Below are positions 1 through 64,000 of a stretch of 64,000 nucleotides of DNA, one piece after another (the first letter of the stretch is position 1; each line of letters begins with the position of its first letter). This DNA comes from Candidatus Hodarchaeota archaeon. Its GTDB lineage: Archaea; Asgardarchaeota; Lokiarchaeia; Sigyniarchaeales; SOKP01. The notes beneath the pieces are model-generated. The model did no database searches. It worked only from the letters and a program-made list of their open reading frames with translations, and was not told the origin of the DNA. The DNA lies in contig JBHLKM010000002.1 in NCBI GenBank assembly GCA_048886685.1, forward strand, positions 295,532 through 359,531, read 5' to 3'. Both the position numbers and the translations under genes were made by a program.

Positions 1-436
1 AGGCATGTTTTACAATTGTTTTAGCTACTAAACCAATTAATTTTTGTTTTAATTTGGAATGAACACCTTTTGCCCCTATTACTACAAAGTCAAATTTTTC
101 ATCTTCTACAATCCTTAGAATATAATCCTCAGGGTGATCTTCTTTAATAAGCCTAGTCTCAACAGATAAGTTTTCCCTATTAAAAGAATTCTGTACCTTT
201 AGCAATAATTGTTCACCTTCTTGTATAGTTTCTTCTAATAATTCTCTTTCACTTACATAAAATGAACCATAACTAGAAGGGACAATAGGCATTGCTAATA
301 ATGGAAATTTATAATGTTTAACCGAATGGACTATTACAATTTTACAATCTAATTTACTTTGAAGTTCAAATACTCTTTTAAATGCTCGTTCTGAATTTTT
401 TGAGTCATCTATTGTAAATAAGATCTTTCTGTATAT
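1..436 (-). CDS. Universal stress protein (UspA family), 3' end outside the window; probable ATA start
   Basis: Not in ORF track. Manual translation begins (I)YRKILFTIDDSKNSERAF and ends ...LIGLVAKTIVKHA at the window edge; resembles the USP at 52252..52710. GAGGTG Shine-Dalgarno 6 nt upstream of ATA. Confidence 0.8.
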   Translation of the reverse strand, partial: MYRKILFTIDDSKNSERAFKRVFELQSKLDCKIVIVHSVKHYKFPLLAMPIVPSSYGSFYVSERELLEETIQEGEQLLLKVQNSFNRENLSVETRLIKEDHPEDYILRIVEDEKFDFVVIGAKGVHSKLKQKLIGLVAKTIVKHA

Positions 437-475
437 AAAACCCACCTCTTATACTTCGTGATATTTTAATAATCT

Positions 476-752
476 CGAATAAAATTCGATCTTAACTTTT
501 TTTATTAAATTTATTATTATTCTTTCTCACGATTATTATTTATGAAATACAATATTTAAACATTCCGAAGAAGATTCGGTCAAACATGAAAAAACCGAAG
601 AAGATTCTATGAACAGTTGATGATTATACGAATATTTACGATTAAGCCGAATTTCATTCGACGGGTTTAAATAGAATGAATTATATATTTTGATTATAGA
701 ATAACGAAAGGATGACAGCTTAACCAAAAAGAAATAGACTGAATATTATTCA
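476..752. promoter_or_regulatory. Cluster of 13-bp YGAA-N5-TTCR semi-palindromes (Lrp/AsnC-type operator candidates)
   Basis: CGAATAAAATTCG 476-488, CGAAGAAGATTCG 566-578, CGAATTTCATTCG 648-660, TGAATATTATTCA 740-752, between divergent genes. Confidence 0.5.
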
Positions 753-818
753 GATTATTATAATCAAAAACTGATAATATAAAACTCGAGTTGAAAAATT
801 TCAATTCAGAAGGAAAAG

Positions 819-1073
819 ATGATTTCTATGGTAAAATGTTCTAAGTGTGGAGAAGAATATTCATTAGGAAGAAAAATTTATCATGAATGTAAAGAATATT
901 CAATATTTCATGGAGCTGTTTGTTCTGAACGCTGTATAGAACATCCTTGGAATTGTAATTCAAACAAAAAGTTAATTCCGTTACAATTAGAAATAAATGA
1001 TTATTTAACCAATGATGAAAAATATATTGATACATTTAATGGGTATTTATCATCGTTTATCTTTTTTTTCTAA
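819..1073 (+). CDS. Small Cys/His-rich, putatively Zn-binding hypothetical protein
   Basis: CSKC...HEC motif; a degenerate nucleotide copy at 7144-7182 suggests a real gene family. Confidence 0.55.
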   Translation: MISMVKCSKCGEEYSLGRKIYHECKEYSIFHGAVCSERCIEHPWNCNSNKKLIPLQLEINDYLTNDEKYIDTFNGYLSSFIFFF

Positions 1074-1370
1074 TATTAATTTCAGTTAGAAATTATGAAA
1101 TTTAGTTTTTAATTCAATTACTCATGTAAAATTAAGAAAAATTTGAGAGTCCTCCTTAATGATAATATGAAACATAAAAGAAAGAAGTATATAGAAGAAA
1201 TAATGACAAGAATTAAAATTGATGATACATTAGGCACTAAAATTTCTAAAAAACCAATAAGACAACAGATGCGGTTACAAGCCCCACATGAAAGAATTTT
1301 ATTCTTCATTTAAATTTTCTAAAAAATTTTATAAAATTTACAAAAAATAATCGATTATATTTCCCGTTTA

Positions 1371-1814
1371 TTAAACTTCAGGATGTTTTACAATTTTAAA
1401 CCAAAAATATACAATTGATTCAACAATTTTATAGAATTCCTTCATTTCTAATGGTTTTATTACATAACAATTAGCATGGAGATTATAAGCTTTTATTAAA
1501 TCCTCTTCAACATCAGATACTGTCAAAATTACAACAGGAATTCGTTTTAATTTTTCATCTTGCTTGATTTCTTGCAATACCTCAAAACCATTTTTCTTTG
1601 GTAAATTTAAATCTAAAAGAATTAAATTGGGAGTATCTACCTCAGAATATTTTCCTTTTTTCCTTAAGAAATCAATTGCTTCAACACCATCTCTAACAAT
1701 ATATAAATTATTTACAAGTTTATAATCTTGAACAATTTCCTTCGTAATACGAATATCTGCGATATTGTCTTCTACAAGTAAGATTTTAGCATCAACTTTT
1801 TTATAATCATTCAT
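1371..1814 (-). CDS. Stand-alone response regulator (Rcp1-like receiver)
   Basis: LLVED...LILLDLNLPKKNG...AYNLHANCYVIKP; directly downstream of a histidine kinase. Confidence 0.92.
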   Translation of the reverse strand: MNDYKKVDAKILLVEDNIADIRITKEIVQDYKLVNNLYIVRDGVEAIDFLRKKGKYSEVDTPNLILLDLNLPKKNGFEVLQEIKQDEKLKRIPVVILTVSDVEEDLIKAYNLHANCYVIKPLEMKEFYKIVESIVYFWFKIVKHPEV

Positions 1815-1826
1815 ATTAAAATGTAA

Positions 1827-2885
1827 TCACTCCTTAGCTTTTTTAGCTGATATAGTAAAAAAAAATGTTGATCCTTTACCAACAACAGATTCCACCCATA
1901 TATTTCCCCCATATCTTTGAACTATTTTTTTACATATGGGTAATCCTATTCCTGTACCGGGATATTCTTCTTTTGTATGTAATCGGTAAAAAATATTAAA
2001 TAAACGGTCAAAATATTTAGATTCAATACCTATACCGTTATCTTCTACCGAGAATAACCATTCTTCATTGATTCTTTTTACTCCTATATAAATTTTAGGT
2101 GACTCTTTTCTTCGAAATTTTATTGCATTACTGATAAGATTCTGAAACAATTGCATGAACTGAGTTTTATCTACTTTTAATGTTGGCATATTGTCATAAG
2201 ATATGATTGCCCCACTTTCCTTTATTGATTCTTGTAAATTAAATAATGCATCTTTTAAAATATTCTCAAGATTAGTTAATTTTGAGGGTTTGGCGTGTGT
2301 AGTGATCCTTGAATAAGCTAATAAATCCTTAATAAGAATATTCATTTTTTTTGCCCCATCTACGATAAATCGAATAAAATCTTTACCATCTTTATCTAAT
2401 TTATCTTGATATTTATCTTCTAGAAGTTGAGAAAAACTTACAATTGCTCGTAAAGGTTCTTGTAGATCATGGGATGCAACATATGCAAATTGCTGTAGAT
2501 CTTCGTTAGATCGTCTTAAATCCAACAAAATATCATTAAATTCAAGTTCTTTTTTTGATATTTGCTCAGATAGTAATGATACAACAGTCCCGATGATTAT
2601 TAATGAACTTCCTCTTAGAAAATTATTGATAGAATCAGGACTAAAGAAATCCATATATAGAATTAAATGTAAAATCACTAATACTGCTGCCAAAAAACCG
2701 GGGACTAATAAACCTTTTTTTTTCCACCATAAACATGATAATATCGAAGGAAAATAGAAAAAATGAGCCACTAGAATAGTAGTTCCCAGAATAACTTCGA
2801 AATAATAAATCAGTAAGCATGAAATTATAACTAAAATTAAAATTGTCAATATCTTTATTTTTTCTTCTTGATATTTCAATTTCAT
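1827..2885 (-). CDS. Membrane-bound sensor histidine kinase (phytochrome-like HisKA/HATPase core)
   Basis: About four N-terminal TM helices; FAYVASHDLQEPLR H-box, NLISNAIKF, DNGIGI, GTGIGL, GKGSTF. Confidence 0.93.
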   Translation of the reverse strand: MKLKYQEEKIKILTILILVIISCLLIYYFEVILGTTILVAHFFYFPSILSCLWWKKKGLLVPGFLAAVLVILHLILYMDFFSPDSINNFLRGSSLIIIGTVVSLLSEQISKKELEFNDILLDLRRSNEDLQQFAYVASHDLQEPLRAIVSFSQLLEDKYQDKLDKDGKDFIRFIVDGAKKMNILIKDLLAYSRITTHAKPSKLTNLENILKDALFNLQESIKESGAIISYDNMPTLKVDKTQFMQLFQNLISNAIKFRRKESPKIYIGVKRINEEWLFSVEDNGIGIESKYFDRLFNIFYRLHTKEEYPGTGIGLPICKKIVQRYGGNIWVESVVGKGSTFFFTISAKKAKE

Positions 2886-3185
2886 TGTAATCCTTTCTCA
2901 CATATTATTATTTATTTATTATTTTGAATCTTTGACTAGAAAATATACATATTTTTAATAATCATTTGAAAGCAAAAGTGCCATTATATATTTAAATATC
3001 ATATAGATTATATTTAATTTTTAAGAATATTATCTTGTATAGACTATATCTCATCGAATGTAGATTGGAAAAGTTTTATAAAAATCCTATTATCTATCAA
3101 GAAGAAGATCCATCCACAGGGTTTAAAAAATTTTTAATTAAATTGATTTCATCTAAAATATTGATGAAATAATTATATATTAAAT

Positions 3186-3198
3186 TGAATATTATTCA
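3186..3198. promoter_or_regulatory. TGAATATTATTCA operator candidate upstream of the REC-Lrp gene
   Basis: Identical to the site at 740-752; related copies at 6174-6186 and 7024-7036. Confidence 0.45.
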
Positions 3199-3278
3199 GC
3201 TTATAGATCAAATTGAGAATGGAATCTATTGTTATTACTAAGTTAAGTTAAATAGAAATACTATAATGGTGAGAAAAA

Positions 3279-4160
3279 ATAGAGAAAAAAAAAATTACTA
3301 TATTATTAATTGAAGATAATTCAGCTGATGTACGTCTAATTAAAGAATTTTTAAAAAAATCAATAGATTTAAGTTATGAAATAGAATCATATTCTCGACT
3401 TTCCGAAAGTCTAAATAATATTAAAACCAGAAATTATGATATAATCCTATTAGATTTGGCTCTCCCTGATAGCGACAGAGAATCTACTCTAGAGAAAGTT
3501 TTAAACGCCACGGCAGAAATTCCTATTGTCATTTTAACTGGATTAGATGATAAGGAATTTGCTTTAGAATCTCTTAAAAAAGGAGCACAAGACTATCTAA
3601 TAAAAAATGAGCTCAATGAGACCAATCTAAGTCGAGCAATCCTTTATAGCATTGAGAGACACAAAATTGAAGGTGAAAGAGTAAAAAACCGAGTTCAAAA
3701 AATACAATTTGACGAAAAAGATAAAGAAATACTTAATATATTGCAAGAAAATTATAGAATCTCTTACAAAGAATTAAGTAAAAAAGTGAATCTAGCGGCT
3801 AGTACAATCCATAACCGAGTGCAAAATATGTTAAAAGAGGGAATTATTCGTAAATTTGATACACTTATAGATCCTTTCAAAGCAGGATATGACTCAATTG
3901 CAATTCTTGGTCTTTCTGTTGACCCATTGAAATTAGAGGAGGCAGCTGAAAAATTAGCAAATTATGATGAAATTCAACTGGTAGCTACCTCAACAGGTGA
4001 CCATAATATGATCTTACGCGTTCTAGCACTAAATGAGAAAGATCTTTGGAGATTCATTAATGAAAAAATTAAAGTAATTGACGGTATTCAACCAACTATG
4101 GATGTATCAAGTTTTATTGATATTTTTAAAATGACTCATAAAATAAATTTTAAAATTTGA
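3279..4160 (+). CDS. Response regulator with receiver domain fused to an Lrp/AsnC transcription factor
   Basis: The frame of ORF 3456..4160 stays open upstream to a stop at 3270 and gives ITILLIEDNSADVRLI...DIILLDLALPD (complete receiver). C-terminal half is AsnC HTH plus effector domain. Start is ATA 3279 after GGTGA, or ATG 3266 with a frameshift in the poly-A run. Confidence 0.88.
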   Translation: MEKKKITILLIEDNSADVRLIKEFLKKSIDLSYEIESYSRLSESLNNIKTRNYDIILLDLALPDSDRESTLEKVLNATAEIPIVILTGLDDKEFALESLKKGAQDYLIKNELNETNLSRAILYSIERHKIEGERVKNRVQKIQFDEKDKEILNILQENYRISYKELSKKVNLAASTIHNRVQNMLKEGIIRKFDTLIDPFKAGYDSIAILGLSVDPLKLEEAAEKLANYDEIQLVATSTGDHNMILRVLALNEKDLWRFINEKIKVIDGIQPTMDVSSFIDIFKMTHKINFKI

Positions 4161-4221
4161 AAGAATGAAATTCTTGATTAATTTATTCAAAATTATAGAA
4201 TTTAAAACTTGTTCATAAAAA

Positions 4222-4818
4222 TCAATCTGTTATGTCTATTAATGCCACAGTGAACTTATTGTCAATCTCTTTCAAATCTAGCTTGCATTCTACAGAGTTT
4301 AAAATATGATGCATTGGTTTATTATCAATATGAAGTGTTCCCCCTAATTTGGTATAATTCAAATCCCTAGCAATTTTTATAAGATTTTTTAAAAGAAATT
4401 TTGTTATTCCTAGACCACGCCAATTTTTGTGAGTCACAAATATTAGTTCTCCTACCTTAAGATTCATTTTTTTAAATAAACAACCCATTGCCACAATAGA
4501 GTTCTCTTCTTTTTCTATATATTCTGCAACTAATACCATATCTTTATTGTAATTTATATTCACCAGAGATTTTATCTCATTAATTCCAAGCTTTTTTTTA
4601 TATGAGAAAAATCTATAAAACCAATCTTTTTCATCCAAAGAAAGGTGTAATTCTTGAACCTTTTTTTCATCATCAGGTTTTACAGGTCTGATAAATATAT
4701 TCTTTCCATTTTTGAGATTTAAAAATAGGTGATAATTTGCTGGATATTGATTAGCAACTCTATCTGTAAGTTCAGTTCTGATTAAATTTGACATGTTATC
4801 ACCAATCAGGTAAATCAA
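4222..4818 (-). CDS. GNAT-family acetyltransferase (true start possibly ATG 4794)
   Basis: IFIRPVKPDD...YRFF...WRGLGI...DNKPM, resembling Pat-type GNAT domains; immediately downstream of gdhA. Confidence 0.82.
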   Translation of the reverse strand: MIYLIGDNMSNLIRTELTDRVANQYPANYHLFLNLKNGKNIFIRPVKPDDEKKVQELHLSLDEKDWFYRFFSYKKKLGINEIKSLVNINYNKDMVLVAEYIEKEENSIVAMGCLFKKMNLKVGELIFVTHKNWRGLGITKFLLKNLIKIARDLNYTKLGGTLHIDNKPMHHILNSVECKLDLKEIDNKFTVALIDITD

Positions 4819-6143
4819 GGGAATATCCCTCTAAATTCAATAGCTTTAGCTAACCTCGCGATTGCAATCATATATGCCGCAATACGTAATGAGACATTTT
4901 TTTTTTCTGATAAATTATAAACATCTTCGAAGGTTTGAACCATAATATTCTTTAATTCATGATTTATCCTCTCTATATCCCAAAAGTAACTATGTATGTC
5001 CTGAATATATTCAAAATATGAGACGCAAACACCTCCAGCATTAGCAAGAATATCTGGAACAACTATTACACCTCTCTCATTTAAAACTTCATCTGCTTCT
5101 GGAGTAGTTGGTCCATTAGCACCCTCTAATATAATTTTACAATTTATATTTCTAGCATTTAGGTAAGTTATTTGATTTTCTATCGCAGCGGGGATTAAAA
5201 TATCACATTCTATTTCAAGAAATTGTTCATTTGGAATGATTTTATGATTCTTTTTTTTAAAATCTTTTAAAAAGTTATTTTCGTTTCTCCACTTTAGTAA
5301 TTCCTTTACATTTAAGCCTTCCCCATTATATAATCCTCCCTTAATATCTGAAATTCCTATTATTTTGGCTCCTTTTTCATATAAAATCTCAGCGATAGTT
5401 CCCCCAACATTTCCAAATCCCTGTATAACAACTTTCAAGCTCTTTAAATCTAAATTTAATTTTTTGCATAATGCATCAAGAATAAAAAATAAACCTCTTC
5501 CTGTTGCTGATTCTCTCCCAACTGAACCACCAATTTCTATTGGTTTTCCTGTAACTACTCCAGGAATGGCTCTGCCTTTGTTCATCGAATATGTATCCAT
5601 AATCCACGCCATAATTTGGGCGTTTGTGTTTATATCTGGGGCGGGAATATCTATATCTGGTCCTATAAAATTTATGATTTCAGAAGTGTATCTCCTAGTC
5701 AATCTTTCTAATTCACTTCTTGATAATTTCTTAGGATCGACACATATTCCTCCTTTTGCCCCTCCGAGAGGCAAATTTAACAAGCTACATTTCCATGTCA
5801 TCCAAGTAGCCAATGCTTTTACCTCGTCTAGATTAACATTTGGATCAAATCTTATTCCTCCTTTTCCAGGACCCCGAACTGTTGAATGATGTACCCTGTA
5901 ACCTTCAAATATCTTGAGATCTCCGTTATCCATCATAATAGGGATTGAAACAATTAAACAACGCTCCAATTTTTTAAGATATTTCCTAATATTATTATCC
6001 AATTGCATCTTTTCAGCTACAATATCAATCTGTTTTTTTGCCATTTCAAAGGGATTTGCATCTTTTAATTCCTTTTTCTTTACTTGCCCAGAATCTTCAA
6101 TTTCGTCAATAGAAACTACAACTTTTTTATAAATCGAGTTCAC
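4815..6143 (-). CDS. gdhA: Glutamate dehydrogenase (Glu/Leu/Phe/Val family)
   Basis: RGPGKGGIRF, GGAKGG, DIPAPD, VVTGKP, QGFGNVG, EGANGP, DILANAGGV. Confidence 0.95.
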   Translation of the reverse strand: MNSIYKKVVVSIDEIEDSGQVKKKELKDANPFEMAKKQIDIVAEKMQLDNNIRKYLKKLERCLIVSIPIMMDNGDLKIFEGYRVHHSTVRGPGKGGIRFDPNVNLDEVKALATWMTWKCSLLNLPLGGAKGGICVDPKKLSRSELERLTRRYTSEIINFIGPDIDIPAPDINTNAQIMAWIMDTYSMNKGRAIPGVVTGKPIEIGGSVGRESATGRGLFFILDALCKKLNLDLKSLKVVIQGFGNVGGTIAEILYEKGAKIIGISDIKGGLYNGEGLNVKELLKWRNENNFLKDFKKKNHKIIPNEQFLEIECDILIPAAIENQITYLNARNINCKIILEGANGPTTPEADEVLNERGVIVVPDILANAGGVCVSYFEYIQDIHSYFWDIERINHELKNIMVQTFEDVYNLSEKKNVSLRIAAYMIAIARLAKAIEFRGIFP

Positions 6144-7140
6144 CTTACAGTTCTTTTTTTAATATAATTCTATCGAACAATGTTCATTTAACCTATTTGT
6201 GATATATTGGGGTAGATATTCAATTCCCATTTTATATATGTTATTTACTATTTATAAATCTGTTGAATACTGTCCCGTTATCAATATAAAATAGTGAAAA
6301 TCATCCAGTATAAACCTATTTAGGAAAATTTTATTCAGTAAGCTGTCTTGTTGTGCTCTTTATTCAGAATGATAAATCTTTCCTAAGTTTTATTAGAATA
6401 GATGCGCTAACAACTGTTAGATTAAGTAAAGTTGCAGATTAAAATTATTCCAAATAGGAAATTAACAAAAAATCGTTCATATTATGAGAATTTTGTTATA
6501 ATTTATAAAAGAAATCCCATATCCATTTTAAGATCATATTTGTTCTTTAAATTCACCAGATTTCCTTTTTTACGATAATAGTGTTTCATGAAGGGAAAAG
6601 TATCCTTCATAAGGGATTTTAAAAAATTTTTAATATCTTCCCCTATAAGACCACTTTATTTGATAAATCTTTCATTTCTCAGTACCTTACCTAAATCTTC
6701 TTTTAAGGTTTCTGATTTTATAATCTTAAGAAATTTGACTTTAAAATCTTTTATAACTGCTTCTGAGATAATTTTCAAATAAATTCTTTTATAAAGACTC
6801 TTTTCTTTAGGGAAAACCATGACAACAGCTATTAAATTGAAAAATTTATACAATTTTTCTATCTCTATTATAAAACTATTTCTTTAAATTTTATGATCTT
6901 CTGTAAAACATACGATATTCCATTTTTCTATCGAATTATTTCCAATAGATTTTAATATTATGAATTATAAATGTACTGTAGATAAGGTATTAAATTCGTT
7001 TAAGATTAATAAAAAGTCAATAATGAACATTATTCAAGTCATTATTATAAAAAAATTATAACAATAGATCAATTTCTGACGAAAAGTGTCAATAAAATGG
7101 ATTTGAGTTAATGATTTTGATAATATATCCTTTATATAAT

Positions 7141-7185
7141 GGTGAATATTCATTAAGCAGGAAAATTTATCATGGCTGCAAAACT
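7141..7185 (+). pseudogene. Fragment paralogous to the 819..1073 small protein
   Basis: GEYSLSRKIYHGCK versus EEYSLGRKIYHECK; 33/39 nt identical (855-893 vs 7144-7182); no start codon. Confidence 0.55.
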
Positions 7186-7300
7186 CTTTATTTATTATTC
7201 GGTAGAGAATTATTACATTAATTATATCATAAAGAAAATTAAAAATGAAGGTGTGTAAAAGATATTTAGAAAAAAAAAAGAAAAGAAAAAGAAACTGAAA

Positions 7301-7369
7301 GAAGAAGTGAAAGAGGAAGAAGTGAAAGAGGGAGAAGTGAAAAAAGAAGAAGTGAAAAAAGAAGAAGTG
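7301..7369 (+). repeat. 15-bp tandem repeat (GAAGAAGTGAAARAR, about 4.6 copies; would encode EEVKE/EEVKK)
   Basis: Units start at 7301, 7316, 7331, 7346, 7361. Confidence 0.85.
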
Positions 7370-7396
7370 TAATTATTTGAAGAAGATATTACCTAA

Positions 7397-7579
7397 ATGA
7401 GGGCAAATGTATGTTTCATGTGTCATAAATAGGGACCTATTCTTGAAAATAATTATGTCAATAAAACACAATTGGAAAAGTTTGATTCAATGCATTTTGG
7501 TCAACCTGTTCAAGTTGTAAATAAAGAAAAGTTAGAAAATTATGAAGAATGGGAAAAATTTTTCATGAAAATAAAATAG
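7397..7579 (+). pseudogene. Small CxxC protein interrupted by an in-frame TAG
   Basis: MRANVCFMCHK*GPILENNYVNKTQLEKFDSMHFGQPVQVVNKEKL...; TAG at 7430-7432. Confidence 0.45.
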
Positions 7580-7765
7580 ATTATATCTTTCTAAGCAATT
7601 GTAATGAGAAGATTTCCTATTTCAAAAGTTACGTTCATTAGATGCGACGAATCTCAACCTTTAGAACCTGATTATACTTTACGGTATAAGGATGCATCAG
7701 AGATCCACATTAAAGAAAAAAGAGAATATTTATCAAAATTACTTTAAAATTATTAAAAAATACTT

Positions 7766-8263
7766 ATGTCTAAGATTAAGTTTGAAGAAAATCAGATTAT
7801 AATTAGAAATTATAAAACCTCTGATTATCACGCTACATTAGAAATATTAAAACAACTTCATGATCTATATGATATCAAATTAAATGAAAATCAATGGAGA
7901 CAATCGTCTGGTCTTAGACAATTTAAACCAAATTTTAAAAGAATTACATTGATTGCTGAACTAAAATCTACTAATGAAATTATAGGTTTGGGAATGATTG
8001 AAGCTTCAAAAAATCCCTTAGGTCAATATATTGGATACTTGGATAATTGGGCAATTAAAAAAGAATTCATCGGAAAACAACTAGGTAGAATCTTGGCAGA
8101 TAAAGCAATTCAAATATTAAAATCATGGGGTTGTGAATCAATTAGAATCAATCTTGGCTATGGCGCTCCAGAAAAATTGCTTAAACTATTTGGACAAATT
8201 GGATTTAATCCTATTATAATTGTGTTGGAAAGAAGATTTATTAATGGAGGTAAAGAATGTTGA
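7766..8263 (+). CDS. GNAT-family acetyltransferase
   Basis: IIRNY...IGKQLGRILADKAIQILKSWGCESIRI; close paralogue of 43694..44221. Confidence 0.8.
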   Translation: MSKIKFEENQIIIRNYKTSDYHATLEILKQLHDLYDIKLNENQWRQSSGLRQFKPNFKRITLIAELKSTNEIIGLGMIEASKNPLGQYIGYLDNWAIKKEFIGKQLGRILADKAIQILKSWGCESIRINLGYGAPEKLLKLFGQIGFNPIIIVLERRFINGGKEC

Positions 8264-8460
8264 AAGTAAAAAATACGATATCAGCTGAAGTGTTTATGCC
8301 GCAATTATTATCAGAGGGTAAATATTTTTGGATTAAGGTGAGATTTTTGTACGGGTTTCATGATAAAATCATTGGAGCAATTGAGACAATTCCTGAAATA
8401 ACTAAATATAAAATAACTGAACAGAAATTAGAAGAATTAGAAAAAAGTAAAAATAAATAA
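8257..8460 (+). CDS. Hypothetical protein
   Basis: GGAGGT SD, overlaps the previous stop, operon-like position. Confidence 0.5.
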   Translation: MLKVKNTISAEVFMPQLLSEGKYFWIKVRFLYGFHDKIIGAIETIPEITKYKITEQKLEELEKSKNK

Positions 8461-8496
8461 GATATACTGAAAATTAATAAGAAATTAGTGATTTAA

Positions 8497-8781
8497 TTGG
8501 AAGAGATTGTTATTCGAATCTTGATAAAAGAAGATCCTGAAAATACTTGTGCAAAATGTTGTAAAACTATGCAAGCTGTTGAAAAAATGATGAACACAGT
8601 TAATATTTTCAAGGATAAAGTTGAAATTATATATCAGGATGTGACATCTAATGAGATTATTGAAGAATATGGAAACCTTGAACCACCTGTAATATTCATA
8701 AATGGAATATTGTTTACTACGGGACATGTTCCTATTATAAAAAAGCTTGGAAAAAAAATATTTGAAATGTTAAATGAATAA
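8497..8781 (+). CDS. Small thioredoxin-family redox-active disulfide protein (MTH895-like)
   Basis: CAKC motif, YGNLEPPVIFING...GHVP cis-Pro region. Confidence 0.78.
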   Translation: MEEIVIRILIKEDPENTCAKCCKTMQAVEKMMNTVNIFKDKVEIIYQDVTSNEIIEEYGNLEPPVIFINGILFTTGHVPIIKKLGKKIFEMLNE

Positions 8782-9179
8782 ATTAGTTTTAATATGAATT
8801 TAAAATTTGAAATGTCCATATCTCATCCAAATCTCTGATCGAGTTCGATCAATATGTCCACCCGTTATAAAAATTAATCATATAATATTATTTACTTTAA
8901 CCTTTTGTATAAGCTGTCTTTTCCTTAATTCCACACAGAGGTAATTCACAGAGATTTAATTTATTTTTTTGTCTTTTAAATTCCTTTTCCATTTCTTTTT
9001 CTAATTCTTCACTCGTTATATGTGTATTATAAATCTTCATATTATATCATCTCTTTATTTTCAGTTAAAAATCATATTTTACTATATTTTAATCGATTTT
9101 ATTAAGATCTTAAATTAACTTCATTTTTCGGTTTTAAAAAGTATGAAATTTTATTGTACTTCTCTTTTTTTTCTATGTT

Positions 9180-9395
9180 TTATTTTTGCATCCAGATCGA
9201 TATTGCGAAAGGATTTGAATTAATCTCCAAATTGTCTGAATTATGATTTAATTTATTTAATCTACCTTGTTTATCAATAAAAACACAGGGAGCTATTTCT
9301 ACTATTATTAGTTCTGGATTTACATTATAATTTCCATTATAATCTTCAAAGCATTTTTTATATTTTAATTTATTATTCATAATCTCTCTTTTCAT
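9180..9395 (-). CDS. Hypothetical protein
   Basis: ATG 19 nt downstream of the FrhB-fusion stop, GAGGGT SD-like sequence. Confidence 0.4.
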   Translation of the reverse strand: MKREIMNNKLKYKKCFEDYNGNYNVNPELIIVEIAPCVFIDKQGRLNKLNHNSDNLEINSNPFAISIWMQK

Positions 9396-9414
9396 TACTT
9401 ATTCAACCCTCTTT

Positions 9415-11286
9415 TCAAATAATATTTAATTCAATCGGTCTTGAGCTATCTCTTTTTATTCCTGCTAGCCTTTCTATTTTTAATTGAAGGGGTTTTTTAT
9501 CCAGGTGACTTTTAATTTCAATTAAACCATATTTGATAGCCCCATTAAAAATTTCTTCCCCTGTTTTCGTTCTTGTAATAACAGAAGACCATCCTACTTT
9601 GGAACCAATTGAACCAATTGAAAGATCTGCTAATTCAGCAGTAAAATCATCGCAATAATTACAGAAATCAGAACCATATAACTCACATTCCTCTAAAGGA
9701 ATTGAAAAGATTTCCCCAGATCGAAGAGTTATAACAAATTTTCCAACGTTTATGTCCATTTTAGTTATTTCGTCAATATTAGCACTGAATTTATTTCTAA
9801 AAAACTGAAGGATTTTCTTATAAGGAAAGGATTCTCTACAAAAAATCCCTATTTTATATTTTATATTGTTTAATAAAGGTATTTTTACTGGAAATAATTC
9901 ACCTTTAAAAATTGCTTTTATTTTACATGGTAGAGCAACTAGCGCTAGTTTTTCAAATTTTTTTGCTTTATCTAAAATTGATAAAATTGGAGCATGAACG
10001 TAGGTACTACCTGCTGCTTTATACAGGTCTTCTACTTTTTCTATTATGCTAACTTCAGGTTTCCAATATTTTTTTGAGTGTTTAATTGTTATTACTGCAT
10101 TTATTAAATTTTGGTTAAATAAATAATTGAGTAATGAAGTAACTACGCCTCCATCTTGTCCTACTTTTTTAATTGTATATTTTAATGTTCTTGCCGAAAA
10201 AATATTTTTATAATAACCTAATTCATTGGAATATTTTAAAGAAGTATCAGACTTTTTAATAAGCTTCTTTATTTTATCGATTGAAAAAGATTGTGGGCAT
10301 ACACTATAACATAGACCACAATTACAACATAAACCCTCATCCCTGTATAGATAATCTGTAGTAAGTTCAAGGCAATCTACTGGACATATTGATGTACATA
10401 AACCACAACGACAACAAACTTTATTATCCTGAACTATAGAAACTGATTTGAAATAATTCTTCCTATAACTTTCCTTAATTTCTTTAATTCTGTATTTATA
10501 ACAAAATTCTCTTAGTCCTATTGATTTATTATGATTTAATTTATATTCTGGAATTTCTTCAATGTATCCTTGTTCTTTTAAGTAAAAAATATCTCGAATG
10601 ATATTTTTTACTGAAAAATCAAAAAGATTTATTATTTCTTTTAATGTTAAGGGATTATATCTTTTTAATTCATCAAGTATATAATTCCTAGCAGTTTCAG
10701 CTTCAAAAATCGAATCTAATAAATATGTAAGATCACTTTCATTATATCTTCCTGATTTTAAAATATTTTCTTTTGCTTTGAATAATGATCTATATTGAAA
10801 ATTGTAAGAAGCCTTATATGATGAATATAGCAATTTTTTTATTGGAATCGTTTCAAAATCATAATTATAATTTGACGTTATATGTGTTTTTCGAATTCCT
10901 GAATTAACTGGATTAGGACCAGAATGAATTAATTTTCTTAAGAAATTTTTAAACGTTTCATCTAATTTAGTTTGATTGGTTCCATCAAATTTAAATAACT
11001 TTACTCTTTGATTACCTAAACCTCTTCTTCTTAAAATTCGATTTACTTCTTCTATCGGTTTATGAAATGAATTAAATTTTGAGATAAACTCATCTGTTAT
11101 TATTCTACCTTTAATTATAATAAATATACCGTCAAAACCAAGGTATATTGCCTTTAATAATTGTGTTATATCAAGTGTTCCTATATTCTCTAATTTACTA
11201 ATTTTAACAGAATCTAGTTCTTTAAATTTTTTGATTAATCTAAAATCTGATTCGTTATATTTATATCCAGGGCTCGAAAATATCAT
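9415..11286 (-). CDS. Fusion: Cys-less MvhD-like domain + winged helix + ferredoxin + FrhB/FdhB-family domain
   Basis: N-terminus aligns by eye with MvhD (LKAIYLGFDGIFII...GPNP) without Cys; wHTH-like PLTLKEIINLFDFSVKNIIRDIFYLKEQGYI; two CxxCxxCxxxCP; GQDGGVVT, LPCKIKA, GIFC, CNYCDDFTAELADLSIG. Confidence 0.8.
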   Translation of the reverse strand: MIFSSPGYKYNESDFRLIKKFKELDSVKISKLENIGTLDITQLLKAIYLGFDGIFIIIKGRIITDEFISKFNSFHKPIEEVNRILRRRGLGNQRVKLFKFDGTNQTKLDETFKNFLRKLIHSGPNPVNSGIRKTHITSNYNYDFETIPIKKLLYSSYKASYNFQYRSLFKAKENILKSGRYNESDLTYLLDSIFEAETARNYILDELKRYNPLTLKEIINLFDFSVKNIIRDIFYLKEQGYIEEIPEYKLNHNKSIGLREFCYKYRIKEIKESYRKNYFKSVSIVQDNKVCCRCGLCTSICPVDCLELTTDYLYRDEGLCCNCGLCYSVCPQSFSIDKIKKLIKKSDTSLKYSNELGYYKNIFSARTLKYTIKKVGQDGGVVTSLLNYLFNQNLINAVITIKHSKKYWKPEVSIIEKVEDLYKAAGSTYVHAPILSILDKAKKFEKLALVALPCKIKAIFKGELFPVKIPLLNNIKYKIGIFCRESFPYKKILQFFRNKFSANIDEITKMDINVGKFVITLRSGEIFSIPLEECELYGSDFCNYCDDFTAELADLSIGSIGSKVGWSSVITRTKTGEEIFNGAIKYGLIEIKSHLDKKPLQLKIERLAGIKRDSSRPIELNII

Positions 11287-11485
11287 TATTTTATATTCAA
11301 TAATAAATCACCAAATTTTTATGAATATATTTAATTTAAATAATTTTAATATTATATATCCAATAATTATATATGTAATTAGATCATTTATATGTTAGTA
11401 ATACTATAATGAATATAATAAAATCTATAAAACAATCATTAAAATTAATAGTAATATAAAAAATGAAACAAATTGATGTTAAAAA

Positions 11486-12922
11486 ATGATAACAAAAGAA
11501 CATATGATTGATTATTTACAATGCGATATTTCATCTTTTGGATTTCAAGACTTATATGATTTAGTTATAAGTAAGAAAAATTGCGTAAACTGTGGAGCTT
11601 GTCTCTCGATATGCCCTCGTATCGGTCTTAATGAAAATGAACCCATACTTATAGATTATGACCCACAATGTTCATTATGTTTCAAATATTGCCCAAGAAC
11701 ATTTTTTCCAAAAGAACTCTTTGAAAAAGAACTTTTTAATGAAAAAATCCAAAAAGATTTTCTTTTAGGTATTTTTCAAAAAATAACTGTTGCTAGAAGC
11801 ATTGATAATAATATTTTAAATAATGCTCAAAATGGTGGAGTCGTAACTGCATTACTTATTAATGCATTAAATTTAGGATTAATTGATGGAGTTATCATGG
11901 CTAATAAAGATGAAGATTGGCGCCCTAAACCCATCATAGCAAGAACTCCAGAAGAAGTAATTGATGCTGCGGGTTCAATCTATGCTATGATACCAACTTT
12001 AAGTATATATAAAAAAGCTGTGTACGATTATGAAATTGAAAATCTTGGATTTGTCGGCTTACCATGTCAAATTCAAGCAGTAAGAAAATTTCAATTGTGG
12101 CCACCTCTTTCAGACAAATATGGTAAATTTAAATTAATTATTGGATTATTTTGTTCATCTAATTATTCATATAACTCATTGTATAACATAATACACGATT
12201 TATTGGGAGTTTCTCCTAGGGAAATCAAAAAACTTGATGTTTCGCATGGGAAGTTTATTGTTTATTTGATTAATGGAACTGTTAAAAACATCTCAATAAA
12301 AGATACAAGTAAATTTCATTATTTAAGCTGTGAACATTGTAAAGATTATACTGCTGAATTTGCGGATATTTCCGTAGGGAGTGTAGGTGCCCTAAGTGAT
12401 AATTGGAATAGTGTTATTATTCGCTCTAACACAGGTCAAAAACTTTTTAATGATGCTTTAAAAAAAGGAAAAATAATTAATTCGAATAAATTAGATCTTA
12501 TCAAAATCAAGAAAGCTTCCAAAAAGAAGAAAACGCAAATAATGGAAATGAGCGACAAGATTTATTCTGCTCTTAAATTATTTAATATAACTAAACCTCA
12601 AGTAAAAGTATACACTACACTTTTATCCTTAAGAGAAGCTGATTTGTCTTTGTTGAGTGAAATTATGAAGTTAAAGCCCGAAATAGTGTATAATATACTT
12701 AAAATATTGGAGCAGAGAAAATGGATATCTAAAAATAAAAATTTTTACAGACCAATTAATCCTTCTCAAGTATTGAAAAATGAAATAAATCAATATTTAA
12801 GTAAATTCAAAAATCACGTCAATATAATTAAAAGAAAGATTTTAAAGGATTTAAATACAATTTTTATACAAAATAATCTAATGGATGTAGAAAATCTGGA
12901 CTTCATGGATATCATTTTCTAA
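11486..12922 (+). CDS. FrhB/FdhB-family protein with C-terminal TrmB-like winged helix
   Basis: CVNCGACLSICP, AQNGGVVT, GLPCQ, IGLFC, CEHCKDYTAEFADISVG; C-terminal LKLFNITKPQVKVYTTLL...VYNILKILEQRKWI...YRPINP. Confidence 0.85.
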   Translation: MITKEHMIDYLQCDISSFGFQDLYDLVISKKNCVNCGACLSICPRIGLNENEPILIDYDPQCSLCFKYCPRTFFPKELFEKELFNEKIQKDFLLGIFQKITVARSIDNNILNNAQNGGVVTALLINALNLGLIDGVIMANKDEDWRPKPIIARTPEEVIDAAGSIYAMIPTLSIYKKAVYDYEIENLGFVGLPCQIQAVRKFQLWPPLSDKYGKFKLIIGLFCSSNYSYNSLYNIIHDLLGVSPREIKKLDVSHGKFIVYLINGTVKNISIKDTSKFHYLSCEHCKDYTAEFADISVGSVGALSDNWNSVIIRSNTGQKLFNDALKKGKIINSNKLDLIKIKKASKKKKTQIMEMSDKIYSALKLFNITKPQVKVYTTLLSLREADLSLLSEIMKLKPEIVYNILKILEQRKWISKNKNFYRPINPSQVLKNEINQYLSKFKNHVNIIKRKILKDLNTIFIQNNLMDVENLDFMDIIF

Positions 12923-13018
12923 AAATAAAAATATAATTTTATAACTCTACTTAATGTTGATGTAAACGATTAGTCTGAATTTTCTTTGGCCCGATTAATT
13001 AAAATTTAAAAAAAAAAT

Positions 13019-14704
13019 TTAAGTAGAGATTCTTATTTTATTTCCTAGCAAGATCTTCCTTGCTTGTTCAAAAGCATAATTATAATCAAAAACTTTTTTT
13101 CCTTTAGTATTCGATGCTTCTTTAAGGATCTCCGCCTCGATATTAGATTTTAAGCGTCCTAATGCTAATGCACCAATTCCGAAAATACTTGGGTATATTT
13201 CTTTGTAATCATCTTTTGGCTTTAAACCCTCAACACCATAAGGAGGGACAAGATTAATATCGATTATAAGCTTGTTTTGAAGTTTAATTAGTAAATCTTT
13301 TGATAAAATTTGTACAGCAGCAGCAGCTAGACTCCAAATTATATCCGCATCTTTTACTATTTCTAATTTCTTTTCATCATTTGGTGCGAAGACACCGATT
13401 ATTTCAGTATCGTTTACTCCAACTTCTTCATTTAATTCTTTTACTAGGTTTTTAATGAAATTTTCATTTGATTTTTCCCAAGTTTCAACCAAATAAGTTT
13501 TACATTTTAATTTCGTTGCTAATATTGCAGCAATTCTTCCAACAGGTCCTGCTCCAAAGATGACTATTTTTTTCCCTTTTAAATCAAACAAATCATTCTT
13601 TTTAGAAATTTCCATAGTTTTAGCGACTATTGAAGCGGCAGTAGTATGAGAACCACGAGGATCAATAATTACTGGGCATTCAAAAGGAGGTACCAACGAT
13701 TCTATTACTTTTTTAGCAATTTTTTCACCCTCTTTAACATTGGATCCACCAATAAAGAACGTGGTAGGAGCTTTCGGTTTTCTAGAAAAAATAGCATCTT
13801 GAACAAGTTTTGGGACTTGATCAGCAGTCATCCTACTAAAGGGGATGACAATATCAAAGCCAGCATCATAAGCCATATTTATATCGAAAGGAGAAGCATT
13901 ATTATCAGTATCAAAAAAATAACATATTTTTTCTAACGTTTCATTCTGTTTCACTTTAATTGGAGTTAATTCGATTATAGATTTACCAATGATAGTTTTA
14001 AATGAATTAGAACGAGGATTGTTTACAACTCTAGCTAACCGTTTGATTTTTATTTCTTCTGTTTCAATGCCTAATTCTTCTGCCAGTTGAGTGATCCCTT
14101 TGAAATGCCTAGGATCACAGAAAAAAAATGCTGTTAATTTTCCTCCTGCCATTTCCTTCGCAAATTTTAAAATGCCCATCATCATCCATGCTTCTCGAAC
14201 TTCGTATCTTATTTTATTCTCGTGAAGGTTGTATTCTTGTTGTAGGTATTCCCTCCATAAAAACATACGTTGAAACTCAAAATTATCTTTTGGAAATGTT
14301 TTTCCGTTAACCTTTATCATAGCTTTAATCGATTTTGTTAATTGTTTTATAAGTGTTCTAAGATCCTCCAAATTCGAGGAAAGATAATTTTCTGCGTTTT
14401 CTGAAATATCTACTATTTTATAAGGGATATGATTTTCTTCAAATAATGATTCTAGAGGATCATCAGGAGAAATTGTATCTTCCCAACGACTTCCTTTTTC
14501 TTCTAATGCGAAATCAGGATTGTATTTACCTATCAACTCTTTAATTAGATTGAGGTACTCTTTAGAAATCAAATGTAAATTCCATACTAAATCGTGCCTT
14601 TTCTGTGCTGATGTCTCAAACCACCAATCTATTGGAAATTCACTTTCAATCAATACTAATTTCAAACTCTTTCTCTTTAGAGGTTTTAACTCTAAAACTT
14701 CCAT
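13019..14704 (-). CDS. NAD(P)-dependent methylene-H4MPT dehydrogenase (MtdA/MtdB family) fused to an N-terminal domain of unknown function
   Basis: FFDTDNNASPFDINMAYDAGFD, LVQDAIFSR, FFIGG, DPRGSHTTAAS, GAGPVG, DINLVPPYGVEG, GIGALALGRLK. Confidence 0.85.
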   Translation of the reverse strand: MEVLELKPLKRKSLKLVLIESEFPIDWWFETSAQKRHDLVWNLHLISKEYLNLIKELIGKYNPDFALEEKGSRWEDTISPDDPLESLFEENHIPYKIVDISENAENYLSSNLEDLRTLIKQLTKSIKAMIKVNGKTFPKDNFEFQRMFLWREYLQQEYNLHENKIRYEVREAWMMMGILKFAKEMAGGKLTAFFFCDPRHFKGITQLAEELGIETEEIKIKRLARVVNNPRSNSFKTIIGKSIIELTPIKVKQNETLEKICYFFDTDNNASPFDINMAYDAGFDIVIPFSRMTADQVPKLVQDAIFSRKPKAPTTFFIGGSNVKEGEKIAKKVIESLVPPFECPVIIDPRGSHTTAASIVAKTMEISKKNDLFDLKGKKIVIFGAGPVGRIAAILATKLKCKTYLVETWEKSNENFIKNLVKELNEEVGVNDTEIIGVFAPNDEKKLEIVKDADIIWSLAAAAVQILSKDLLIKLQNKLIIDINLVPPYGVEGLKPKDDYKEIYPSIFGIGALALGRLKSNIEAEILKEASNTKGKKVFDYNYAFEQARKILLGNKIRIST

Positions 14705-15333
14705 TAATTACTCTCCCCCTGTTTTATAATTAAATATGGAATATTATGAATACTATAATAATCATAGACAATCGCCTCTATTTGAAGCTCTTTTAATTGT
14801 TTTATTATTTCTGGAAGAGTTATTTTATGAGCAAAATGAATAAGAAAAATTTTTTCATTTTGATAGGTCCTAACTATATCTAAGATTTTTTTAACAATCC
14901 ACTGTGGTCTTGTTTTCAATTCTAGAATATTTTTATCCTGAAAAACCTCCTTCTTTAGAACATCAATCCAAGATTTTAGATTTAATCCTTTAAAAGAATA
15001 TTTATCATCCATATTTCGATATTCCTGTAATAGTTCACTAATTTTTTCTTCATTTTTTGTTATTTCAGCATACAGACACCCATATGCATGCTCAGGCATA
15101 TCCAATAGGTAATATTCGATGTTAAAAGCATTTAAAATCCTTAATAGAGTTGAATTTTTAAAGGTTTTGAAATTTATCCCATTTATATCAACAGTAATAA
15201 ATTTAATGTTATTATTCTCTATTATTTCCTTTAAAATTTCAAGATCAGTAAGTTGAGAATCAAATCCTATATTTTCCAATAAATATATAACTATTTTTTT
15301 ATTGCTTATCGGTTTTAATTTTAATACTTCCAT
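14704..15333 (-). CDS. Uncharacterised protein, paralogue of the Mtd N-terminal domain and of 32708..33322
   Basis: Starts MEVLKLKPI versus MEVLELKPL; shared Y-x-x-D/E-x-P segment followed by a coiled coil; 1-nt overlap with the downstream gene. Confidence 0.8.
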   Translation of the reverse strand: MEVLKLKPISNKKIVIYLLENIGFDSQLTDLEILKEIIENNNIKFITVDINGINFKTFKNSTLLRILNAFNIEYYLLDMPEHAYGCLYAEITKNEEKISELLQEYRNMDDKYSFKGLNLKSWIDVLKKEVFQDKNILELKTRPQWIVKKILDIVRTYQNEKIFLIHFAHKITLPEIIKQLKELQIEAIVYDYYSIHNIPYLIIKQGESN

Positions 15334-15376
15334 CTTAATTATCCACCTTTTTAAAATTATTCTTAAAATGTATACA

Positions 15377-15440
15377 TGGAACTGTCATAACGTTATTAAA
15401 CGACCCCTTTCCGTATTTTTGAGCTATGAGATTAGTTCCA
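15377..15440 (-). promoter_or_regulatory. Candidate structured 5'-leader RNA
   Basis: UGGAACU/AGUUCCA and UCAUAGC/GUUAUGA nested helices, 43 nt upstream of the 15333 start. Confidence 0.35.
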
Positions 15441-16096
15441 ATTAGATAATAAGTTGATTAAAATTTAAATAGTTTGAAAAGAAAATTTTTCGTCATTTTG
15501 ACAAATTAAATTTTCAAAAAATTTCTTTAATAATTATTCTTTTCATATAAAAAATTGAAATTTAACCTCATTATAATAATCATACAATTTTAAAAGAGAT
15601 ATTTTAAAAATTGTTTTAGTCAAATTACTTATCAAAAAAATTTTAGTTACAGTTTAATACAATTTTTTGTTGATAGAGGTTAAAAGTTTTAGTAGAATTA
15701 CTAATGAAAGAGTATAGACAAATTTGTTAGATATTAATTAACAAATCTGTACAAATTTATAAATATTTTGTGCTTTTTAAAAATTTTGTTAAATAAAATC
15801 TATAAATTGAAAATAGAATTCTCCTTTTTGATCATTGACATACTCAATCTTACCTTTTATTCTTATTATTATAACTAAAATTCTCAATTATCTATAATAT
15901 CACTATTATAATTAAACAATAAAAATGAGGAAAAGCTCTATTAGATGCAAGGATTTTTAAATAAAAATTACCTCTTTCATAATGGGATTAGATCTTTTTA
16001 AAAAATATATTTTAAAAAAAACACAATATTGTCAAAATAATATATTTAATTCCTGAAAATATCAGGTTTTAAATTAAAAATGGGGGTGGTAAATAC

Positions 16097-16249
16097 ATGT
16101 TAATAGAAAAGATAGAAGAGAAAGAAATATGTAATAAGTGTAAGGCACCTTTAGAAGGTAATGACTATATATACAGACGTAAAGCATCTAATGTTATAAC
16201 ATATGTGTGTTCTAAATGTGGATATTTTGAGATTTATATCAAGGAGTAA
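16097..16249 (+). CDS. 50-aa zinc-ribbon microprotein
   Basis: Below ORF-track cutoff: MLIEKIEEKEICNKCKAPLEGNDYIYRRKASNVITYVCSKCGYFEIYIKE; GGGGGTGGT SD; ends 6 nt before the next gene. Confidence 0.75.
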   Translation: MLIEKIEEKEICNKCKAPLEGNDYIYRRKASNVITYVCSKCGYFEIYIKE

Positions 16250-16255
16250 AAGTCC

Positions 16256-17506
16256 ATGTCTTCTTACATTAATAATGAAATTAAGTGTAGCATTTGTAAA
16301 TATCAAAACTTAGGTGAAAATATTAAAAATGTAATTTCAATGGCAAATTATTGTTATGCTTGCAATAGATGTGTTAATGTGTGTCCACTTTCGCATTTAG
16401 ATGTATTTTTTCCGCGAACATTAGTAGGAGATTTAGTCCTCTCTTCATTCGGAGAAGTTTTAAATAATCATAATATCTGGGATTGTCTTACATGTGGTCA
16501 ATGTACAATATATTGTCCAATGAGTCAAGAGAATGTAGGAGTAAGAATACCCGAATTAATTTTGGAGTTGAGAAAGGCATCAAGAAATAATAAAATTCAA
16601 ATTAATAGAATACTTGAGAGCCAAACTCATAATGAAATCTTCCCGATAATTTCGAAAATGATGGCAAATAATCCAATAAATCCAAACAAATTAGAGTTTT
16701 TAAAGGAAAAAGGCCTAAAAACAACAGATTCAGGTGATATTGCGTATTTTGTTGGCTGCTTGCCTTTAATGGAAGAAATATTTTATAGCTTTAAAATTAA
16801 TTATAACAACATACCTATAACAATAATAAGTCTACTTAATGAAGCCAATATAGTACCAGTAGTTTTAAATGAAAAATGTTGCGGGCATGATATTTTATGG
16901 GGTGAGGGCGATATTGAAACTTTTAAAAAATTGGCCGAATATAATACTCAGCTTTACAAAGATGCTGAAGTAAAAACTGTTATAGTTGGATGTGCTGAAG
17001 GATATAGAACTTGGAAATATGATTATCCAAAAATAATAGATGGATTTGATTTCAAAGTTTTTCATTTTTCTGAATTTTTTCTAAAAGAGAAAATTCTTGA
17101 CCATTTAAAATTCCCTCGAAATCTCGAGACTAAGGTAACTTATCATGATTCTTGTCGAATGGGCCGTTTAGGCGGAAAATTATATGAAGCCCCAAGAGAA
17201 TTAATTAGACAAATTCCTGGAGTCGAATTAATTGAAATGGATAATATAAAAGATGATTCTAATTGTTGTGGCATCGCAACATTTCTAAATTGTAATGAAT
17301 ATACACGCGTTTTAAGGAAAAATCGTATCAATGAAGCAATTGATACCAGAGCAGAATATTTAATTGTCTCTTGTCCAAAATGTTTAACACATTTTAATTG
17401 TTATCTTAACGACCCTTCCTCAAATGAAGAGAAAAAAGGGTTAAGAAATAAAATAAAGGTGATCGACTTAGCAAGTTTGATTGGTAAATTGCTTCTGCTT
17501 GTTTAA
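16256..17506 (+). CDS. HdrD/GlpC-like Fe-S oxidoreductase (2x[4Fe-4S] + two CCG domains)
   Basis: CYACNRCVNVCP, CLTCGQCTIYCP, FVGC, EKCCG, GCAEG, YHDSC, CCG, SCPKC. Confidence 0.9.
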   Translation: MSSYINNEIKCSICKYQNLGENIKNVISMANYCYACNRCVNVCPLSHLDVFFPRTLVGDLVLSSFGEVLNNHNIWDCLTCGQCTIYCPMSQENVGVRIPELILELRKASRNNKIQINRILESQTHNEIFPIISKMMANNPINPNKLEFLKEKGLKTTDSGDIAYFVGCLPLMEEIFYSFKINYNNIPITIISLLNEANIVPVVLNEKCCGHDILWGEGDIETFKKLAEYNTQLYKDAEVKTVIVGCAEGYRTWKYDYPKIIDGFDFKVFHFSEFFLKEKILDHLKFPRNLETKVTYHDSCRMGRLGGKLYEAPRELIRQIPGVELIEMDNIKDDSNCCGIATFLNCNEYTRVLRKNRINEAIDTRAEYLIVSCPKCLTHFNCYLNDPSSNEEKKGLRNKIKVIDLASLIGKLLLLV

Positions 17507-17562
17507 TTAGAGCTCAAAAATTCAAATTTATCAAATATATTTTATTTTAGGATTATTAAAAA

Positions 17563-20500
17563 ATGTTAAAATTACAGAGTAGTGTTTTAGTTATAGGGGG
17601 TGGAATTGCTGGTATACAGACATCATTAGATCTCACTAGGTTAGGATTCAAAGTTTATCTAGTTGAAATTAAACCTACTATTGGTGGGACTATGGCTCAA
17701 TTAGATAAAATATTTCCTACGCTTGATTGCAGTTTGTGTATTTTAGCTCCCAAAATGGTTGATGTATATAGAAATCCAAATATCGAGTTATTTTCTTATT
17801 CTTACATCAAAAAAATTAGAGGATCTGCTGGAAATTACACAGTAACAGTTATAAAGAAGCCAAGGTACATAAAAGAAGAGATTTGTAAAGGATGTGGAGA
17901 TTGTGTGAATGTTTGTCCAATTAAAGGAATTCCTAGCGAATTTGATACCCATTTAAAAACTCGAGAAGGTATATATATTCCTTTTCCATCATCTGTACCT
18001 CCAGTATATCTTATTGATGACAGAAATTGTTTATTTTTAAATTATCAAATATGTGGAATTTGTGCTAAAGTTTGTAAAGCTAATGCTATAGATTTTTTAC
18101 AAAAATCAGAAGAAATAACTTTGAATGTAGGAGCTATTGTTATTGCCACAGGATATAGCCAAGAAATGCCAGAAAATTATAATACTTTTGCTGGTTATTC
18201 TCCCAATGTTTTGTCTAGTATGCAATTTGAACGTATATTATCCGCAAACGGACCTACTGGTGGTCAAATCATAAAATTAGATGATAGAAAACCTCCTCAT
18301 TCAATTGCTTTTATACAATGTGTAGGTTCTCGGGATGTTCATCATCCTGCATGTAAAAAATATTGCTCTGCAATATGTTGTATGAATTCAGCTAAAGAAG
18401 CAATTGTGGTTAAGGAACATGATCTAAATATTGAATGCTATATTATTAATACAGAAATAAGAGCAAAAGGTAAGAATTTTTATGAATTTATTGAAAGATG
18501 TAAGAGTGAATATAATGTTAAATATATTAATGGTCGTGTTTCATATATCAAAGAGGATTTAGATAATGGGAAATTAAAATTATACTATGAAGATATTGAC
18601 AAAGGAACAGTTGGAACTTTTAAAGTGGATATGGCAATATTAGCTAGTGCTTTATCCCCAACTCCTTCTTACTATAAACTTTTAAGACAATTTAACGTAG
18701 GTTGTAATGATTTAGGATATATTCGTGAAAAAGATATAATCTTACTTGAAAAAAAGAATGTATTTGTAACTGGTTATTCTAGAAAACCAAATGATATTCA
18801 AATGGCAGTTGCTGAAGGTTCTGCATGTGCTGCTAAAATTAGTGAAAAATTATGTTCTGTTAGATTTCAAAATATAAAAAAAATAAGTTATCCTTCAGAA
18901 ATACCACTAACACCCGAGGATGACCCACGTGTAGGTATTTTTATTTGTCGATGTGGTACTAATATTGGGGGAATTGTTAATGTTCCTGAAGTAGTAAATT
19001 ATGTTTCTAAATTGCCTTATGTTGTTCATGTTGAAGAAAATATGTATTCATGTAGCTCTGATTCCCAAGAACGAATTAAAGAATTAATTATAAAATATAA
19101 TCTTAATAAATTTATAGTTGCTTCATGTACTCCTCGAACTCATGAACAACTTTTTAAGAATACTTTAAGAGAGGCTGGATTAAATCCATTTTTATTTGAA
19201 TTAGTCAATATAAGAAATCAAGATTCTTGGGTTCATCAAAATGAACCTGAAAAGGCAACCAAAAAAGCATGTGATTTAATTAGGATGTATTTAGGAAAGG
19301 TAATTAATTCAAAACCATTAGAAACTATTAATGTTAAAGTTGAAAAATCATCTCTAATAATCGGTGGTGGAATAACAGGAATAACTGCTGCACATAATTT
19401 AGCAAACCAAGGATTTGAAGTTTATCTCGTAGAAAAGGATTCTTTACTTGGGGGTGTTGCACTCGAATTTATAGATTTATATTATATACCTATTACGAAA
19501 AATGAAATTTTACAAAAAATTAATGATTTGAGAAATAATTCTGATGTTCATATTATATTAAACTCAGATATAGTTGATATTCAAGGTTATGTTGGTAATT
19601 ATCAGATTAAAGTTAAGAATATTCAAGATAATTCAGAAGATAAAACATTTAAAGTGGGGACAATAATAGTAGCCACGGGAACCAGGCAAATAAGGACAAA
19701 TAGATGGTTAGATTTATCAGAAAGATATCCCAAACGTGTATTAACCCAAAAAGAATTAACTGCGATTAAAGATGCAGATATTCCTAGATTTAAAGATGCT
19801 ACAATAATACTATGTGTAGATCAAAGAAGAAACGAATTTAATGAAGGAGATAATATAAAAACCTATTGTTCAAATATTTGTTGTGGCGTAGCATTAAAGA
19901 ATATCGAAAAATTATTAAATAACAACCCTAATGCTCATATTCATGTTTTATATAGAGAATTTCAATTTTCAGATTTAAATGCTGAACACTTGTGGCGAAG
20001 CCTTCGACAAAAGGTTACATATGAAAAATATCGTTCAATCGATAATATCAAAATCATTGAGGAAAACGGTAGATTTCATATAAAATACAAAAACATTGGC
20101 GCTAGAACAGATATAGAATATAATACAGATTTAATAATATTAGCAACCCCAAAAGTCCCTGCTGATGGAACTGAACAATTAGCAAAATTGTTAAAAGTTC
20201 CAACAAATAAAGATGGCTTTTTTTTAGAAGCTGATGCAAAACTTAGGCCAATTGACTTTGCAACGGAAGGAATTTTCTTATGTGGGGGAGCTCATTGGCC
20301 AAAATGGATTGGTGAAAGCATTACTCAAGCATATGGTGCAGCTGGCAGAGCAACGATATTAATGGTTAAAGGAGAAATAGAAGCTGAATGTATAACAGCC
20401 GGAATCAATGAGGAAAAGTGCATTGGATGCGGTAGATGTGCCGAAATTTGCATTTATAATGCCATCGAATTGTATGACACTATTAAACAAATGGGTTTAT

Positions 20501-20673
20501 ACACTACTAATATAAAGAAAGCACGAGTAATTAAAGCTGTTTGTAAAGGTTGTGGAGCATGTGTTGTAGAATGTCCAGTTAATGCTATTGATCAAAATCA
20601 CTTTAGCAAGATTCAAATTAATAATATGATTGATTTATTACCAGGAATAGAATTACCGCATTATATTATTTAA
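17563..20673 (+). CDS. hdrA: Large HdrA-family flavo-Fe-S protein with two FAD modules (all-Cys paralogue)
   Basis: GGGIAG, QLDKIFPTLDCSLC, QCVGSR...YCSAICC, FICRCGTNI, ASCTPRTHE, second GGGITG, terminal 2x[4Fe-4S]. Confidence 0.92.
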   Translation: MLKLQSSVLVIGGGIAGIQTSLDLTRLGFKVYLVEIKPTIGGTMAQLDKIFPTLDCSLCILAPKMVDVYRNPNIELFSYSYIKKIRGSAGNYTVTVIKKPRYIKEEICKGCGDCVNVCPIKGIPSEFDTHLKTREGIYIPFPSSVPPVYLIDDRNCLFLNYQICGICAKVCKANAIDFLQKSEEITLNVGAIVIATGYSQEMPENYNTFAGYSPNVLSSMQFERILSANGPTGGQIIKLDDRKPPHSIAFIQCVGSRDVHHPACKKYCSAICCMNSAKEAIVVKEHDLNIECYIINTEIRAKGKNFYEFIERCKSEYNVKYINGRVSYIKEDLDNGKLKLYYEDIDKGTVGTFKVDMAILASALSPTPSYYKLLRQFNVGCNDLGYIREKDIILLEKKNVFVTGYSRKPNDIQMAVAEGSACAAKISEKLCSVRFQNIKKISYPSEIPLTPEDDPRVGIFICRCGTNIGGIVNVPEVVNYVSKLPYVVHVEENMYSCSSDSQERIKELIIKYNLNKFIVASCTPRTHEQLFKNTLREAGLNPFLFELVNIRNQDSWVHQNEPEKATKKACDLIRMYLGKVINSKPLETINVKVEKSSLIIGGGITGITAAHNLANQGFEVYLVEKDSLLGGVALEFIDLYYIPITKNEILQKINDLRNNSDVHIILNSDIVDIQGYVGNYQIKVKNIQDNSEDKTFKVGTIIVATGTRQIRTNRWLDLSERYPKRVLTQKELTAIKDADIPRFKDATIILCVDQRRNEFNEGDNIKTYCSNICCGVALKNIEKLLNNNPNAHIHVLYREFQFSDLNAEHLWRSLRQKVTYEKYRSIDNIKIIEENGRFHIKYKNIGARTDIEYNTDLIILATPKVPADGTEQLAKLLKVPTNKDGFFLEADAKLRPIDFATEGIFLCGGAHWPKWIGESITQAYGAAGRATILMVKGEIEAECITAGINEEKCIGCGRCAEICIYNAIELYDTIKQMGLYTTNIKKARVIKAVCKGCGACVVECPVNAIDQNHFSKIQINNMIDLLPGIELPHYII

Positions 20674-20690
20674 ATAAAGGTGAGTACAGC

Positions 20691-21155
20691 TTGTTAAAAA
20701 CTAAAAAAAAAATAGTTAAGGAATTTGAGCCAACTATTTTAGTTTTTTGTTGTAACTGGTGTAGTTATGCTGGAGCGGATTTAGCAGGAGTGTCAAGATT
20801 TCAATACCCCCCAAACATTAGGATTGTCAGAATTATGTGTTCAAGCAGAGTTGAGCCTATATTTATTTTAAGAGCTTTTGACAATGGAATAGATGGTGTA
20901 TTAATTATTGGATGTCATAAGGGTGATTGTCATTATATACATGGATTTGAATATACTCTAATCAGAATGGAACATTTAAAGAATTTATTAAAAATAATTG
21001 GAATTGAGGAAGGTAGATTTAGGTTACACTCAATTTCAGCAAGTGAGGGGAAACAATTTTCAGAATTAATTATAGAATTTACAGATAAAATTAAAGAGTT
21101 AGGGGAATTAAAAATCCCCAAAAAATTTGGACTAATGGAATTTAAATGTAATTAA
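20691..21155 (+). CDS. mvhD: MvhD-family [2Fe-2S] subunit
   Basis: FCCNWCSYAGADLAG, RIMCSSRV, GCHKGDCHY. Confidence 0.95.
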   Translation: MLKTKKKIVKEFEPTILVFCCNWCSYAGADLAGVSRFQYPPNIRIVRIMCSSRVEPIFILRAFDNGIDGVLIIGCHKGDCHYIHGFEYTLIRMEHLKNLLKIIGIEEGRFRLHSISASEGKQFSELIIEFTDKIKELGELKIPKKFGLMEFKCN

Positions 21156-21163
21156 ATAAAAAT

Positions 21164-22291
21164 TTGAGGATATATATGACAGAATTAAACTCAAAAAAAT
21201 ATTTCGATATTAACATAAAAACTTTTAAAGACCTTGATAATGAAGTTATTAAAACTGATAAATGTTGTAGTTGTGGTGCATGTATAGCTTATTGTGAAAG
21301 TCAGAATTTTAATGTTATTGAGATGGCGGGATATATTCCGAGATTTAAATCAGAAAAAAATGCCTATAATTGTACTGAATGTGGTATCTGCTATTATATA
21401 TGTCCTCAAACATTATCATTATTAAAAGAATTAGAAGATATTCACAGAATAGAAGATAAACTTGGGCATATTATTAAAATTCTCGCAGCTAAAACATCTA
21501 ACGCTACGCTAAAGAAAGTTGGGCAAGATGGGGGTATAGTTTCAACAATATTAACCTATTTATTTGATAAACATAAAATTGATGCCGCCATTGTTTCCGA
21601 ATTTGATAAAAACCTTAAACCAATTCCAAAAATTATATTTGATAAAGAAGATCTGTTGAATTCGGCAGGTACACGTTATTCCATATCTTCTCAAATTATT
21701 CCTTTAAAGGATTTATATCATATTTCAGAAGAAATTCTTATGAAAAAAAGAATCTTTGATATCGATCAACTCCGTATGGGATTCGTAGGAACACCATGTC
21801 AATGTAGAGCAATTAGTAAAATGCAATTTTTACATGTTAAACCAGCTCATATTATAAAATATGTAATAAGTCTTTTTTGTTTTGAAAATTTTGATTATAA
21901 TAAATTATATGATATTTTAAGAAAAGAAACAAATTTAGACCCCAATAATATTAAAAAAGCATGGATAAAGAAGAATTTTTTTATTGCTACTAAGAACAAT
22001 GAGGAATTCGAAGTAAATATTAAAATCCTAAATCCTGCTGTAAGAAAACATTGCCTTGAATGTAATGAATTTACTGGTCGATTTTCAGATATTAGCATTG
22101 GATCATCTGGTGCACCAAAAGAATATTCAATGATAATAACTAGAACAGAAGAGGGGCAGAAAATCATTAAATCCATGCTTTCTTATGGATTAATTGAACA
22201 ATTTATTGCACCAGCTAGCCAAAATGGGGAATGGATAAATAAAAAACTTGAATGGTATAAAAAATTAATTTCTCTTAAGGCAAATAATTAA
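21164..22291 (+). CDS. FrhB/FdhB-family F420-interacting subunit
   Basis: CCSCGACIAYC, CTECGICYYICP, GQDGGIVS, GTPCQ, LFC, CLECNEFTGRFSDISIG. Confidence 0.9.
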   Translation: MRIYMTELNSKKYFDINIKTFKDLDNEVIKTDKCCSCGACIAYCESQNFNVIEMAGYIPRFKSEKNAYNCTECGICYYICPQTLSLLKELEDIHRIEDKLGHIIKILAAKTSNATLKKVGQDGGIVSTILTYLFDKHKIDAAIVSEFDKNLKPIPKIIFDKEDLLNSAGTRYSISSQIIPLKDLYHISEEILMKKRIFDIDQLRMGFVGTPCQCRAISKMQFLHVKPAHIIKYVISLFCFENFDYNKLYDILRKETNLDPNNIKKAWIKKNFFIATKNNEEFEVNIKILNPAVRKHCLECNEFTGRFSDISIGSSGAPKEYSMIITRTEEGQKIIKSMLSYGLIEQFIAPASQNGEWINKKLEWYKKLISLKANN

Positions 22292-22357
22292 GATTTCCTT
22301 TGAAATTTAATATAAAGAATTTCAATAATTTAGAAAAAATTAAAGTTTTTGTTTATT

Positions 22358-22428
22358 TCTGAAAACCCACACTATGGGTTAGTTCCCCCTCAACTATAGT
22401 TTTTTTGAAAGGATCATCCTTTTTCAGA
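22358..22428 (-). promoter_or_regulatory. SECIS-like element (eukaryote-type AUGA...AA...GA hairpin) overlapping the hdrA stop codon
   Basis: Minus strand: UCUGAAAA AGG AUGA UCCUUUC AAAAA AAC UAUA GUU GAGGGG GA ACU AACCCA UAGUG UGGG UUUUCAGA. AUGA/GA core, upper stem with one bulge, unpaired As, apical mini-helix, closing 8-bp helix. Confidence 0.7.
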
Positions 22429-24465
22429 TAATATTTTATGAGGAGCTAGTGCTTCAATCTTTTTCCAAATAAGTTCAATAGATTCGATATACTGTTCCTT
22501 ATATTCAAGTTCAGTACTACAGATTCCTTTCATTTCTTCAATAATTTGTTTGTCTCTATAATATTTGAGATCAATTGCACGAGCTGGACATGAAGATACA
22601 CAAACCCCGCAACCTTTACACTTTAAATCATCTACTTCCGCAATATCTTCTCCATTGACTGTGATTGCTTTATTAACACAGAGCTTCTCACATCTATGAC
22701 AACCCATGCACAGATTTTCATCTATTTCAGCAATAATTAATTCTTGAATTATTGAATCTTTAGAAATTAATGTTGAAACCTTACTTGCAGCGGCTAACGC
22801 TGTTGATACTGAATAAGGGATATTTTTGGGTCCGGCGGCACATCCACATATATAAATGCCCATATTATTTGTCTCTTGAGGTTTTAAGCATCCATGAACT
22901 TCTGTCAAAAATCCGTTCATATCTTTACTTAAACCCAAAATCTCAATTATTTCAGCTGTGCCTTTAGAAGGGACCATGCCTGTTGATAAAACAACTAAAT
23001 CGGTATTCATTATAATGAAATCATTTGTTAAAGTTGAAGCAGCAGTAATCCTAATCTTTTTTGTTGCAGGATCTTCTCGTATATCTCCCACTTTTCCCCG
23101 AATCATCATTATGCCTGCTTCTCTCGCTTTTCTATAATATTCCTCATTTCCTTTATCCCATGCCCGTATATCTATATAAAAAATAGTAATCTCCATATTA
23201 GGATATTCTTGTTTTAACAATTGAGCATTTTTAAGAGCAACACTGCAGCATACTACTGAACAATATGGATTACCTTTTAAAGTTCTTGAACCAACACATT
23301 GAATCATAGCTACTGTTTTAGGGATCTTTCCATCAGAAATCCTATATATATGACCTCCTGTAGGTCCAACTGGACTTAACATTCGTTCTAACTCTATTTG
23401 TGTAATTACATTGGGATAAATCCCATATTTATATTCATTATTTTTCATAATTGGGTATTCATCCCATCCTGTGGCAATAATTACTGCTCCAACTTTTAAT
23501 GTAATATCTTTTGGGGTTTGTTCAAATTCAATAGCTTCAGCGGGGCAAATTCTTTGACAATTTTTACATTCTATTCATACACTCCTATCAATTAGAGCTA
23601 CTTTTGGTACTGATTGGGGAAAAGGTATGTAAATTGCTTTTCGTTCGCCAATACCTCTGTTAAATTCGTTAGGTACTTCTATTGGTCATTTCGTTGTACA
23701 TAATTCACAACCAGTACACTTGTTTTCATTAATATATCGAGGTTTTTTATGTATTTTAACATTATAATTTCCAGGTATGCCGCTGAATTTACTAATTTCG
23801 CTATAGGTAAATAATGTTATATTTGGATGTTTTGAGACACTTACCATAATAGGTGCTAGAACTCATATCGCACAATCATCAGTGGGATAAATTCGATCTA
23901 ATTTTGCCATTTTTCCACCAATAGTGGCTTCTTTTTCGACTAAATACACATTTATTCCTTGATTTGCTAAATCTAATGCAGCATTCATCCCTGCAATACC
24001 AGCGCCGATAATTAATACAGATTTTTCTACTGATACTCTTTTATTAGGTATGATTTCTAATTCTCTAGCACGATTTATCCCTGCTTGCACTAACCTTATA
24101 GCTTTTTCAGTAATTCTTTTCTTATTTCCCGAGTGAGCAAATGAGCATTGTTCGCGAAGATTAACCATTTGGAAATAATATGGGTTTAAACCCGCTTCAG
24201 CTAGCACTGCTCGATAAGTAGATTCATGAATTTTAGGTGTACAAGCTGCCACAACAACACGATTTAAGTCTAAATCTAAAATATCGTTTTTGATAATATT
24301 TTGTCCTGGATTGCTGCAAGTAAAATTGTTCACTCTAGCAACAATAATACCAGGGAGTGCCTCAACATAATCTCTAATAAGCTCGCAATCGATACTGTTA
24401 CTAATATTAACTCCTCATCTACAGATATAGAATCCAATTCTAACATTGGTCTGTTTTTCAGACAT
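22414..24465 (-). CDS. hdrA: Selenocysteine-containing HdrA, 683 aa, four in-frame UGA (codons 17, 201, 260, 297)
   Basis: Joins ORFs 23863..24333 and 22414..23448 in one frame from ATG 24465. UGA at 24415-17 (YICR-U-GVNI), 23863-65 (DDCAI-U-VLAP), 23686-88 ([12 protein letters not shown]) and 23575-77 ([12 protein letters not shown]). All align to Cys of the neighbouring HdrA; no other stops or frameshifts. Confidence 0.93.
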
Positions 24466-24905
24466 TTAATCTACCTTTTTCAACTATCACCTAATATTTT
24501 TCATGATAAAATTTCAAAATTCTGAGTAAAGAAAAACAAAAATTTGCTAAAAGGTAATTATAATTACTTCTGATGATATTTTCCGATTAAATAATGAGCT
24601 AAGAGAAATTTAAAAAATTTGATAAGACAAATTTTGATTATTTTGATAAATTTATTTATCAATCCTTTTATTAAAATTATGGATCTGATCCTTATCTGAT
24701 CTTTTTCGTATCAATATATTATCACTTTTCAAATGTATGATGGAATTCTTAATTATTGGTCTTAATGATCCTTGATCATAATAAGGATGAAAAGGATCAC
24801 ATTTATATATTATGACAATTATTTTTATCATAGAGATCATTTATTTTATTAAAATAGTCAAAAGAATTTTTAAAATGATTAATCTTAAATTGGTGATTTT
24901 TAATA

Positions 24906-26063
24906 ATGAAAATAAAAAACTTTCAGGATTTAATTAAAGAGGTTCATGAGCCTGGCATCTGTCAACAATGTGGGGGCTGCATAAGTTTTTGTAATTCAAT
25001 TGAAAATGAAGTAATTGGTTTTAAAGATCTAAATTCGCCTCCTGAATATTTAAATAAGGAAAAATGTCTTGAATGTGGAATTTGCTATTTAATTTGTCCA
25101 CAAACGCATACTCTAGACGAAGATCTTAATATTACATACAAATTTTCAGGCTTTTCGTCAATGCCATTAGGTTTTCTTGAAAATGTTTACTCTTGTCAGG
25201 CTGTGGATAATGATTTTCTAAAATATGGAACAGACGGTGGGGTTGTAAACTCAATAATAAATTATTTAATAGAAAAAAGAATAATTGATGGCGCAATAGT
25301 TGCAAAAACAAAATCACCATTCTCTAGAGAAGCTATAATAGCTAAAAGTAAAGAAGATTTAATCAAAGCTTCTGGTGTCAAGTTAGATATATCAGCACAA
25401 TTAGATAGCGTCCAGAAATTTCATACATATACAAATTCATTACCTAAATTAAGGAGTGTCAAATTCAAGAAATTAGCACTGGTAGGGACCCCATGTCAAA
25501 TTTATACAATTAGATGTATGCAAAATTTAGGCATCATTCCATCAGAGAATATAGAAATTTGTTTAGGATTATTTTGTTTCGAGAATTTCTTCTTTGACGA
25601 AATAAAAGTTAGGCAATTCGAAGAAGAATTTAATATTAAATTTAAAGATATTGAAAAAATAAACATTAAGGCAGATCTAATTATTAAATTAAAAGATGAA
25701 GTAGCTCGTCGCAAAATAATCCATATACCATTTGAAAGATTAACTGAATACATCCGTCCAGCTTGCACCGTGTGTAATGATTTCACGAATATTTATGCCG
25801 ATGTTTCTTTTGGGGGATTGGGTTCCCCGGATAAATTTACGACTGTAATTATTCGTACTAAAAAAGGAAAAGATATAATTAATATGGCGATAAAAGCAGA
25901 TGTAATTAAACGTTTAAAATTAAATGTAATTGACAAAAAAGAAATGAAAGAAAAAATTACACAATTCTCTCAATTAAAATTAATACGAGCAGAAAAAAAT
26001 ATGAGAGATATTTTGATAACAAGGAGATCCTCATTATCAACCTCAGCAATTAATGAAGAATAA
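24906..26063 (+). CDS. FrhB/FdhB-family F420-interacting subunit
   Basis: CQQCGGCISFC, CLECGICYLICP, GTDGGVV, GTPCQ, GLFC, CTVCNDFTNIYADVSFG. Confidence 0.9.
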   Translation: MKIKNFQDLIKEVHEPGICQQCGGCISFCNSIENEVIGFKDLNSPPEYLNKEKCLECGICYLICPQTHTLDEDLNITYKFSGFSSMPLGFLENVYSCQAVDNDFLKYGTDGGVVNSIINYLIEKRIIDGAIVAKTKSPFSREAIIAKSKEDLIKASGVKLDISAQLDSVQKFHTYTNSLPKLRSVKFKKLALVGTPCQIYTIRCMQNLGIIPSENIEICLGLFCFENFFFDEIKVRQFEEEFNIKFKDIEKINIKADLIIKLKDEVARRKIIHIPFERLTEYIRPACTVCNDFTNIYADVSFGGLGSPDKFTTVIIRTKKGKDIINMAIKADVIKRLKLNVIDKKEMKEKITQFSQLKLIRAEKNMRDILITRRSSLSTSAINEE

Positions 26064-26132
26064 TTATTAAATCCCATATTAGAATAATTAATTTATTTAT
26101 CTGAAATTGGGAAAAAAGAGGTAGACTAAATT

Positions 26133-28682
26133 ATGGATATATACACAATATTATCTCATCCATTCAGAAGAAAAATCTTATTTCTTCTTGAAAAGGAGGG
26201 CTATATTCCCTATACAGATTTAATGGAAAAACTTGGTTTAGAAACAACAGGACAACTAAATTTTCATCTGAAGAAGATCGGTTCATTAATAAATAAAGAC
26301 AAAAAATCATATTTTCTTACTGAAGATGGTAAACGCGTACTTAAAATTCTCAATCTCAACAAAAGAATTTTATCAGGAGAAAATATTGATGAGTATTTAG
26401 ACTCTAGGGGAAGCGAGATAAGCAGGATTGGAGTAATCATTTGTTATTGCAATACAGAAATTTCAAAGGTAATAAATATAACTGCCCTTGAAAATTATAT
26501 AAATAAGTTAAGAAAGGTAGTTTCGGTAAAGGTCTTTGAAAACTTATGTCAGCAAAAAAATTTTAATAGAATTGGTAAATGGGTTAAAGATAATTTTTTG
26601 AATAAAATTGTGATAGCTGCATGTTCTCCAAGAACACATCAACATCTTTTTGAACGAATTTTTGAGAAAACTATTGATCGAGCTAATTTAGAAATAGCTA
26701 ATATTAGGGAACAATGTTGTTGGGTCCATCAATCTAAAATATATCAAACAGATCTCTCATTTTTATTAGAAAAAACTAAATTATTAATTGAAGCAGCTGT
26801 TGAACGGGTAAGTCTTCAAAAAAAAGTAAAAATTAAGAGAGTTGAAGTAGAAAAGAGTTGTGCAATTTTAGGTGGGGGAATTGCTGGTATAACACTTGCC
26901 TTAAATTTAGCTCGAGCTGGAATTGAAGTATATCTCATTGAAAAATCACCTACCTTGGGAGGTAAGGTAGCCAGATGGCACCGAATCCATAATATGGGTG
27001 ATTGTTCAATATGTCTCATTTCAGAATTGATAGGTGAATTAGTAAATGAGAAAAAAATAAAGATTTATACTAATACTGAAATTGAAAATGTATCAGGTGA
27101 AGTTGGAAATTTCACAATTAAATTGATTAAAAAACCTCGATATATTAATGTGAAAAAATGTACTGGATGTAAACAATGTTTAGAAGTTTGTAGTATAGAA
27201 AAGACAAATCAATATGAATTTGGTTTAACTAATCGAAAAATCATATATATCCCTTTTATTCATTCGTATCCCTATGTTCCTTTGATTGATGAAGAAGATA
27301 TAAAAAATTGTCTTAATTGTAGAATTTGTGAACGTGTATGTGAAAATAAAGCAATAGATTTGACTCAAAAAGAAGAAAAAATCGAAATCAAAGTTGGAAC
27401 TAAAGTAATTGCGATTGGTTCTGACTTTTACGAGGATTTAGAGGATTATCATTATAATTCCAAAAAAAATATAATAACATCAATGGAATTTGAACGAATA
27501 TTATCTTCTGATGGCATCACTGAAGGAAAGCTTTTAACGTTATCAGATAAAAAACCAATAGAATCAATTTCTATCATTCAAGAGGTTGGTCCATCAAAAT
27601 ATCTTGCTGATTACTCAGAAATCTTAGCACAAAAATATATTGAGGATATTAAAATAAAAAATCCTGATTGCGAAGTTAATGTCTTTTATGATTTAAGTAA
27701 ATTAAAAGATAAGGATGAGATTTTATTAAGATCATCTAATCCAAGATTTATATATGCAGACAAAATTACAATTGAGACCAATAAAGATCTAAATTACATT
27801 GTTGCTGATAATATTAAGTTTCCAAGTGATTTAATTGTATTAAATCTAAAATTTATCCCTAATAAAGATTTAAAAAACCTTCGAAAATATATGGATTTTA
27901 CATTAGATGATAATGGATTTATGAGTGAGGAAACATTAGCATCTGGAATTTATGGTGTTGGGACGATTTTTGGTCCATTAAATTATAATTCTACAATTTC
28001 AACAGCTAACAATACTGCATTAAAAATTATTTCATTGCTTTCTAAAGAATATTTAATTGCAGAGTTTACAGGGATAGAAATTGATGAAAATAAATGTGGT
28101 TTGTGTGGTTTGTGTTCTAAAATTTGTCCTTATAATGCTATTACAACAGAATCAGACAAAATAAGTATAGACAAATTTAAGTGTAAAGGCTGTGGTACAT
28201 GCGCTAGTGTGTGTCCAACAAATGCAATAGATTTAAACTTAGACTCTTCTGAGAAGATTTTAAAGACAATTGAAATTTTTTCGAAATTCAGAGCACAACC
28301 AAAAATTCTTGCCTTCTGTTGCGCATCTTGCGGATATGCTGCAGCTGATGATGCTGGTCTTAAGAAGGTCTCCTATAATCCAAATACTTTTATCGTTCGG
28401 GTTCCATGTACAGGACGTATTGATACAAATTTTATTATTAAATCATTTGAGCTCGGATTCGATGGAGTAATGATAATTGGCTGTAGACAAGATGCATGCA
28501 GATATATTGACGGAATAGAAAAAGTAAAGAAAAAAATTATGTTATTAAAGAATATCATACTGCCGAAATATAAAGATCGAATAGTCCTTGAACATTTAAA
28601 TGCTGTAGAGGGTACCAAATTTGCTGAAATCTCAAATAAATTATATAACAAATTAGTCGAGGAGATTAAATTTGAAACCTAG
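26133..28682 (+). CDS. Fusion: ArsR-like winged helix + degenerate HdrA + MvhD
   Basis: N-terminal LSHPFRRKILFLL...TGQLNFHLKKI...YFLTEDG; HdrA motifs IICYC, AACSPRTH, NIREQC, GGGIAG, four ferredoxin motifs; C-terminal AFCCASCGYAAAD, RVPCTGR, GCRQDACRY. Confidence 0.9.
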   Translation: MDIYTILSHPFRRKILFLLEKEGYIPYTDLMEKLGLETTGQLNFHLKKIGSLINKDKKSYFLTEDGKRVLKILNLNKRILSGENIDEYLDSRGSEISRIGVIICYCNTEISKVINITALENYINKLRKVVSVKVFENLCQQKNFNRIGKWVKDNFLNKIVIAACSPRTHQHLFERIFEKTIDRANLEIANIREQCCWVHQSKIYQTDLSFLLEKTKLLIEAAVERVSLQKKVKIKRVEVEKSCAILGGGIAGITLALNLARAGIEVYLIEKSPTLGGKVARWHRIHNMGDCSICLISELIGELVNEKKIKIYTNTEIENVSGEVGNFTIKLIKKPRYINVKKCTGCKQCLEVCSIEKTNQYEFGLTNRKIIYIPFIHSYPYVPLIDEEDIKNCLNCRICERVCENKAIDLTQKEEKIEIKVGTKVIAIGSDFYEDLEDYHYNSKKNIITSMEFERILSSDGITEGKLLTLSDKKPIESISIIQEVGPSKYLADYSEILAQKYIEDIKIKNPDCEVNVFYDLSKLKDKDEILLRSSNPRFIYADKITIETNKDLNYIVADNIKFPSDLIVLNLKFIPNKDLKNLRKYMDFTLDDNGFMSEETLASGIYGVGTIFGPLNYNSTISTANNTALKIISLLSKEYLIAEFTGIEIDENKCGLCGLCSKICPYNAITTESDKISIDKFKCKGCGTCASVCPTNAIDLNLDSSEKILKTIEIFSKFRAQPKILAFCCASCGYAAADDAGLKKVSYNPNTFIVRVPCTGRIDTNFIIKSFELGFDGVMIIGCRQDACRYIDGIEKVKKKIMLLKNIILPKYKDRIVLEHLNAVEGTKFAEISNKLYNKLVEEIKFET

Positions 28683-29430
28683 ATTTATAATAATTTCTCT
28701 AACTTCGTGTAGTGGTTGCATCTCAACTATTATGTCTTTAGATATTTTTCCACAATTCCTTAAGAGAACTATAATAACTTATTTTCCCTTTATTTCAGAT
28801 TTAAAAGACATTGAAGAATGTGATATTGCTTTAGTAGAAGGTTGTATTTCTGAAGAATCTCAAATTATATTCCTTCGAGAAGTTAGAAGATATGCCAAAA
28901 AAGTCTATGCCTTAGGAACATGTTCTAGTTTTGGAGGGATTTTAAGTCTTTCAAATTCAAAAATAGTAGGACCAATCTCTAATTATATTGAGATTGAGGG
29001 TATTATTCCTGGTTGCCCACCTCCTTCTAAACTACTTGGAAACAGTCTAATCAGATTGGTTGAAAACAAAGATATAATATTATCTGAAAAAAATATGTGT
29101 GCCAATTGCCCATCAAGGGGAAACATGGAAATAAATTCTCATATAAATATCTCTAAGATTAATCCAGATCCAGAAGAGATTGATCTTAATAAGGAAAATT
29201 CTGAATGTTTTTTAAAGAAAGGTATTTTATGTTTAGGACCAGTAACCCGTGATGGATGTGAATTTAATTGTATAAAAATGGGGCTTCCGTGTGAGGGATG
29301 TATAGGGCCGGTATCAAAAGATTTCACTTCAAACATTATTAATTTTTTGAGTTTGATAGAATTATCTCAGGAGCTAAAAGAATATACAGGGATTTTTTAT
29401 CGATTTTCAAAACCAAAATTGAAAGGGTGA
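28672..29430 (+). CDS. [NiFe]-hydrogenase small subunit (MvhG-like, group 3)
   Basis: LTSCSGC, VEG, LGTC, IPGCPP, CANCP, CLGPVTRDGC...PCEGCIGP; overlaps the upstream stop. Confidence 0.9.
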   Translation: MKPRFIIISLTSCSGCISTIMSLDIFPQFLKRTIITYFPFISDLKDIEECDIALVEGCISEESQIIFLREVRRYAKKVYALGTCSSFGGILSLSNSKIVGPISNYIEIEGIIPGCPPPSKLLGNSLIRLVENKDIILSEKNMCANCPSRGNMEINSHINISKINPDPEEIDLNKENSECFLKKGILCLGPVTRDGCEFNCIKMGLPCEGCIGPVSKDFTSNIINFLSLIELSQELKEYTGIFYRFSKPKLKG

Positions 29431-30740
29431 AAACTTTGTTAAAAGTTATTGATGTTTGTAGACGTGTTGAAGGTCATGGAGATGTAAAAATTTTAATTCA
29501 AAATGATGAAATTTCATTGGTGAATTTTGAATTTGGAATATATCGAGAATTTGAAAAAATTTTAATCGGAAAAAGACTACTAGATCTGCCAAAAATAGTA
29601 TCTCGAATATGTGGATTATGTTATACCTCTCAAACAATCGCAAGTTGTAAAGCAATAGAAGATATTTATAATATCAATGTATTAGAACAAACTATTCTCT
29701 TGAGACGCCTTTTAATGAGTGCTGAATTAATTAAATCCCACTCTATGAATTTTTTTTTCCAAACTTTACCCGATCTTTTAGCAATTTTTGGTCTTAGCAA
29801 AATAACATTTTCTCCTTACGAGATAATTAATTATAATCCTCAATTAACAAATAATTTCTATGAATTAATCAGAATTGGAAATGAACTAAATAACTTATAT
29901 GGAGGTAGATCTGTCCATTTGATTTCGCCTATTCCAGGAGGCATTATTTATTCTCCTTCTCGAAAAAAAAATATCTTAGCTCGAAAATGTTTTCAAAAAG
30001 CTTTAGTCAGTTTAGAATGGATTATAGAAAAATTTATTGAATTATTTTCTAATCAAGCTCCTCCAAAAGAATATAACCTTCCAAACTTTATTTCTCTTGG
30101 TTTAACAAACCATGGAAATTATGATCGATATTTAGGTACCTTAAGAATTAAAGGAAACAATAAAAACTTAATAGAATTTGAAAAACACAATTACTCTTCT
30201 TATTTTGGAAAAGAGCTTAATTTACGTGGAATTGATTTTTATTTCGAAAATAAAAAAAATGTAATAGTAGGTCCTTTTTCTCGTTATAATATTGTCGAAA
30301 ATTATGGATTTGATGAATTTAATACTTATATTGAGTATTTCAATAAATCATGGAAAAACAATATACTACTTACAAATTTTATTAAATTACTAGAAATGTA
30401 TATCGAATCTTATCAAGGATTACAAATTTTAGATGATTCATCTTTAACTAAAAGAGAAAAACTTCCTTCTCTGAATTCAGTAAAAAATTTGGATGGAATA
30501 GGCGTCATTGAGGCTCCCAGAGGAGTTTTAATCCATCATTATCACCTTAATAAAAGTAATTATGTTGATCGAGTAAATCTTTTCGTTGCTACTGAGTTTA
30601 ATATTTCACTTATTAACGAGATGATTACAGAATATGCCCAAGAATTATTTGAAAGAACAGGAGATATAAATTTAGTTAAAAAGAAAATTCAGATGATTAT
30701 TAGGACATTTGACCCTTGTATCTCATGTGCAACTCACTAA
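29427..30740 (+). CDS. [NiFe]-hydrogenase large subunit (group 3-like), no C-terminal extension
   Basis: RVEGHG, L1 RICGLC, EAPRG, L2 DPCISCATH followed directly by stop; GTGA overlap. Confidence 0.92.
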   Translation: MKTLLKVIDVCRRVEGHGDVKILIQNDEISLVNFEFGIYREFEKILIGKRLLDLPKIVSRICGLCYTSQTIASCKAIEDIYNINVLEQTILLRRLLMSAELIKSHSMNFFFQTLPDLLAIFGLSKITFSPYEIINYNPQLTNNFYELIRIGNELNNLYGGRSVHLISPIPGGIIYSPSRKKNILARKCFQKALVSLEWIIEKFIELFSNQAPPKEYNLPNFISLGLTNHGNYDRYLGTLRIKGNNKNLIEFEKHNYSSYFGKELNLRGIDFYFENKKNVIVGPFSRYNIVENYGFDEFNTYIEYFNKSWKNNILLTNFIKLLEMYIESYQGLQILDDSSLTKREKLPSLNSVKNLDGIGVIEAPRGVLIHHYHLNKSNYVDRVNLFVATEFNISLINEMITEYAQELFERTGDINLVKKKIQMIIRTFDPCISCATH

Positions 30741-30798
30741 TTATATAAATTGAAAACTATAATAATATATTTTTATGGCTTTTGATAAATAATAAATT

Positions 30799-31047
30799 CT
30801 AATCTCCATCTCTTTTTTTTTTATAAATACCCTTCGCATCTAGGTTAAAATTGGTAATATTTAATTTAAAGGAATGGTTTAAATCAAATTTCCAATCCTT
30901 TGGAGGAATTCTAGATTCATATAATCTTCCCAATATTAAATTATGACTAATTGGTATTGTTTGGACTCTGAAGAATCCTGGATTTTTCTTATATCCATCA
31001 AAATTTTTATTTTTTCTTTTTCCATTCAATTTGTATTTCATATTCAC
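30799..31047 (-). CDS. Hypothetical protein
   Basis: ORF downstream of lpdA on the same strand; no recognisable motif. Confidence 0.3.
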   Translation of the reverse strand: MNMKYKLNGKRKNKNFDGYKKNPGFFRVQTIPISHNLILGRLYESRIPPKDWKFDLNHSFKLNITNFNLDAKGIYKKKRDGD

Positions 31048-31106
31048 TCTTTCCGATACTCTTCAATTTGTAATAAAGTTTAAAGTAAGGGAATAATAGA
31101 AAGCTT

Positions 31107-32675
31107 TCATTTTGAGTAGATCTTGAACTTTTTCAATTCAATTTCAAAAGGTACTTGTTCCATTAAAATATCCCTTAATCTTGGTGTTATAGGTCTTCCC
31201 TTCTTATGTATAGCTCGTCCTACGATAGCTTCTGTTGCTTCTAAAACCATTTCTGAGAGAGTAGGATGACTATGTATTGTATTTGTAATATCTTCAATAG
31301 TTAATCCATTTTGCATCGCAAGAGCAATCTCAGCAATCAATTCTGAGGCTGCTTCGCCAATGCAGGAAGCCCCAACGATTTGGGTTGTATGTTTATCCGC
31401 TAAGATTATTAAAAGCCCATCTTCTCCCATGCATTTTGCCTTTCCTAAACTACTATATGGAAATTGTCCTACTAAGACATCAATACCAAGATCCTTAGCT
31501 TCTTTTCTTTTCAATCCGACTGAACCGATATTAGGACTCGTAAAAATCGTAGAAGGTATGACTCTATAATTTGTTCTCATTGAATGATTTTTAAATATTC
31601 CAAGACTTGAAAGAGCATTGGCAACGGCTATATCACCTTCATAATTTGCTACATGAGCGAGCATTAATCCTCCAGTCACATCACCTATAGCATATATCCC
31701 ATTAACAACTGTCTCTAAAGTACTAGGATCAACTTCAATTGCTCCTCTTCTAGTTTCAATCCCTAATTCTTCTAATCCTAAGTCGTTTGATACTTTGTTT
31801 CTGCCAATTGAAAGCAAACATAGATCTGCTTCAAAAATCGATTTTTCTGAATTTTCGATTTCATCTTTAGGAATCGAAGCAGAACAAGTAATAGCCTTTA
31901 CACTGGAACCTATATTTTCAACAGATAAGACATTTTGGCTTGTGAATATCCTAATACCCATTGAATCGAACTTCTTTTGTAAATGCTTTATGATTATTGG
32001 CTCTTCTGCAGTTATAGGTGTAGGAAGGTATTCCAACATTATTACTTCACTTCCAAAAGTCGCAAAAATATCTGCAAACTCACATCCAATTACTCCGGCT
32101 CCAATTATCAATAATCGATTCGGGATAGTCTTGAAATTAGGATCTAAAATGTCATCACTAGTCAATATTCTCTTATGGTCTACATTAAAATTAGGAATTA
32201 AAGCAGGAGATGATCCCGTAGCAATTATAACTCTTTTAGCAAGAATGGTTTCTTCAATATTTTCTCCTTGTATAAAAATTTGAAAACCTAATTCAGAATT
32301 TCCTCCAAGAATTTTACCGTGACCCATATAAACATCATTTTTCCAAGATTTTAGAAGATTTGCAATTCCAATACCAAGTTCATTTACTATTTTATTTTTC
32401 CTTTCAATAACTTTTTCAAAATTTACTTTAAAATCCTTAATTAAGATTCCAAATTCTTCTGCATCTTGAAGTTTTTCAAGATAATGAGCTGAAGCAAGTA
32501 AAGTTTTTGTGGGAATACATCCCCTATTTAAACATGTTCCACCCAAACTATTTTTTTCTATTAATGCTACTTTGGCTCCATATTGTGCAGCTCTAATAGC
32601 CGCATGATAACCTCCTGGACCCGCCCCTATTATCGCCAAATCATATTGCTTGTCTGAATTTTCTTCTTTCTGCAT
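31107..32675 (-). CDS. lpdA: Dihydrolipoamide dehydrogenase
   Basis: GAGPGGY, GGTCLNRGCIPTK, GAGVIGCE, MLAHVA, HSHPTLSE. Confidence 0.95.
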   Translation of the reverse strand: MQKEENSDKQYDLAIIGAGPGGYHAAIRAAQYGAKVALIEKNSLGGTCLNRGCIPTKTLLASAHYLEKLQDAEEFGILIKDFKVNFEKVIERKNKIVNELGIGIANLLKSWKNDVYMGHGKILGGNSELGFQIFIQGENIEETILAKRVIIATGSSPALIPNFNVDHKRILTSDDILDPNFKTIPNRLLIIGAGVIGCEFADIFATFGSEVIMLEYLPTPITAEEPIIIKHLQKKFDSMGIRIFTSQNVLSVENIGSSVKAITCSASIPKDEIENSEKSIFEADLCLLSIGRNKVSNDLGLEELGIETRRGAIEVDPSTLETVVNGIYAIGDVTGGLMLAHVANYEGDIAVANALSSLGIFKNHSMRTNYRVIPSTIFTSPNIGSVGLKRKEAKDLGIDVLVGQFPYSSLGKAKCMGEDGLLIILADKHTTQIVGASCIGEAASELIAEIALAMQNGLTIEDITNTIHSHPTLSEMVLEATEAIVGRAIHKKGRPITPRLRDILMEQVPFEIELKKFKIYSK

Positions 32676-32707
32676 TATTAACCCTATAATTAATCGAGAA
32701 GATGTTA

Positions 32708-33322
32708 TTAATTAAAAGAATGTAGAAATTTTGACTTTTGAATGAAAATTGCGTTAGATTTTACGTTAATTTCTTTTAATTGTTTCATTATTTCAACAAA
32801 AGTGTTCTCCTTACCGAAATGTACAAATGTTAAATTTTTACTATCTCGATCCTTTATTACGCTCAAAATTTTCTCTACAATTGATTTAGCTCGTATTTGT
32901 TGATTTAAATAATGGTTTAGATCCATTAATTCTTTTGAATAATAATCGATCAAATAACTAAGCTCTTGAGCACCTGAAGAATTTTTATCTTTTAATGAAT
33001 TATATGTAGTATTTAATTCATTGTACTTATTCTGAATCTCACTAATTTGACTTGCATAATGTCCTTTTACGTAATATGGTAATTCTATTGTAAAATAGGG
33101 AATTTCAAATTTCTTTAATACGTTTGCTAAATGAGTTCTATTAAATTCTCGTAAGTTCATTTTTCCTAAATCGATTGTAGCGAAATGTACGGGTATATGC
33201 TTAATTTTTCCAATCAATTCTTCAATATTCTCCTCTTTAAGTTTAACATCCAAATCTCTAATTGAATATACTGAAAAATTTTTATCTACTAAAGTTTCGA
33301 ACATTATATTTTTCATGATCAA
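32708..33322 (-). CDS. Uncharacterised protein, paralogue of 14704..15333
   Basis: FATIDL...IPYFTIELP...IVEKIL...FVHFG...EIMKQLKE matches FITVDI...IEYYLLDMP...IVKKIL...LIHFA...EIIKQLKE. Confidence 0.78.
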   Translation of the reverse strand: MIMKNIMFETLVDKNFSVYSIRDLDVKLKEENIEELIGKIKHIPVHFATIDLGKMNLREFNRTHLANVLKKFEIPYFTIELPYYVKGHYASQISEIQNKYNELNTTYNSLKDKNSSGAQELSYLIDYYSKELMDLNHYLNQQIRAKSIVEKILSVIKDRDSKNLTFVHFGKENTFVEIMKQLKEINVKSNAIFIQKSKFLHSFN

Positions 33323-33844
33323 TCCATTTTGATTTTTTAATTATTTTATATTTATTATCGAAAAGATCAATTTTTGATCTCTCTTTCAATTATCTTATAT
33401 GTGAATTTCAACAGTAACCCTTTCAATTCCTAATATATATTTGAGACTCGGAATAATAGAAATCAATGAAACTCGGAAAAATTGACCTTTCCAATAAATG
33501 AATATCGATTTACATATATAAATGTTACGAGAATCTGCATCATATTTATGATATCGCGAAGACAATATGATCAAAACTGAAATAGTCATATACGGAATAA
33601 ATCACAAATACCAAAAAATAGCAGGAATTAATAAATTTAATTATCCTCATATAATCATAATCTATAATATGATTCATTTTTCTCACGTTTTTAATTCAAA
33701 ATATAAAAAAAAGGATAACAAAATAGTTTCATTATTAAGAACAGGTGGGAAAAATCAATATACCACGGTAGACTCCTTAAAGAGGTACCTTTGGCACTAT
33801 TTTAGAAATATGTAGAGAACATTTAATTTTTCTACTTAATGACT

Positions 33845-33866
33845 TTTATGAATATATATTCATAAA
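33845..33866. promoter_or_regulatory. Perfect 22-bp palindrome, core TGAAT-N4-ATTCA
   Basis: TTTATGAATATATATTCATAAA upstream of the NifX-family gene. Confidence 0.75.
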
Positions 33867-33941
33867 TTATAAATATAAGGAGCTATTTTAATTTAATAAT
33901 TCTTTATAAATGAATAATTATGAATAAAAATAAAGAGAAGT

Positions 33942-34331
33942 GTGAGAAAGATGAATAGGATTATAGGAATTCCTGCTGAAGGAAGAGAATTATCAGATAA
34001 TATATCACCTCACTTTGGGCATTGTCCCTACTTTGTGGGTGTTGAACTTATAGATAACAATAGTTTTAGGAAAATCTTCACCTTGGTTAATGAAGGACAT
34101 GTTGGGTGTATGGAACCTGTCATGAATTTAAAACAAAGAAATGTAACAGATATGATTCTGACAGGAATTGGAATGCGACCATTTTTAGGTTTTCAGCAAG
34201 TTCAAATAAATTTATTCCAAGGAGTAAACGGAAGCATCGAAATAAATTTGAAAATGCTAATCGATGGGCAATTAAAGGTATTAAATGGCGCTAGTTGTGG
34301 GAATCACTCTGAAAATGCTCACACTCATTAA
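33942..34331 (+). CDS. NifB/NifX-family (Nitro_FeMo-Co) cluster-binding protein
   Basis: ISPHFGHCPYF, GIGMRP; C-terminal CGNHSENAHTH. Confidence 0.85.
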   Translation: MRKMNRIIGIPAEGRELSDNISPHFGHCPYFVGVELIDNNSFRKIFTLVNEGHVGCMEPVMNLKQRNVTDMILTGIGMRPFLGFQQVQINLFQGVNGSIEINLKMLIDGQLKVLNGASCGNHSENAHTH

Positions 34332-34365
34332 AAAAATTGTTAGAACTAAAAGAGGATGAAGTTAT

Positions 34366-34875
34366 ATGCCAAGTTTTAAAGAAACATATGAAGCTATTAA
34401 GATAGATTGGAATGCTGGGGAGAAGAACTTTAATATCGAATGTGAAATGTTGCCAAAAGGTATGCAAGTTAAATGTACGATGGGTAATCCCGCAGGGGAT
34501 CCTTTTGAATTAATTATAGATGCCCCTGGTGGATTAGATGGATCAAATAAGGGACCATCACCTTTATTAGTGATTTTGTCTTCTATTGGTGCTTGTATCA
34601 TTGCCGTTACAAGATTTTGGGCAAAAATAATGGATATTAAACTAGAGGAAATGAAAGTTTTTTCACGTGGTCATATTAATTTAGGAGCTATCTTCGGAAT
34701 TGACGATTCAAAACTAGCAGGGTATGATAAACTTGAACCCGTAATAAGAATTAAAGCCAATGCCCCCGAAGAGAAAATTAATGAATTGATGGATAAAGTT
34801 TTCACTCATTGTCCTGTGATTACTAATTTTGGTGGAGCTTCCCCAATTACTCCTAAAGTACAAATAAGAAAATAA
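34366..34875 (+). CDS. OsmC-family protein
   Basis: IIDAPGGLDGSNKGPSP...IGAC...HCPV. Confidence 0.85.
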   Translation: MPSFKETYEAIKIDWNAGEKNFNIECEMLPKGMQVKCTMGNPAGDPFELIIDAPGGLDGSNKGPSPLLVILSSIGACIIAVTRFWAKIMDIKLEEMKVFSRGHINLGAIFGIDDSKLAGYDKLEPVIRIKANAPEEKINELMDKVFTHCPVITNFGGASPITPKVQIRK

Positions 34876-34960
34876 TTTCTTTCAAACTTTTTTTTTTATA
34901 TTCTTATCAAAAAATTAAAGCCAAATATTATCTCTAAAATTAAAATCCAAAAGAAAAACA

Positions 34961-35148
34961 TGTAAATGGTATCAATTTTGTCTTATTAAATGCTTTGTTG
35001 ACCATGGCAAACTTGATCGAAAATGGGGTGAAAATTATTGTTTAGTGGGAAATAAAAATTGCATTAGATATCAAATGGAAGAAGGGGTCAACCCCATCCC
35101 GATAATCTGCTACCTAATGGTGAATTCAAGCGAGATCTTCATTACTAA
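34961..35148 (+). pseudogene. Frameshifted remnant of a small four-Cys protein
   Basis: CKWYQFC...GKLDRKWGENYC...NCIRYQMEE in one frame, continuing HPDNLLPNGE in another; no start codon. Family recalled from memory only. Confidence 0.45.
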
Positions 35149-35172
35149 CGAAATTATGTAAAAATGTAAATA

Positions 35173-35577
35173 TTAATGATGATGATGGTGCTTATATTCA
35201 TCATCTGCTTCAGTATGAATTTTTTCGACACCATAGCCTTTACCCCCTCCTGGAGAACAAAGACTTTCTCCTCCCTCTAAAGTACCTTCTATTATTTTTT
35301 TAATAACTTCATCAATTTCTCCAGCAACTCCCATAATAACTTCAATCCCATAATCATTAAAGAAACCTACAGCTCTGGGTCCCATACCTCCTGAAATCAT
35401 ATATTTTGCGCCATGTGTATTTACAAATTTAGGTATACTTCCTACAGTATGTCCAGGATTAGGAAAAACTTCTTTTTCTATTACCTCATTATTTTCAATC
35501 GTAATGAAAGTAAACTCTGGAGCTCTACCAAAATGCCCTGAAACTTTTCCTGAATCTGTACTAATACAAATTTTCAT
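35173..35577 (-). CDS. NifB/NifX-family protein with His-rich tail
   Basis: VSGHFGRAPEF, GGMGPRA, C-terminal KHHHHH. Confidence 0.88.
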   Translation of the reverse strand: MKICISTDSGKVSGHFGRAPEFTFITIENNEVIEKEVFPNPGHTVGSIPKFVNTHGAKYMISGGMGPRAVGFFNDYGIEVIMGVAGEIDEVIKKIIEGTLEGGESLCSPGGGKGYGVEKIHTEADDEYKHHHHH

Positions 35578-35631
35578 TTTTAATCTTCTCCTTTTTTATT
35601 CCAACTCTTCAACGTTTATATTTAAATTTAA

Positions 35632-35645
35632 AGAATGATTATTCA
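35632..35645. promoter_or_regulatory. TGAAT-N4-ATTCA site (1 mismatch) between NifX-like and DUF134 genes
   Basis: AGAATGATTATTCA. Confidence 0.55.
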
Positions 35646-35749
35646 AAAATATATCTATCTCTAGGATATGGCTCTTAATAATATATAAATATAGCTCTTA
35701 TCAATTTATATTATAAACATTAAGATTATAATTTGGTTGGTATTCTACC

Positions 35750-36166
35750 ATGGGAAGAAGAAGACATCGAAGATGGGTTACTCAAACACCTAATAATCTT
35801 TATTTTTCAAGTGAACCACCAACCGAAGATTCCATAACTTTAACTATTGCTGAATTTGAAGCTATGCGTCTTAAACATTATATTGGACTAAATCAGAGAG
35901 TAGCTGCAGAAAAAATGGGAATTAGTCAACCCACATTTTCTAGGATTCTTGAAAGCGCTCATCGTAAAAATACAATTGCCTTACTTGAAGGAAAATCGAT
36001 TAAAGTGTATGGTGGTAGTTTTGATATTAAACCAAAATTCGTAGGATACGAGTGTGTAGATTGTAAACATGAATGGGAAGATGAAGATGCCTCAAAAGAC
36101 AGAAAAGTTAATTGTGTTAAATGTAATTCAAAAAATGTTTACTTTCTTGTTAGAGAACTAATTTAA
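35750..36166 (+). CDS. DUF134 (UPF0251) HTH DNA-binding protein with C-terminal zinc ribbon
   Basis: EFEAMRLKHYIGLNQRVAAEKMGISQPTFSRIL; CVDCKHEW...CVKCNS. Confidence 0.9.
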   Translation: MGRRRHRRWVTQTPNNLYFSSEPPTEDSITLTIAEFEAMRLKHYIGLNQRVAAEKMGISQPTFSRILESAHRKNTIALLEGKSIKVYGGSFDIKPKFVGYECVDCKHEWEDEDASKDRKVNCVKCNSKNVYFLVRELI

Positions 36167-37098
36167 ACTAAGTTAGAATGCCATAATTTTCTTTTTAAAT
36201 TTGAATAAATTTCTTTAATTGCCAGACTTGCTATTGAATCTGGTGCATATTGTACTACAGGTTTGGCAAAAGACATAGCTTTTGGGATTGATAAATCAAA
36301 GGGGATTTTTCCTAAAATTTCATAATTAGTGTCCCTCATGTGCTTACTAAAAGTTTCTTGAAAGGGACTCTTTAAATCTGATTTATTTATTAAGATCCCA
36401 AATGGAAGGTTAAATTGACGAATAACTTCGATTACTCTCAACAAATCATGTAATCCAGAAGGTGTAGGCTCACATATAGTAATAACATAATCTAAATTCG
36501 AAAGGGTTGCAATTACGGGACATCCAATTCCCGGAGGACCATCTATAAATATTAAATTACTTTCATTATATTCATTCAAATTTTTTACTTCTTCTTTAGA
36601 GTCTGAAACTAGTTTTCCAGAGGTCGTGCTTCCTAACTGGGTTTTGCCATATATTAATGGAAATCCCATTTTGCTCGTATAAGATATAATTTCACCACTT
36701 TTTACAGCAGTTATTTTAAAAGCATGCATAGGACATAAAACTTTACAAGATCCACACCCCTCACATTTCAAAAAATCAATTTTAGGTATTGAATTCTGAC
36801 TATCCCATCGTAAAGCATTAAATTCACAGAAATTTTTGTCAATACATTCCTTGCAATTATTACATAGATCTTCTAAAAATTCTGATTTTAGTGTAGTGAA
36901 AGTATCTTTTTGATCTATTTTTGAATCTTCAGCAGGAGGAAGAATTATTGCTAAGTTTGGAGCATCAACATCACAATCTAATACAATAACTTTCATAATT
37001 GAATCTTTTTTGGCGAGACTTGCTAAAGAAGCTGTAATTGAAGTTTTACCCACGCCTCCTTTCCCAGAAACAACCCCAACTATTTTTCTTTCCATCAA
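36163..37098 (-). CDS. MinD-superfamily P-loop ATPase with inserted ferredoxin
   Basis: SGKGGVGKT, DCDVDAPNL, CEGCGSCKVLCP, SGKLV, DGPPGIGCPV, EPTPSGLHDL. Confidence 0.92.
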   Translation of the reverse strand: MMERKIVGVVSGKGGVGKTSITASLASLAKKDSIMKVIVLDCDVDAPNLAIILPPAEDSKIDQKDTFTTLKSEFLEDLCNNCKECIDKNFCEFNALRWDSQNSIPKIDFLKCEGCGSCKVLCPMHAFKITAVKSGEIISYTSKMGFPLIYGKTQLGSTTSGKLVSDSKEEVKNLNEYNESNLIFIDGPPGIGCPVIATLSNLDYVITICEPTPSGLHDLLRVIEVIRQFNLPFGILINKSDLKSPFQETFSKHMRDTNYEILGKIPFDLSIPKAMSFAKPVVQYAPDSIASLAIKEIYSNLKRKLWHSNLV

Positions 37099-37120
37099 TT
37101 TAAATCCTTTTTATCAATTA

Positions 37121-38041
37121 TTAATTTAAACTTAGCCACTTTTTTAAATTTTCAAAAATTTTTGTAAATGCTATGAATCCTGCTCCATTATTATCATAAC
37201 CACTATCAATTTCCATAATTGGTGTTCCTTGACAATAAGAATTCACAATATCTGCGTCCAAGGGGATATCACCTAAAATTATAATATTTTCTTTTCGTAA
37301 TTCTTCTAAAAATTGATTTCTAAACCCCAATAATGATGATCTATTTACTATTACCTTACACTCTTTCCCCAATATATTTATCAATTCCATTATTCTCGTT
37401 AAATCTAATTTACCAAATTTTGTAGGTTCTGTAATAGGAATAATTACATCCGCCACATTAATTAACAGTTCTACATCGCAATGTGCTCCTGGAGCAGTAT
37501 CTAAAATGATAACATCGAATTTATTTGGTTCATTTTTTATGAGATTCTCAAGATTTTCCAGAAGTGCTTCTACAATTCCAGCTGATCGAGCTTCTGTAGG
37601 TTTTAATTCTCCAACGAATAGGGTAAGTCCATGAATTTCAGTGGAGTATATCCAACCAAGTGTTTTAAAGTCTGCTTCAATCGCTTTTTCTGGGCATATT
37701 TTATAACATAATCTGCATCCGGAACAAAGTGATGACATTAAGATTGGAATCGAATCATCAATATATAACAAAGCATGATTTGCACAATTTTTAGCACATA
37801 TTCCACATCGAGAACATTTATCTTCATCAATTTTAGGCATGAAAAAAGGGACTTCTCTTTTATTTTCAAGTTTACCATTTAATAGAAGATAAGAATTAGG
37901 ATTTTCTACGTCCCCATCTATGAGAAGTACGTTATATCCTTCATTTTTAAACATTAATGCAATATTAACAGCACATAATGTTTTTCCTGTACCTCCTTTG
38001 CCCCCAGTTATACAGATTATCTTAGGCTTAATCTCAGTCAT
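37121..38041 (-). CDS. MinD-superfamily P-loop ATPase with inserted ferredoxin (second paralogue)
   Basis: GGKGGTGKT, DGDVENPN, CSRCGICAKNC, CSGCRLCYKICP, DTAPGAHC, TEPTKFG. Confidence 0.92.
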   Translation of the reverse strand: MTEIKPKIICITGGKGGTGKTLCAVNIALMFKNEGYNVLLIDGDVENPNSYLLLNGKLENKREVPFFMPKIDEDKCSRCGICAKNCANHALLYIDDSIPILMSSLCSGCRLCYKICPEKAIEADFKTLGWIYSTEIHGLTLFVGELKPTEARSAGIVEALLENLENLIKNEPNKFDVIILDTAPGAHCDVELLINVADVIIPITEPTKFGKLDLTRIMELINILGKECKVIVNRSSLLGFRNQFLEELRKENIIILGDIPLDADIVNSYCQGTPIMEIDSGYDNNGAGFIAFTKIFENLKKWLSLN

Positions 38042-38081
38042 AAAACTTTCAAATTTAAATCATATTATCTTAAGAATTAGC

Positions 38082-38525
38082 TTATCTTTCTCGATATCCG
38101 CCGCCCATCCTACGACCTCCTCCCATGCCATGGTGAGGTGCTACATTTGCTGAAGTTAATTCCCGTAACTTATCTTCTATGAACAACTTCACGACCTCAT
38201 TTATAGTCATCTTTCTATCTGGAGCATGAAGGACCTTTATATTTAAGGCATTAAGTCCGTTGGCTGCATTTGGCCCTAAGAATCCAGCAATTACTATTTC
38301 AGCATTATTATTGCCAACTATTTGAGTTGCTTGCACACCAGCACCCCCCATAGTACTAGCAGCATGATTTGGAACAGTTTTAACCGCCCTTATTTCTTTA
38401 TCCTCTATTTCAACAAATGTAAAGCTAGCACATCTTCCAAAACGAGGACTCATATCGTCATTCAAACCTCCTTTTCCTATTGAAGGAATTGCTATAACAA
38501 CCATTAACATTTCGACCTTTTTCAT
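38082..38525 (-). CDS. NifB/NifX-family protein
   Basis: SPRFGRCASF, GGAGVQA, GPNA, ANVAPHHGMGGG. Confidence 0.9.
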   Translation of the reverse strand: MKKVEMLMVVIAIPSIGKGGLNDDMSPRFGRCASFTFVEIEDKEIRAVKTVPNHAASTMGGAGVQATQIVGNNNAEIVIAGFLGPNAANGLNALNIKVLHAPDRKMTINEVVKLFIEDKLRELTSANVAPHHGMGGGRRMGGGYRER

Positions 38526-38551
38526 CTATTTTAATTTTAGTAACTTTTTTA

Positions 38552-38575
38552 AATTATGAATAAATATTCATAATT
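38552..38575. promoter_or_regulatory. TGAAT-N4-ATTCA palindrome with extended arms
   Basis: AATTATGAATAAATATTCATAATT between divergent NifX-like and Mrp operons. Confidence 0.75.
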
Positions 38576-38675
38576 ATATAACAATCGATGTTTTATAAAT
38601 TTAACCTATTTTGATTCAATTATTAATAATTGATATAATTAAACTAATTAAACTACCTATATAAAGAAGAAGAGG

Positions 38676-39563
38676 TTGATGTATATTCAAGAAAAAGAAG
38701 TTCCAGATATAGATTTAAAAGAAACCATCAAGGAAGGGAAGCAAAAACAATTAGATACCTTAATGGAATATATTAGTAAAAACATGGAAAAGATTAAATA
38801 TAAAATTGTAGTCATATCAGGCAAAGGTGGGGTAGGAAAAACTACAGTAGCAGTAAACCTTGCTATGAGTTTAGCTAGTATTGGTTTAAGAGTTGGAATT
38901 CTCGATGTAGATATTACAGGTCCAAATGTATTAAAAATGTTGGGAGTTCCTCCAGAGCTTAAACCCAGAGTTGATGCTGAAAAGAAAAGATTTTATCCAA
39001 TCAATGGGCCATTAAATATGAAAGTAATGAGTATGGGATCTCTCATAGAAAACTCAGATTCACCAGTTATATGGAGAGGTCCAATGAAAATGAGTGCTGT
39101 AAGGCAATTCTTAGGTGAAGCAATTTGGGGTGAATTAGACTATTTAATTTGTGATTTACCCCCAGGAACTTCAGATGAAACATTAGATATATTACAATTA
39201 ATCCCAGATGAAAATATAATCGTTGTATCAACTCCCCAAGAGGTGGCCCTTATGGATGCTCGAAAAACAATTAGTATGGCCAGAATCATGGAAAGAAATA
39301 TTTTAGGTATTATTGAAAATATGTCAGGATTTAAATGTCCTCATTGTGGGAAAAATATTGATCTCTATCCCCCTGGAGGTGTTGAAAAGGCTGTAAAAGA
39401 TTTCAACATACTCTTGTTAGGGAAAATTCCCTTTGAATTAGACGTAGGAATTCAGGGTGATAAAGGTTTACCTTTCGTGATAAAAAATTCAAGTAATGAA
39501 AGTGTTAAAGCATTCAAAGATATCGTAAATAATATACGTGGAATATTAGAAAAAAAAATTTAA
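38676..39563 (+). CDS. Mrp/ApbC/Nbp35 Fe-S cluster carrier ATPase
   Basis: SGKGGVGKTT, DITGP, VIWRGP, DLPPGTSDE, ENMSGFKCPHC. Confidence 0.95.
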   Translation: MMYIQEKEVPDIDLKETIKEGKQKQLDTLMEYISKNMEKIKYKIVVISGKGGVGKTTVAVNLAMSLASIGLRVGILDVDITGPNVLKMLGVPPELKPRVDAEKKRFYPINGPLNMKVMSMGSLIENSDSPVIWRGPMKMSAVRQFLGEAIWGELDYLICDLPPGTSDETLDILQLIPDENIIVVSTPQEVALMDARKTISMARIMERNILGIIENMSGFKCPHCGKNIDLYPPGGVEKAVKDFNILLLGKIPFELDVGIQGDKGLPFVIKNSSNESVKAFKDIVNNIRGILEKKI

Positions 39564-39568
39564 AAAGA

Positions 39569-40036
39569 TTGAGTAAGCCTAAAATGACGCCAGAGGATCT
39601 AGATAAATGGATAGAGGAGCTTCAGAAAGAAATAATAGAAGAAGCAGTATTAAAATACAATGAATATATAGTTCAATTGCTTCAAAATCCAAGAAACTGG
39701 GGGAAACCAAAAAATTCTGAGATAAGCGTCTGGCATGCATACGAGGGTCCATGTGGCGATACCATGCAATTTTTTTTAAAAATTGAGAATAATGTAATTG
39801 AAAAAGCTCATTTTATAACTGACGGTTGCGGAGCGACTGTAGCAGCAGGTAGTCAAACGACAATGATGATAGAAGGAAAACCTTTGGAGTATATCGAAAG
39901 TTTAAAACCAATAGACATAGATAATGCTTTAGGAGGATTACCAAATGACCATAAACATTGTGCTGAATTAGCAATTAGAACGTTAACACGTGCAATTGAG
40001 AAATACAAGTTTCAAAACATCAAAAAGGATTCTTAA
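39569..40036 (+). CDS. IscU/NifU-N-type Fe-S scaffold
   Basis: NPRNWG, GPCGD, DGCGAT, HKHCAELA. Confidence 0.9.
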   Translation: MSKPKMTPEDLDKWIEELQKEIIEEAVLKYNEYIVQLLQNPRNWGKPKNSEISVWHAYEGPCGDTMQFFLKIENNVIEKAHFITDGCGATVAAGSQTTMMIEGKPLEYIESLKPIDIDNALGGLPNDHKHCAELAIRTLTRAIEKYKFQNIKKDS

Positions 40037-40043
40037 GAATAAT

Positions 40044-40979
40044 ATGAAATATATATATGGTCCTGTACCTAGTAGGAGATTAGGGTATTCATTAGGAATT
40101 GATCCAATCCCTTCAAAAACATGTAATTACCAATGTATCTATTGTCAATTAGGAAGAACAACTAACTTTACTAATGTCAGAGAAAATTATTTTCCTAAGA
40201 AAGATATAATTGCTGAAATTGAACAAACTATTAATTCATTTGACGATGAGATAGATTATATAACATTTGTAGGAAGTGGCGAACCCACTCTATATAAAGA
40301 TTTAAAAGATTTAATTTTAAAGGTTAAAGAGCTATCAGAAAAGCCTGTATGTGTGATTACAAATGGAAGTTTGTTTTGTCAAAAAGAAGTTCAAAGAAGT
40401 TTAATGTATTCTGATCTTGTTCTTCCTAGTTTTGATGCTGGAGATGGCAAAACTTTCATAAAAATTAATCGTCCTCATCCCGCTATTCGTTTCGAAAATT
40501 TATTAAAAGGATTGATAAATTTTAGGAAAATTTTTAGGGGGAAGTTTTGGGTAGAAGTGATGTTATTGAAGGGGATGAATGATTCAAAAGAAGAATTATT
40601 AAAAATTAAAAGAAACTTGGACTTGATTAAACCAGATAGAATTGATATCAATGTTCCGATAAGACCTCCTACAGAGAAATGGGTAAGAATTCCTGATGAG
40701 AGTGTAATTTCGATTTTAAATGAAGTATTCGAAGATTATTCCAATATCAATTATCCTGAAAAAGGAAAATTCAGTATTCATTCAGCTAATTTCGAAAAAG
40801 AAATTATATCTATCTTAGAAAGGCATCCAATGAGACAGAATCAGATTATTGAAACCTTTTTATCCTCTAATTTCAACAAAGATAAAATTATCGCAGAGTT
40901 AGAAGCGCTTAAATCTAAAAAAAAAATAATAAAAATTATCTATAATAAAGAAATTTTTTGGAAAATAAAAATAGATTAG
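40044..40979 (+). CDS. Radical SAM protein
   Basis: MKYIYGPVPSRRLGYSLG, CNYQCIYC, GSGEPTL; ATG 40044 preferred over the track start 39990. Confidence 0.92.
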   Translation: MKYIYGPVPSRRLGYSLGIDPIPSKTCNYQCIYCQLGRTTNFTNVRENYFPKKDIIAEIEQTINSFDDEIDYITFVGSGEPTLYKDLKDLILKVKELSEKPVCVITNGSLFCQKEVQRSLMYSDLVLPSFDAGDGKTFIKINRPHPAIRFENLLKGLINFRKIFRGKFWVEVMLLKGMNDSKEELLKIKRNLDLIKPDRIDINVPIRPPTEKWVRIPDESVISILNEVFEDYSNINYPEKGKFSIHSANFEKEIISILERHPMRQNQIIETFLSSNFNKDKIIAELEALKSKKKIIKIIYNKEIFWKIKID

Positions 40980-41014
40980 AAATTAAATTCAAAATTAAAA
41001 ATAATAGAAAGAGT

Positions 41015-41752
41015 ATGATAATATTATTAATCCTGCTTTTTAGCATTATAGGTAGTGTTGGAGCAATAATTACAGCTGGAATCTTTTTAATGCTTAAAAA
41101 TAAAATACAGGAGGCACTTATACCCTGCTTAATTTCTTATGCAATTGGTACTTTACTAACGGCAGCATTATTAGGGATGATACCAAAAGCTTTATCCAAT
41201 AGCAATCCTACATTAACTATGCTATTCGTTTTAATTGGGATTATTAGTTTCTTCCTTCTTGAAAAAACTGTGATTTGGCATCATTGTCATAATCGCGAAT
41301 GTGAATTACATAGCGCTCCAGGACCTATTCTTCTGATTGGAGATTCACTTCATAATTTTATGGATGGTGTCGTTATTGCAGCTAGTTTTTTAATTTCACC
41401 TTCTATTGGTGTGATTGTTGGTCTCTCAGTTGTAACTCATGAAATTCCTCAAGAAATTGGTGATTTTGCCATACTTCTTGATAGCGGTTATTCAAAAAAG
41501 AAAGCCTTTCTTTTTAATTCCTTATCCAGTTCAAGTACTATTCCCGCTGCACTTATTAGTTATTATATTTTAGATATTATTAGTACATTAATTCCCTTTT
41601 TCTTGGCAATTTCAGCAGCGAGTTTTATTTATATTGCTTTAACTGATCTGACACCAAATTTACATCGAAAAGTAGGATCGAAATATGCTATCACACAAAC
41701 TACCTTAATTATTGCTGGAATTGGAACAATTATTTTAATTCTTTCATTATAA
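41015..41752 (+). CDS. ZIP-family divalent metal transporter
   Basis: WHHCH loop, GDSLHNFMDG, HEIPQEIGDF; ATG 41015 preferred. Confidence 0.92.
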   Translation: MIILLILLFSIIGSVGAIITAGIFLMLKNKIQEALIPCLISYAIGTLLTAALLGMIPKALSNSNPTLTMLFVLIGIISFFLLEKTVIWHHCHNRECELHSAPGPILLIGDSLHNFMDGVVIAASFLISPSIGVIVGLSVVTHEIPQEIGDFAILLDSGYSKKKAFLFNSLSSSSTIPAALISYYILDIISTLIPFFLAISAASFIYIALTDLTPNLHRKVGSKYAITQTTLIIAGIGTIILILSL

Positions 41753-41759
41753 TATTATT

Positions 41760-42157
41760 ATGTTTTGTTAATACCATAGGGATTATGAAATTGTAAGGAC
41801 ATTTGGAGACACAGTTTAAATAATTACAACATTGATTTATATTCTTTTTATTGAACTCAATTAACTTTTTATTATTTTTTAAGTTATAAGTAAGATAAAA
41901 TAAATTTTGAAAGTAAAAATCATTCTCTAAACATTTTTTACAAACATTATATCTTAACCTTCTACCAATGAAATTACTTCTATTGCCTTATTTTCTCAAA
42001 CACTAACACATTTCAGACAACCTTTGCATTTATTATAGTCTACATATCTTAAGGAATTTCTAAAAAATATTGCTTTCGAGGGGCAAGAATGTGAGTATTT
42101 TTGACAAAGAATACAAAATTGGGGATTAATATTTATAGGGAATAGTTTTTCCATCAT
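41760..42157 (-). pseudogene. Degraded polyferredoxin
   Basis: MMEKLFPININPQFCILCQKYSHSCP...CKGCLKCVSV*ENKAI, then out-of-frame remnants YNVCKKC and CNYLNCVSKCP; Cys-to-Tyr changes, stops and frameshifts. Downstream boundary approximate. Confidence 0.65.
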
Positions 42158-42171
42158 TTATTTATAAATAA

Positions 42172-42555
42172 TCAAATATATGACTCATTGAGATTTTCTA
42201 GAGCGTTTGACACTTCTGGATTCATATGGTGCTCGATTTCACATGATAATTGCTGTACTAAATTCTTATTTTTCAATTTTAAAACACGAGAAAAGAAATT
42301 AATTAAGGAATTATAATTTTTGATGATATTCAGGGCAATTTCTTTGCCTTTTTTTGTTAATCTAATAGATTTTCTCGGTTTCCAATCTATATATTCATGT
42401 TCTCTCAGATTATATAACATATTAGTTACTGAGGATGGTTTAACATCTAAAAAATTTGAAATCTCCGAGTTAGAGGTCCACCCACCCTTATTATTTTTTG
42501 AAATCAAATAAATTGCTTTTAAATAATCTTCATAGCTTTTATGAATATTAGTCAT
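42172..42555 (-). CDS. DtxR/MntR-family metal-dependent repressor
   Basis: EDYLKAIY, VKPSSVTNML, LTKKG, CEIEHH. Confidence 0.92.
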   Translation of the reverse strand: MTNIHKSYEDYLKAIYLISKNNKGGWTSNSEISNFLDVKPSSVTNMLYNLREHEYIDWKPRKSIRLTKKGKEIALNIIKNYNSLINFFSRVLKLKNKNLVQQLSCEIEHHMNPEVSNALENLNESYI

Positions 42556-42604
42556 TTTTTGATAAAAACCTCTTTAAAATTATAAAAAATTAAAAAAAAT
42601 GTGA

Positions 42605-42949
42605 TTATTCTTCTTTTTCTAATTCAGTAATTCTTTTTGAGATATCATCTATTGTGCTTTTTATGGTATTCATCTCTGATTCTAGATAATCTTTCTGTTG
42701 TTTAAGCATACTTAATTGATTTTCTGGGATAATTCTTGACATGATTGGTGGTGCATATTGTGGATAAATTGGAACTCCATAACTTCTGCCCCAACCTCTA
42801 CCATATCCCATACCTCTTCCTCGCCACCATCCTCGACCCATTCCCGGACCTTTTGTATATCCTGGCGTATCATAACCTGCACAATATCCTAAACCTCTAC
42901 CTGTCATTGACCCTAATCCTCTAGGGCCAGTTCTATCTCCACTTGGCAT
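42605..42949 (-). CDS. DUF5320-family Gly/Arg-rich protein
   Basis: MPSGDRTGPRGLGSMTGRGLGYCAG, GRG repeats, C-terminal coiled coil. Confidence 0.88.
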   Translation of the reverse strand: MPSGDRTGPRGLGSMTGRGLGYCAGYDTPGYTKGPGMGRGWWRGRGMGYGRGWGRSYGVPIYPQYAPPIMSRIIPENQLSMLKQQKDYLESEMNTIKSTIDDISKRITELEKEE

Positions 42950-43016
42950 TTTTTATTTTTCACCTCACTTATTTTTTTTCTAAGTTAATATAAGATATAC
43001 TCAAATATAAACTTAC

Positions 43017-43091
43017 TGAATGATTATTCACAATAGCCTCTCATCATAAGGGAATACATTTATACCTAGGTTTTTTGTGAATGATAATTCA
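43017..43091. promoter_or_regulatory. Two TGAAT-N4-ATTCA sites
   Basis: TGAATGATTATTCA 43017-43030; TGAATGATAATTCA 43078-43091. Confidence 0.7.
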
Positions 43092-43268
43092 CTATAATTA
43101 TATGTAAAAATATGAAATTTTAAAATTTTTCACTTTTAATAGAATTATTCAAAAATTGATGCTTTTCTTTATTAGATAATCTTATTAATAAAATTTCTAC
43201 ATTTTGATTAACTTTATTTTCTTGAACTATGAATTCCTTTATTTTAATATCAGATAAATCTTTTTTTA

Positions 43269-43286
43269 TTAGGTACAACTAATAAT
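43269..43286 (+). promoter_or_regulatory. DtxR-type operator candidate upstream of the feoA pseudogene
   Basis: TTAGGTACAACTAATAAT; 17/18 identical to 49630-49647. Confidence 0.6.
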
Positions 43287-43359
43287 ATTAAATATGAATA
43301 ATCAATATGCTTAATTAGGATTGAAGAATTAATCTTTGTTGAAATGAAATATCATAGAT

Positions 43360-43615
43360 ATGTTATTTAAAGGCAATTCTAACAAGCCCAAACATAAAAT
43401 TCCTATATTAGGTTCTTTAAATGAAATTCCAATAGGGAAAGAATTTACAATACTTCGAGTTAATGCCGGTTATTATGTTAAGGAAAAAATTGACTGTTTA
43501 GGAATTATTCTTGGTTGCTCCTTTTCGAGGACCAATCGAGATAGAAGTAAAGGGAAGTTCTTTAATACTTGGTAGGGGATTAACATCCAAAATTATTGTG
43601 CTTATTATTGATTAG
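43360..43615 (+). pseudogene. feoA: feoA pseudogene (internal deletion with frameshift)
   Basis: RVNAG...LGII in the first frame; APFRGPIEIEVKGSSLILGRGL resumes at 43517 in another frame; compare 49723..49992. Confidence 0.8.
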
Positions 43616-43693
43616 TTTTATTGGTTAATATAATCCATTTAGAAAGAAAATCAGAAAATTTGAAGTCTTTTTTCTTTTGCTGTAAATTTTTTA

Positions 43694-44221
43694 TTATTTT
43701 TCCTCATATCTTTTTTCCAACACTACCATAATTGGCCTGAATCCTGTACTCCCAAAGACTTTAAGCAATTTTTCTGGGGTTTTATAACCAAGATTAATTC
43801 TTATTAACTCACATCCCCAGGATCTTAATATTTGTGTAGCTTTATCTGCTAAGATTTTACCTATATTATTGCCTATAAATTCTTTTTTGATTGCCCAATT
43901 TTCCAAGTAACCAATGTATTGGCCTAATGTATTTTTTGAGGCTTCGATCATTCCCATACCTATGACTTCATTAGTTGATTTCAGTTCAGCAATCAAAGTT
44001 ATTCGTTTTAAATTAGGTTTAAATAGCCTTAAACCAGATGAGGGTCTCCATTGTGTTTTATTTAAACCAATGTTGTAAATATCGCTAAGCTGTATTAAGA
44101 TTTCTAAAGTGGCTTGATAATCAGTAGTTTTATAATTTCTAATTATAATCTGACTTTTGTTGAATTTCTTCTTAGGTATATATCTTTCTTTTTTCACTTC
44201 AAAATTCACTATAATTACCAC
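43694..44221 (-). CDS. GNAT-family acetyltransferase, paralogue of 7766..8263
   Basis: Shared blocks KRITLIAELKSTNE, GMIEASKN, WAIKKEFIG. Confidence 0.8.
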   Translation of the reverse strand: MVIIVNFEVKKERYIPKKKFNKSQIIIRNYKTTDYQATLEILIQLSDIYNIGLNKTQWRPSSGLRLFKPNLKRITLIAELKSTNEVIGMGMIEASKNTLGQYIGYLENWAIKKEFIGNNIGKILADKATQILRSWGCELIRINLGYKTPEKLLKVFGSTGFRPIMVVLEKRYEEK

Positions 44222-44238
44222 ATTCTCTAAGTTTTTTC

Positions 44239-44546
44239 TGAATAAATATTCATAATATATAAAGAATCAATACTATATATATGTAAGCTTATCTCAAATT
44301 GCTCCAAACCTCAAATTTCATCAGATCTTAAGATTACAAAGTATAGATAAGATCTATCCTTTAGTTTTGTATCAAGACAAAATCAGATTTTGTTGAATAT
44401 TGTTTCGAGGATTTAGAGGGATAATTTTTAACTACAAATTAATTTTATATTTTCTGAATAATTATTCATTAGATTTTTATAAGTTTGAATCATTTAATTA
44501 TTTAAATTAAAATAGAATTAAATTAAAATAAATGAATAAACATTCA
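44239..44546. promoter_or_regulatory. Three TGAAT-N4-ATTCA sites in the GNAT/cdhA divergent region
   Basis: 44239-44252, 44455-44468, 44533-44546. Confidence 0.75.
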
Positions 44547-44580
44547 AAAATTAAAATCCTAAAAATCGAATGAAAAACTT

Positions 44581-46929
44581 ATGAGTAGAAAAAGTGCGAG
44601 AATAAAGATTGATGAATATAAAGGTCCTATAGGCTTAATAAAAGGATTCGAATTAACAACAGGTAATATAAGTTTTGGTGATGAAACAGAATGGGAACCA
44701 ATGGGTCCGCATCCAATGCCACATATTCCAACTCTACGTAGCTGGTTTTTTAAGTTAATGGAACGATATAAACCATTTTATATGCCTATTTGCGATATGT
44801 GTTGTCTTTGTACTTATGGGAAATGCAATCTTTCAAAAGGACGAACTGGAGCCTGTGGAATTAACATGGAAACCCAACAAGCTAGAATAGTTGAAATAGC
44901 TTGTTGTATTGGCGCAGCATGTCACAGTGCTCATGGAGATCATTTATTACATTGGCTTAAGGAGAAGTATGGAAATGTCCCAATTAATTTTGGCAATAAT
45001 ATTGAGGTTGAAATGCCACATACTCGATTAGTAATAGGAATGAAACCAGAAACATTAGAAGACCTTGAAACTGCAATGGAATGGGTACATTTCACCATCA
45101 CTCATTTACTTGCAGCAGGACATACAGGACAAGAATCAAATTATCTAGATTTTGAATCAAAAAGTTTTCTAGCTGGTTTAGCAGATTCAGTTGGAATGGA
45201 AATCTCAGATGCGGCTCAAATCGCAGCATATGGTTTTCCTATGGGTGAACCTAATGTTCCTATTGTTGAATTAGGAATGGGTACAATGGATCCTGAAAAT
45301 AAGGCCACAATTCTAATGATTGGTCATAATGTAGCTCCAGGAGTAGAACTTGTTGATTATATGCGAGAAAAAAATCTTGAAGATAAAGTAGATGTTGGAG
45401 CAATTTGTTGTACTGCCTTAGATTTAACTCGTTACTATTCCGCTGCCAAAATTGTTGGCTCACTTTCTCGTCAGATATTTTATATTCGTTCTGGATTAGC
45501 GGATGTTGTAATGGTTGATGAACAATGTGTTAACCTACGTAGTTTTGAACAAGCAAAATTAGTAAATGCACCATTTATTGCTACAAATGAAAAAATAATG
45601 GGAGGATTACCCGATAGGACAAATGATTCTGCTGAAGAAATAATAGATGATTTAGTTAGTGGCAAAATGGATGGAGTACTAATTTTGGATCCCATAAAGG
45701 CAGGAAAGGTGGCTGTTGAAACTGCTATTAAAGTCAGACCTTTAAGAAAAGCCAAGAGTGGAATTCCCGATGAGCAGAGTTGTATCAATATGGCAATGAA
45801 CTGTAATGGTTGTGGTAATTGCCAGAGGAATTGTCCAAATGATTTACCTCTCGTTGCTGGTATAGAAGAGGTAAAAGATGGTGATTTTTCAATATTACTA
45901 GATGTGTTTGATTCTTGTTTAGATTGTGGTAGATGCGAGTCTGATTGTATGAAAGAAGTATCTCCTTTAACTTTAATCATGTATGCTGGAAGGGAAAAAA
46001 TACGGAATGAAAAATATAATTGTAGAGCTGGGAGAGGCCCGATTATGGATACAGAAATTAGGAATGTAGGTGCCCCAATCGTCTTAGGAGAAATTCCAGG
46101 TATTGTTGCGATAATTGGATGTGCAAATTACGCCAAAGATATTCAGGAATTATATCTAATGGCAGAAGAATTTTGTAAGAGAAATTATATTGTAGTAGTA
46201 TCTGGATGTGGAGCGATGGATATTGGTCTCGTAAAGGATGAGGAAGGAAAAACTTTGTATGATAGATTTCCTGGTGATTTTGACAGAGGGGGCTTAATAA
46301 ATGTAGGATCATGTGTTTCAAATCCTCATATTACTGGGGCAGCAATTAAAGTAGCAAATATATTCGCAAGACGTCCATTACGAGGAAATTTTGAAGAAAT
46401 TGCGGATTATATTTTAAACCGTGTTGGAGCCGTTGGTGTTGCATGGGGCGCAATGTCTCAGAAGGCAGCTAGTATCGCAAGTATGGCTAATAGTGCAGGT
46501 ATTCCCGCAGTTCTAGGTCCCCATTCTGCAGAATATAGGAGAATGTACATTGGTAGATCAGATGATGAAAACTCTTGGAAGGTCTTTAACGCTAGAGATG
46601 GGACACCAGATCATTTAATAGGTCCTGGTCCAGAACATTTGTTAACTACTGCTGAATCAATCGAACAAGCAATTTGTTTAGTTGCTAAAATGTGTTTAAG
46701 ACCAGCTGACAATTCCAAAGGGAGAATGATAAAATTATCTCACTGGATTGATTTAGAAAGAAAATATAAAGGTGTAGATTTTCCTAATGATTTAGAAAAA
46801 TTTATTCGTGTTGAGGCTGATATCCCGATTAATATAAAAACTGAAATCTTAGACTATTTAGAGGAGAAGGAGTGGACATCAAAAGATTTAATCGATCCTA
46901 CCCTGCTTAAGAGAATTTGCCGTGAATAA
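44581..46929 (+). CDS. cdhA: Archaeal CO dehydrogenase, CODH/ACS alpha subunit
   Basis: CDMCCLCTYGKC, HSAHGDH, IGHN, ICCTA, inserted 2x[4Fe-4S], GSCVSNPH, WGAMSQKA. Confidence 0.97.
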   Translation: MSRKSARIKIDEYKGPIGLIKGFELTTGNISFGDETEWEPMGPHPMPHIPTLRSWFFKLMERYKPFYMPICDMCCLCTYGKCNLSKGRTGACGINMETQQARIVEIACCIGAACHSAHGDHLLHWLKEKYGNVPINFGNNIEVEMPHTRLVIGMKPETLEDLETAMEWVHFTITHLLAAGHTGQESNYLDFESKSFLAGLADSVGMEISDAAQIAAYGFPMGEPNVPIVELGMGTMDPENKATILMIGHNVAPGVELVDYMREKNLEDKVDVGAICCTALDLTRYYSAAKIVGSLSRQIFYIRSGLADVVMVDEQCVNLRSFEQAKLVNAPFIATNEKIMGGLPDRTNDSAEEIIDDLVSGKMDGVLILDPIKAGKVAVETAIKVRPLRKAKSGIPDEQSCINMAMNCNGCGNCQRNCPNDLPLVAGIEEVKDGDFSILLDVFDSCLDCGRCESDCMKEVSPLTLIMYAGREKIRNEKYNCRAGRGPIMDTEIRNVGAPIVLGEIPGIVAIIGCANYAKDIQELYLMAEEFCKRNYIVVVSGCGAMDIGLVKDEEGKTLYDRFPGDFDRGGLINVGSCVSNPHITGAAIKVANIFARRPLRGNFEEIADYILNRVGAVGVAWGAMSQKAASIASMANSAGIPAVLGPHSAEYRRMYIGRSDDENSWKVFNARDGTPDHLIGPGPEHLLTTAESIEQAICLVAKMCLRPADNSKGRMIKLSHWIDLERKYKGVDFPNDLEKFIRVEADIPINIKTEILDYLEEKEWTSKDLIDPTLLKRICRE

Positions 46930-47020
46930 TGTTGATAAACATTAAAAATATAAGAACAATTTAGAATATGAAATAAAAACCTCTTTATTTTTTATTAAAA
47001 AAAGATGGGTTGAATTTTTA

Positions 47021-48043
47021 GTGATTAAAACTGAAATTTCACTTCTAACAAATAATCACATCACGCCATTTCAAAATCTCTATAAAGAGCAAAGGATAAA
47101 ATGTGTTGAATTTAACAAATTGTTCGCAACACGCTCCCTAGCAGAACACGGATTAGGATTTTTAATTAATATTTATGGAATTGATAACAACAATGATCTA
47201 TATGAAAAGAAAATATTGTCAAAAATAATATTTGATACAGGGAGCTCTAATTTAACTTTTATACATAACTTAAATATTCGAGGTTATCAAATATATGATA
47301 TCAATAGCATTATTTTGTCTCATTGGCATTACGACCATACAGGAGGATTATATAGGATTTTACAAGGTATAGAAGACAAGATACCCGTAATCTGCCATGA
47401 ATCTGCTCAATTTGAAAGATTTTTTAGGAGAACGGATGATATTAAATTTAGAGATTTAATAGGGAAGACGAGGAGAGAAATTCTACCAATGTTATCAGCA
47501 TCTAAAATTATTAACCAAGAGCCTATAGATGTAAAAAAAATTAAAAATTTAGGTGGCAAAGTCATATTCTCTAAAAACAATTATGAACTTTTTAACTTCG
47601 ATGGCTTAAAAATAATTATTAGCGGTGAAATTCCTAGAAATTATGATATTGAAGATTTCAATTCCTTTTATTTGCTTCACGACAATATAATTAAAAATGA
47701 TAAGATATTAGATGACAAATGTCTAATATTTGAATATGAAAATAATATAGTCTTATTAACTGGTTGTTGTCATTCAGGGATAATGAATACACTTAATTAT
47801 ATAAAATCTATTACAGACAAACCGATTAGCCATATAATAGGAGGTTTTCATATGGCTTATGCTTCGAATCAGCGTATTAAAGAGACAATAAAATATTTAA
47901 AATCATTTCAAAAATATGAAAATCCTCTATATTTGTTCCCTCTTCATTGTTCTGGAGAAAAATTTCTATTTGAGTTAATAAAAGCGAATAATCCTAATTT
48001 AAAGGCATTCAATATGAGTGTAGGAACAGTTTTTAATTTTTAA
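47021..48043 (+). CDS. MBL-fold metallohydrolase (COG1237-like)
   Basis: AEHGL, FDTG, SHWHYDHTGG, GCCHSG, GGFH, HCSG. Confidence 0.9.
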   Translation: MIKTEISLLTNNHITPFQNLYKEQRIKCVEFNKLFATRSLAEHGLGFLINIYGIDNNNDLYEKKILSKIIFDTGSSNLTFIHNLNIRGYQIYDINSIILSHWHYDHTGGLYRILQGIEDKIPVICHESAQFERFFRRTDDIKFRDLIGKTRREILPMLSASKIINQEPIDVKKIKNLGGKVIFSKNNYELFNFDGLKIIISGEIPRNYDIEDFNSFYLLHDNIIKNDKILDDKCLIFEYENNIVLLTGCCHSGIMNTLNYIKSITDKPISHIIGGFHMAYASNQRIKETIKYLKSFQKYENPLYLFPLHCSGEKFLFELIKANNPNLKAFNMSVGTVFNF

Positions 48044-48051
48044 AATAATTT

Positions 48052-49575
48052 AAAACTATTTTATCCTGATTTACACTAAATATCCAATTTACTTTGACTA
48101 GATATTAGATTAAAAAATACGTTTATTGTTTATGGAGATGAGGATTAGAGCATTATATTTGGAAAAACATTAATTTTAAGATTACGTAAAATCCATAAAA
48201 ACCTATTAATAGTCCAGCTTCCCACTGTTTAAGCTTTTTTTGAGACCACAAGAACGAGATTGCAATTGATAGACCAACAAGAAGCAATGGTATATCGAAA
48301 AATAATAATATTGGAGTTACATTAAAATCAATAAATAATACACCTGATCCAGTTGCTAGTAGTATATCGCAGATATTAGAGCCCAAGATATCACCTATAG
48401 CAATTCCACACGATCTTCGTCGTAAAGCTGTTAAATCCGCTACAAGCTCGGGTAAGCTCGTACCTATTCCTACGATTAATAACCCAATTACATTTTCGGG
48501 AATATTTAATTCTGTTGCTAACCTATGCGCCGAGATAATCGTAAATTCTGCTCCAATCAACAAAATAAAGAGTCCAATTAATAAAATACCAATTTCTTTT
48601 AGGGTTGACGATGTTTTTATAGGATTCTCGATGATTTCAAAATCTTTAGTTTGTAATCTTTCTTCTTTCATATTGTGGATTTCTAATCCTGTTTTTATAA
48701 TTTTTTTTTCGCTCCAAATTATTATTAATAAGTATGCTATGTATGCAATTATCATTAAAATACCCTCAATGCGAGATAAAACACCATCAATAGCAAATAT
48801 CAAAAATATGAATATTGAAATAAATAACATTGGTCCTTCTCGTCTTAACTCCCATTTGCTAACCATAATGGATTGACTTATACCCAAAATCCCTAAAATA
48901 AGCGTAATTTGGGTAAGAAAAGAGCCAATTTTATTTCCGATTACAATTCCATCGATTGTTGTATCTATTCCTGTTAGTTTGTCGATACCTCCCATGATAC
49001 TTACTGTGATTTCAGGCAAACTAGTACCAATTGCTAAAATAGTGAGCCCCACTAATAAATGACTTATGCCTAAACGGTTAGCTATGCTTTCAAGCCCAAT
49101 TATGGCAAATTTAGCACCAAAATATAAACCGATAAAACCTAATAAAAGAAATCCAATAATTAAAGTTAATATTAATAACATAGCTCCAATTATTTTTTTG
49201 AAAGGCCCCTATAAAGATAAAATTTTAATGACAACAATTTTAAGTTTAAATTTAATATAAAGTTATCCATTCTTTATCCAAAGATTATCCATATCTCGGA
49301 TATAACCCATCCATCTCTATTCGATAAAAAATACTTAATAGATTAAAGTCTTCTATAAATGCCATAAGATTTATTTCTAAATTTTTTAGAGAAAATTGGA
49401 TTTCTAGAATCCCTATAGTTTCTCATCCAAAAACTTCAAATACAATATCACCAACAGCAACAATATTCCAAAACTATTCAATTTGAAAACTATTTAATCA
49501 TGATTTGCACTAAATATCCAAATTATTTTTAGGAATTGGTGTACTAAAAAACATATTTATTGTTTGTGGCAGTGA
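48052..49575 (+). repeat. Diverged direct repeat of about 90 bp (48052-48141 and 49487-49575) flanking the antiporter gene
   Basis: AAAACTATTT.ATC.TGATTT.CACTAAATATCCAA...TTTATTGTTT.TGG present in both. Confidence 0.6.
48153..49181 (-). CDS. Ca2+/Na+ antiporter (YrbG/CaCA family)
   Basis: Two GTSLPE alpha repeats, GNKIGS/GDILGSN. Confidence 0.92.
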   Translation of the reverse strand: MLLILTLIIGFLLLGFIGLYFGAKFAIIGLESIANRLGISHLLVGLTILAIGTSLPEITVSIMGGIDKLTGIDTTIDGIVIGNKIGSFLTQITLILGILGISQSIMVSKWELRREGPMLFISIFIFLIFAIDGVLSRIEGILMIIAYIAYLLIIIWSEKKIIKTGLEIHNMKEERLQTKDFEIIENPIKTSSTLKEIGILLIGLFILLIGAEFTIISAHRLATELNIPENVIGLLIVGIGTSLPELVADLTALRRRSCGIAIGDILGSNICDILLATGSGVLFIDFNVTPILLFFDIPLLLVGLSIAISFLWSQKKLKQWEAGLLIGFYGFYVILKLMFFQI

Positions 49576-49629
49576 TTCTCTGTTTAATCAAAATTATTTA
49601 TAAAAAATAAAAGGAAATAAATTTTTATC

Positions 49630-49647
49630 TTAGGTGCAACTAATAAT
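49630..49647 (+). promoter_or_regulatory. DtxR-type operator candidate upstream of feoAB
   Basis: TTAGGTGCAACTAA near-palindrome next to a TTTAAATA TATA-like box. Confidence 0.65.
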
Positions 49648-49722
49648 TTTAAATATGATTCATGATTTATAATATTATAGAAAGAAAAATTATATTAAAA
49701 AAAACCTCGATGGAATCAAAAA

Positions 49723-49992
49723 TTGGAAATTCATAAAGATATACCTTTAATAAAGTGTTTAATTGATTGCACAAAAGAAGAAGAACTTATAATATTAAGC
49801 GTAAATGCGGGTCATAATGCTAAAAGAAGACTTGCTAATTTAGGAATTATTCCCGGAGTTAAAATAATCAAGAAAAAAGCAGCTCCTTTTCGAGGTCCTA
49901 TTGAGATAATTGTGAAAGGATCATCACTAGTTATTGGTAGAGGTCTGGCAACAAAAATATTTGTAAAATGTGTTGGTCCTAAAACTTTTTAG
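49723..49992 (+). CDS. feoA: Ferrous iron transport protein A
   Basis: RRLANLGIIPG, APFRGPI, IGRGLA. Confidence 0.92.
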   Translation: MEIHKDIPLIKCLIDCTKEEELIILSVNAGHNAKRRLANLGIIPGVKIIKKKAAPFRGPIEIIVKGSSLVIGRGLATKIFVKCVGPKTF

Positions 49993-50094
49993 TCATTTAA
50001 GATTCGATCTTAAACATTTCTTTCTATAGTAAGTATAGTTTTCAGAAAAAGAAATACGTATCCATAAACCTATACAAAAGCAGAGTACAAGTAA

Positions 50095-52086
50095 ATGGAA
50101 AACACAAATACTATTATAAATATTGCTTTAATAGGTAATGCAAATGTTGGAAAATCAGTAATATTTAATCAACTTACAGGACTTTCGCAATCTATTGGAA
50201 ATTGGCCAGGAAAAACAGTAGAAAAAAAGGAAGGCCATCTTAATTTTTTGGGATATAGTTTTAATATTGTAGATTTACCTGGAATTTATTCTCTTTCAAC
50301 TTATTCCTTAGAAGAGATTGTAAGTAGAGAATATATAGTTTCTGATGAAGTTGATATAGTTATTAATGTAATTGATGCAACTAATTTTGAGCGTAATTTA
50401 TTTTTTACATTCCAGTTATTAGAGTTAAAAGTTCCCTTGATAATAGCTATTAATCAGATGGATATATTACGAAAAAGAGGTAGAGACATTAATTTCATAC
50501 TGCTACAAGAAATTTTTAAATTACCAGTCGTTCCTGTAGTAGCAATTCATGGAATTGGAGTTGATCAATTAATAAAAGAAGCTATAAAATTGGTCGAAAA
50601 ACCTTTTCAATATCCAGATTTACTCTCAATTTTATTTTATGGGAAAGAAGTTGAAATAAAAGTAAGAGATTTAATTAAAGAAATTGAAGCAAATTGGGAA
50701 ATCAATTATCGCTATACCTATCCTTCACGTTTTCTAGCAATTAAAATCTTGGAAAATGATGAGGAAATAAAAAAAGTTTTTGAGTTAAACCAAAATTCTT
50801 CTGTTATATTTAAATTAGCCAATGAATATCGCAAAGAATTAGAAGAATATCATGGTGAAGATATCGATACAATAATATCATCAGAGATTTACAATAATAT
50901 ACATAAAATTATTGAAAGAGTACTAATAGTCAAATCTCAGGAAACAAGGAAAAGAGCTTTAGCTGACAAGCTTGACCATTTAACAACTCATTCATTTTGG
51001 GGATATATATTTTTAGTACTAGTTCTCTTAGGAACATATTATTATATATTCCTTATTGGAGATTTATTAGGTGGGATAATTGAGACAATTTTTAGTATAT
51101 GGAGTAAGCACGTTTATGAAATTTATGGTGATCAAAATGTGTTTGTTTTAATATTATGGGATGGAGGTATGGGGGGATTTCTTGGGGCAATTGGAGGGGT
51201 TCTAGTATATGTTATCCCATTCTTCTTAATAATTGAGATTTTACAAGATTCGGGATATTTACCTCGAGCAGCATTTCTTATGGATAGATTCATGCATTTT
51301 TTGGGCGTGCATGGAAAAACTATAATTCCAATGATTCTGGGTTTTGGTTGTAATGTTCCAGCTTGTGCGGCTTGTAGAATAATGGAAACCCCACGAGAGA
51401 AAAAAATATCTGTTGCCTTAACCTCCCTTATTCCGTGTGCTGCAGTAATGGTAGTAGTATTAGGGTTGGTTGGGCGATATTTAGGACTCGGATGGGTTTT
51501 ATTTTTATTTGGAATAAATCTCTCTGTAATCATTCTTATTGGCAGGATATTAAATAAAGTAATGCCTGGAAAATGTACTGAATTAATTATGGAAATGCAT
51601 GAATATAGAATTCCAAATTATGGTGTTATTATGAAACAGACATGGATTAGAACGAAAGAATTTATTTATAAATCCTTACCTATAATTATATCTATTGGAA
51701 TTTTGTTGGAAGTGTTATTTATTTTTAAGCTTTTAGACCCAATTAACATTATTTTATCGCCAATAACAGTATTTTGGTTAGGACTTCCATTAATTACAGG
51801 AATTTTTTTAATTTATGGAATTTTGCGTAAGGAACTAACATTGATACTTCTTACAATTTTGGCAAGTTCAAAAGATCTGACTTTATTAGAACTACTAACA
51901 CCAATACAGATGATAATCTTTTGTATAGTAACTATGCTTTATATTCCATGTTTTGCAACGATAGTTTTAATTGCAAAGGAAACTAACTGGAAATATACTT
52001 TTCAAATAGCTGGTCTTGAAATTGGAATTGCTTTATTAGTAGGTGGCGTAATAAATTGGGGTTATTTTCTTTTTACAAGTCTTTAA
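50095..52086 (+). CDS. feoB: Ferrous iron transport protein B
   Basis: GNANVGKS, GNWPGKTVE, DLPGIYS, DSGYLPR, GFGCNVP. Confidence 0.96.
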   Translation: MENTNTIINIALIGNANVGKSVIFNQLTGLSQSIGNWPGKTVEKKEGHLNFLGYSFNIVDLPGIYSLSTYSLEEIVSREYIVSDEVDIVINVIDATNFERNLFFTFQLLELKVPLIIAINQMDILRKRGRDINFILLQEIFKLPVVPVVAIHGIGVDQLIKEAIKLVEKPFQYPDLLSILFYGKEVEIKVRDLIKEIEANWEINYRYTYPSRFLAIKILENDEEIKKVFELNQNSSVIFKLANEYRKELEEYHGEDIDTIISSEIYNNIHKIIERVLIVKSQETRKRALADKLDHLTTHSFWGYIFLVLVLLGTYYYIFLIGDLLGGIIETIFSIWSKHVYEIYGDQNVFVLILWDGGMGGFLGAIGGVLVYVIPFFLIIEILQDSGYLPRAAFLMDRFMHFLGVHGKTIIPMILGFGCNVPACAACRIMETPREKKISVALTSLIPCAAVMVVVLGLVGRYLGLGWVLFLFGINLSVIILIGRILNKVMPGKCTELIMEMHEYRIPNYGVIMKQTWIRTKEFIYKSLPIIISIGILLEVLFIFKLLDPINIILSPITVFWLGLPLITGIFLIYGILRKELTLILLTILASSKDLTLLELLTPIQMIIFCIVTMLYIPCFATIVLIAKETNWKYTFQIAGLEIGIALLVGGVINWGYFLFTSL

Positions 52087-52251
52087 ATTAATATTATTAA
52101 GCTTTCTAATAAAAGATATAAAGATTTATTACGGAAAAGATTAAGATAATCGATGGAGTTGAGCCAAAGATAGACTTTTTGAGACATATGCAAAATATCT
52201 ATAAAACTTAAGAAAGCCAATTTCAATCTTGAAAAATAATACAAATTAAAC

Positions 52252-52710
52252 TTATTTAACAATCAAAACATTACATGGAGCTCTTTTAGCAACTTTAGTA
52301 GAAACTGTCCCTAATAAAGCCTGTTTTATTTTAGAATGTTGTCCTCTGCTACCTATAACGATAAGATCGAAATTTTCCTCTTTCGCAATTCTGACAATGT
52401 AATCTTCAGGTGTCTCATTTACAATTAAACGAGTTTCAACCAATTCCTTCTTTATCCCAAACATATTCCTTGCTTTTTCGAGTAAATTTTTTCCTGCCTC
52501 CTTATATACTCCTTCAAGAGTACTATGTTTTGAATATAGAGCTTCAGCATCAGCATAAATTTCTGATGGAATCCTATTGTCTTTGATTGAATGAATAATC
52601 ACAACTTTACAATTCCATATCTTTTGGAATTCAACTACTTGCTTAGCAGCATTAGTAGCATGGGCGGATCCGTCTGTCGCTAATAGAATTTTTTTATAAA
52701 TAATTTTCAC
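52252..52710 (-). CDS. Universal stress protein
   Basis: YKKILLATDGS, DLIVIGSRG, LLGTVS, APCNVLIVK. Confidence 0.93.
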   Translation of the reverse strand: MKIIYKKILLATDGSAHATNAAKQVVEFQKIWNCKVVIIHSIKDNRIPSEIYADAEALYSKHSTLEGVYKEAGKNLLEKARNMFGIKKELVETRLIVNETPEDYIVRIAKEENFDLIVIGSRGQHSKIKQALLGTVSTKVAKRAPCNVLIVK

Positions 52711-53026
52711 CTACAATTTACTAATATAATTTTCTATTTTATTCTTTTTGGCTTTAATCAATTTTTCACAAAAAAAATTGAATTCAATTCATATTAATAA
52801 ACTTATAGCACTCTAATTGTTATCATAAAGAATAGCTTTAGTTTTAATATTTTATAAACCAAACTAAAAATCTCTTATATCGCTTCTACAAAAGTTTACT
52901 TTTTTTTTTGAAACATAAAAGTTAGATTTAATAGTTCCTATTGGGCTTTGATTATAATGCTAATTTACTAAAAAAATTTTATATCTCATAAATTAAAAAT
53001 ATAAATAAAATGAGAGGTGGTCAATT

Positions 53027-53392
53027 ATAAGCGAAAATAAAAAATCTATCCTTTATGTTCAAACGAGTGACGATCCAGAAAGACAATATTCACCATTAGT
53101 ATTGGCTCAAACTGCTGCAGCTATGGACATAAAAGCAACTGTTTATTACTTAGGACAAGGTTTAAGGATTTTAAAACCTGGGGAAGCAGAAAGAATAAAA
53201 TTAGGTGCGTTTCCAAATGTAAAAGAAATGATTGAAAAAACCTTAGCAGATGGTGTTGAAATCCTAGTATGTGAAGCTTCAAAAAGAATGTTAGGATGGG
53301 AAAAAGTAGATTTGATTCCAGGCGTAAAAATTGTTGGAGCAGCAACATTAAATGATTTAGTTCTAGAAAATGATGCAACCCAATGGTTTTAA
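53027..53392 (+). CDS. DsrE/DsrF-like protein; probable ATA start
   Basis: Frame open upstream of 53102: (I)SENKKSILYVQTSDDPERQYSPLVLAQ; GAGGTGG SD 6 nt before ATA; ILVCEAS, VGAATL. Confidence 0.8.
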   Translation: MSENKKSILYVQTSDDPERQYSPLVLAQTAAAMDIKATVYYLGQGLRILKPGEAERIKLGAFPNVKEMIEKTLADGVEILVCEASKRMLGWEKVDLIPGVKIVGAATLNDLVLENDATQWF

Positions 53393-53435
53393 TTTTATAT
53401 TTTTATAACTCAAGTTAAAGAAGAATATTAAGAAT

Positions 53436-54038
53436 ATGAACAAATTTGAGAAATTAAAGCAAACATTAAAACTAACCTCAAATCCGATAGGAGTAAAACT
53501 TATTTACGATTATCATGAAGATACAGGGATAGATCCTATTTTTAAAGAATTAAATAGTATAGATGGGTATTGTGAATTTGTTAAGAGCGCATCTAAAGGA
53601 GAATTCTTGAAAATTAAGAAAGGTGATTTTTCCTGTAATAATGCAAATATTATGCTAAGTTTTCAAGAAACTGATAATATAGAATTGTCAATGAAATTGG
53701 ATATTAAAGGGCTTAAATATATTCTTCTTTTTCCAATTAATCAATATGAACTTGAGGATTACGATAGTATTATACTTGTCTTAAATCCTCGTAATTGTAT
53801 GAATATCATCCAAGCTTATGTTAGACTTCATAATAAACCGTTAAAAATAACATGCGGTATAATTAATGGTGTATGTAGTGAAGTAACTGCTTATGTTATA
53901 AAACGTAATGATGTGAATTTTTCATTCTTATGTACTGAATCTCGGAACGATGGTACTTTTAATGATTGCGAGTTATTATGTGGGATACCTGCTAAAATGA
54001 CAAAAGATCTGATTAATGAAATTATACAATCAAAATAA
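53436..54038 (+). CDS. DUF169-family protein
   Basis: PIGVKL, YCEFV, FSCNNA, GVCSE, SFLCTESR, ELLCGIP. Confidence 0.75.
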   Translation: MNKFEKLKQTLKLTSNPIGVKLIYDYHEDTGIDPIFKELNSIDGYCEFVKSASKGEFLKIKKGDFSCNNANIMLSFQETDNIELSMKLDIKGLKYILLFPINQYELEDYDSIILVLNPRNCMNIIQAYVRLHNKPLKITCGIINGVCSEVTAYVIKRNDVNFSFLCTESRNDGTFNDCELLCGIPAKMTKDLINEIIQSK

Positions 54039-54144
54039 CTTCGAAGGGTATCAATAGAGTTGTTTAACTCAATTTAAAAATTACAAATAATTTATTAAGA
54101 GATTTTAAAAAATTAGCAGGAGAAAAAATCCACTATTATTTAAG

Positions 54145-54647
54145 TCATGGTTTAAGATTTTTACATTTAATTTCAATTGGTTTAGAATTATTTTCAAAAG
54201 TAACGTAATTCATAAATAGTTTATTAACAGATCTGATGTAATCTGCACCGCGTCCAATTGCAATACCCCTTTCTTTATAAGTTAAAAAATATATCGCTAT
54301 TTCCCTCTTTCCTGAAAATCCATTTACTTCCAAAGAGATATTATAAACAAATAAATCTGGGAATAGACTGAATAAAAAATTGATTAGTACATTTTCAGCT
54401 CTAATAATTAAAAACTTTCTACCCTTCATTTCTCTCCTCACTGATCCTAAATATATTTTGGAATCAAAATAGTCTTCATTTTTTACAAAAAAAAAGATAT
54501 ACTGATCAACTACAGCAAGAAATTCAGGATATATCCCCTTTGTCTTTTATAGAAATATTTGTATAATTTAAGTTCAGAATTTGTGTATTTTCTGATGAAA
54601 TTTAAGATTTGATAAAGGATTAGATCATCAGATATTGTGTAGAACAT
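54145..54647 (-). pseudogene. NusA-like KH-domain protein with an apparent frameshift near 54550
   Basis: ERGIAIGRGADYIRSVN (KH GxxG); frame open to about 54548; N-terminus from ATG 54647 lies in another frame. Could be a sequence error. Confidence 0.5.
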
Positions 54648-54804
54648 ATTGTATTATCTAAATTCAGCAATTTAAACCAAACAGCTCTATAATTAATACA
54701 TATTATAATAATATTAACACAATATAGTTAGAGACTTACAATAAAGCTATAAAAGATCTTTAATTATTTAATATTAGCAACATTAAACCAATTTATTCTA
54801 ATAG

Positions 54805-56229
54805 ATGTTTGTTGAATTTTTTTATTACCTAAAAGAACGCTTACCCGTAAGCATCACAGAGTATATGACCTTAATCGAAGCTCTAAATAAAGGGCTTATT
54901 CATAACATGGTTGAGTTTTATTATACTTCACGCTCAATTCTCTGCAAAAATGAGCATCACTTCGACATTTTTGATATCTCATTTGCTAATTTCTTTAAAA
55001 ATGCTATGATACAATTCCCAGAAGATTTTAAACAAGAGATTTGGGAATGGCTCGAAAAACCTATCACCTTATCAGAATTAATCGAAGGATTAGAGCTATT
55101 ATTAAAAGAATATCAACAATATCTAACTGTAGTAGACTTACAAGAATTACTTCAAGATCTACTTGAGAAGTATGCAGACCAACTTGAAGGTAAACTACTT
55201 GCAAACGTACCCGATGATATTAAAGAAGAAATCTTTAAATGGCTTCAACAAAACATAAATATGTTAGCAACCGATGCTGCGTTTCAAGACATGGCAAGTC
55301 AATTCTCTAGTCTCGAGGACTTACAAAAAAGGCTTGAAGAATTAATGCAGGAACAAGACGAAGAACATAATTTCGGAGATCATTTTATTGGAACACAAGG
55401 TACCTCTCCATTTGGACATTCTGGGCAAAACCCAATGGGTATGAGAATTGGAGGTGGGGCTGGTATGCGAACTGCAGTACAAATTGCTGAAAAAAGAATT
55501 TTCAAGGATTATCGGAAGGATATCGTTTTGGATACGAGACAAATTAAAATAGCTCTAAAAAGACTCAAAAAACTTGAAGAGATTGGAAAACAAGACGAAT
55601 TAAACATCGATGAGACTATCGACAAGACAGCAAAGAATGGCGGAGAGATCGAAATTGTATTTGATAAACGAAGAAAAAACGATGTAAAGATATTACTCCT
55701 TATGGATGTAGGTGGTAGTATGACACCATATGCTCATCTCGTTAATCTACTTTTCTCTGCAGCTAATAATATGTCACATTGGAAAGATTTTAAATATTAT
55801 TACTTTCATAATTGCATTTACGAGACTTTGTATTTCAATGCTAAAAGGAATCCTAATGAAGCTATTGAATTTAACGATTTTATTCGAAAATATGATAGTA
55901 AATACAAAGTAGTGATCGTGGGTGACGCTGCTATGGCCAGCTGGGAATTAACAGAAAAATATGGATCGATATATTACTACCATCGAAATGAAATGCCCGG
56001 AATCTATTATATCAAAGAACTTGCTAATCATTTTAAAAATGGTATTGTATGGCTTAATCCAGAGCTAATAAGACCAGAATGGAGCCCATGGACACGAAAA
56101 ATTATTTCTAGTGTTATTCCTATGTTTGATCTCACTATTGATGGCATAGAAGAGGCTATGAATTATCTTAGAAAAGGCGGTAAGAATATGTTTACGACTG
56201 TCAATTACTTTAAGGGATTAAATTATTAA
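54805..56229 (+). CDS. VWA/CoxE-like domain protein
   Basis: IGTQGTSPFGHSG, LLMDVGGSM, YYFHNC, VGDAAM, WLNP. Confidence 0.88.
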   Translation: MFVEFFYYLKERLPVSITEYMTLIEALNKGLIHNMVEFYYTSRSILCKNEHHFDIFDISFANFFKNAMIQFPEDFKQEIWEWLEKPITLSELIEGLELLLKEYQQYLTVVDLQELLQDLLEKYADQLEGKLLANVPDDIKEEIFKWLQQNINMLATDAAFQDMASQFSSLEDLQKRLEELMQEQDEEHNFGDHFIGTQGTSPFGHSGQNPMGMRIGGGAGMRTAVQIAEKRIFKDYRKDIVLDTRQIKIALKRLKKLEEIGKQDELNIDETIDKTAKNGGEIEIVFDKRRKNDVKILLLMDVGGSMTPYAHLVNLLFSAANNMSHWKDFKYYYFHNCIYETLYFNAKRNPNEAIEFNDFIRKYDSKYKVVIVGDAAMASWELTEKYGSIYYYHRNEMPGIYYIKELANHFKNGIVWLNPELIRPEWSPWTRKIISSVIPMFDLTIDGIEEAMNYLRKGGKNMFTTVNYFKGLNY

Positions 56230-56335
56230 AAAATTTTAAATTAGAGTTGCGTCTTTTTTCATTTAAATTTTGAGTTTTTCTAAAATATAAAATTCCCGAA
56301 CCTTAATATTTTATGTATGAATATCGAAGTTACAT

Positions 56336-56956
56336 ATGGATGAAAAAAGAAAGGAATCTTCAGATAAAAGAGAGACAATCCAGTATTTTGAGATTTTTTT
56401 TGGTTTGTTTAATTCTTTTGTTATGGGTTCTATGATTTGGATAGCACAGAACAACATACTTTTGGCTATTCCTGCTTATATTTTTACTTTGATAATGGTA
56501 ATTGGGATTATTCTTACTTTTAAAAAAAAAAATCCTTTTTTTACATATTTTACTATGGGTACTTTAGTTTGTGGTTCTTATTACGCTCTACCAGGACTAT
56601 TTTTGATACCATTAACTAGTTTTAAATATGGTATTTTTGATTACATTATATTTGGTCTTGCGATTCCCGAAATTTTTTATCTGATATTTCTTACTAAGGA
56701 CTTATCGTTTTTCAAAACCTGGGGTAAACAGGCTCTAATTTGGGGTAGAGATAAATTTGATTCCAGTCTTCCTTATGCTTTAATGGATCCTGAGACATTA
56801 AGCTTGCAACAACAACGGATTGACGAAGCTATACTAAAACAAAAACAGGAAAGAAATAAATATAACAAAAAATATCATAAATCCTTAATCCTTTCCGTAT
56901 GCATTATTTCGGTATTAGGATTTTATTCCTTTTTTTTTTCTAGTATGGGATTATGA
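56336..56956 (+). CDS. Hypothetical membrane protein
   Basis: About five hydrophobic segments. Confidence 0.65.
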   Translation: MDEKRKESSDKRETIQYFEIFFGLFNSFVMGSMIWIAQNNILLAIPAYIFTLIMVIGIILTFKKKNPFFTYFTMGTLVCGSYYALPGLFLIPLTSFKYGIFDYIIFGLAIPEIFYLIFLTKDLSFFKTWGKQALIWGRDKFDSSLPYALMDPETLSLQQQRIDEAILKQKQERNKYNKKYHKSLILSVCIISVLGFYSFFFSSMGL

Positions 56957-56974
56957 GACAACTAACTGAATTCA

Positions 56975-57610
56975 TTAACTTTCAATTAGCTTTTTAATAT
57001 GTTCAATACCATATATCGCGTCATCAGCATAATCATCAGCTCCAAATTGTTTTGCCAGTTCTATATTTAAAGGGGCCCCTCCAACAATCAATTTTACCTT
57101 ATCTCGCAGTCCGGCATCTTGTAGTGCTTGATGAACAACTCCAATTTGATCCACAGTCATAGATAATAACGTACTCAATGCTACAACTGATGCTCCAGTT
57201 TCTTTAACTTTTTCAACGATTGCTTCAGCTTCCACATCTCTTCCAAGATCGAAAACTTCAAAATTTGCGCTTAATAACAACGTCCCTAGTATATTCTTTC
57301 CTAAATCATGTTGGTCTCCTTTAACGGTTGCTATAACCACTTTTGCTTTCTCCTGCCCGTTATCTGATACAGCCAGAGCAGGCTTTAATACCTCAAGTCC
57401 TGCTTTCATTGTATCTCCTGCCAATACAAGCTCACCTAAAAAATACTCATATTCTTCATATCGCCGACTAACTTCATCCATACCCCTTGTAAGGGCATTT
57501 AAAATTTCAAAAGGGTCTTTCCCATCTTCTTCAAGAGCAATTCTAACTGCATCTTCTATATCATCCAACTCCAATTCGACGATAAGTTCAGTTAATTCTT
57601 CAAAATCCAT
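56975..57610 (-). CDS. Corrinoid protein (MtbC/MttC-like)
   Basis: B12 cap domain, GDQHDLGKN (DxHxxG), VGGAP, GADDYA. Confidence 0.93.
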   Translation of the reverse strand: MDFEELTELIVELELDDIEDAVRIALEEDGKDPFEILNALTRGMDEVSRRYEEYEYFLGELVLAGDTMKAGLEVLKPALAVSDNGQEKAKVVIATVKGDQHDLGKNILGTLLLSANFEVFDLGRDVEAEAIVEKVKETGASVVALSTLLSMTVDQIGVVHQALQDAGLRDKVKLIVGGAPLNIELAKQFGADDYADDAIYGIEHIKKLIES

Positions 57611-57735
57611 AATAGTCGACCATTAATTAAAAAAAAAAAACTAATTTTCCCTAATTTCATTTCAATGAATAATAATAATTACTACTATACTTCTAATAAA
57701 AATTTTTTTTAATTAGGCAAAATATTTTTTTTATT

Positions 57736-58905
57736 ATGGTACTTTCAAAACGAGAAAGAGTAATTAGAGCCTTAGAACGCGACGATGAACCAGATATGAT
57801 TCCAATCCATTATCTAGGATTTGAAAGAACTGGTATTGCCTATCAACAATTTCTAAAATCAAATGATTTTAAAGAAAATAAGACTTATATTGAAAACACA
57901 TTTTCAAGAGAGGATTATCGCTGGGCTGGAGATATAACTGAGTGGCGTTTTTGGAATGTTGATTGTCAATCAATAGATCCTTGGAGGCATCGAATGAAGA
58001 CTAAAATTGCCGAGGGACCACCCGAATATCCAGGAAGTTACTTAATTCCAACATCTGGGAGAATATTTAAGCGAGTGGAACAAATTAAGACTGGTTTAAC
58101 TTATGCTTGGTATATAGATGGCTATTTCAGAACACCTGAAATATTACACGCCTATTGGGATGAATATGGAAAACCTTCTGAATGTATTAATAATGAGGTT
58201 AATTATTCCCCCAAAATCTGGGAAAAGTTTGTAGAAAGCCTCTCTCCATACCTATATCCAATGGCTAGATTAATGATTGCCATGAATGAGGCTCTATTCG
58301 AAGGAATGACAGTAAGTAGAGTTACTTATCATATGAGAAAAAATCCAGAATTCATCCACGAAGTTATGGAGGAATATACTAAAGTAAATCTAGAATTTGT
58401 AAAACGTTATGCAGAAGCAGGAATAGATATTGTTTTTTATTATGATGATTTAGGGTATAAAGGACGATCTATGTTTTCTCTTGAGAATTTTCGTACATTT
58501 ATACTTCCATACTATAAAAAAATATATCAAGAATGTAAGAAACATGGAATGTTCGTAATTCAGCATTCATGTGGTTATATTGATAAATTACTCCCGGATA
58601 TGGTTAATGCGGGACTAGATTGTATTCAAGCGCTAGAGCCTGCTGCAGGTGTTGATTTAGCACATTTAAAGGAAACATTAGGAGACCAATTGAGTTTTAT
58701 GGGGGGAATGGATGCAACGAGAGTATTAAGTTTCGGAACTCCCAAAGAAGTTGAAGAAGAAGTAAAAAGATGTATTAAAGCTGCCGCTTATGGTGGAGGT
58801 TACTTTGCAGGTCCGAGTCACAATATCTTAAACGTTCCCTGGGAGAATATTCTAGCCTTCAGAGCAGCTATTGAGAAATATAGGAAATATCCATTGAAAT
58901 TCTAG
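57736..58905 (+). CDS. URO-D/MtaA-superfamily protein (probable methylcorrinoid methyltransferase)
   Basis: YDDLG, HSCG, GGMD, GGGYFAGPSHNI, ENI; divergent from the corrinoid gene. Confidence 0.85.
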   Translation: MVLSKRERVIRALERDDEPDMIPIHYLGFERTGIAYQQFLKSNDFKENKTYIENTFSREDYRWAGDITEWRFWNVDCQSIDPWRHRMKTKIAEGPPEYPGSYLIPTSGRIFKRVEQIKTGLTYAWYIDGYFRTPEILHAYWDEYGKPSECINNEVNYSPKIWEKFVESLSPYLYPMARLMIAMNEALFEGMTVSRVTYHMRKNPEFIHEVMEEYTKVNLEFVKRYAEAGIDIVFYYDDLGYKGRSMFSLENFRTFILPYYKKIYQECKKHGMFVIQHSCGYIDKLLPDMVNAGLDCIQALEPAAGVDLAHLKETLGDQLSFMGGMDATRVLSFGTPKEVEEEVKRCIKAAAYGGGYFAGPSHNILNVPWENILAFRAAIEKYRKYPLKF

Positions 58906-59105
58906 TTTCTTACAATTTAGTTTAACCCATTAATTTCCCCGAATTTCCTTATCTATCTTGTTCGGACTATAGGAACAAAAATTTGATATATCAGATGTAA
59001 ATATATTGATTAATAATCTCTATAATTATATATTTCAAGCTTTAATTAGAAAATTTCGCTTAGAAATTTAATTGGGGTTTTATTTAAAGCCACTGTCTTC
59101 TAATT

Positions 59106-60653
59106 TTGACATATTCATCCAAAATGAATTTAAATGGAGTTTCCTTTATGAGTAGGTGTGATAATAAACCAGTAGAACCCGAAATGAGATATTTTAATCT
59201 AATTAATAGCATTTTGGATGTTTTAATTGAATTTAATCTAGATTTTACTATTACATATATTAATCCCCAAGTTTACGATGTATTTGGTTATCATTCTGAG
59301 GAAGTAATTGAAAGAAAAACCGTGGATTTTATTCATCCTGATGATGTATCAAAAATTGTTGAAATAATTAAGAGGACAATAAAAACAAGAGAAGTAATCT
59401 CAATAGAACTAAGAATTCGGCATAAAAAAGGATACTTTGTTCCAACGTATACGAAAGGACGTTTAGTGGTTTTAGATAATCAAAAAAAGATTGTTGGAGT
59501 CTTAAGAGACATAACAGAAATTACGGAAGCTCAACGAAAATTAAATAATTCAGATCAAAGATATAGGGAAATCATTGAAAATATTGAGGATGGATATTTT
59601 GAAGTAGATCTACAGGGAAATTATACTTATATAAATGATTATACTTGTAAGTATTTGGGATTTTCGAAAAATAAATTAATAGGTAAGAGTTATACTTCTA
59701 TATTAGACAAGAAAACTCATAAAGAAGTATATGAAATCTTTAATCTTGTTTACAAAAATAATCTTTCAAAAGGAACTTTTGAAAGTAAAGTAATCAGAAA
59801 TGATGGACAAGAACGTACTTTTGAGGGAACATTTTATTTAAGATATGATACGAATGGAAAAAAAATTGGGTTTTATGGATTTACTCATGATATATCAGAG
59901 AAAAAAATAATTGAAGAAAAGACCAAAGAATCTGAAAAAAAATATCGTAAAGCTTTCGACAGAGCTGAACTTTATAAGAATTTATTTTATCATGACATCA
60001 ACAACATCCTTTCTAATATAAAATTATCAATAGATATTAGTGAGAAATATCTTGCTGAGTTCAATAAGGAAAAAGAAATTAAAGATCTTTATGAATTAAT
60101 TAAACAACAATTTGAAAGAGGAACAAAACTAATTTCTAATATTCGCAAATTATCAAATCTTGAAAATTTGGAGAAATCATTAAAATCATTTGAGGTGATT
60201 AAAACATTAGAGGAAGCAATAAAATATGTTCAGAACAGTATAGTATCAGAAGATATTAACATAAGAATTAAATCATCTGAAAAGAAAATTATGATTCAAG
60301 CCAATGAGTTTTTAATAGATATATTCGATAACTTATTAATTAACGCCATTAATTACAATGATAATCCCAAAAAGGAGATCCTCATTAAGATTTCAAAGGT
60401 TTCTAAAGAAAATGTCAATTATGTGAAATTTGAATTCATTGATAATGGTATTGGAATTTCTGACAACAGGAAAGAAGTAATCTTTCAAGAGGGATTCAGT
60501 AAAGAAAAAGGATCAAAGGGTATGGGCTTTGGTCTAACTCTCGTCAAAAAAATCATAAGAAGTTATAGGGGTGAAATCTGGATTGAAGATAGCGTTAAGG
60601 GTGATTATTCACAGGGAAGCAATTTTGTTTTCTTAATCCCTGAAGCAACATAA
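59106..60653 (+). CDS. Cytoplasmic PAS-PAS histidine kinase
   Basis: FIHPDD and second PAS; HDINN, NLLINAI, DNGIGI, GMGFGL. Confidence 0.92.
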   Translation: MTYSSKMNLNGVSFMSRCDNKPVEPEMRYFNLINSILDVLIEFNLDFTITYINPQVYDVFGYHSEEVIERKTVDFIHPDDVSKIVEIIKRTIKTREVISIELRIRHKKGYFVPTYTKGRLVVLDNQKKIVGVLRDITEITEAQRKLNNSDQRYREIIENIEDGYFEVDLQGNYTYINDYTCKYLGFSKNKLIGKSYTSILDKKTHKEVYEIFNLVYKNNLSKGTFESKVIRNDGQERTFEGTFYLRYDTNGKKIGFYGFTHDISEKKIIEEKTKESEKKYRKAFDRAELYKNLFYHDINNILSNIKLSIDISEKYLAEFNKEKEIKDLYELIKQQFERGTKLISNIRKLSNLENLEKSLKSFEVIKTLEEAIKYVQNSIVSEDINIRIKSSEKKIMIQANEFLIDIFDNLLINAINYNDNPKKEILIKISKVSKENVNYVKFEFIDNGIGISDNRKEVIFQEGFSKEKGSKGMGFGLTLVKKIIRSYRGEIWIEDSVKGDYSQGSNFVFLIPEAT

Positions 60654-60788
60654 TAAATTTTTTTGCCAAAATTATGAGTTCTCTTTTTAATTCATTACTT
60701 TCCTTCGTTGCTAATGAGAGAAATTTCTTATATCTCTCTTGATTATATTCCACTAATTTAGTACACAAGAATTCTACTCTTTCAGGAT

Positions 60789-62471
60789 CTAATCTATCTC
60801 TCGTAGAATATCTTGATTCAAAGAGGTTTTATAGGAATCATAAAAGATCGAAGCATATTTTTTATAGAACTCTTCCTTTTTAGAAAGAACTAAGTTTTTA
60901 GCTTCAAAATCAGCTTTACCTTTTGACCAGAATATCGAACCTTGAGTATTAAAATTAAAGTTCTCTTGCTTTTTAATTATCTCTCCTGATTTAATTACAT
61001 ATTCAATGTCGGATAATCCTCTTTTAAAATCTTCATACTGCTTAGATATGTCTATTTCTAAAATATTTATATCCAAAATATTAATGTCTGCATCTGTTTC
61101 GACACTAAGATTGCCTTTAATGCTTCCAAGACCCAACGATCTTGCAGGACCAGCTCTTGTTAGGGTGATAAAATCAGAAAAACTAAGGGAGGTGTTTTCA
61201 TCATTTAATGAATTGTCTTTAAGAAAATCTTCATTCATACCTTTCATAAAATTGTCTCTAGCTTTTTTACTTATTAGCCAAGATGCGATTTCTGGTATAT
61301 TACTTATGTTAGCGTAATTAGGGTAATTTAATGAAAAACATATTTGAGATTTATCTTTAACTTTAAGAGCTAGATCCAATGCGTTTCCCCATAGTATACA
61401 ATCGTGATAATTCTTCTTATCTAAAGTTCTCATTGAAACAAATGAATCTCCTTCAAATTCAACTGCTGAGCTTATTAATTTATACTGCTTTTCGAATGCA
61501 TCCATAGTTAACATAGAATTTATCAGTCGCCTATCTGAAGTGATAAGAGGATTTATTTCATTAAAGGCAACAAAACCTAAACCTATACTGAAATTTGGAT
61601 TATTATTTAGAAAATTAATTAAATCTTCATTACTTCCATCATAGGCATAAGAATTCGCGTGAGCTATATGGAAAATTTGATTACGCTTGATATCTGAATT
61701 GGTTTGTTGATTTGCTTTTAAATTTAATGATTTTATTCTTTCTAGAATTATGAAGAGATTTTTCTTACCAATTTCGTTTTCATATCCATCAATATGAGCA
61801 TGAACCGAATGTGGTAAACCCATTGATTCTACACATCTCACCACATTTTCATAGACATCTAAAACAGAATAATTGTATAATCTACCTTGTTTGGATAAAT
61901 CTTCTCTTAATTCTTTAAAATCCCATGTCTCACATTCAAAAGGATTATAGACTTTAAATCCAAATCCATATGTTTTAGATAAGAGATCCGAGAGAAAAAT
62001 TGCCATATCCTTAATTTTTCCCCTTTGAAACTCTAGTTCAAGAGGCCAGAAATTACTGATATTTAATAACATTGCCTTATCTAATACTGGTAATTGTTGA
62101 AAGTTGAAAATTGTCTGTTTTGCTAATGATGGAAATACATTGGCTTCAAGTATAAAAGTGTAACCCATCGAAATATATTCTTTAGCAATATTTTCTAATG
62201 TTAATCCCTGCCACAGTTCTTTAAATGAATTATTTTTAGATCCTAATAATCTTGCCCAATTAACTTGCTGAGAAGCAACATGGGTATGAATATCGATAGC
62301 TGAAGGAATGACTGTTTTCCCAGTTGCATCGATTTCTTTTACATCTTTATTATTGGTAAATTTATCTACAATTTTGCCTGATTCTACCAAGATATCTTTC
62401 TTTTCACCCTCAATCTCATTGATGGGGTCATAAATTAGTCCATTTTTAATTATGAGTTTATTTGCTTCCAT
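60789..62471 (-). CDS. fwdA: Formylmethanofuran dehydrogenase subunit A-like amidohydrolase (divergent)
   Basis: IKNGLIYDP, DIHTH, KVYNP, GLPHSVHAH, TRAGPARSLG; order B-D-A. Confidence 0.85.
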   Translation of the reverse strand: MEANKLIIKNGLIYDPINEIEGEKKDILVESGKIVDKFTNNKDVKEIDATGKTVIPSAIDIHTHVASQQVNWARLLGSKNNSFKELWQGLTLENIAKEYISMGYTFILEANVFPSLAKQTIFNFQQLPVLDKAMLLNISNFWPLELEFQRGKIKDMAIFLSDLLSKTYGFGFKVYNPFECETWDFKELREDLSKQGRLYNYSVLDVYENVVRCVESMGLPHSVHAHIDGYENEIGKKNLFIILERIKSLNLKANQQTNSDIKRNQIFHIAHANSYAYDGSNEDLINFLNNNPNFSIGLGFVAFNEINPLITSDRRLINSMLTMDAFEKQYKLISSAVEFEGDSFVSMRTLDKKNYHDCILWGNALDLALKVKDKSQICFSLNYPNYANISNIPEIASWLISKKARDNFMKGMNEDFLKDNSLNDENTSLSFSDFITLTRAGPARSLGLGSIKGNLSVETDADINILDINILEIDISKQYEDFKRGLSDIEYVIKSGEIIKKQENFNFNTQGSIFWSKGKADFEAKNLVLSKKEEFYKKYASIFYDSYKTSLNQDILREID

Positions 62472-62484
62472 ATTATTTATGATA

Positions 62485-62874
62485 TTATTTTTTTATAATG
62501 GTTTTTAACAAGTCTTTTATATCTAAAACAGTTTCTCTGGTTGCCTCAGCGTTAGTTTTAAGGTTTTTTAATATTAATATTTCATTATTGATTCCTGTTA
62601 GTTGGTTTGCCCAAATTGAAACAGGCATTACTACTGTCCCCAATGGAATTCTTTCATCTTGTTTTACTTTAACTATCGCTTCTCCATTCTCATTTGATAA
62701 TTTTAAGTTCGAGTCTGAGGTTAACTTGAGCTTATTGAAATCTTTGGGATTTATGATACCAATTGCGAGATTTTCTTTTAGTGAATTATCATCCCCAAAA
62801 GAATATTCTTTTACTTGATCATAGTCAACCATTCTCACAGTATTTAATATCATTTCCATTTTTCTAACCTCCAT
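62485..62874 (-). CDS. fwdD: Formylmethanofuran dehydrogenase subunit D-like
   Basis: Molybdopterin-dinucleotide-binding fold: INPKD, GTVVMPVSIWANQL. Confidence 0.8.
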   Translation of the reverse strand: MEVRKMEMILNTVRMVDYDQVKEYSFGDDNSLKENLAIGIINPKDFNKLKLTSDSNLKLSNENGEAIVKVKQDERIPLGTVVMPVSIWANQLTGINNEILILKNLKTNAEATRETVLDIKDLLKTIIKK

Positions 62875-64000
62875 TTAAGCCTTCAATCAACTTAGAAAGA
62901 ATCTCTTCGTCAGAGATTATATTATTTGGTGGATTTATTATCTGTTTTAATTCTATTGGCACATGGTCTAACCGATAAGCTAATCCTCCACATTCAATAC
63001 CAGTAACAGCTGAAGGAATGCTTACTTCAGCTACATTCAGGGTTGCTGACTTCTTATTATCAATAAGAATTATTGGTTTTGAAGCCAATTTCTTGCTAAG
63101 TTTCCATGGTAGATGTGAAATAGGGTCTGATCCAACAATTATAGAACAATCAAATTCGTTGTTATTAATTTTTGAGATTATTGTATTTGATGTGTCAACC
63201 AATTGATTATCAGAAAATTGTAAACTATGGTTTTTTCCTAATAAGGCTAAAGCAACATGGTCAAAACCAGTCATATTATAATGCCCTCCTAACATCATAA
63301 CTGCCATTCGACCTTTTTTTTGTTTCACATTTATCATTTGAACTAGTTCAAGTAATTCTTGTATTACATCAGGCTCTTTTGATGAACCTAAAATTCCTTG
63401 ACCAATGAAAATTATCCCATATTCAGTGTTTGTTAACTGAATTAATAACCTCCTTAAATCATCTTTGTCGATACCAGCAACACCAGATGATGGAATACTA
63501 TCAGTTGTACAACATTCTTCCTTTAAAGCCCGTATTAGCTCAATATCTTTTCCAGAATCAACTTTTAAAGCAATATCACGAACACCCATAACTCCAAAAG
63601 ATGCGGTTTTAACAGGATCTATAATAATTACTGTTTTTATTTCTCGTCCAGTCATTCTGAATTTTCCCCGTGAAAAAAGTACTTTATTTAATAAACGAGG
63701 TATTGATTCTGCTACATTAGCACCCCAAAATATCAATAAATCTGCTTTATTAATTGCTTCTGAAATTGTCGTCAATGTTATTCCTGTTTGTTTTGTAGCA
63801 TTAAGAACCTTACCTTGGCAAATTATGGAATTAGAATCAATAAATCCATTAATTAATTTAGCTAATTCAATTCCTTTTAACTGGGCCTGAGAACTGACAG
63901 TAGAAAAACCATATAACAACGGTTTAGATGAACTTTTTATGATTTCAATTGCTTTTCTCAAAGCTTTTTCAAGTGAAACCTTGGCCGTTTCACCGTTGTT
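62864..64000 (-). CDS. fwdB: Formylmethanofuran dehydrogenase subunit B-like, 5' end outside the window
   Basis: Frame open to the window edge; PLLYG, ADLLIFWGAN, GHYNMTG, GIECGGLAYRLDHVPI. Confidence 0.88.
   Translation of the reverse strand, partial: NNGETAKVSLEKALRKAIEIIKSSSKPLLYGFSTVSSQAQLKGIELAKLINGFIDSNSIICQGKVLNATKQTGITLTTISEAINKADLLIFWGANVAESIPRLLNKVLFSRGKFRMTGREIKTVIIIDPVKTASFGVMGVRDIALKVDSGKDIELIRALKEECCTTDSIPSSGVAGIDKDDLRRLLIQLTNTEYGIIFIGQGILGSSKEPDVIQELLELVQMINVKQKKGRMAVMMLGGHYNMTGFDHVALALLGKNHSLQFSDNQLVDTSNTIISKINNNEFDCSIIVGSDPISHLPWKLSKKLASKPIILIDNKKSATLNVAEVSIPSAVTGIECGGLAYRLDHVPIELKQIINPPNNIISDEEILSKLIEGLNGG

Follow-up and report, generated by a model that had tools for sequence, protein, structure and literature searches.

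PutA is a flavoenzyme with a DNA-binding domain, and Rex is a winged helix that senses NADH/NAD+. Also relevant to the locus described here are the regulators of the TrmB family (P. furiosus TrmB, TrmBL1/Tgr, TrmBL2, and S. acidocaldarius MalR), which combine a winged helix and a dimerizing helix with a sugar-binding effector domain; TrmBL2 and MreA lack the sugar domain. Autoregulation and binding sites at or adjoining the BRE/TATA are typical of this family (review PMC4158304). The F420-reductase subunits (Ca. Ethanoperedens CODH zeta and FwdI, FrhB, and the N-terminal half of Fsr) have a ferredoxin domain followed by FrhB, and no winged helix. They act as plug-in units connecting a partner enzyme with F420 (zeta and FwdI: PDB 8RIU, 8RJA; PMC11493965), zeta ending in a 20-residue C-terminal dimerization extension (PMC11493965). 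Finally, BamF is an MvhD-type adaptor of class II benzoyl-CoA reductase, an HdrA-type bifurcating system, in which an MvhD-like domain is followed by a winged helix that binds BamI (cryo-EM preprint, bioRxiv 10.64898/2026.04.10.717634).

The window, which is the whole 64,000-nucleotide stretch analyzed here and comes from a Loki-type Asgard archaeon, contains two genes, A and B, on opposite strands, whose products combine parts of these systems, and a third fusion further along:

9160..9395, minus strand: small ORF 20 nt past the end of A, about 75-86 aa long, its C-terminus basic and conserved (LDAKIKHRKKRE)
9415..11286, minus strand: gene A, 623 aa; Cys-free MvhD-like domain, winged helix, 2x[4Fe-4S] ferredoxin domain, and FrhB (ORF, translation, Pfam, NCBIfam)
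9445..10428, minus strand: A residues 287-614, ferredoxin domain (8 invariant Cys) and FrhB (4 cluster Cys) (Pfam, conservation)
10483..10740, minus strand: A residues 183-268, ArsR/Phr-like winged helix, acidic, third helix nearly invariant (AF2, profile, charge, conservation)
10888..11286, minus strand: A residues 1-133, MvhD/FlpD-like, all [2Fe-2S] Cys ligands lost (Pfam and fold match)
11287..11485, no strand: A-B intergenic region, 199 bp, between the two opposite-strand ORFs
11382..11395, plus strand: conserved 14-nt element GATCATTTATATGT, BRE/TATA-like, candidate common operator or promoter of A and B
11486..12922, plus strand: gene B, 478 aa; ferredoxin domain, FrhB, TrmB-type winged helix, and long helix (ORF, Pfam, NCBIfam)
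11564..12544, plus strand: B residues 27-353, ferredoxin domain (7 invariant Cys) and FrhB (Pfam, NF006807, alignment to 8riu_B)
12572..12886, plus strand: B residues 363-467, TrmB-type winged helix and amphipathic helix 426-467 (Pfam, profile, fold)
26133..28682, plus strand: fusion of a DUF7347 winged helix, HdrA, ferredoxin, and MvhD, followed by MvhG and MvhA (Pfam)

We tentatively favor the view that A and B are different things under common control: B a one-component, TrmB-type regulator responding to redox state or F420, and A a derivative of an Hdr module whose winged helix acts as an adaptor. A sequence-only reading of the same DNA had proposed both proteins as possible sensors of the F420/F420H2 ratio. 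That proposal suits B, with its TrmB-type DNA-binding and coiled-coil module, its monocistronic setting, and its gene-specific promoter element; it sits poorly with A, given the Hdr-operon relatives, the acidic winged helix, and the precedent of BamF.

The cofactor side of the proposal applies to both proteins. Full-length AF2 models (pLDDT 83 for A and 87.5 for B; pTM 0.85 for each) match the F420-reductase subunit 8riu_B with Z 37.0 for A, its best fold match, and Z 42.6 for B, at 30-34% identity; every cluster and flavin motif of the FrhB module of 8riu_B is kept in A and B, and their QNGG/QDGG and AGSxY motifs align with it. The F420 premise is plausible: the genome encodes F420 synthesis (CofH, CofD, and CofE, each above its curated cut-off). 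The FrhB/FdhB family also includes chlorophyll reductases, which use ferredoxin only. The nearest solved relatives reduce F420 (PDB 8RIU, 8RJA; PMC11493965).

B had been described as FrhB joined to a TrmB-like winged helix; Pfam bears out both domains, but an N-terminal ferredoxin domain with seven invariant Cys had been overlooked. The protein matches NF006807 (275 bits against a cut-off of 269), FrhB_N (87 bits), and FrhB_C (141 bits; cut-offs 22 and 23.3), and its FrhB cluster cysteines (C194/223/282/285) are invariant. Residues 363-426 score as a TrmB domain (PF01978, 29.3 bits against 25.6), and the family profile matches TrmB 3qph (E 5.7e-5) and TrmBL2 (E 1e-4). For the segment around residues 360-450, where the helix-turn-helix had been proposed, AF2 gives a TrmB-type winged helix followed by a coiled-coil helix (426-467); this C-terminal module superimposes on residues 2-120 of TrmBL2 (Z 12.6-12.8, rmsd 1.8-2.9, 109-115 aa), the coiled-coil helix aligning up to residue 120. 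Residues 354-471 of B thus correspond to the winged helix and dimerizing helix of the TrmB family. In the recognition helix, the pair Y402-N403 corresponds to Y50-D51 of TrmB, which contact DNA, and is the same as Y51-N52 of MalR. The closest relatives of the window protein share this pair; across 48 family members Tyr is kept in just 7, while 34 have a polar or basic residue. The winged helix of B carries a net charge of +6, and in many family members the N-terminal end of the recognition helix (helix 3) is acidic. B departs from the typical TrmB order in that the module is C-terminal rather than N-terminal and, by Pfam, ferredoxin-FrhB occupies the effector position in place of a sugar domain; at the same C-terminal place, zeta has its dimerization extension alone.

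These features have to be weighed against an unlikely but substantial alternative, in which neither A nor B binds DNA, both are F420 input/output modules of Hdr- or GlcD-type complexes, the winged helix and TrmB tail have been exapted as scaffolding or for dimerization, and the promoter element is read by another factor. The C-terminal extension of the related zeta subunit (8riu_B) forms a homodimer and serves only dimerization, so by analogy the TrmB part of B might merely dimerize. B also retains the ferredoxin domain, which in relatives anchors to partner enzymes, and both proteins retain all of their electron-transfer ligands. The high pTM of both models suggests rigid domain packing, that of B suggesting that the winged helix packs on the enzyme core; the acidic start of helix 3 in many members of the B family, the BamF precedent of a structural winged helix in an MvhD adaptor, and the operon-embedded short forms of A (see below) point the same way, as does Borrarchaeum, where B lies 260 bp upstream of a FrhB/GlcD/HdrD-like operon. 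Against this, B possesses the whole TrmB DNA-binding unit, beyond a coiled coil, with the Tyr-Asn DNA-contact pair and a basic wing in the clade of the window protein, and its neighbors differ from locus to locus across promoter-sized gaps; in Borrarchaeum it stands alone between two Hdr/FrhB/GlcD-type operons. In about 45 loci B is nearly always monocistronic, with gaps of 200-400 bp, and roughly three-quarters of its loci have no A gene within 7 kb. It is absent from close relatives, including a same-genus genome, where the sequences most akin to its winged helix are free-standing TrmB-like ORFs about 270 aa long; close stand-alone relatives of its TrmB part amount to a single 140-aa fragment.

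The intergenic DNA bears on both genes. Of the divergent promoter region that A and B had been said to share, the 199-bp gap and the opposite strands stand; the arrangement itself is not conserved, related loci being divergent, convergent, or tandem. What is conserved is the element GATCATTTATATGT, which 17 loci have at 89-95 nt (up to 123) before the B ATG and which also precedes A, by 69-104 nt, in each of the nine loci where an A-type gene adjoins B. Four of those nine are non-divergent, and the element still lies upstream of A, even with B elsewhere. The k-mer ACATATAAA occurs in 13 of 42 B upstream regions and in 0 of 183 other intergenic regions, and a PWM for the element scores 24.6 bits here against 18.8 for the next best site in the 4.4-Mb genome, making it unique in the genome. 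We considered and rejected a general promoter consensus, the element being rare in other intergenic DNA, with a single strong match in the genome; the looser pattern WWAWATGATC occurs in the window at chance (7 observed, 7.4 expected). A TGM-like dyad (TATCA-N7-TGATA), 25-50 nt before B, is perfect in locus L033 alone and was dropped as an operator because its spacing and second half vary elsewhere. Neither the A-B region (8200-16300) nor the DNA preceding the B' paralog matches an Rfam family. Unlike the usual TrmB operators, GATCATTTATATGT is not a dyad, nor is it a TACT- or TGM-type palindrome, and it has a TATA-like core inside; it could be merely an unusually conserved core promoter, or a site for another factor.

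Taken together, B appears to be a genuine redox-sensing regulator of a type not described before, and we infer both its DNA binding and what it senses. In the working model, an N-terminal F420:iron-sulfur oxidoreductase module (two clusters plus [4Fe-4S] and FAD) would have replaced the sugar-binding effector domain of a TrmB-type protein. The redox state of its flavin and clusters could be governed by F420H2/F420 or by a partner enzyme docked on it, and would alter the seating of the C-terminal winged-helix/coiled-coil dimer, by analogy with PutA and Rex, where an enzyme fold reads the redox state of a cofactor and relays it to a DNA-binding domain on the same chain; their folds and cofactors are unrelated to those of B. 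The altered dimer would then change operator occupancy at the promoter of B itself and at that of A. The candidate operator, GATCATTTATATGT, overlaps the BRE/TATA of B and, for A, would lie either between the TATA and the start site or immediately 5' of the TATA.

For A, the ORF, Pfam, and the AF2 model confirm the coordinates and architecture that had been read from the sequence. Residues 8-119 are FlpD/MvhD-like (PF02662, 27.2 bits against 22.3), and this part matches MvhD 5odh_D with Z 10.3 (rmsd 2.9, 120 aa). There are no Cys in residues 1-140 of A and 0-3 in its relatives, so the Cys/Sec ligands of the MvhD/FlpD [2Fe-2S] cluster are missing; at the aligned places, the true MvhD copies of the window and of L002 carry Cys or Sec. 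The C-terminal half has invariant cysteines in the ferredoxin domain (C291/294/297/301/320/323/326/330) and FrhB (C454/483/542/545) and scores of 69 bits for FrhB_N and 127 bits for FrhB_C (cut-offs 22 and 23.3). A small ORF directly follows A here and in L029, L033, L037, L038, L063, and L051; it matches no Pfam family, and in the window it is frameshifted near its end, where tblastn yields two pieces in two frames.

Between the two halves of A, in the segment proposed at about residues 190-245, AF2 does give a winged helix of three helices (183-267; helices 183-207, 215-221, and 226-238, wing 242-267), whose fold match is generic (Z about 6). Residues 200-243 score under the Pfam cut-offs for HTH_DeoR (18.7 against 21 bits) and HTH_5 (14.2 against 22 bits); the family profile matches the ArsR-type regulators Phr 2p4w (E 2e-4) and PH1932 (E 6e-4), and an ESM Atlas search with the winged helix returned FlpD+HTH_5 clusters at scores of 0.80-0.84 only, a lead and no more. 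The domain is acidic, with a net charge of -2 in A and a mean of -5 across the family (helix 3 averages -1.8), and helix 3 has Glu/Asp where ArsR/Phr have Gln/His; charge and alignment thus give no polar or basic DNA-contact face of the ArsR/Phr type.

The relatives of A suggest where it came from. Short forms are internal genes of tight HdrA/MvhD/HdrD operons, directly 3' of a true MvhD gene (FlpD E 1e-34), and in this genome the short form directly follows a 2-Sec MvhD; A would thus have arisen by joining the two. MvhD-wHTH proteins that stand alone, such as P0266, also exist. The long form always lies outside Hdr operons and has lost its MvhD cluster ligands. On this evidence A may derive from a pair of neighboring subunits of flavin-based bifurcating complexes of the Hdr type: MvhD and a wHTH-ferredoxin-FrhB protein, the F420 input module. 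In this lineage the two would have become one gene, which shed the [2Fe-2S] ligands of its MvhD part, moved out of the operon, and came under the promoter element that B also has. BamF resembles A in domain order; its winged helix binds the input module, and that of A has the MvhD-like domain on one side and the input module on the other. BamF differs in keeping its [2Fe-2S] cluster and relaying electrons, and A in being fused to the input module itself. By this analogy the winged helix of A is most likely a protein-protein adaptor, and A is more likely a part of an enzyme complex, a co-regulated Hdr-module derivative with a structural winged helix, than a regulator; the short relatives inside Hdr operons, the acidic winged helix, and the BamF precedent all disfavor a regulatory role.

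That both proteins bind DNA as F420/F420H2-ratio sensors acting on their common intergenic region is improbable. By profile, both winged helices resemble regulator families, the two genes have one and the same conserved element upstream, and the long A, away from Hdr operons and without its MvhD cluster, could be a neofunctionalized copy; its nearly invariant, ArsR/DeoR-like third helix would also fit a conserved DNA site. This helix is, however, equally conserved in the operon-embedded short forms, and the acidic winged helix, with Glu/Asp in place of the Gln/His of ArsR/Phr, the Pfam HTH scores under cut-off, and the changing gene layout also weigh against the proposal. That the fusions are decaying or accidental gene models without specific function is scarcely credible: the absence of B from close relatives and the frameshift in the small ORF might hint at it, but reading frames are intact, cofactor ligands invariant, and the extra domains conserved in more than 400 B-type and more than 100 A-type proteins across 45-82% identity.

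Three HTH-oxidoreductase fusions had been claimed within 20 kb, and all three do lie within 19.3 kb, the third being the DUF7347 wHTH-HdrA-MvhD protein; this third wHTH-redox fusion, with a conserved palindrome at its own promoter, would also suit a sensor role for both A and B. Its operon promoter (24796-24850) carries GATCA-TATA elements and the palindrome TGACAA-N6-TTATCA, conserved in L033, L037, and L039. It is conceivable, though we hold this more loosely than our reading of A and B as different things, that B is the first transcription factor to read the redox state of F420 (or of linked iron-sulfur clusters) directly through a whole FrhB module, and that B, the wHTH-HdrA-MvhD fusion, and A form an Asgard layer in which Hdr/Mvh/Frh bifurcation modules report redox and hydrogen status to promoters of the GATCA-TATA type.

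How archaea sense hydrogen and redox supply is a long-standing question; for model methanogens, a 2011 review recorded that no H2 sensor had been found (PMC3087415). A full-text literature search returned no description of FrhB-TrmB or MvhD-wHTH-FrhB fusions and no F420-responsive regulator of the kind that B may be. A TrmB regulator with an F420-reactive enzyme as its effector would, if true, offer a concrete candidate, open to testing, for a sensor of cofactor redox state, and one that occurs among the archaea most closely related to eukaryotes, and the promoter element GATCATTTATATGT provides a ready DNA probe. The A-B pair would also illustrate that a domain type which serves regulation in one fusion may be scaffolding in its neighbor, a warning against annotating every fusion of a winged helix to an enzyme as a regulator.

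The two FrhB fusions in the window (about 28% G+C) should be read differently, given their gene contexts, the surface charge of their winged helices and the precedent of the adaptor BamF. ORF coordinates bear out the divergent arrangement across 199 bp described in the sequence-only reading:

9415-11286, minus strand: ORF A, 623 aa
11486-12922, plus strand: ORF B, 478 aa

For A, Pfam gives a weak yet above-threshold FlpD/MvhD match (residues 8-119), sub-threshold HTH matches (200-243) and two 4Fe-4S motifs (287-340), followed by FrhB_N and FrhB_C; with the AF2 model, all domains of the architecture first proposed (Cys-less MvhD-like, winged helix, ferredoxin, FrhB) are recovered, and residues 1-133 contain no cysteine. 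For B, proposed as FrhB plus a TrmB-like winged helix, both parts stand (the TrmB domain, residues 363-426, scores over the Pfam cut-off), and the proposal lacked a ferredoxin motif (27-70) that precedes FrhB_N and FrhB_C.

The host genome (4.4 Mb, 47 contigs) encodes CofH, CofD and CofE, all over curated cut-offs, so on gene content the organism very probably makes F420. It has 17 FrhB_C matches, several within other fusions. The further FrhB fusions are listed as L004:6437-9172, L005:6196-8013, L003:6195-7688 and L002:4390-5880; the first (911 aa) joins FrhB to a GltD-like Fer4_20 plus pyridine-nucleotide-disulfide oxidoreductase part, the second (605 aa) to an NAD_binding_1 plus DHODB Fe-S part, and the other two carry unassigned extensions of about 140 aa, N-terminal (497 aa) or C-terminal (496 aa).

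Confident AF2 models of A and B, each from a 48-sequence alignment, reached pLDDT 83.4 and 87.5, respectively, with pTM 0.85 in each. The fold closest to both enzyme parts is 8RIU chain B (Z 42.6 for B, 37.0 for A), the F420-reductase zeta subunit of the Ca. Ethanoperedens CO dehydrogenase; FwdI, Fsr and FrhB rank after it. In the zeta subunit, an N-terminal ferredoxin domain attaches the module to its partner enzyme and a 20-residue C-terminal extension forms the homodimer (PMC11493965). Cluster cysteines and flavin-site motifs are all invariant in the A family and in the B family.

Residues 354-471 of the B model match the TrmBL2 DNA-binding domain and dimerisation helix (Z 12.6-12.8, rmsd 1.8-2.9 A, 109-115 residues), and a profile of the TrmB part alone finds TrmB (E 5.7e-5) and TrmBL2 (E 1e-4) in the PDB; Pfam, profile and fold agree on the TrmB-type winged helix suspected at about residues 360-450. 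In the window protein this domain is basic (+6 overall, +5 in the wing), and Y402-N403 align with the DNA-contacting Y50-D51 of TrmB and Y51-N52 of MalR. B agrees with the TrmB family in most sequence and fold tests; in architecture it departs from it, since the sugar domain is missing and the domain order inverted. We give slightly better than an even chance to B binding DNA and responding to redox state. Such a protein would be a dimer joined via its long helix, whose ferredoxin-FrhB part would take electrons from F420H2, or exchange them with a docked partner; redox or docking state would reach the winged helices and alter how far a shared element is occupied at the promoters of B and A. 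This proposed logic is that of PutA or Rex, with a new sensor.

The element, GATCATTTATATGT (11382-11395), lies at a fixed distance 5' of the B start codon in 17 loci (51-100% protein identity to B), beginning 98-104 nt, at most 122, upstream. Of 42 B upstream regions, 13 contain the 9-mer ACATATAAA, and none of 183 other intergenic stretches taken from the same loci does, related genomes being non-independent samples in these locus counts. By weight matrix the window site scores 24.6 bits and the genome's next best 18.8. In opposite orientation, the element also precedes the A-type gene, by 69-104 nt, in nine of nine loci (long A in eight, short A in L051). Two of these are convergent and two tandem, with a separate copy for each gene; the element is therefore kept for each gene and is no mere relic of one bidirectional promoter. 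With its TATA-like core and BRE-like flanks, it would overlap the BRE/TATA of B; for A, it would fall between TATA and start site, or just 5' of TATA. In the TrmB family, sites at or downstream of TATA go with repression, those 5' of BRE/TATA with activation. Lacking dyad symmetry, the element is a less convincing site for a TrmB-type dimer. The main rival, that neither A nor B binds DNA, can point to the winged-helix interface of BamF and the dimerising extension of the zeta subunit, and has to face the basic wing and the aligned contact residues; we consider it unlikely.

Related sequences occur at the operon of a third fusion, the DUF7347 wHTH-HdrA-MvhD gene (26133-28682, plus strand):

24796-24850: FrhB/wHTH-HdrA-MvhD/MvhGA operon promoter, GATCA-TATA elements flanking a TGACAA-N6-TTATCA palindrome

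These GATCA-TATA elements, related to GATCATTTATATGT and present in three further genomes, hint at common control of all three fusions. The palindrome, directly 3' of a GATCA-TATA element, is conserved in L033, L037 and L039. The interval 24465-24905, 5' of this Fer4-FrhB/wHTH-HdrA-MvhD/MvhGA operon, holds 7 GATC sites versus 0.7 expected and an ATGATC-N3-GATCAT dyad seen in this window only.

B-type genes are nearly always solitary, with 200-400 bp gaps on either side and varying neighbours. A 99%-complete same-genus genome and four same-family genomes lack B; in these, its winged helix is best matched by a TrmB-like ORF (about 270 aa) that stands alone. A second B-type gene of the host genome (L001:6350-7798, contig C21) has an upstream region (L001:6105-6349) of which about 230 nt are very conserved, common to it and 13 orthologous loci. 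Its two long inverted repeats, ATACTGCTAC...GTAGCAGTAT and AAGCGAAACAAATCC...GGATTTGTTCGCTT, are both paired by RNAalifold, with some compensatory and G-U changes, and an Rfam search of the region gave no match; possibly it serves as a structured leader RNA, or else as an operator array. In Borrarchaeum (L042:5885-8146, L022:13138-16973), the genes 3' of B encode a Fer4-FrhB-like protein, a GlcD-type FAD oxidase (the two fused in one genome, 753 aa) and a GlcF/HdrD-like CCG protein, which suggests an F420-linked 2-hydroxyacid (lactate/glycolate-type) dehydrogenase. An MtdB-like fusion protein (Mpt_N domain, 561 aa) and the family-less 209-aa protein that precedes it (together window 13019-15333, minus strand) adjoin B or A in at least 10 loci, and the pair may share their functional neighbourhood.

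A-type proteins exist in two lengths, 620 aa including the MvhD-like part and, more commonly, about 500 aa without it. Borrarchaeum genomes encode the short form inside a tight operon (HdrA-N, HdrA-like, MvhD (FlpD E 1e-34), wHTH-ferredoxin-FrhB, HdrD-like, CCG proteins, HdrA, MvhD), and the same arrangement recurs elsewhere in the host genome, with a putative two-Sec MvhD gene directly 5' of a short A paralog. Because an MvhD gene directly precedes the short form in operons, window A represents two adjacent subunit genes that have fused. P0252 (145-aa, MvhD-like) and P0171 (422-aa, A-type) each come from a 17,361-bp contig, which suggests one contig and thus a split form of A. The host's MvhD homologue (L002:13157-13716; contig C2, ~241 kb) occupies a stretch that looks unannotated, flanked by an HdrA-like gene and the short A paralog; both its in-frame stop codons fall at cluster-Cys positions, making it probably a 2-selenocysteine MvhD. 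Beginning 20 nt 3' of A is a small ORF (9160-9395, minus strand) with no Pfam family found, whose counterparts in the same place (81-86 aa) end in a conserved basic tail, LDAKIKHRKKREGD; in the window copy the tail sits in another frame, hence a frameshift or sequencing error there.

Residues 1-133 of the A model match MvhD (Z 10.3), and the true MvhD copies in the window and the putative 2-selenocysteine MvhD have Cys/Sec at aligned positions. The winged helix expected at about residues 190-245 of A is modelled at 183-267; its profile matches ArsR-type regulators (Phr E 2e-4, PH1932 E 6e-4) and its fold match is only generic (Z ~6). It is acidic (-2 in the window, family mean -5), with Glu/Asp at the Gln/His positions of Phr, and the sequence-only reading of A and B as DNA-binding sensors alike, for all the ArsR-type matches, now looks improbable. 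In class II benzoyl-CoA reductase, a cryo-EM preprint describes BamF as an MvhD-homologous adaptor within an HdrA-type complex, its extra winged helix-turn-helix motif providing the contact surface for the input-module subunit BamI (bioRxiv 10.64898/2026.04.10.717634). A shares this order of MvhD-like domain, winged helix and input module. An exhaustive profile search with its first 285 residues returned just 42 cluster representatives; one, a stand-alone protein of 268 aa, combines a true MvhD domain with a winged helix C-terminal to it. The winged helix of A is fairly probably a protein interface, and A would be an F420 input module that carries its own adaptor to an HdrA-type core; joined to B as a DNA-binding redox responder, the combined reading is tentative, a little short of even.

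Homologues of A and B come almost exclusively from Asgard archaea (submitters' names: Promethearchaeota/Loki, Thor-, Hermod-, Hod-, Heimdall-, Borr- and Sifarchaeum), and the distribution survey that had been proposed found both architectures in Asgards only within the searched data. The nearest unfused relatives of the B enzyme part are from ANME-1 and Methanosarcinales (35-38% identity). A full-text literature search found no published description of an FrhB-TrmB or MvhD-wHTH-FrhB fusion. B would best be described as a TrmB-type one-component regulator of a new sort, and A is a version of the MvhD-adaptor-plus-FrhB arrangement, likewise new, that is fused and cluster-less; with its MvhD cluster lost, its operon left and its putative co-regulation with B, there is room for a derived, possibly regulatory, role of A.

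Follow-up and report, generated by a model that had tools for sequence, protein, structure and literature searches.

A stand-alone lokiarchaeal HdrA gene with four in-frame UGA codons, predicted to encode selenocysteine, and a SECIS element at its own stop codon

HdrA proteins with several selenocysteine (Sec) residues were already published for Lokiarchaeota in 2016. Mariotti et al. (2016; PMC4989117) describe up to four Sec distributed over five positions, all of them outside the ferredoxin motifs except one, which lies in the last motif. According to the same authors, the HdrA gene always stands before VhuD and shares with it a SECIS element located 3' of VhuD, and the HdrA reading frames end in UAA or UAG. 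In the published model a single lokiSECIS serves up to six UGA codons over about 2 kb, and Lokiarchaeota have no known SBP2 (PMC4989117). A survey of Asgard genomes (2024; PMC11227280) noted an AUGA_AA variant of the SECIS core as well as several selD copies in Loki and Thor genomes, and on hdrA it states that ‘almost all’ of these genes use the frhD SECIS. Given this wording, cases of HdrA with a stand-alone SECIS may be tabulated in that survey; in the supplements searched, no motif or term gave a match. The canonical Sec position of HdrA has also been characterized structurally. Cys197 of the Methanothermococcus structure is reported to coordinate the partner protomer's N-terminal [4Fe-4S] cluster (PMC9012536), and Sec197 of Methanococcus maripaludis is seen paired with a Cys, the two residues being located between FAD and cluster A3 (PMC13518236).

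The gene described here lies in a 64,000-nt window (the whole stretch of DNA that was analysed) on contig 2 of a 4.42-Mb assembly, a MAG of 47 contigs with 31% G+C and an estimated contamination of 8%. A preliminary description of this DNA had joined two annotated fragments and two gaps into one frame with UGA as its only internal stop, and had attributed the fragmentation to standard gene callers. Both points held. Translation of the minus strand from 24465 to 22414 gives 683 codons, the only internal stops are TGA at codons 17, 201, 260 and 297, and the terminator is TGA too; ORF calling with translation table 11 splits this frame into pieces of 344, 53 and 156 aa. A plus-strand reading of the same coordinates was without an open frame and was rejected. 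The gene and its internal UGA codons are the following:

22414..24465, minus strand: complete HdrA-like coding sequence; its 683 codons, four of them UGA, are followed by a UGA stop (translation, Pfam and structure-chain match).
24415..24417, minus strand: UGA codon 17, in the C-R-U motif of the N-terminal domain; TGA in each of the 79 relatives with sequence at this site, but Cys in the genome's all-Cys paralogues.
23863..23865, minus strand: UGA codon 201, in DDCAIU, the canonical HdrA Sec position; TGA in 80/80 relatives, X in 9sfi_A and Cys197 in 5odc_A.
23686..23688, minus strand: UGA codon 260, in the inserted ferredoxin domain, where it takes the fourth ligand position of the motif CxxCxxCxxxU-P; TGT or TGC in 80/80 relatives.
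23575..23577, minus strand: UGA codon 297, in the inserted ferredoxin domain, where it takes the first ligand position of the motif UxxCxxCxxxCP; TGT or TGC in 80/80 relatives.

The read-through protein contains Pyr_redox_2, NAD_binding_8 and several Fer4 (4Fe-4S ferredoxin) domains in Pfam. Compared with solved-structure chains, it matches 9sfi_A (E 1.2e-216) and 5odc_A (E 2.9e-204), in both cases over residues 8-650; because solved HdrA chains match over this span at E 1e-216, the frame is not a chance occurrence. The similarity to structurally characterised HdrA is full-length, and the order of domains is the same. Its translation also shows an FAD Rossmann motif, GAGIAG, at residues 155-160, and a CxGSR...CSxxCC cluster motif at residues 390-407. 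All four CxxCxxCxxxCP motifs of the inserted and C-terminal 2x[4Fe-4S] domains were identified, with U260 closing the first and U297 opening the second, in agreement with the earlier placement of these two codons in the inserted ferredoxin. We regard this multi-UGA frame as a real selenoprotein gene that had been correctly spotted behind a fragmented annotation, and in which Sec insertion is predicted from the sequence.

The four sites were compared across 80 loci that encode relatives in Promethearchaeota (Lokiarchaeota) genomes, about 35 of which are orthologues at 75-87% identity. Each of the sites aligns with Cys or Sec in homologues, and the adjacent HdrA (17563..20673), a 1036-aa fusion, was seen in the alignment to have Cys at all four, as had been claimed. 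Codon 201 had been equated with the Sec position of methanococcal HdrA, and rightly so, since the X of 9sfi_A aligned with it is the residue named Sec197 in PMC13518236. The preliminary description had considered the other three Sec unusual. This is true of 260 and 297, which are Cys in 80/80 relatives, but not of 17, which is TGA in all 79-80 of them; similarly, the alternation between UGA and Cys that it proposed to score was found at 260 and 297, whereas codons 17 and 201 are invariably TGA. In a search of 23 congeneric species, orthologues were found to carry two TGAs, except for two with three; none has four. By this comparison, UGA260 and UGA297 are predicted Cys-to-Sec changes that are new to the studied genome and absent elsewhere among the 80 relatives. 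A selenium-rich subunit is in itself no novelty, contrary to what had been suggested: up to four Sec were on record (PMC4989117), the HdrA-VhuD paralogue of the studied genome contains four TGAs, and in the congeneric counterparts of this paralogue four are common and one has five.

A metagenome scan for Sec at 260 with a narrow pattern returned no match, the pattern being too narrow, and a broader one (U-P-I-x-V-P-N-E-F) returned five matches, all of them out-of-frame chance hits with none in HdrA. Sporadic extra TGAs do occur at Fe-S Cys codons in other lineages, namely at 256, 303 and 407 (407 in two genomes), and the Fe-S Cys positions that carry TGA in different lineages are thus 256, 260, 297, 303 and 407. 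Cys codons constitute about 26% of the codons in the HdrA gene that are one step from TGA. The chance that both extra codons, 260 and 297, would land on Cys codons is about 0.065, and across lineages five of the six extra TGAs are located at Cys codons (p ~0.006, binomial by hand). This concentration fits a long-range SECIS under which a Cys codon that mutates to UGA comes to encode Sec and does not truncate the protein. A SECIS that serves the whole mRNA would put every Cys codon one mutation from Sec.

One orthologue, from L048 (CP070805.1), has an in-frame TGA at the non-Cys residue 112 (FVS*GDK, compared to FAHSGNK here). Either an error or a Sec site of a new kind could explain it.

A SECIS element was identified at the 3' end of the gene, with the following parts:

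22358..22428, minus strand: SECIS element (strict pattern scan, covariation, RNAalifold and covariance model).
22417..22414, minus strand: AUGA core; the UGA inside it is the stop codon of the gene.
22413..22405 paired with 22393..22385, minus strand: helix II, a 9-bp stem.
22404..22394, minus strand: apical loop AAAAACUAUAG, 11 nt, A-rich and starting AAAAA.
22384..22383, minus strand: 3' core AA, opposite AUGA.
22428..22422 paired with 22364..22358, minus strand: closing helix I (RNAalifold, covariation).
22379..22376 paired with 22368..22365, minus strand: side hairpin (RNAalifold, covariation).

The strict pattern scan found the succession of a lokiSECIS, i.e. AUGA, UCCUUUCAA, AAAAACUAUAG, UUGAGGGGG and AA, within 22417..22383; this pattern occurs at only about seven places genome-wide, one of which is 3' of a two-Sec VhuD. 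In an alignment of 28 sequences, including 27 orthologues, 96% of the cells in the helix are paired, whereas sliding the partner strand leaves 40-69%. Compensatory change is seen at four pairs, and none of 500 shuffles reached the observed score. RNAalifold recovered all three helices de novo, each with covariation, and the centroid fold of a 91-nt segment shows the hairpin. It was not formed in the minimum-energy fold of a 56-nt segment (z -0.68), and an Rfam search of the region gave no family, even at E up to 10. Orthologues terminate with TAA in the place of codon 679, immediately ahead of the AUGA. Codon 679 (22429-22431) is TTA here and not TAA; the frame therefore extends by four codons, through the 5' strand of the closing helix, to the UGA of the SECIS core.

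The organization of this locus is also distinct within its own genome, which encodes about 20 HdrA paralogues. Five of these are Sec-bearing, and their Sec positions total six (17, 50, 75, 201, 260 and 297); one paralogue, at C2:239212-241140, has Sec at 17, 50, 75 and 201. Each of the remaining four Sec-HdrA genes has a two-Sec VhuD after it, with a SECIS found beyond VhuD in three cases, and the studied gene is the only one of the five to possess its own. It thus departs from the rule that HdrA shares the lokiSECIS located 3' of the VhuD that follows it: its strand has no VhuD, and the SECIS overlaps the stop codon of HdrA itself. A covariance model of the SECIS (R1), which was built on the orthologues and run against the studied genome, matches the SECIS 3' of three Sec-VhuD genes elsewhere. 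Since its best match (67.9 bits) lies 3' of the VhuD of the closest HdrA paralogue, comparison of these sequences suggests that the stand-alone gene was derived from an HdrA-VhuD-SECIS module by loss of VhuD.

The gene is monocistronic, constitutes its own transcription unit without an hdrBC partner, and faces an FrhB-like gene in convergent orientation; the neighbouring operon encodes a protein with a CCG domain at 16256-17506. Synteny among orthologues includes an upstream FrhB-like gene, which is divergent in most and co-directional in a more distant subgroup, and a convergent downstream operon of FrhB-like and MvhD genes. The 1036-aa ‘HdrA’ at 17563-20673 on the plus strand is a fusion, and about eight similar genes are found on contigs C2 and C7. 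Its first part comprises the FAD domain, the inserted ferredoxin and the Cys197 equivalent and lacks the N-terminal domain. HdrA fusions of ANME show the same complementarity in the opposite order (PMC9012536).

Two further ORFs with in-frame UGA codons were noticed outside the window. On contig C14 (C14:111682-112215; L118:137-616, minus strand), a 159-aa ORF with adjacent UGAs (HADUUADV) lies directly upstream of an R1 match (33 bits, E 0.008). This ORF belongs to no Pfam family and is a candidate for an undescribed selenoprotein with a vicinal Sec-Sec pair, as judged from its sequence. The second, 2.7 kb past the window end on contig C2 (C2:362237-362535; L119:153-386, minus strand), is a membrane-like ORF of 77 aa with the motif GGGUVC, located upstream of a SECIS-model match (33 bits) and with a weak Pfam match.

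The search for Sec machinery that had been proposed for this genome yielded a tRNA-Sec, SepSecS and two selD genes, plus SelB/EFSec-like and PSTK-like genes:

C1:221077-221165: tRNA-Sec, 63 bits (cut-off 47).
C1, directly adjoining tRNA-Sec: SepSecS, 483 bits.
4 kb from tRNA-Sec: SelB/EFSec-like gene, 237 bits, below the curated cut-off of models built on other lineages.
C13:56676-58803: two tandem selD genes with one in-frame TGA each, 191 and 171 bits.
C12: PSTK-like gene, 136 bits, below the curated cut-off of models built on other lineages.

Of the 2317 stop-to-stop ORFs in the genome that span at least 250 codons, 326 (14%) end with TGA, and because it terminates this many long ORFs, UGA is not globally reassigned. 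The earlier remarks that reassignment was improbable and that other genes end in UGA were both correct, the latter being confirmed for the genes that end at 4160 and 29430. At C1:21205-21298, ARAGORN called a tRNA with a four-base anticodon (tcca) that Rfam scores as an ordinary tRNA (52.6 bits); the four-base anticodon is probably not real, and an intron would explain the call.

The reading that we favor, with a probability of about 0.78, is that of a functional monocistronic gene for an HdrA-type flavin/iron-sulfur subunit that bifurcates electrons, the SECIS of which directs Sec insertion at all four UGAs. The frame, its homology, the machinery, the conserved SECIS, the support from reads and the absence of decay are direct observations, from which we infer that Sec is inserted. 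We propose that the eukaryote-like lokiSECIS, with an AUGA core that includes HdrA's own UGA stop, acts over 1.16-2.0 kb and enables the EFSec/tRNA-Sec system to read the four upstream UGAs as selenocysteine, while the terminal UGA might escape recoding by being too near the SECIS. Sec201 would then be the canonical Sec beside FAD and the N-terminal cluster, and Sec17, in the N-terminal domain, a second one common to the whole lineage. Sec260 and Sec297 would represent recent, species-specific Cys-to-Sec swaps that each required one third-base change.

Alternatively, only UGA17 and UGA201 might be read as Sec, with UGA260 and UGA297 being recent nonsense mutations in a gene that is newly truncated or dying and is covered for by a paralogue. 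Such an event would account for the lack of both codons in all 80 relatives and 23 congeneric species, about twenty HdrA paralogues are available to take over (one of them 73% identical to the studied HdrA), and a ferredoxin-type cluster with two Sec was not found in the literature searched. We nevertheless consider it unlikely. The SECIS of this mRNA must already serve UGAs that are located farther upstream, the 260 and 297 changes both affect Cys codons, and comparable extra TGAs recur at Fe-S Cys codons elsewhere. Furthermore, the 386 codons downstream are without a frameshift, another stop or an excess of substitutions. The protein distance ratio relative to orthologues shows no rise downstream of codon 297 (0.90, compared to 0.98 upstream), and only 1 of 164 downstream columns that are invariant otherwise is changed here, which is inside the orthologues' own range. 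This intact downstream sequence shows no sign of decay and argues against a degenerating gene, leaving room for a very recent nonsense event. The allele also appears to be fixed. Read support was assessed on per-run contigs from runs of one sediment study, among which the source sample may be included. Contigs of runs X1, X2, X3 and X4 cover codon 260, and those of X1, X2 and X3 codon 297, with no differences; in three runs, from three samples, contigs carry TGA260 and TGA297 unchanged, at a depth of 18-42 that equals that of the flanks. Since these contigs agree at flank-equal depth, an assembly error at the two codons is unlikely, and the TGA260/297 allele looks fixed in the three samples.

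The same contigs bear on the idea that errors of sequencing or assembly in one genome produced the extra TGAs. As a MAG whose contamination is estimated at 8%, this genome lends the idea some plausibility a priori, but zero differences in three samples make it scarcely credible. A different decoding of UGA is very improbable as well, whether by genome-wide reassignment or by reading it here as Cys, e.g. through Cys-charged tRNA-Sec when selenium is scarce. All four UGA sites are Cys positions, as this would predict, and insertion of Cys at Sec codons is known from mammals. However, the share of long ORFs closed by TGA is at odds with reassignment, in-frame TGAs are confined to known selenoprotein families with a SECIS, and a complete Sec synthesis pathway is present in the genome.

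Of the four predicted Sec residues, U201 aligns with Cys197 of 5odc_A, and U17 is located in the N-terminal cluster domain. [quoted passage not shown] In 2x[4Fe-4S] ferredoxins, the last Cys of one motif joins the first three of the other in one cluster. By this motif rule, U260 and U297 should bind the same [4Fe-4S] cluster together with C300 and C303, and the inserted domain is predicted to hold, on the low-potential exit branch, one cluster ligated by two Se and two S. It is from the analogy with ferredoxins that we infer this ligand assignment, along with any functional effect. We lean slightly towards the view that both extra UGAs are decoded and give rise to a natural two-selenolate [4Fe-4S] cluster in the low-potential branch of a bifurcating enzyme, within a family, the lokiarchaeal HdrA, in which Fe-S ligand sites would be repeatedly sampled by Cys-to-Sec exchange. 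If Sec is truly inserted, this protein would be a natural model for selenolate tuning of a low-potential cluster, and a SECIS that acts at a distance would offer Sec a route to spread within one protein. A practical consequence concerns annotation: Asgard HdrA relatives are split by gene callers, and Hdr content is thereby under-counted.

Among characterized proteins, the HdrA of Methanococcus and Methanocaldococcus (9SFI, 5ODC) is more than 50% alignable over 640 residues and has the same domain order, with Sec/Cys197 corresponding to U201. Methanococcal HdrA contains one Sec and relies on an archaeal-type SECIS, whereas the studied gene has four UGAs and a lokiSECIS; the former operates in a CoM-S-S-CoB reductase complex with HdrBC, whereas the studied organism is no methanogen. 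Selenoprotein P and other multi-Sec eukaryotic selenoproteins likewise combine several UGAs with a remote 3' kink-turn SECIS, although Selenoprotein P is an unrelated protein that uses two SECIS elements and SBP2. The closest resemblance is to the multi-Sec HdrA of Lokiarchaeota, which shares the family, the phylum, the number of up to four Sec and a canonical Sec near residue 200 that is always among them. The lokiSECIS of this group has the same AUGA core, 9-bp stem and 11-nt A-rich loop, and both the AUGA_AA core and UGA stops within AUGA are features of described Loki and Asgard SECIS elements (PMC4989117; PMC11227280). Relative to this background, the variation at codons 260 and 297 is modest and limited to one species. 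Three features go beyond the account of HdrA given in the 2016 paper. The published HdrA always borrows the SECIS of VhuD, whereas the studied gene and its approximately 35 orthologues form a VhuD-less lineage with its own SECIS at the stop, equipped with a closing helix and a side hairpin, that runs against this rule. The studied HdrA ends in UGA instead of UAA or UAG, in line with the minimum-distance idea of Mariotti et al. Finally, the predicted Sec260 and Sec297 reside in the first two ferredoxin motifs, in contrast to the sole ferredoxin-motif Sec of that account, which is in the last, and would add two Sec positions at classical iron-sulfur ligand sites to those known for lokiarchaeal HdrA.

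Follow-up and report, generated by a model that had tools for sequence, protein, structure and literature searches.

Organization and distribution of the locus

In the window (the whole 64,000-nt stretch of DNA analyzed, from whose first letter all positions are counted), we identified a frhB / wHTH-hdrA / mvhG / mvhA operon on the forward strand. The opening gene (24906–26063) encodes an FrhB/FpoF-like flavin/Fe-S subunit with FrhB_FdhB_N/C domains and an N-terminal 2x[4Fe-4S] motif; frhB opens the operon in this clade only and was found upstream in ~22 of 65 loci. The second gene (26133–28682) encodes an 849-aa fusion protein, wHTH-HdrA*-MvhD, and is followed by genes for a 252-aa MvhG/VhuG-type [NiFe] small subunit (28672–29430), whose 12 Cys are arranged as expected for three [4Fe-4S] clusters, and a 437-aa [NiFe] large subunit of the group 3 type (29427–30740) with RVEGHG and both CxxC pairs. 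These coordinates bear out the original prediction that overlapping mvhG- and mvhA-type genes follow the fusion, the overlaps being 11 nt between the fusion and small-subunit ORFs and 4 nt between the small- and large-subunit ORFs. The operon shares its operator-bearing intergenic region with a divergent gene for a canonical HdrA (Sec-hdrA; 22414–24465, reverse strand), in which four UGA codons are read through and the HA4 motif is intact. The absence of adjacent HdrBC genes, also predicted, is true of the operon itself; 10 kb upstream, an HdrD-like gene belongs to another operon, and a second, Vhu-type hydrogenase with adjoining hdrC/hdrB is encoded on another contig of the genome. No conserved regulator gene besides the wHTH fusion was found at the locus, where the flanking genes vary by clade; in distant clades, an Mpt_N dehydrogenase-like gene lies 3' of mvhA.

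The fusion is not unique to this assembly. Its pairing with the hydrogenase is conserved across 71 species-level Asgard loci, and the fusion is also present in Bathyarchaeia. Its features, including the cluster loss described below, recur in 849-aa orthologues. Of 51 congeneric genomes, 13 showed no fusion, and several of these 13 are at least 97% complete.

Loss of the HA4 cluster from the HdrA-MvhD body

Residues 98–841 of the fusion matched the HdrA2 type (NCBIfam NF040770, 578.7 bits, below the cut-off of 1100), and a profile search placed an FlpD/MvhD domain at aa 725–841 (E = 2e-32). The MvhD domain (aa 722–841; 28296–28655, forward strand) retains its Cys ligands. GGGIAG and both ferredoxin domains are likewise retained, as had been noted previously, and so are the Cys of the N-terminal cluster. 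The reported loss of the HdrA cluster motif was confirmed by alignment with M. thermolithotrophicus HdrA (5odc_A): E484, L491, S495 and E496 (27582–27620, forward strand) replace C386, C399, C403 and C404, the ligands of the HA4 [4Fe-4S] site. Downstream of this site lies the retained flavin Lys, K501, which with E454 corresponds to the K409/E356 pair of the methanogen protein. The stretch ahead of the DCxxC pair is also altered, RWHRIHNMGDCSIC standing in place of LDKTFPTxDCSMC, and the conserved pair itself, C291/C294 (DCSIC), lies at 27003–27014 (forward strand). In Mvh-Hdr, the [2Fe-2S] cluster of MvhD approaches the equivalent Cys pair (PMC13580544).

Also intact are the FAD motif, the Cys at five cluster sites, all 12 small-subunit Cys and the four Cys that bind Ni. 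Across aligned orthologues, conservation extends to the ferredoxin exit (HA5/HA6), to the Lys/Glu pair at the flavin and to the remaining cluster ligands checked. Judged from these residues, the complex still looks redox-competent. The missing cluster, HA4, serves as the high-potential route out to HdrBC (PMC12350162, PMC13580544) and is no part of the H2 input path.

Sensor-like traits of the hydrogenase large subunit

The large subunit was classed as group 3 by sequence, its best matches being A. mobile HydL, MvhA, HoxH and ShyA/VhuA. Its L1 motif, RICGLCYTSQ (29604–29633, forward strand), carries Gln69 where other [NiFe] hydrogenases carry His (PMC5665086), and Gln occupies this position in 59/59 related loci. 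As originally described, the protein ends exactly at DPCISCATH, which is followed immediately by the stop codon (30711–30740, forward strand) with no cleavable tail; termination at this His was observed in 58/59 related loci. By sequence, the hydrogenase bears two traits of H2 sensors, in line with the original prediction. The Gln substitution has been called a signature of H2-sensor hydrogenases, while being reported as dispensable for sensing in a bacterial sensor (PMC5665086); the missing tail is a sensor trait, and tail-less large subunits are widespread among [NiFe] hydrogenases (PMC7294309).

An ArsR-type winged helix at the N-terminus

The winged helix occupies aa 1–81 (26133–26375, forward strand) and is followed by a lower-confidence linker to ~aa 97. 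A Pfam domain search of the 849-aa protein assigned a DUF7347/HTH_24 winged helix to aa 2–71, and a profile search matched the A. fulgidus ArsR-type repressor 1y0u (E = 3e-6). In the AF2 model the domain had a pLDDT of 87, and its best Foldseek matches were all wHTH regulators (YodB, HxlR, NolR-DNA, CadC and ArsR; TM 0.6–0.67, E = 4e-3 or weaker). These results support the predicted ArsR-like DNA-binding fold. Two copies were modelled as a two-fold symmetric dimer formed through helices aa 2–13 and 68–89, with the recognition helices exposed. The ipSAE of this predicted dimer was 0.46 (best of three controls, 0.00), although solved ArsR dimers exist and the pass may reflect likeness alone; in a benchmark, 20/30 proteins whose solved structure is a pair of one chain reached this mark, as did 1/23 solved as single chains. 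Prediction runs shared at least 86% of contacts, with a partner pLDDT of at least 85. The recognition helix, TGQLNFHLKK, is invariant in almost every one of the 65 loci.

An operator-like palindrome in the promoter region

The promoter region of the module contains the palindrome TGAYAA-N6-TTRTCA twice. The proximal copy, O2 (TGACAA-N6-TTATCA, 24813–24830), begins 3 nt past the TATA box of the operon, ATTTATATA (24801–24809, forward strand). The order of TATA box then palindrome is conserved: ATTTATATA was found in 19/21 frhB-first upstream regions with fixed spacing to O2, downstream of which AGATCAT is also conserved. O2 should cover the expected transcription start. The distal copy, O1 (TGATAA-N6-TTATCA, 24644–24661), lies 262 nt ahead of the frhB ATG and 179 nt ahead of the divergent Sec-hdrA start, and most related loci keep a site at about –230 to –260. 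Upstream of O1 is an auxiliary half-site, TGATAAGA (24620–24627, forward strand); the layout TTGAYAAGA-N14–16-palindrome also occurs in other Loki loci and in one locus of a distant clade (L094).

Within 450 bp upstream, at least one site with no more than one mismatch was present in 61/65 loci, two sites being usual, against a chance expectation of ~0.015 sites per locus calculated from the genome-wide density (144 such sites in 4.4 Mb). Exact copies number three in this 4.4-Mb genome, O1 among them, and two of the three are at the module. Ten other genomes contained 2–7 exact copies each, with one or two just upstream of the operon in 8/10, so that exact copies were found at the operon in 9/11 genomes overall. 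In the remaining two genomes, one (G377) has an exact copy just 3' of mvhA and a one-mismatch copy upstream, and the other (G003) has only one-mismatch copies at the operon. Of the other copies inspected, 5/6 were inside ORFs. The half-sites, most commonly TGACAA paired with TTATCA, lack RNA-stem-like co-variation. Two target regions had been proposed for the fusion: O1 and O2 are both present in the first (24466–24905), whereas the second (15334–16096) holds a single one-mismatch site. The palindrome is essentially confined to the module's own promoter, along with the divergent gene.

The same palindrome precedes the same fusion in three clades of 40–59% identity and higher GC (f19, f21 and f31). 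It was not found upstream of the fusion at the Bathyarchaeia locus or the P0124 locus (L082), nor at a distant Asgard locus (L089) or an order-level relative (L087). Distant clades that retain all four HA4 Cys, the L1 His and the C-terminal tail carry the winged helix, and most carry the palindrome; the losses accumulate stepwise towards the Loki clade. Winged helix and palindrome travel together across deep divergence and are older than the losses. By parsimony we assign the palindrome to the winged helix, which would bind it, although recognition helix and palindrome alike vary too little among loci for co-variation to inform the pairing.

Comparison with known systems

We found no publication on a wHTH-HdrA-hydrogenase module in the literature. 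With the methanogen bifurcating complex MvhAGD-HdrABC (PDB 5ODC, 8RVU; PMC12350162, PMC13580544) the module shares the HdrA body (E = 1e-105 to 1e-107 against solved HdrA), including FAD, the K409/E356 equivalents, the DCxxC pair and the cluster sites of the N-terminal, inserted and C-terminal parts, as well as downstream MvhG/MvhA-type hydrogenase genes with overlapping codons; in HdrA2 and type Ia fusions, MvhD is likewise fused at the HdrA C-terminus (PMC6019823, PMC12054007). It differs from both in the N-terminal ArsR-type winged helix, which is unmentioned in a survey of 1,152 HdrA sequences (PMC12054007), and in the loss of HA4, the lack of hdrB/hdrC in the operon, the Gln for L1 His and the missing large-subunit tail; its scores also stay under the NCBIfam equivalog cut-offs. 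The regulatory hydrogenase HoxBC/HupUV (group 2b) shares the absence of a C-terminal extension, the Gln for L1 His and the proposed link from H2 to expression (PMC5665086, PMC7294309). Our module belongs to group 3 rather than group 2, and it would relay the signal via MvhD and a flavoprotein to a DNA-binding domain of its own instead of a histidine kinase and response regulator. Because the sensor-like traits arose stepwise within Asgard, they are convergent with those of the bacterial sensor.

PutA, a bacterial flavoenzyme and repressor, has a DNA-binding domain attached to its enzyme body and regulates its own genes from several operators in a divergent intergenic region, and reduction of its flavin frees the repressor. 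The archaeal riboflavin kinase/regulator RbkR similarly unites enzyme body and DNA-binding domain in one polypeptide with an operator at its own promoter (PMC5397151). The enzyme families are unrelated to ours, which would take its input from H2 or ferredoxin by way of a multi-subunit metalloenzyme. BamF, an MvhD-type adaptor in the HdrA-type complex of class II benzoyl-CoA reductase, also contains a winged helix-turn-helix, which docks on BamI and is not a DNA binder (bioRxiv 10.64898/2026.04.10.717634); unlike that of BamF, the winged helix studied here is at the HdrA N-terminus and has an ArsR-type recognition helix and a matching palindrome.

A possible self-regulating trigger enzyme

Read together, these sequence features point to a trigger enzyme that regulates itself in response to redox state or H2, with sensor-like drift in Lokiarchaeia, an explanation to which we give about an even chance. 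A cytoplasmic Mvh-type [NiFe] hydrogenase would be joined to an HdrA-MvhD subunit bearing the N-terminal winged helix, and in the HdrA dimer the winged helices would bind TGAYAA-N6-TTRTCA at two places in their own promoter region, where O2, abutting the TATA box, should block initiation. Occupancy would follow the redox state of the flavin/Fe-S chain, loaded from H2 by the hydrogenase or by reduced ferredoxin through the inserted ferredoxin domain. The N-terminal domain of methanogen Mvh-Hdr belongs to an arm that swings during turnover (PMC12350162, PMC13580544), and a winged helix hung on such an arm could translate redox state into the geometry of two DNA-reading heads. In the Loki clade, with the HA4 wire to HdrBC lost, the L1 His replaced by Gln and the tail gone, the complex is no longer able to carry out classical heterodisulfide-linked bifurcation, and at the active site it resembles H2-sensor hydrogenases. 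We infer DNA binding, repression and an H2 or redox response for the module, which, if this is true, would adjust its own expression to hydrogen or redox state. Weighing against this explanation are the docking role of the BamF winged helix, the fusion loci with no upstream palindrome, the genomes of the genus in which no fusion was found, and the limited weight of the missing tail and the Gln as sensor traits. The catalytic half of the model is the more tentative, since a flavin with crossed potentials would be hard to turn over in the absence of HA4.

The original prediction saw an Mvh-Hdr complex repurposed as a one-component regulator. The DNA-binding fold, the wide spread of the fusion, the operator and the sensor traits agree with this; the presence of domain and palindrome in clades with the HA4 Cys, His and tail, and the conservation of the flavin Lys/Glu pair and other checked cofactor ligands, suggest that it is not a mere regulator. 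Taken as a dedicated H2 sensor, in which metabolic catalysis is gone in the Loki clade, the hydrogenase does no more than signal H2 to the flavin and the winged helix relays it to DNA, this prediction appears quite improbable. In its favour are the loss of HA4 as the route to HdrBC, the Gln and missing tail shared with the bacterial H2 sensor, the stepwise build-up of the losses, the canonical Vhu-type hydrogenase with hdrC/hdrB elsewhere and the canonical Sec-HdrA across the operator region. However, a sensor with control over little besides its own promoter and the divergent gene lacks an obvious use, the ferredoxin exit is kept, domain and palindrome predate the losses, the operon gained frhB and the hydrogenase is not group 2b. 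The complex is probably not a pure sensor, and the promoter-restricted palindrome makes self-regulation of a working enzyme a better fit than a global sensor.

The complex might instead be an ordinary metabolic hydrogenase, for example in ferredoxin-linked H2 evolution or uptake by a syntrophic fermenter. FrhB or some other partner would then stand in for HdrBC, the winged helix would serve structure or docking, and a regulator encoded elsewhere would read the palindrome. This explanation seems rather unlikely, even though all redox sites besides HA4 are conserved, frhB was recruited in this clade and the Mpt_N gene stands after mvhA elsewhere, the BamF winged helix sets a docking precedent, and Asgard Mvh-Hdr genes have been treated as metabolic, H2-evolving or bifurcating (bioRxiv 10.1101/726976; PMC11291895). 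It has to contend with the ArsR signature of an almost unchanged recognition helix, the predicted classical dimer with that helix free, the lack of another conserved regulator gene nearby, and a symmetry-matched palindrome that is almost private to the operon and tracks the fusion across differing flanks. A constitutive autorepressor, in which the winged helix limits dosage or ties expression to assembly and does not respond to H2 or redox state, would explain an operator overlapping the core promoter, since negative autoregulation alone suffices for a private operator, and the domain sequence has no readable ligand or redox switch. We find this explanation quite improbable as well: a stand-alone repressor would suffice for such a role, whereas the fusion to a hydrogenase-wired flavin/Fe-S protein has been kept very long, and the winged helix is attached at the mobile HdrA arm (PMC12350162, PMC13580544).

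Operon organization and domains of the fusion protein

Four tightly packed genes on the forward strand make up the operon: an FrhB/FpoF-like gene (frhB, 24906–26063), the gene of the 849-aa fusion protein (26133–28682), a small-subunit gene (28672–29430) overlapping the fusion gene by 11 nt and a large-subunit gene (29427–30740) overlapping the small-subunit gene by 4 nt. Searches against Pfam and NCBIfam assigned amino acids 2–71 of the fusion to a winged helix (DUF7347, E = 8e-10; HTH_24), amino acids 98–841 to an HdrA2-type body (NF040770, 578.7 bits, below the family cut-off of 1100 bits) and amino acids 725–841 to an MvhD/FlpD domain (E = 2e-32), which is the domain order proposed in the original prediction. 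Comparison with solved chains likewise matched HdrA (E = 1e-105 to 1e-107) and MvhD (E = 1e-23).

The fusion retains GGGIAG of the FAD domain (amino acids 247–252), the N-terminal cluster cysteines (C104/C106/C139/C164) and the cysteines of both the inserted (C343–C353, C393–C403) and the C-terminal (C655–C665, C684–C694) ferredoxin domains, and the pair C291/C294 and the MvhD cysteines are conserved among the aligned orthologues. By contrast, all four ligands of HA4, the [4Fe-4S] cluster of the thioredoxin-reductase domain, are replaced: in an alignment to Methanothermococcus thermolithotrophicus HdrA, C386/C399/C403/C404 correspond to E484/L491/S495/E496, which confirms the earlier reading of a lost cluster motif beside intact FAD, ferredoxin and MvhD motifs. 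HA4 is lost throughout the aligned 849-aa orthologues of the Loki clade, a few of which keep the first cysteine, and is retained in distant fusions. The flavin Lys/Glu pair is invariant (K501 and E454, equivalent to K409 and E356 of M. thermolithotrophicus HdrA, which have been associated with the bifurcating flavin; PMC12054007). The fusion therefore resembles HdrA type Ia/HdrA2 in its FAD domain, flavin pair, three cluster domains and C-terminal MvhD, but departs from it in HA4, in the curated family score and in the partnership with HdrB/HdrC.

The thioredoxin-reductase domain of HdrA holds one cluster only (PMC12054007). In recent structures, the high-potential path leads from FAD through HA4 to HdrC/HdrB, the low-potential electron is carried by HA3 to HA5/HA6, and the Cys202/Cys205 pair, equivalent to C291/C294 of the fusion, is approached by the MvhD [2Fe-2S] cluster (PMC12350162, PMC13580544); the same layout is found in class II benzoyl-CoA reductase (bioRxiv 10.64898/2026.04.10.717634). 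Since HA4 lies on the high-potential path, what has been lost is the outlet towards HdrBC rather than the input from hydrogen. In agreement with the earlier remark that no HdrBC is adjacent, hdrB and hdrC were absent from the operon at every locus examined, and in this genome hdrC and hdrB sit elsewhere, beside a Vhu-type hydrogenase.

Hydrogenase subunits

The small subunit resembles VhuG/MvhG and has 12 cysteines for three clusters, and the large subunit contains RVEGHG, C62/C65 and C431/C434. The best matches of the large subunit belonged to group 3 (A. mobile HydL, 7t2r_D, E = 1e-50; MvhA, 5odc_F, E = 3e-45; HoxH, 5xf9_D, E = 3e-41), and its family scores (ShyA, 164 bits; VhuA, 153 bits) were both below the cut-offs; its affiliation with group 3c, read from this score ranking, is tentative. 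The N-terminal Ni-ligand motif (L1) reads RICGLCYTSQ, and RxCGxCxxxQ, with Gln in place of the L1 His, occurs in 59 of 59 related large subunits. The stop codon directly follows the final His, as at 58 of the 59 related loci, whereas 7t2r_D and MvhA extend approximately 25 residues beyond it; the description of the subunit as an unprocessed type thus holds.

The enzyme has features of two known types. With group 3c (Mvh/Vhu) it shares the CxxC ligands, RxEGH, a three-cluster small subunit and an MvhD partner, here fused to the upstream product, but it lacks both the RxCGxCxxxH form of L1 and the cleavable C-terminal extension. The missing extension and the Gln in place of the L1 His also occur in the group 2b H2-sensing hydrogenase (PMC5665086, PMC7294309); however, the latter has a group 2 sequence, whereas the best matches here are all group 3, and it signals through the histidine kinase HoxJ/HupT, whereas no kinase gene was found within the operon at any locus examined. 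In the bacterial sensor, the Gln is apparently dispensable for sensing (PMC5665086), and the extension, although missing there, is also missing from many other hydrogenases (PMC7294309).

The genome encodes a HycI-type endopeptidase and a second, canonical Vhu-type hydrogenase (G000:C4:99464–103530, locus L078), of which L1 is RICGICPIPH, with His. Its small subunit has 434 aa, and its large subunit ends before the C-terminal CxxC motif and is followed by a 290-bp gap, with room for a VhuU-type selenocysteine peptide, and then by hdrC and hdrB. This hydrogenase is likely the true partner of the divergent canonical HdrA that has UGA codons and lies on the other side of the operator region (Sec-HdrA, 22414–24465, reverse strand).

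Distribution and order of changes

Orthologues of 849 aa with 67–89% identity fell into more than 120 clusters (90% identity level), and DUF7347 was assigned to most of those listed. Among 71 species-level Promethearchaeota loci that we fetched, the small- and large-subunit genes followed the fusion at every locus with enough DNA; the architecture is accordingly not confined to this assembly. In contrast, an upstream frhB is limited to about 22 of the 65 loci, and the divergent Sec-HdrA is restricted to the near clade. Among 398 genomes of the phylum, at least nine families yielded full-length matches that include the winged helix. Of 51 genomes from the same genus as the window, 38 carry the fusion, and the window's query did not find it in the other 13, some of which are at least 97% complete. 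Farther fusions (37–41% identity), one of them in Bathyarchaeia, are again followed by the small- and large-subunit genes.

We compared HA4, the L1 residue and the C-terminal tail among clades. All four HA4 cysteines and the L1 His are kept in clades f19 and f31 (39–45% identity), with tails of 7–10 aa, and in Bathyarchaeia, with a tail of 7 aa. HA4 is lost in f21, which has His and a 7-aa tail, and in f4 and f6, which have Gln and tails of 6–11 aa; the window's clade, f1, combines the loss of HA4 and Gln with no tail. This comparison implies that the winged-helix fusion predates all three 'sensor-like' changes. Read from these present-day sequences, the losses towards f1 are stepwise, with HA4 lost before His was replaced by Gln and the tail lost last.

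The Bathyarchaeia locus also carries HoxE-, HoxF- and HoxU-like genes and a fused small-subunit/ferredoxin gene (L080:1828–6629) directly 5΄ of the genes for wHTH-HdrA-MvhD and the small and large subunits. This Hox-like set has no large-subunit gene of its own, and in the large subunit at this locus RVEGAS replaces RxEGH.

The winged-helix domain

A profile of 28 N-termini matched an ArsR-type repressor of Archaeoglobus fulgidus (1y0u, E = 3e-6). In the AF2 model (pLDDT 87, approximately 95 in the core, with confidence dropping past amino acid 90), three helices, a beta wing and a long final helix are predicted, and the best Foldseek matches were all wHTH regulators (YodB, HxlR, NadR, NolR with DNA, CadC and ArsR), at TM scores of 0.6–0.67 and with a best E of only 4e-3. 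Two copies were predicted to pair through helices at amino acids 2–13 and 68–89 with a score of 0.46 (best of three controls, 0.00). Of the proteins solved as one-chain pairs, 20 of 30 attained this mark, compared with 1 of 23 solved as single chains; at least 86% of contacts were common to the runs, with a partner pLDDT of at least 85. The predicted dimer may represent likeness rather than proof, because ArsR dimers have already been solved. The domain thus agrees with the ArsR/SmtB type in its winged fold, its recognition helix and a predicted two-fold dimer formed by its first and last helices. Nearly all 65 loci share an identical recognition helix, TGQLNFHLKK.

A DUF7347/HTH_45 domain also occurs outside the window in a 660-aa protein (G000:C3:192240–194222; L005:2241–4223, forward strand), at amino acids 14–93, together with an anaerobic ribonucleotide-reductase-like (NRDD) region at amino acids 444–637. 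This genome may make repeated use of fusions between winged helices and enzymes.

An operator-like palindrome upstream of the operon

Using k-mer enrichment and inspection of upstream regions, we found a palindrome with the consensus TGAYAA-N6-TTRTCA. In the window, its proximal copy (O2, TGACAA-N6-TTATCA, 24813–24830) belongs to a fixed promoter layout, in which it begins three bases past the TATA box (ATTTATATA, 24801–24809) and is followed by a conserved AGATCAT; the distal copy (O1, 24644–24661), preceded by TGATAAGA, lies approximately 170 bp upstream of O2. The best site within 300 bp upstream had no mismatch in 35 of 65 loci and one mismatch in 21, and 61 of the 65 had at least one site with no more than one mismatch within 450 bp, most of them two. 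In comparison, 144 such sites per 4.4 Mb genome-wide correspond to approximately 0.015 expected per locus.

Only three exact copies occur in the window's genome, two of which are O1 and O2. Ten other genomes contained 2–7 exact copies each, compared with 0–4 for a reversed control pattern, and in eight of the ten, one or two lay just upstream of the fusion operon. Among these eight are f19 and f21, clades of higher GC content in which the fusion shows only 40–59% identity. In the genome G003, each upstream copy had one mismatch, and G377 had a one-mismatch copy upstream of the fusion and an exact copy between mvhA and the next gene. The upstream region in Bathyarchaeia contained no matching palindrome (two fetched loci, identical to each other).

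Which gene flanks the operon varies by clade: it encodes Sec-HdrA in the window, an Asgard-specific protein of 205 aa at many loci, and in f19 and f31 a CitMHS transporter. The winged helix borne by HdrA is the sole DNA-binding domain to accompany the palindrome. Comparative genomics therefore nominates the palindrome as a candidate operator for the winged helix, with putative binding.

Several other readings were rejected. An RNA hairpin was dismissed because the half-sites do not co-vary, the commonest pair being TGACAA with TTATCA. Palindrome copies in distant genomes were not accepted as a regulon, since five of the six other exact copies inspected were within ORFs; a notable exception is the G377 copy, in front of an Mpt_N gene directly after mvhA. 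The second target region of the original prediction, searched over 15334–16255, fell short, as it holds only one site with one mismatch and no array. The motif TGAAT-N4-ATTCA was discarded as a promoter element; its seven exact copies cluster at 33849–44546, with none elsewhere in the window, including the fusion promoter, overall, when one mismatch is tolerated, it is about as frequent as expected by chance, and it is distinct from TGAYAA-N6-TTRTCA. Among the GATC-rich repeats of the intergenic region, conservation extends only to the GATCAT elements that flank the TATA box and O2.

A trigger-enzyme model and its alternatives

The most economical model suggested by the comparative evidence is that the module is a trigger enzyme. 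The complex would bind its own promoter through dimeric winged helices, binding at the site abutting the TATA box would repress, and occupancy would be modulated by the redox state delivered from H2 or ferredoxin. As in PutA and RbkR, an enzyme body and a DNA-binding domain share one chain and an operator lies in the module's own promoter, with occupancy inferred in our case. PutA is a tested precedent of such trigger enzymes. In archaea, RbkR provides another (PMC5397151). The winged helix is attached to the HdrA arm, which moves during turnover (PMC12350162, PMC13580544). It may alternatively have a structural role, by analogy with BamF (bioRxiv 10.64898/2026.04.10.717634).

The original prediction made the stronger claim of a pure H2 sensor that has given up its enzyme function. 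The Loki-specific losses are consistent with this claim; however, three points argue against a completed conversion, namely an operator exclusive to the module, the conservation of the ferredoxin exit and of the flavin residues, and the presence of the domain and operator in clades that have a full set of enzyme features. A further proposal, possible but on the doubtful side, is a direct hydrogen-to-transcription device, that is, a one-complex H2 sensor-regulator without a kinase, partway from bifurcating enzyme to sensor. Electrons taken from H2 at the [NiFe] site would reach the HdrA flavin by way of MvhG and MvhD, and a redox-driven swing of the HdrA arm would reposition the two winged helices, so that the complex would leave or occupy the operator.

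Asgard archaea are thought to make their living by exchanging hydrogen with partners, and models of eukaryote origin give hydrogen-based syntrophy a central place. If our model is correct, a hydrogenase complex reading out directly on DNA would offer a concrete and testable answer to the question of how these archaea sense hydrogen or redox state, with a putative operator defined to the base, and the sensor-regulator device, if real, would be common among the archaea most closely related to eukaryotes. Asgard Mvh-Hdr genes have been treated as metabolic (bioRxiv 10.1101/726976; PMC11291895), and we found no description in the searchable literature of a winged helix on HdrA, DUF7347, the peculiarities of Asgard group 3c enzymes, the Gln or the operator. 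Reconstructions of Asgard metabolism count among their 'Mvh-Hdr' genes a form unable to feed HdrBC, and models assuming heterodisulfide-linked bifurcation or confurcation by this enzyme therefore need checking. The stepwise losses among clades also constitute a natural experiment, in which a catalytic hydrogenase acquires sensor-like traits.

Neighboring genes

An Asgard-only protein of approximately 205 aa is encoded divergently from wHTH-hdrA in many loci (L027:5038–5655, L047:4835–5494) and shares the operator region. We rejected this conserved gene as an alternative regulator, since it has no Pfam or NCBIfam match and no HTH likeness; an atlas search turned up nothing beyond hypothetical proteins of Asgard archaea and, at 0.82, a weak lead to TraB/GumN. 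A paralogue with 31% identity lies in the window, 2 kb downstream of mvhA (32708–33322, reverse strand).

In distant Asgard clades, a 560–600-aa protein with an Mpt_N (methylene-H4MPT dehydrogenase N-terminal) domain and a Rossmann fold is encoded directly 3΄ of mvhA (L093:6846–8654, L094:10040–11737). This protein is a candidate electron acceptor or member of the regulon. The window's own Mpt_N-domain protein (13019–14704, reverse strand) sits 11 kb away. The products of a separate operon (16256–22291, forward strand) are a CCG protein resembling HdrD, an HdrA of 1036 aa that contains two FAD domains, an MvhD on its own and a further FrhB; three different forms of HdrA are thus found side by side in the window.
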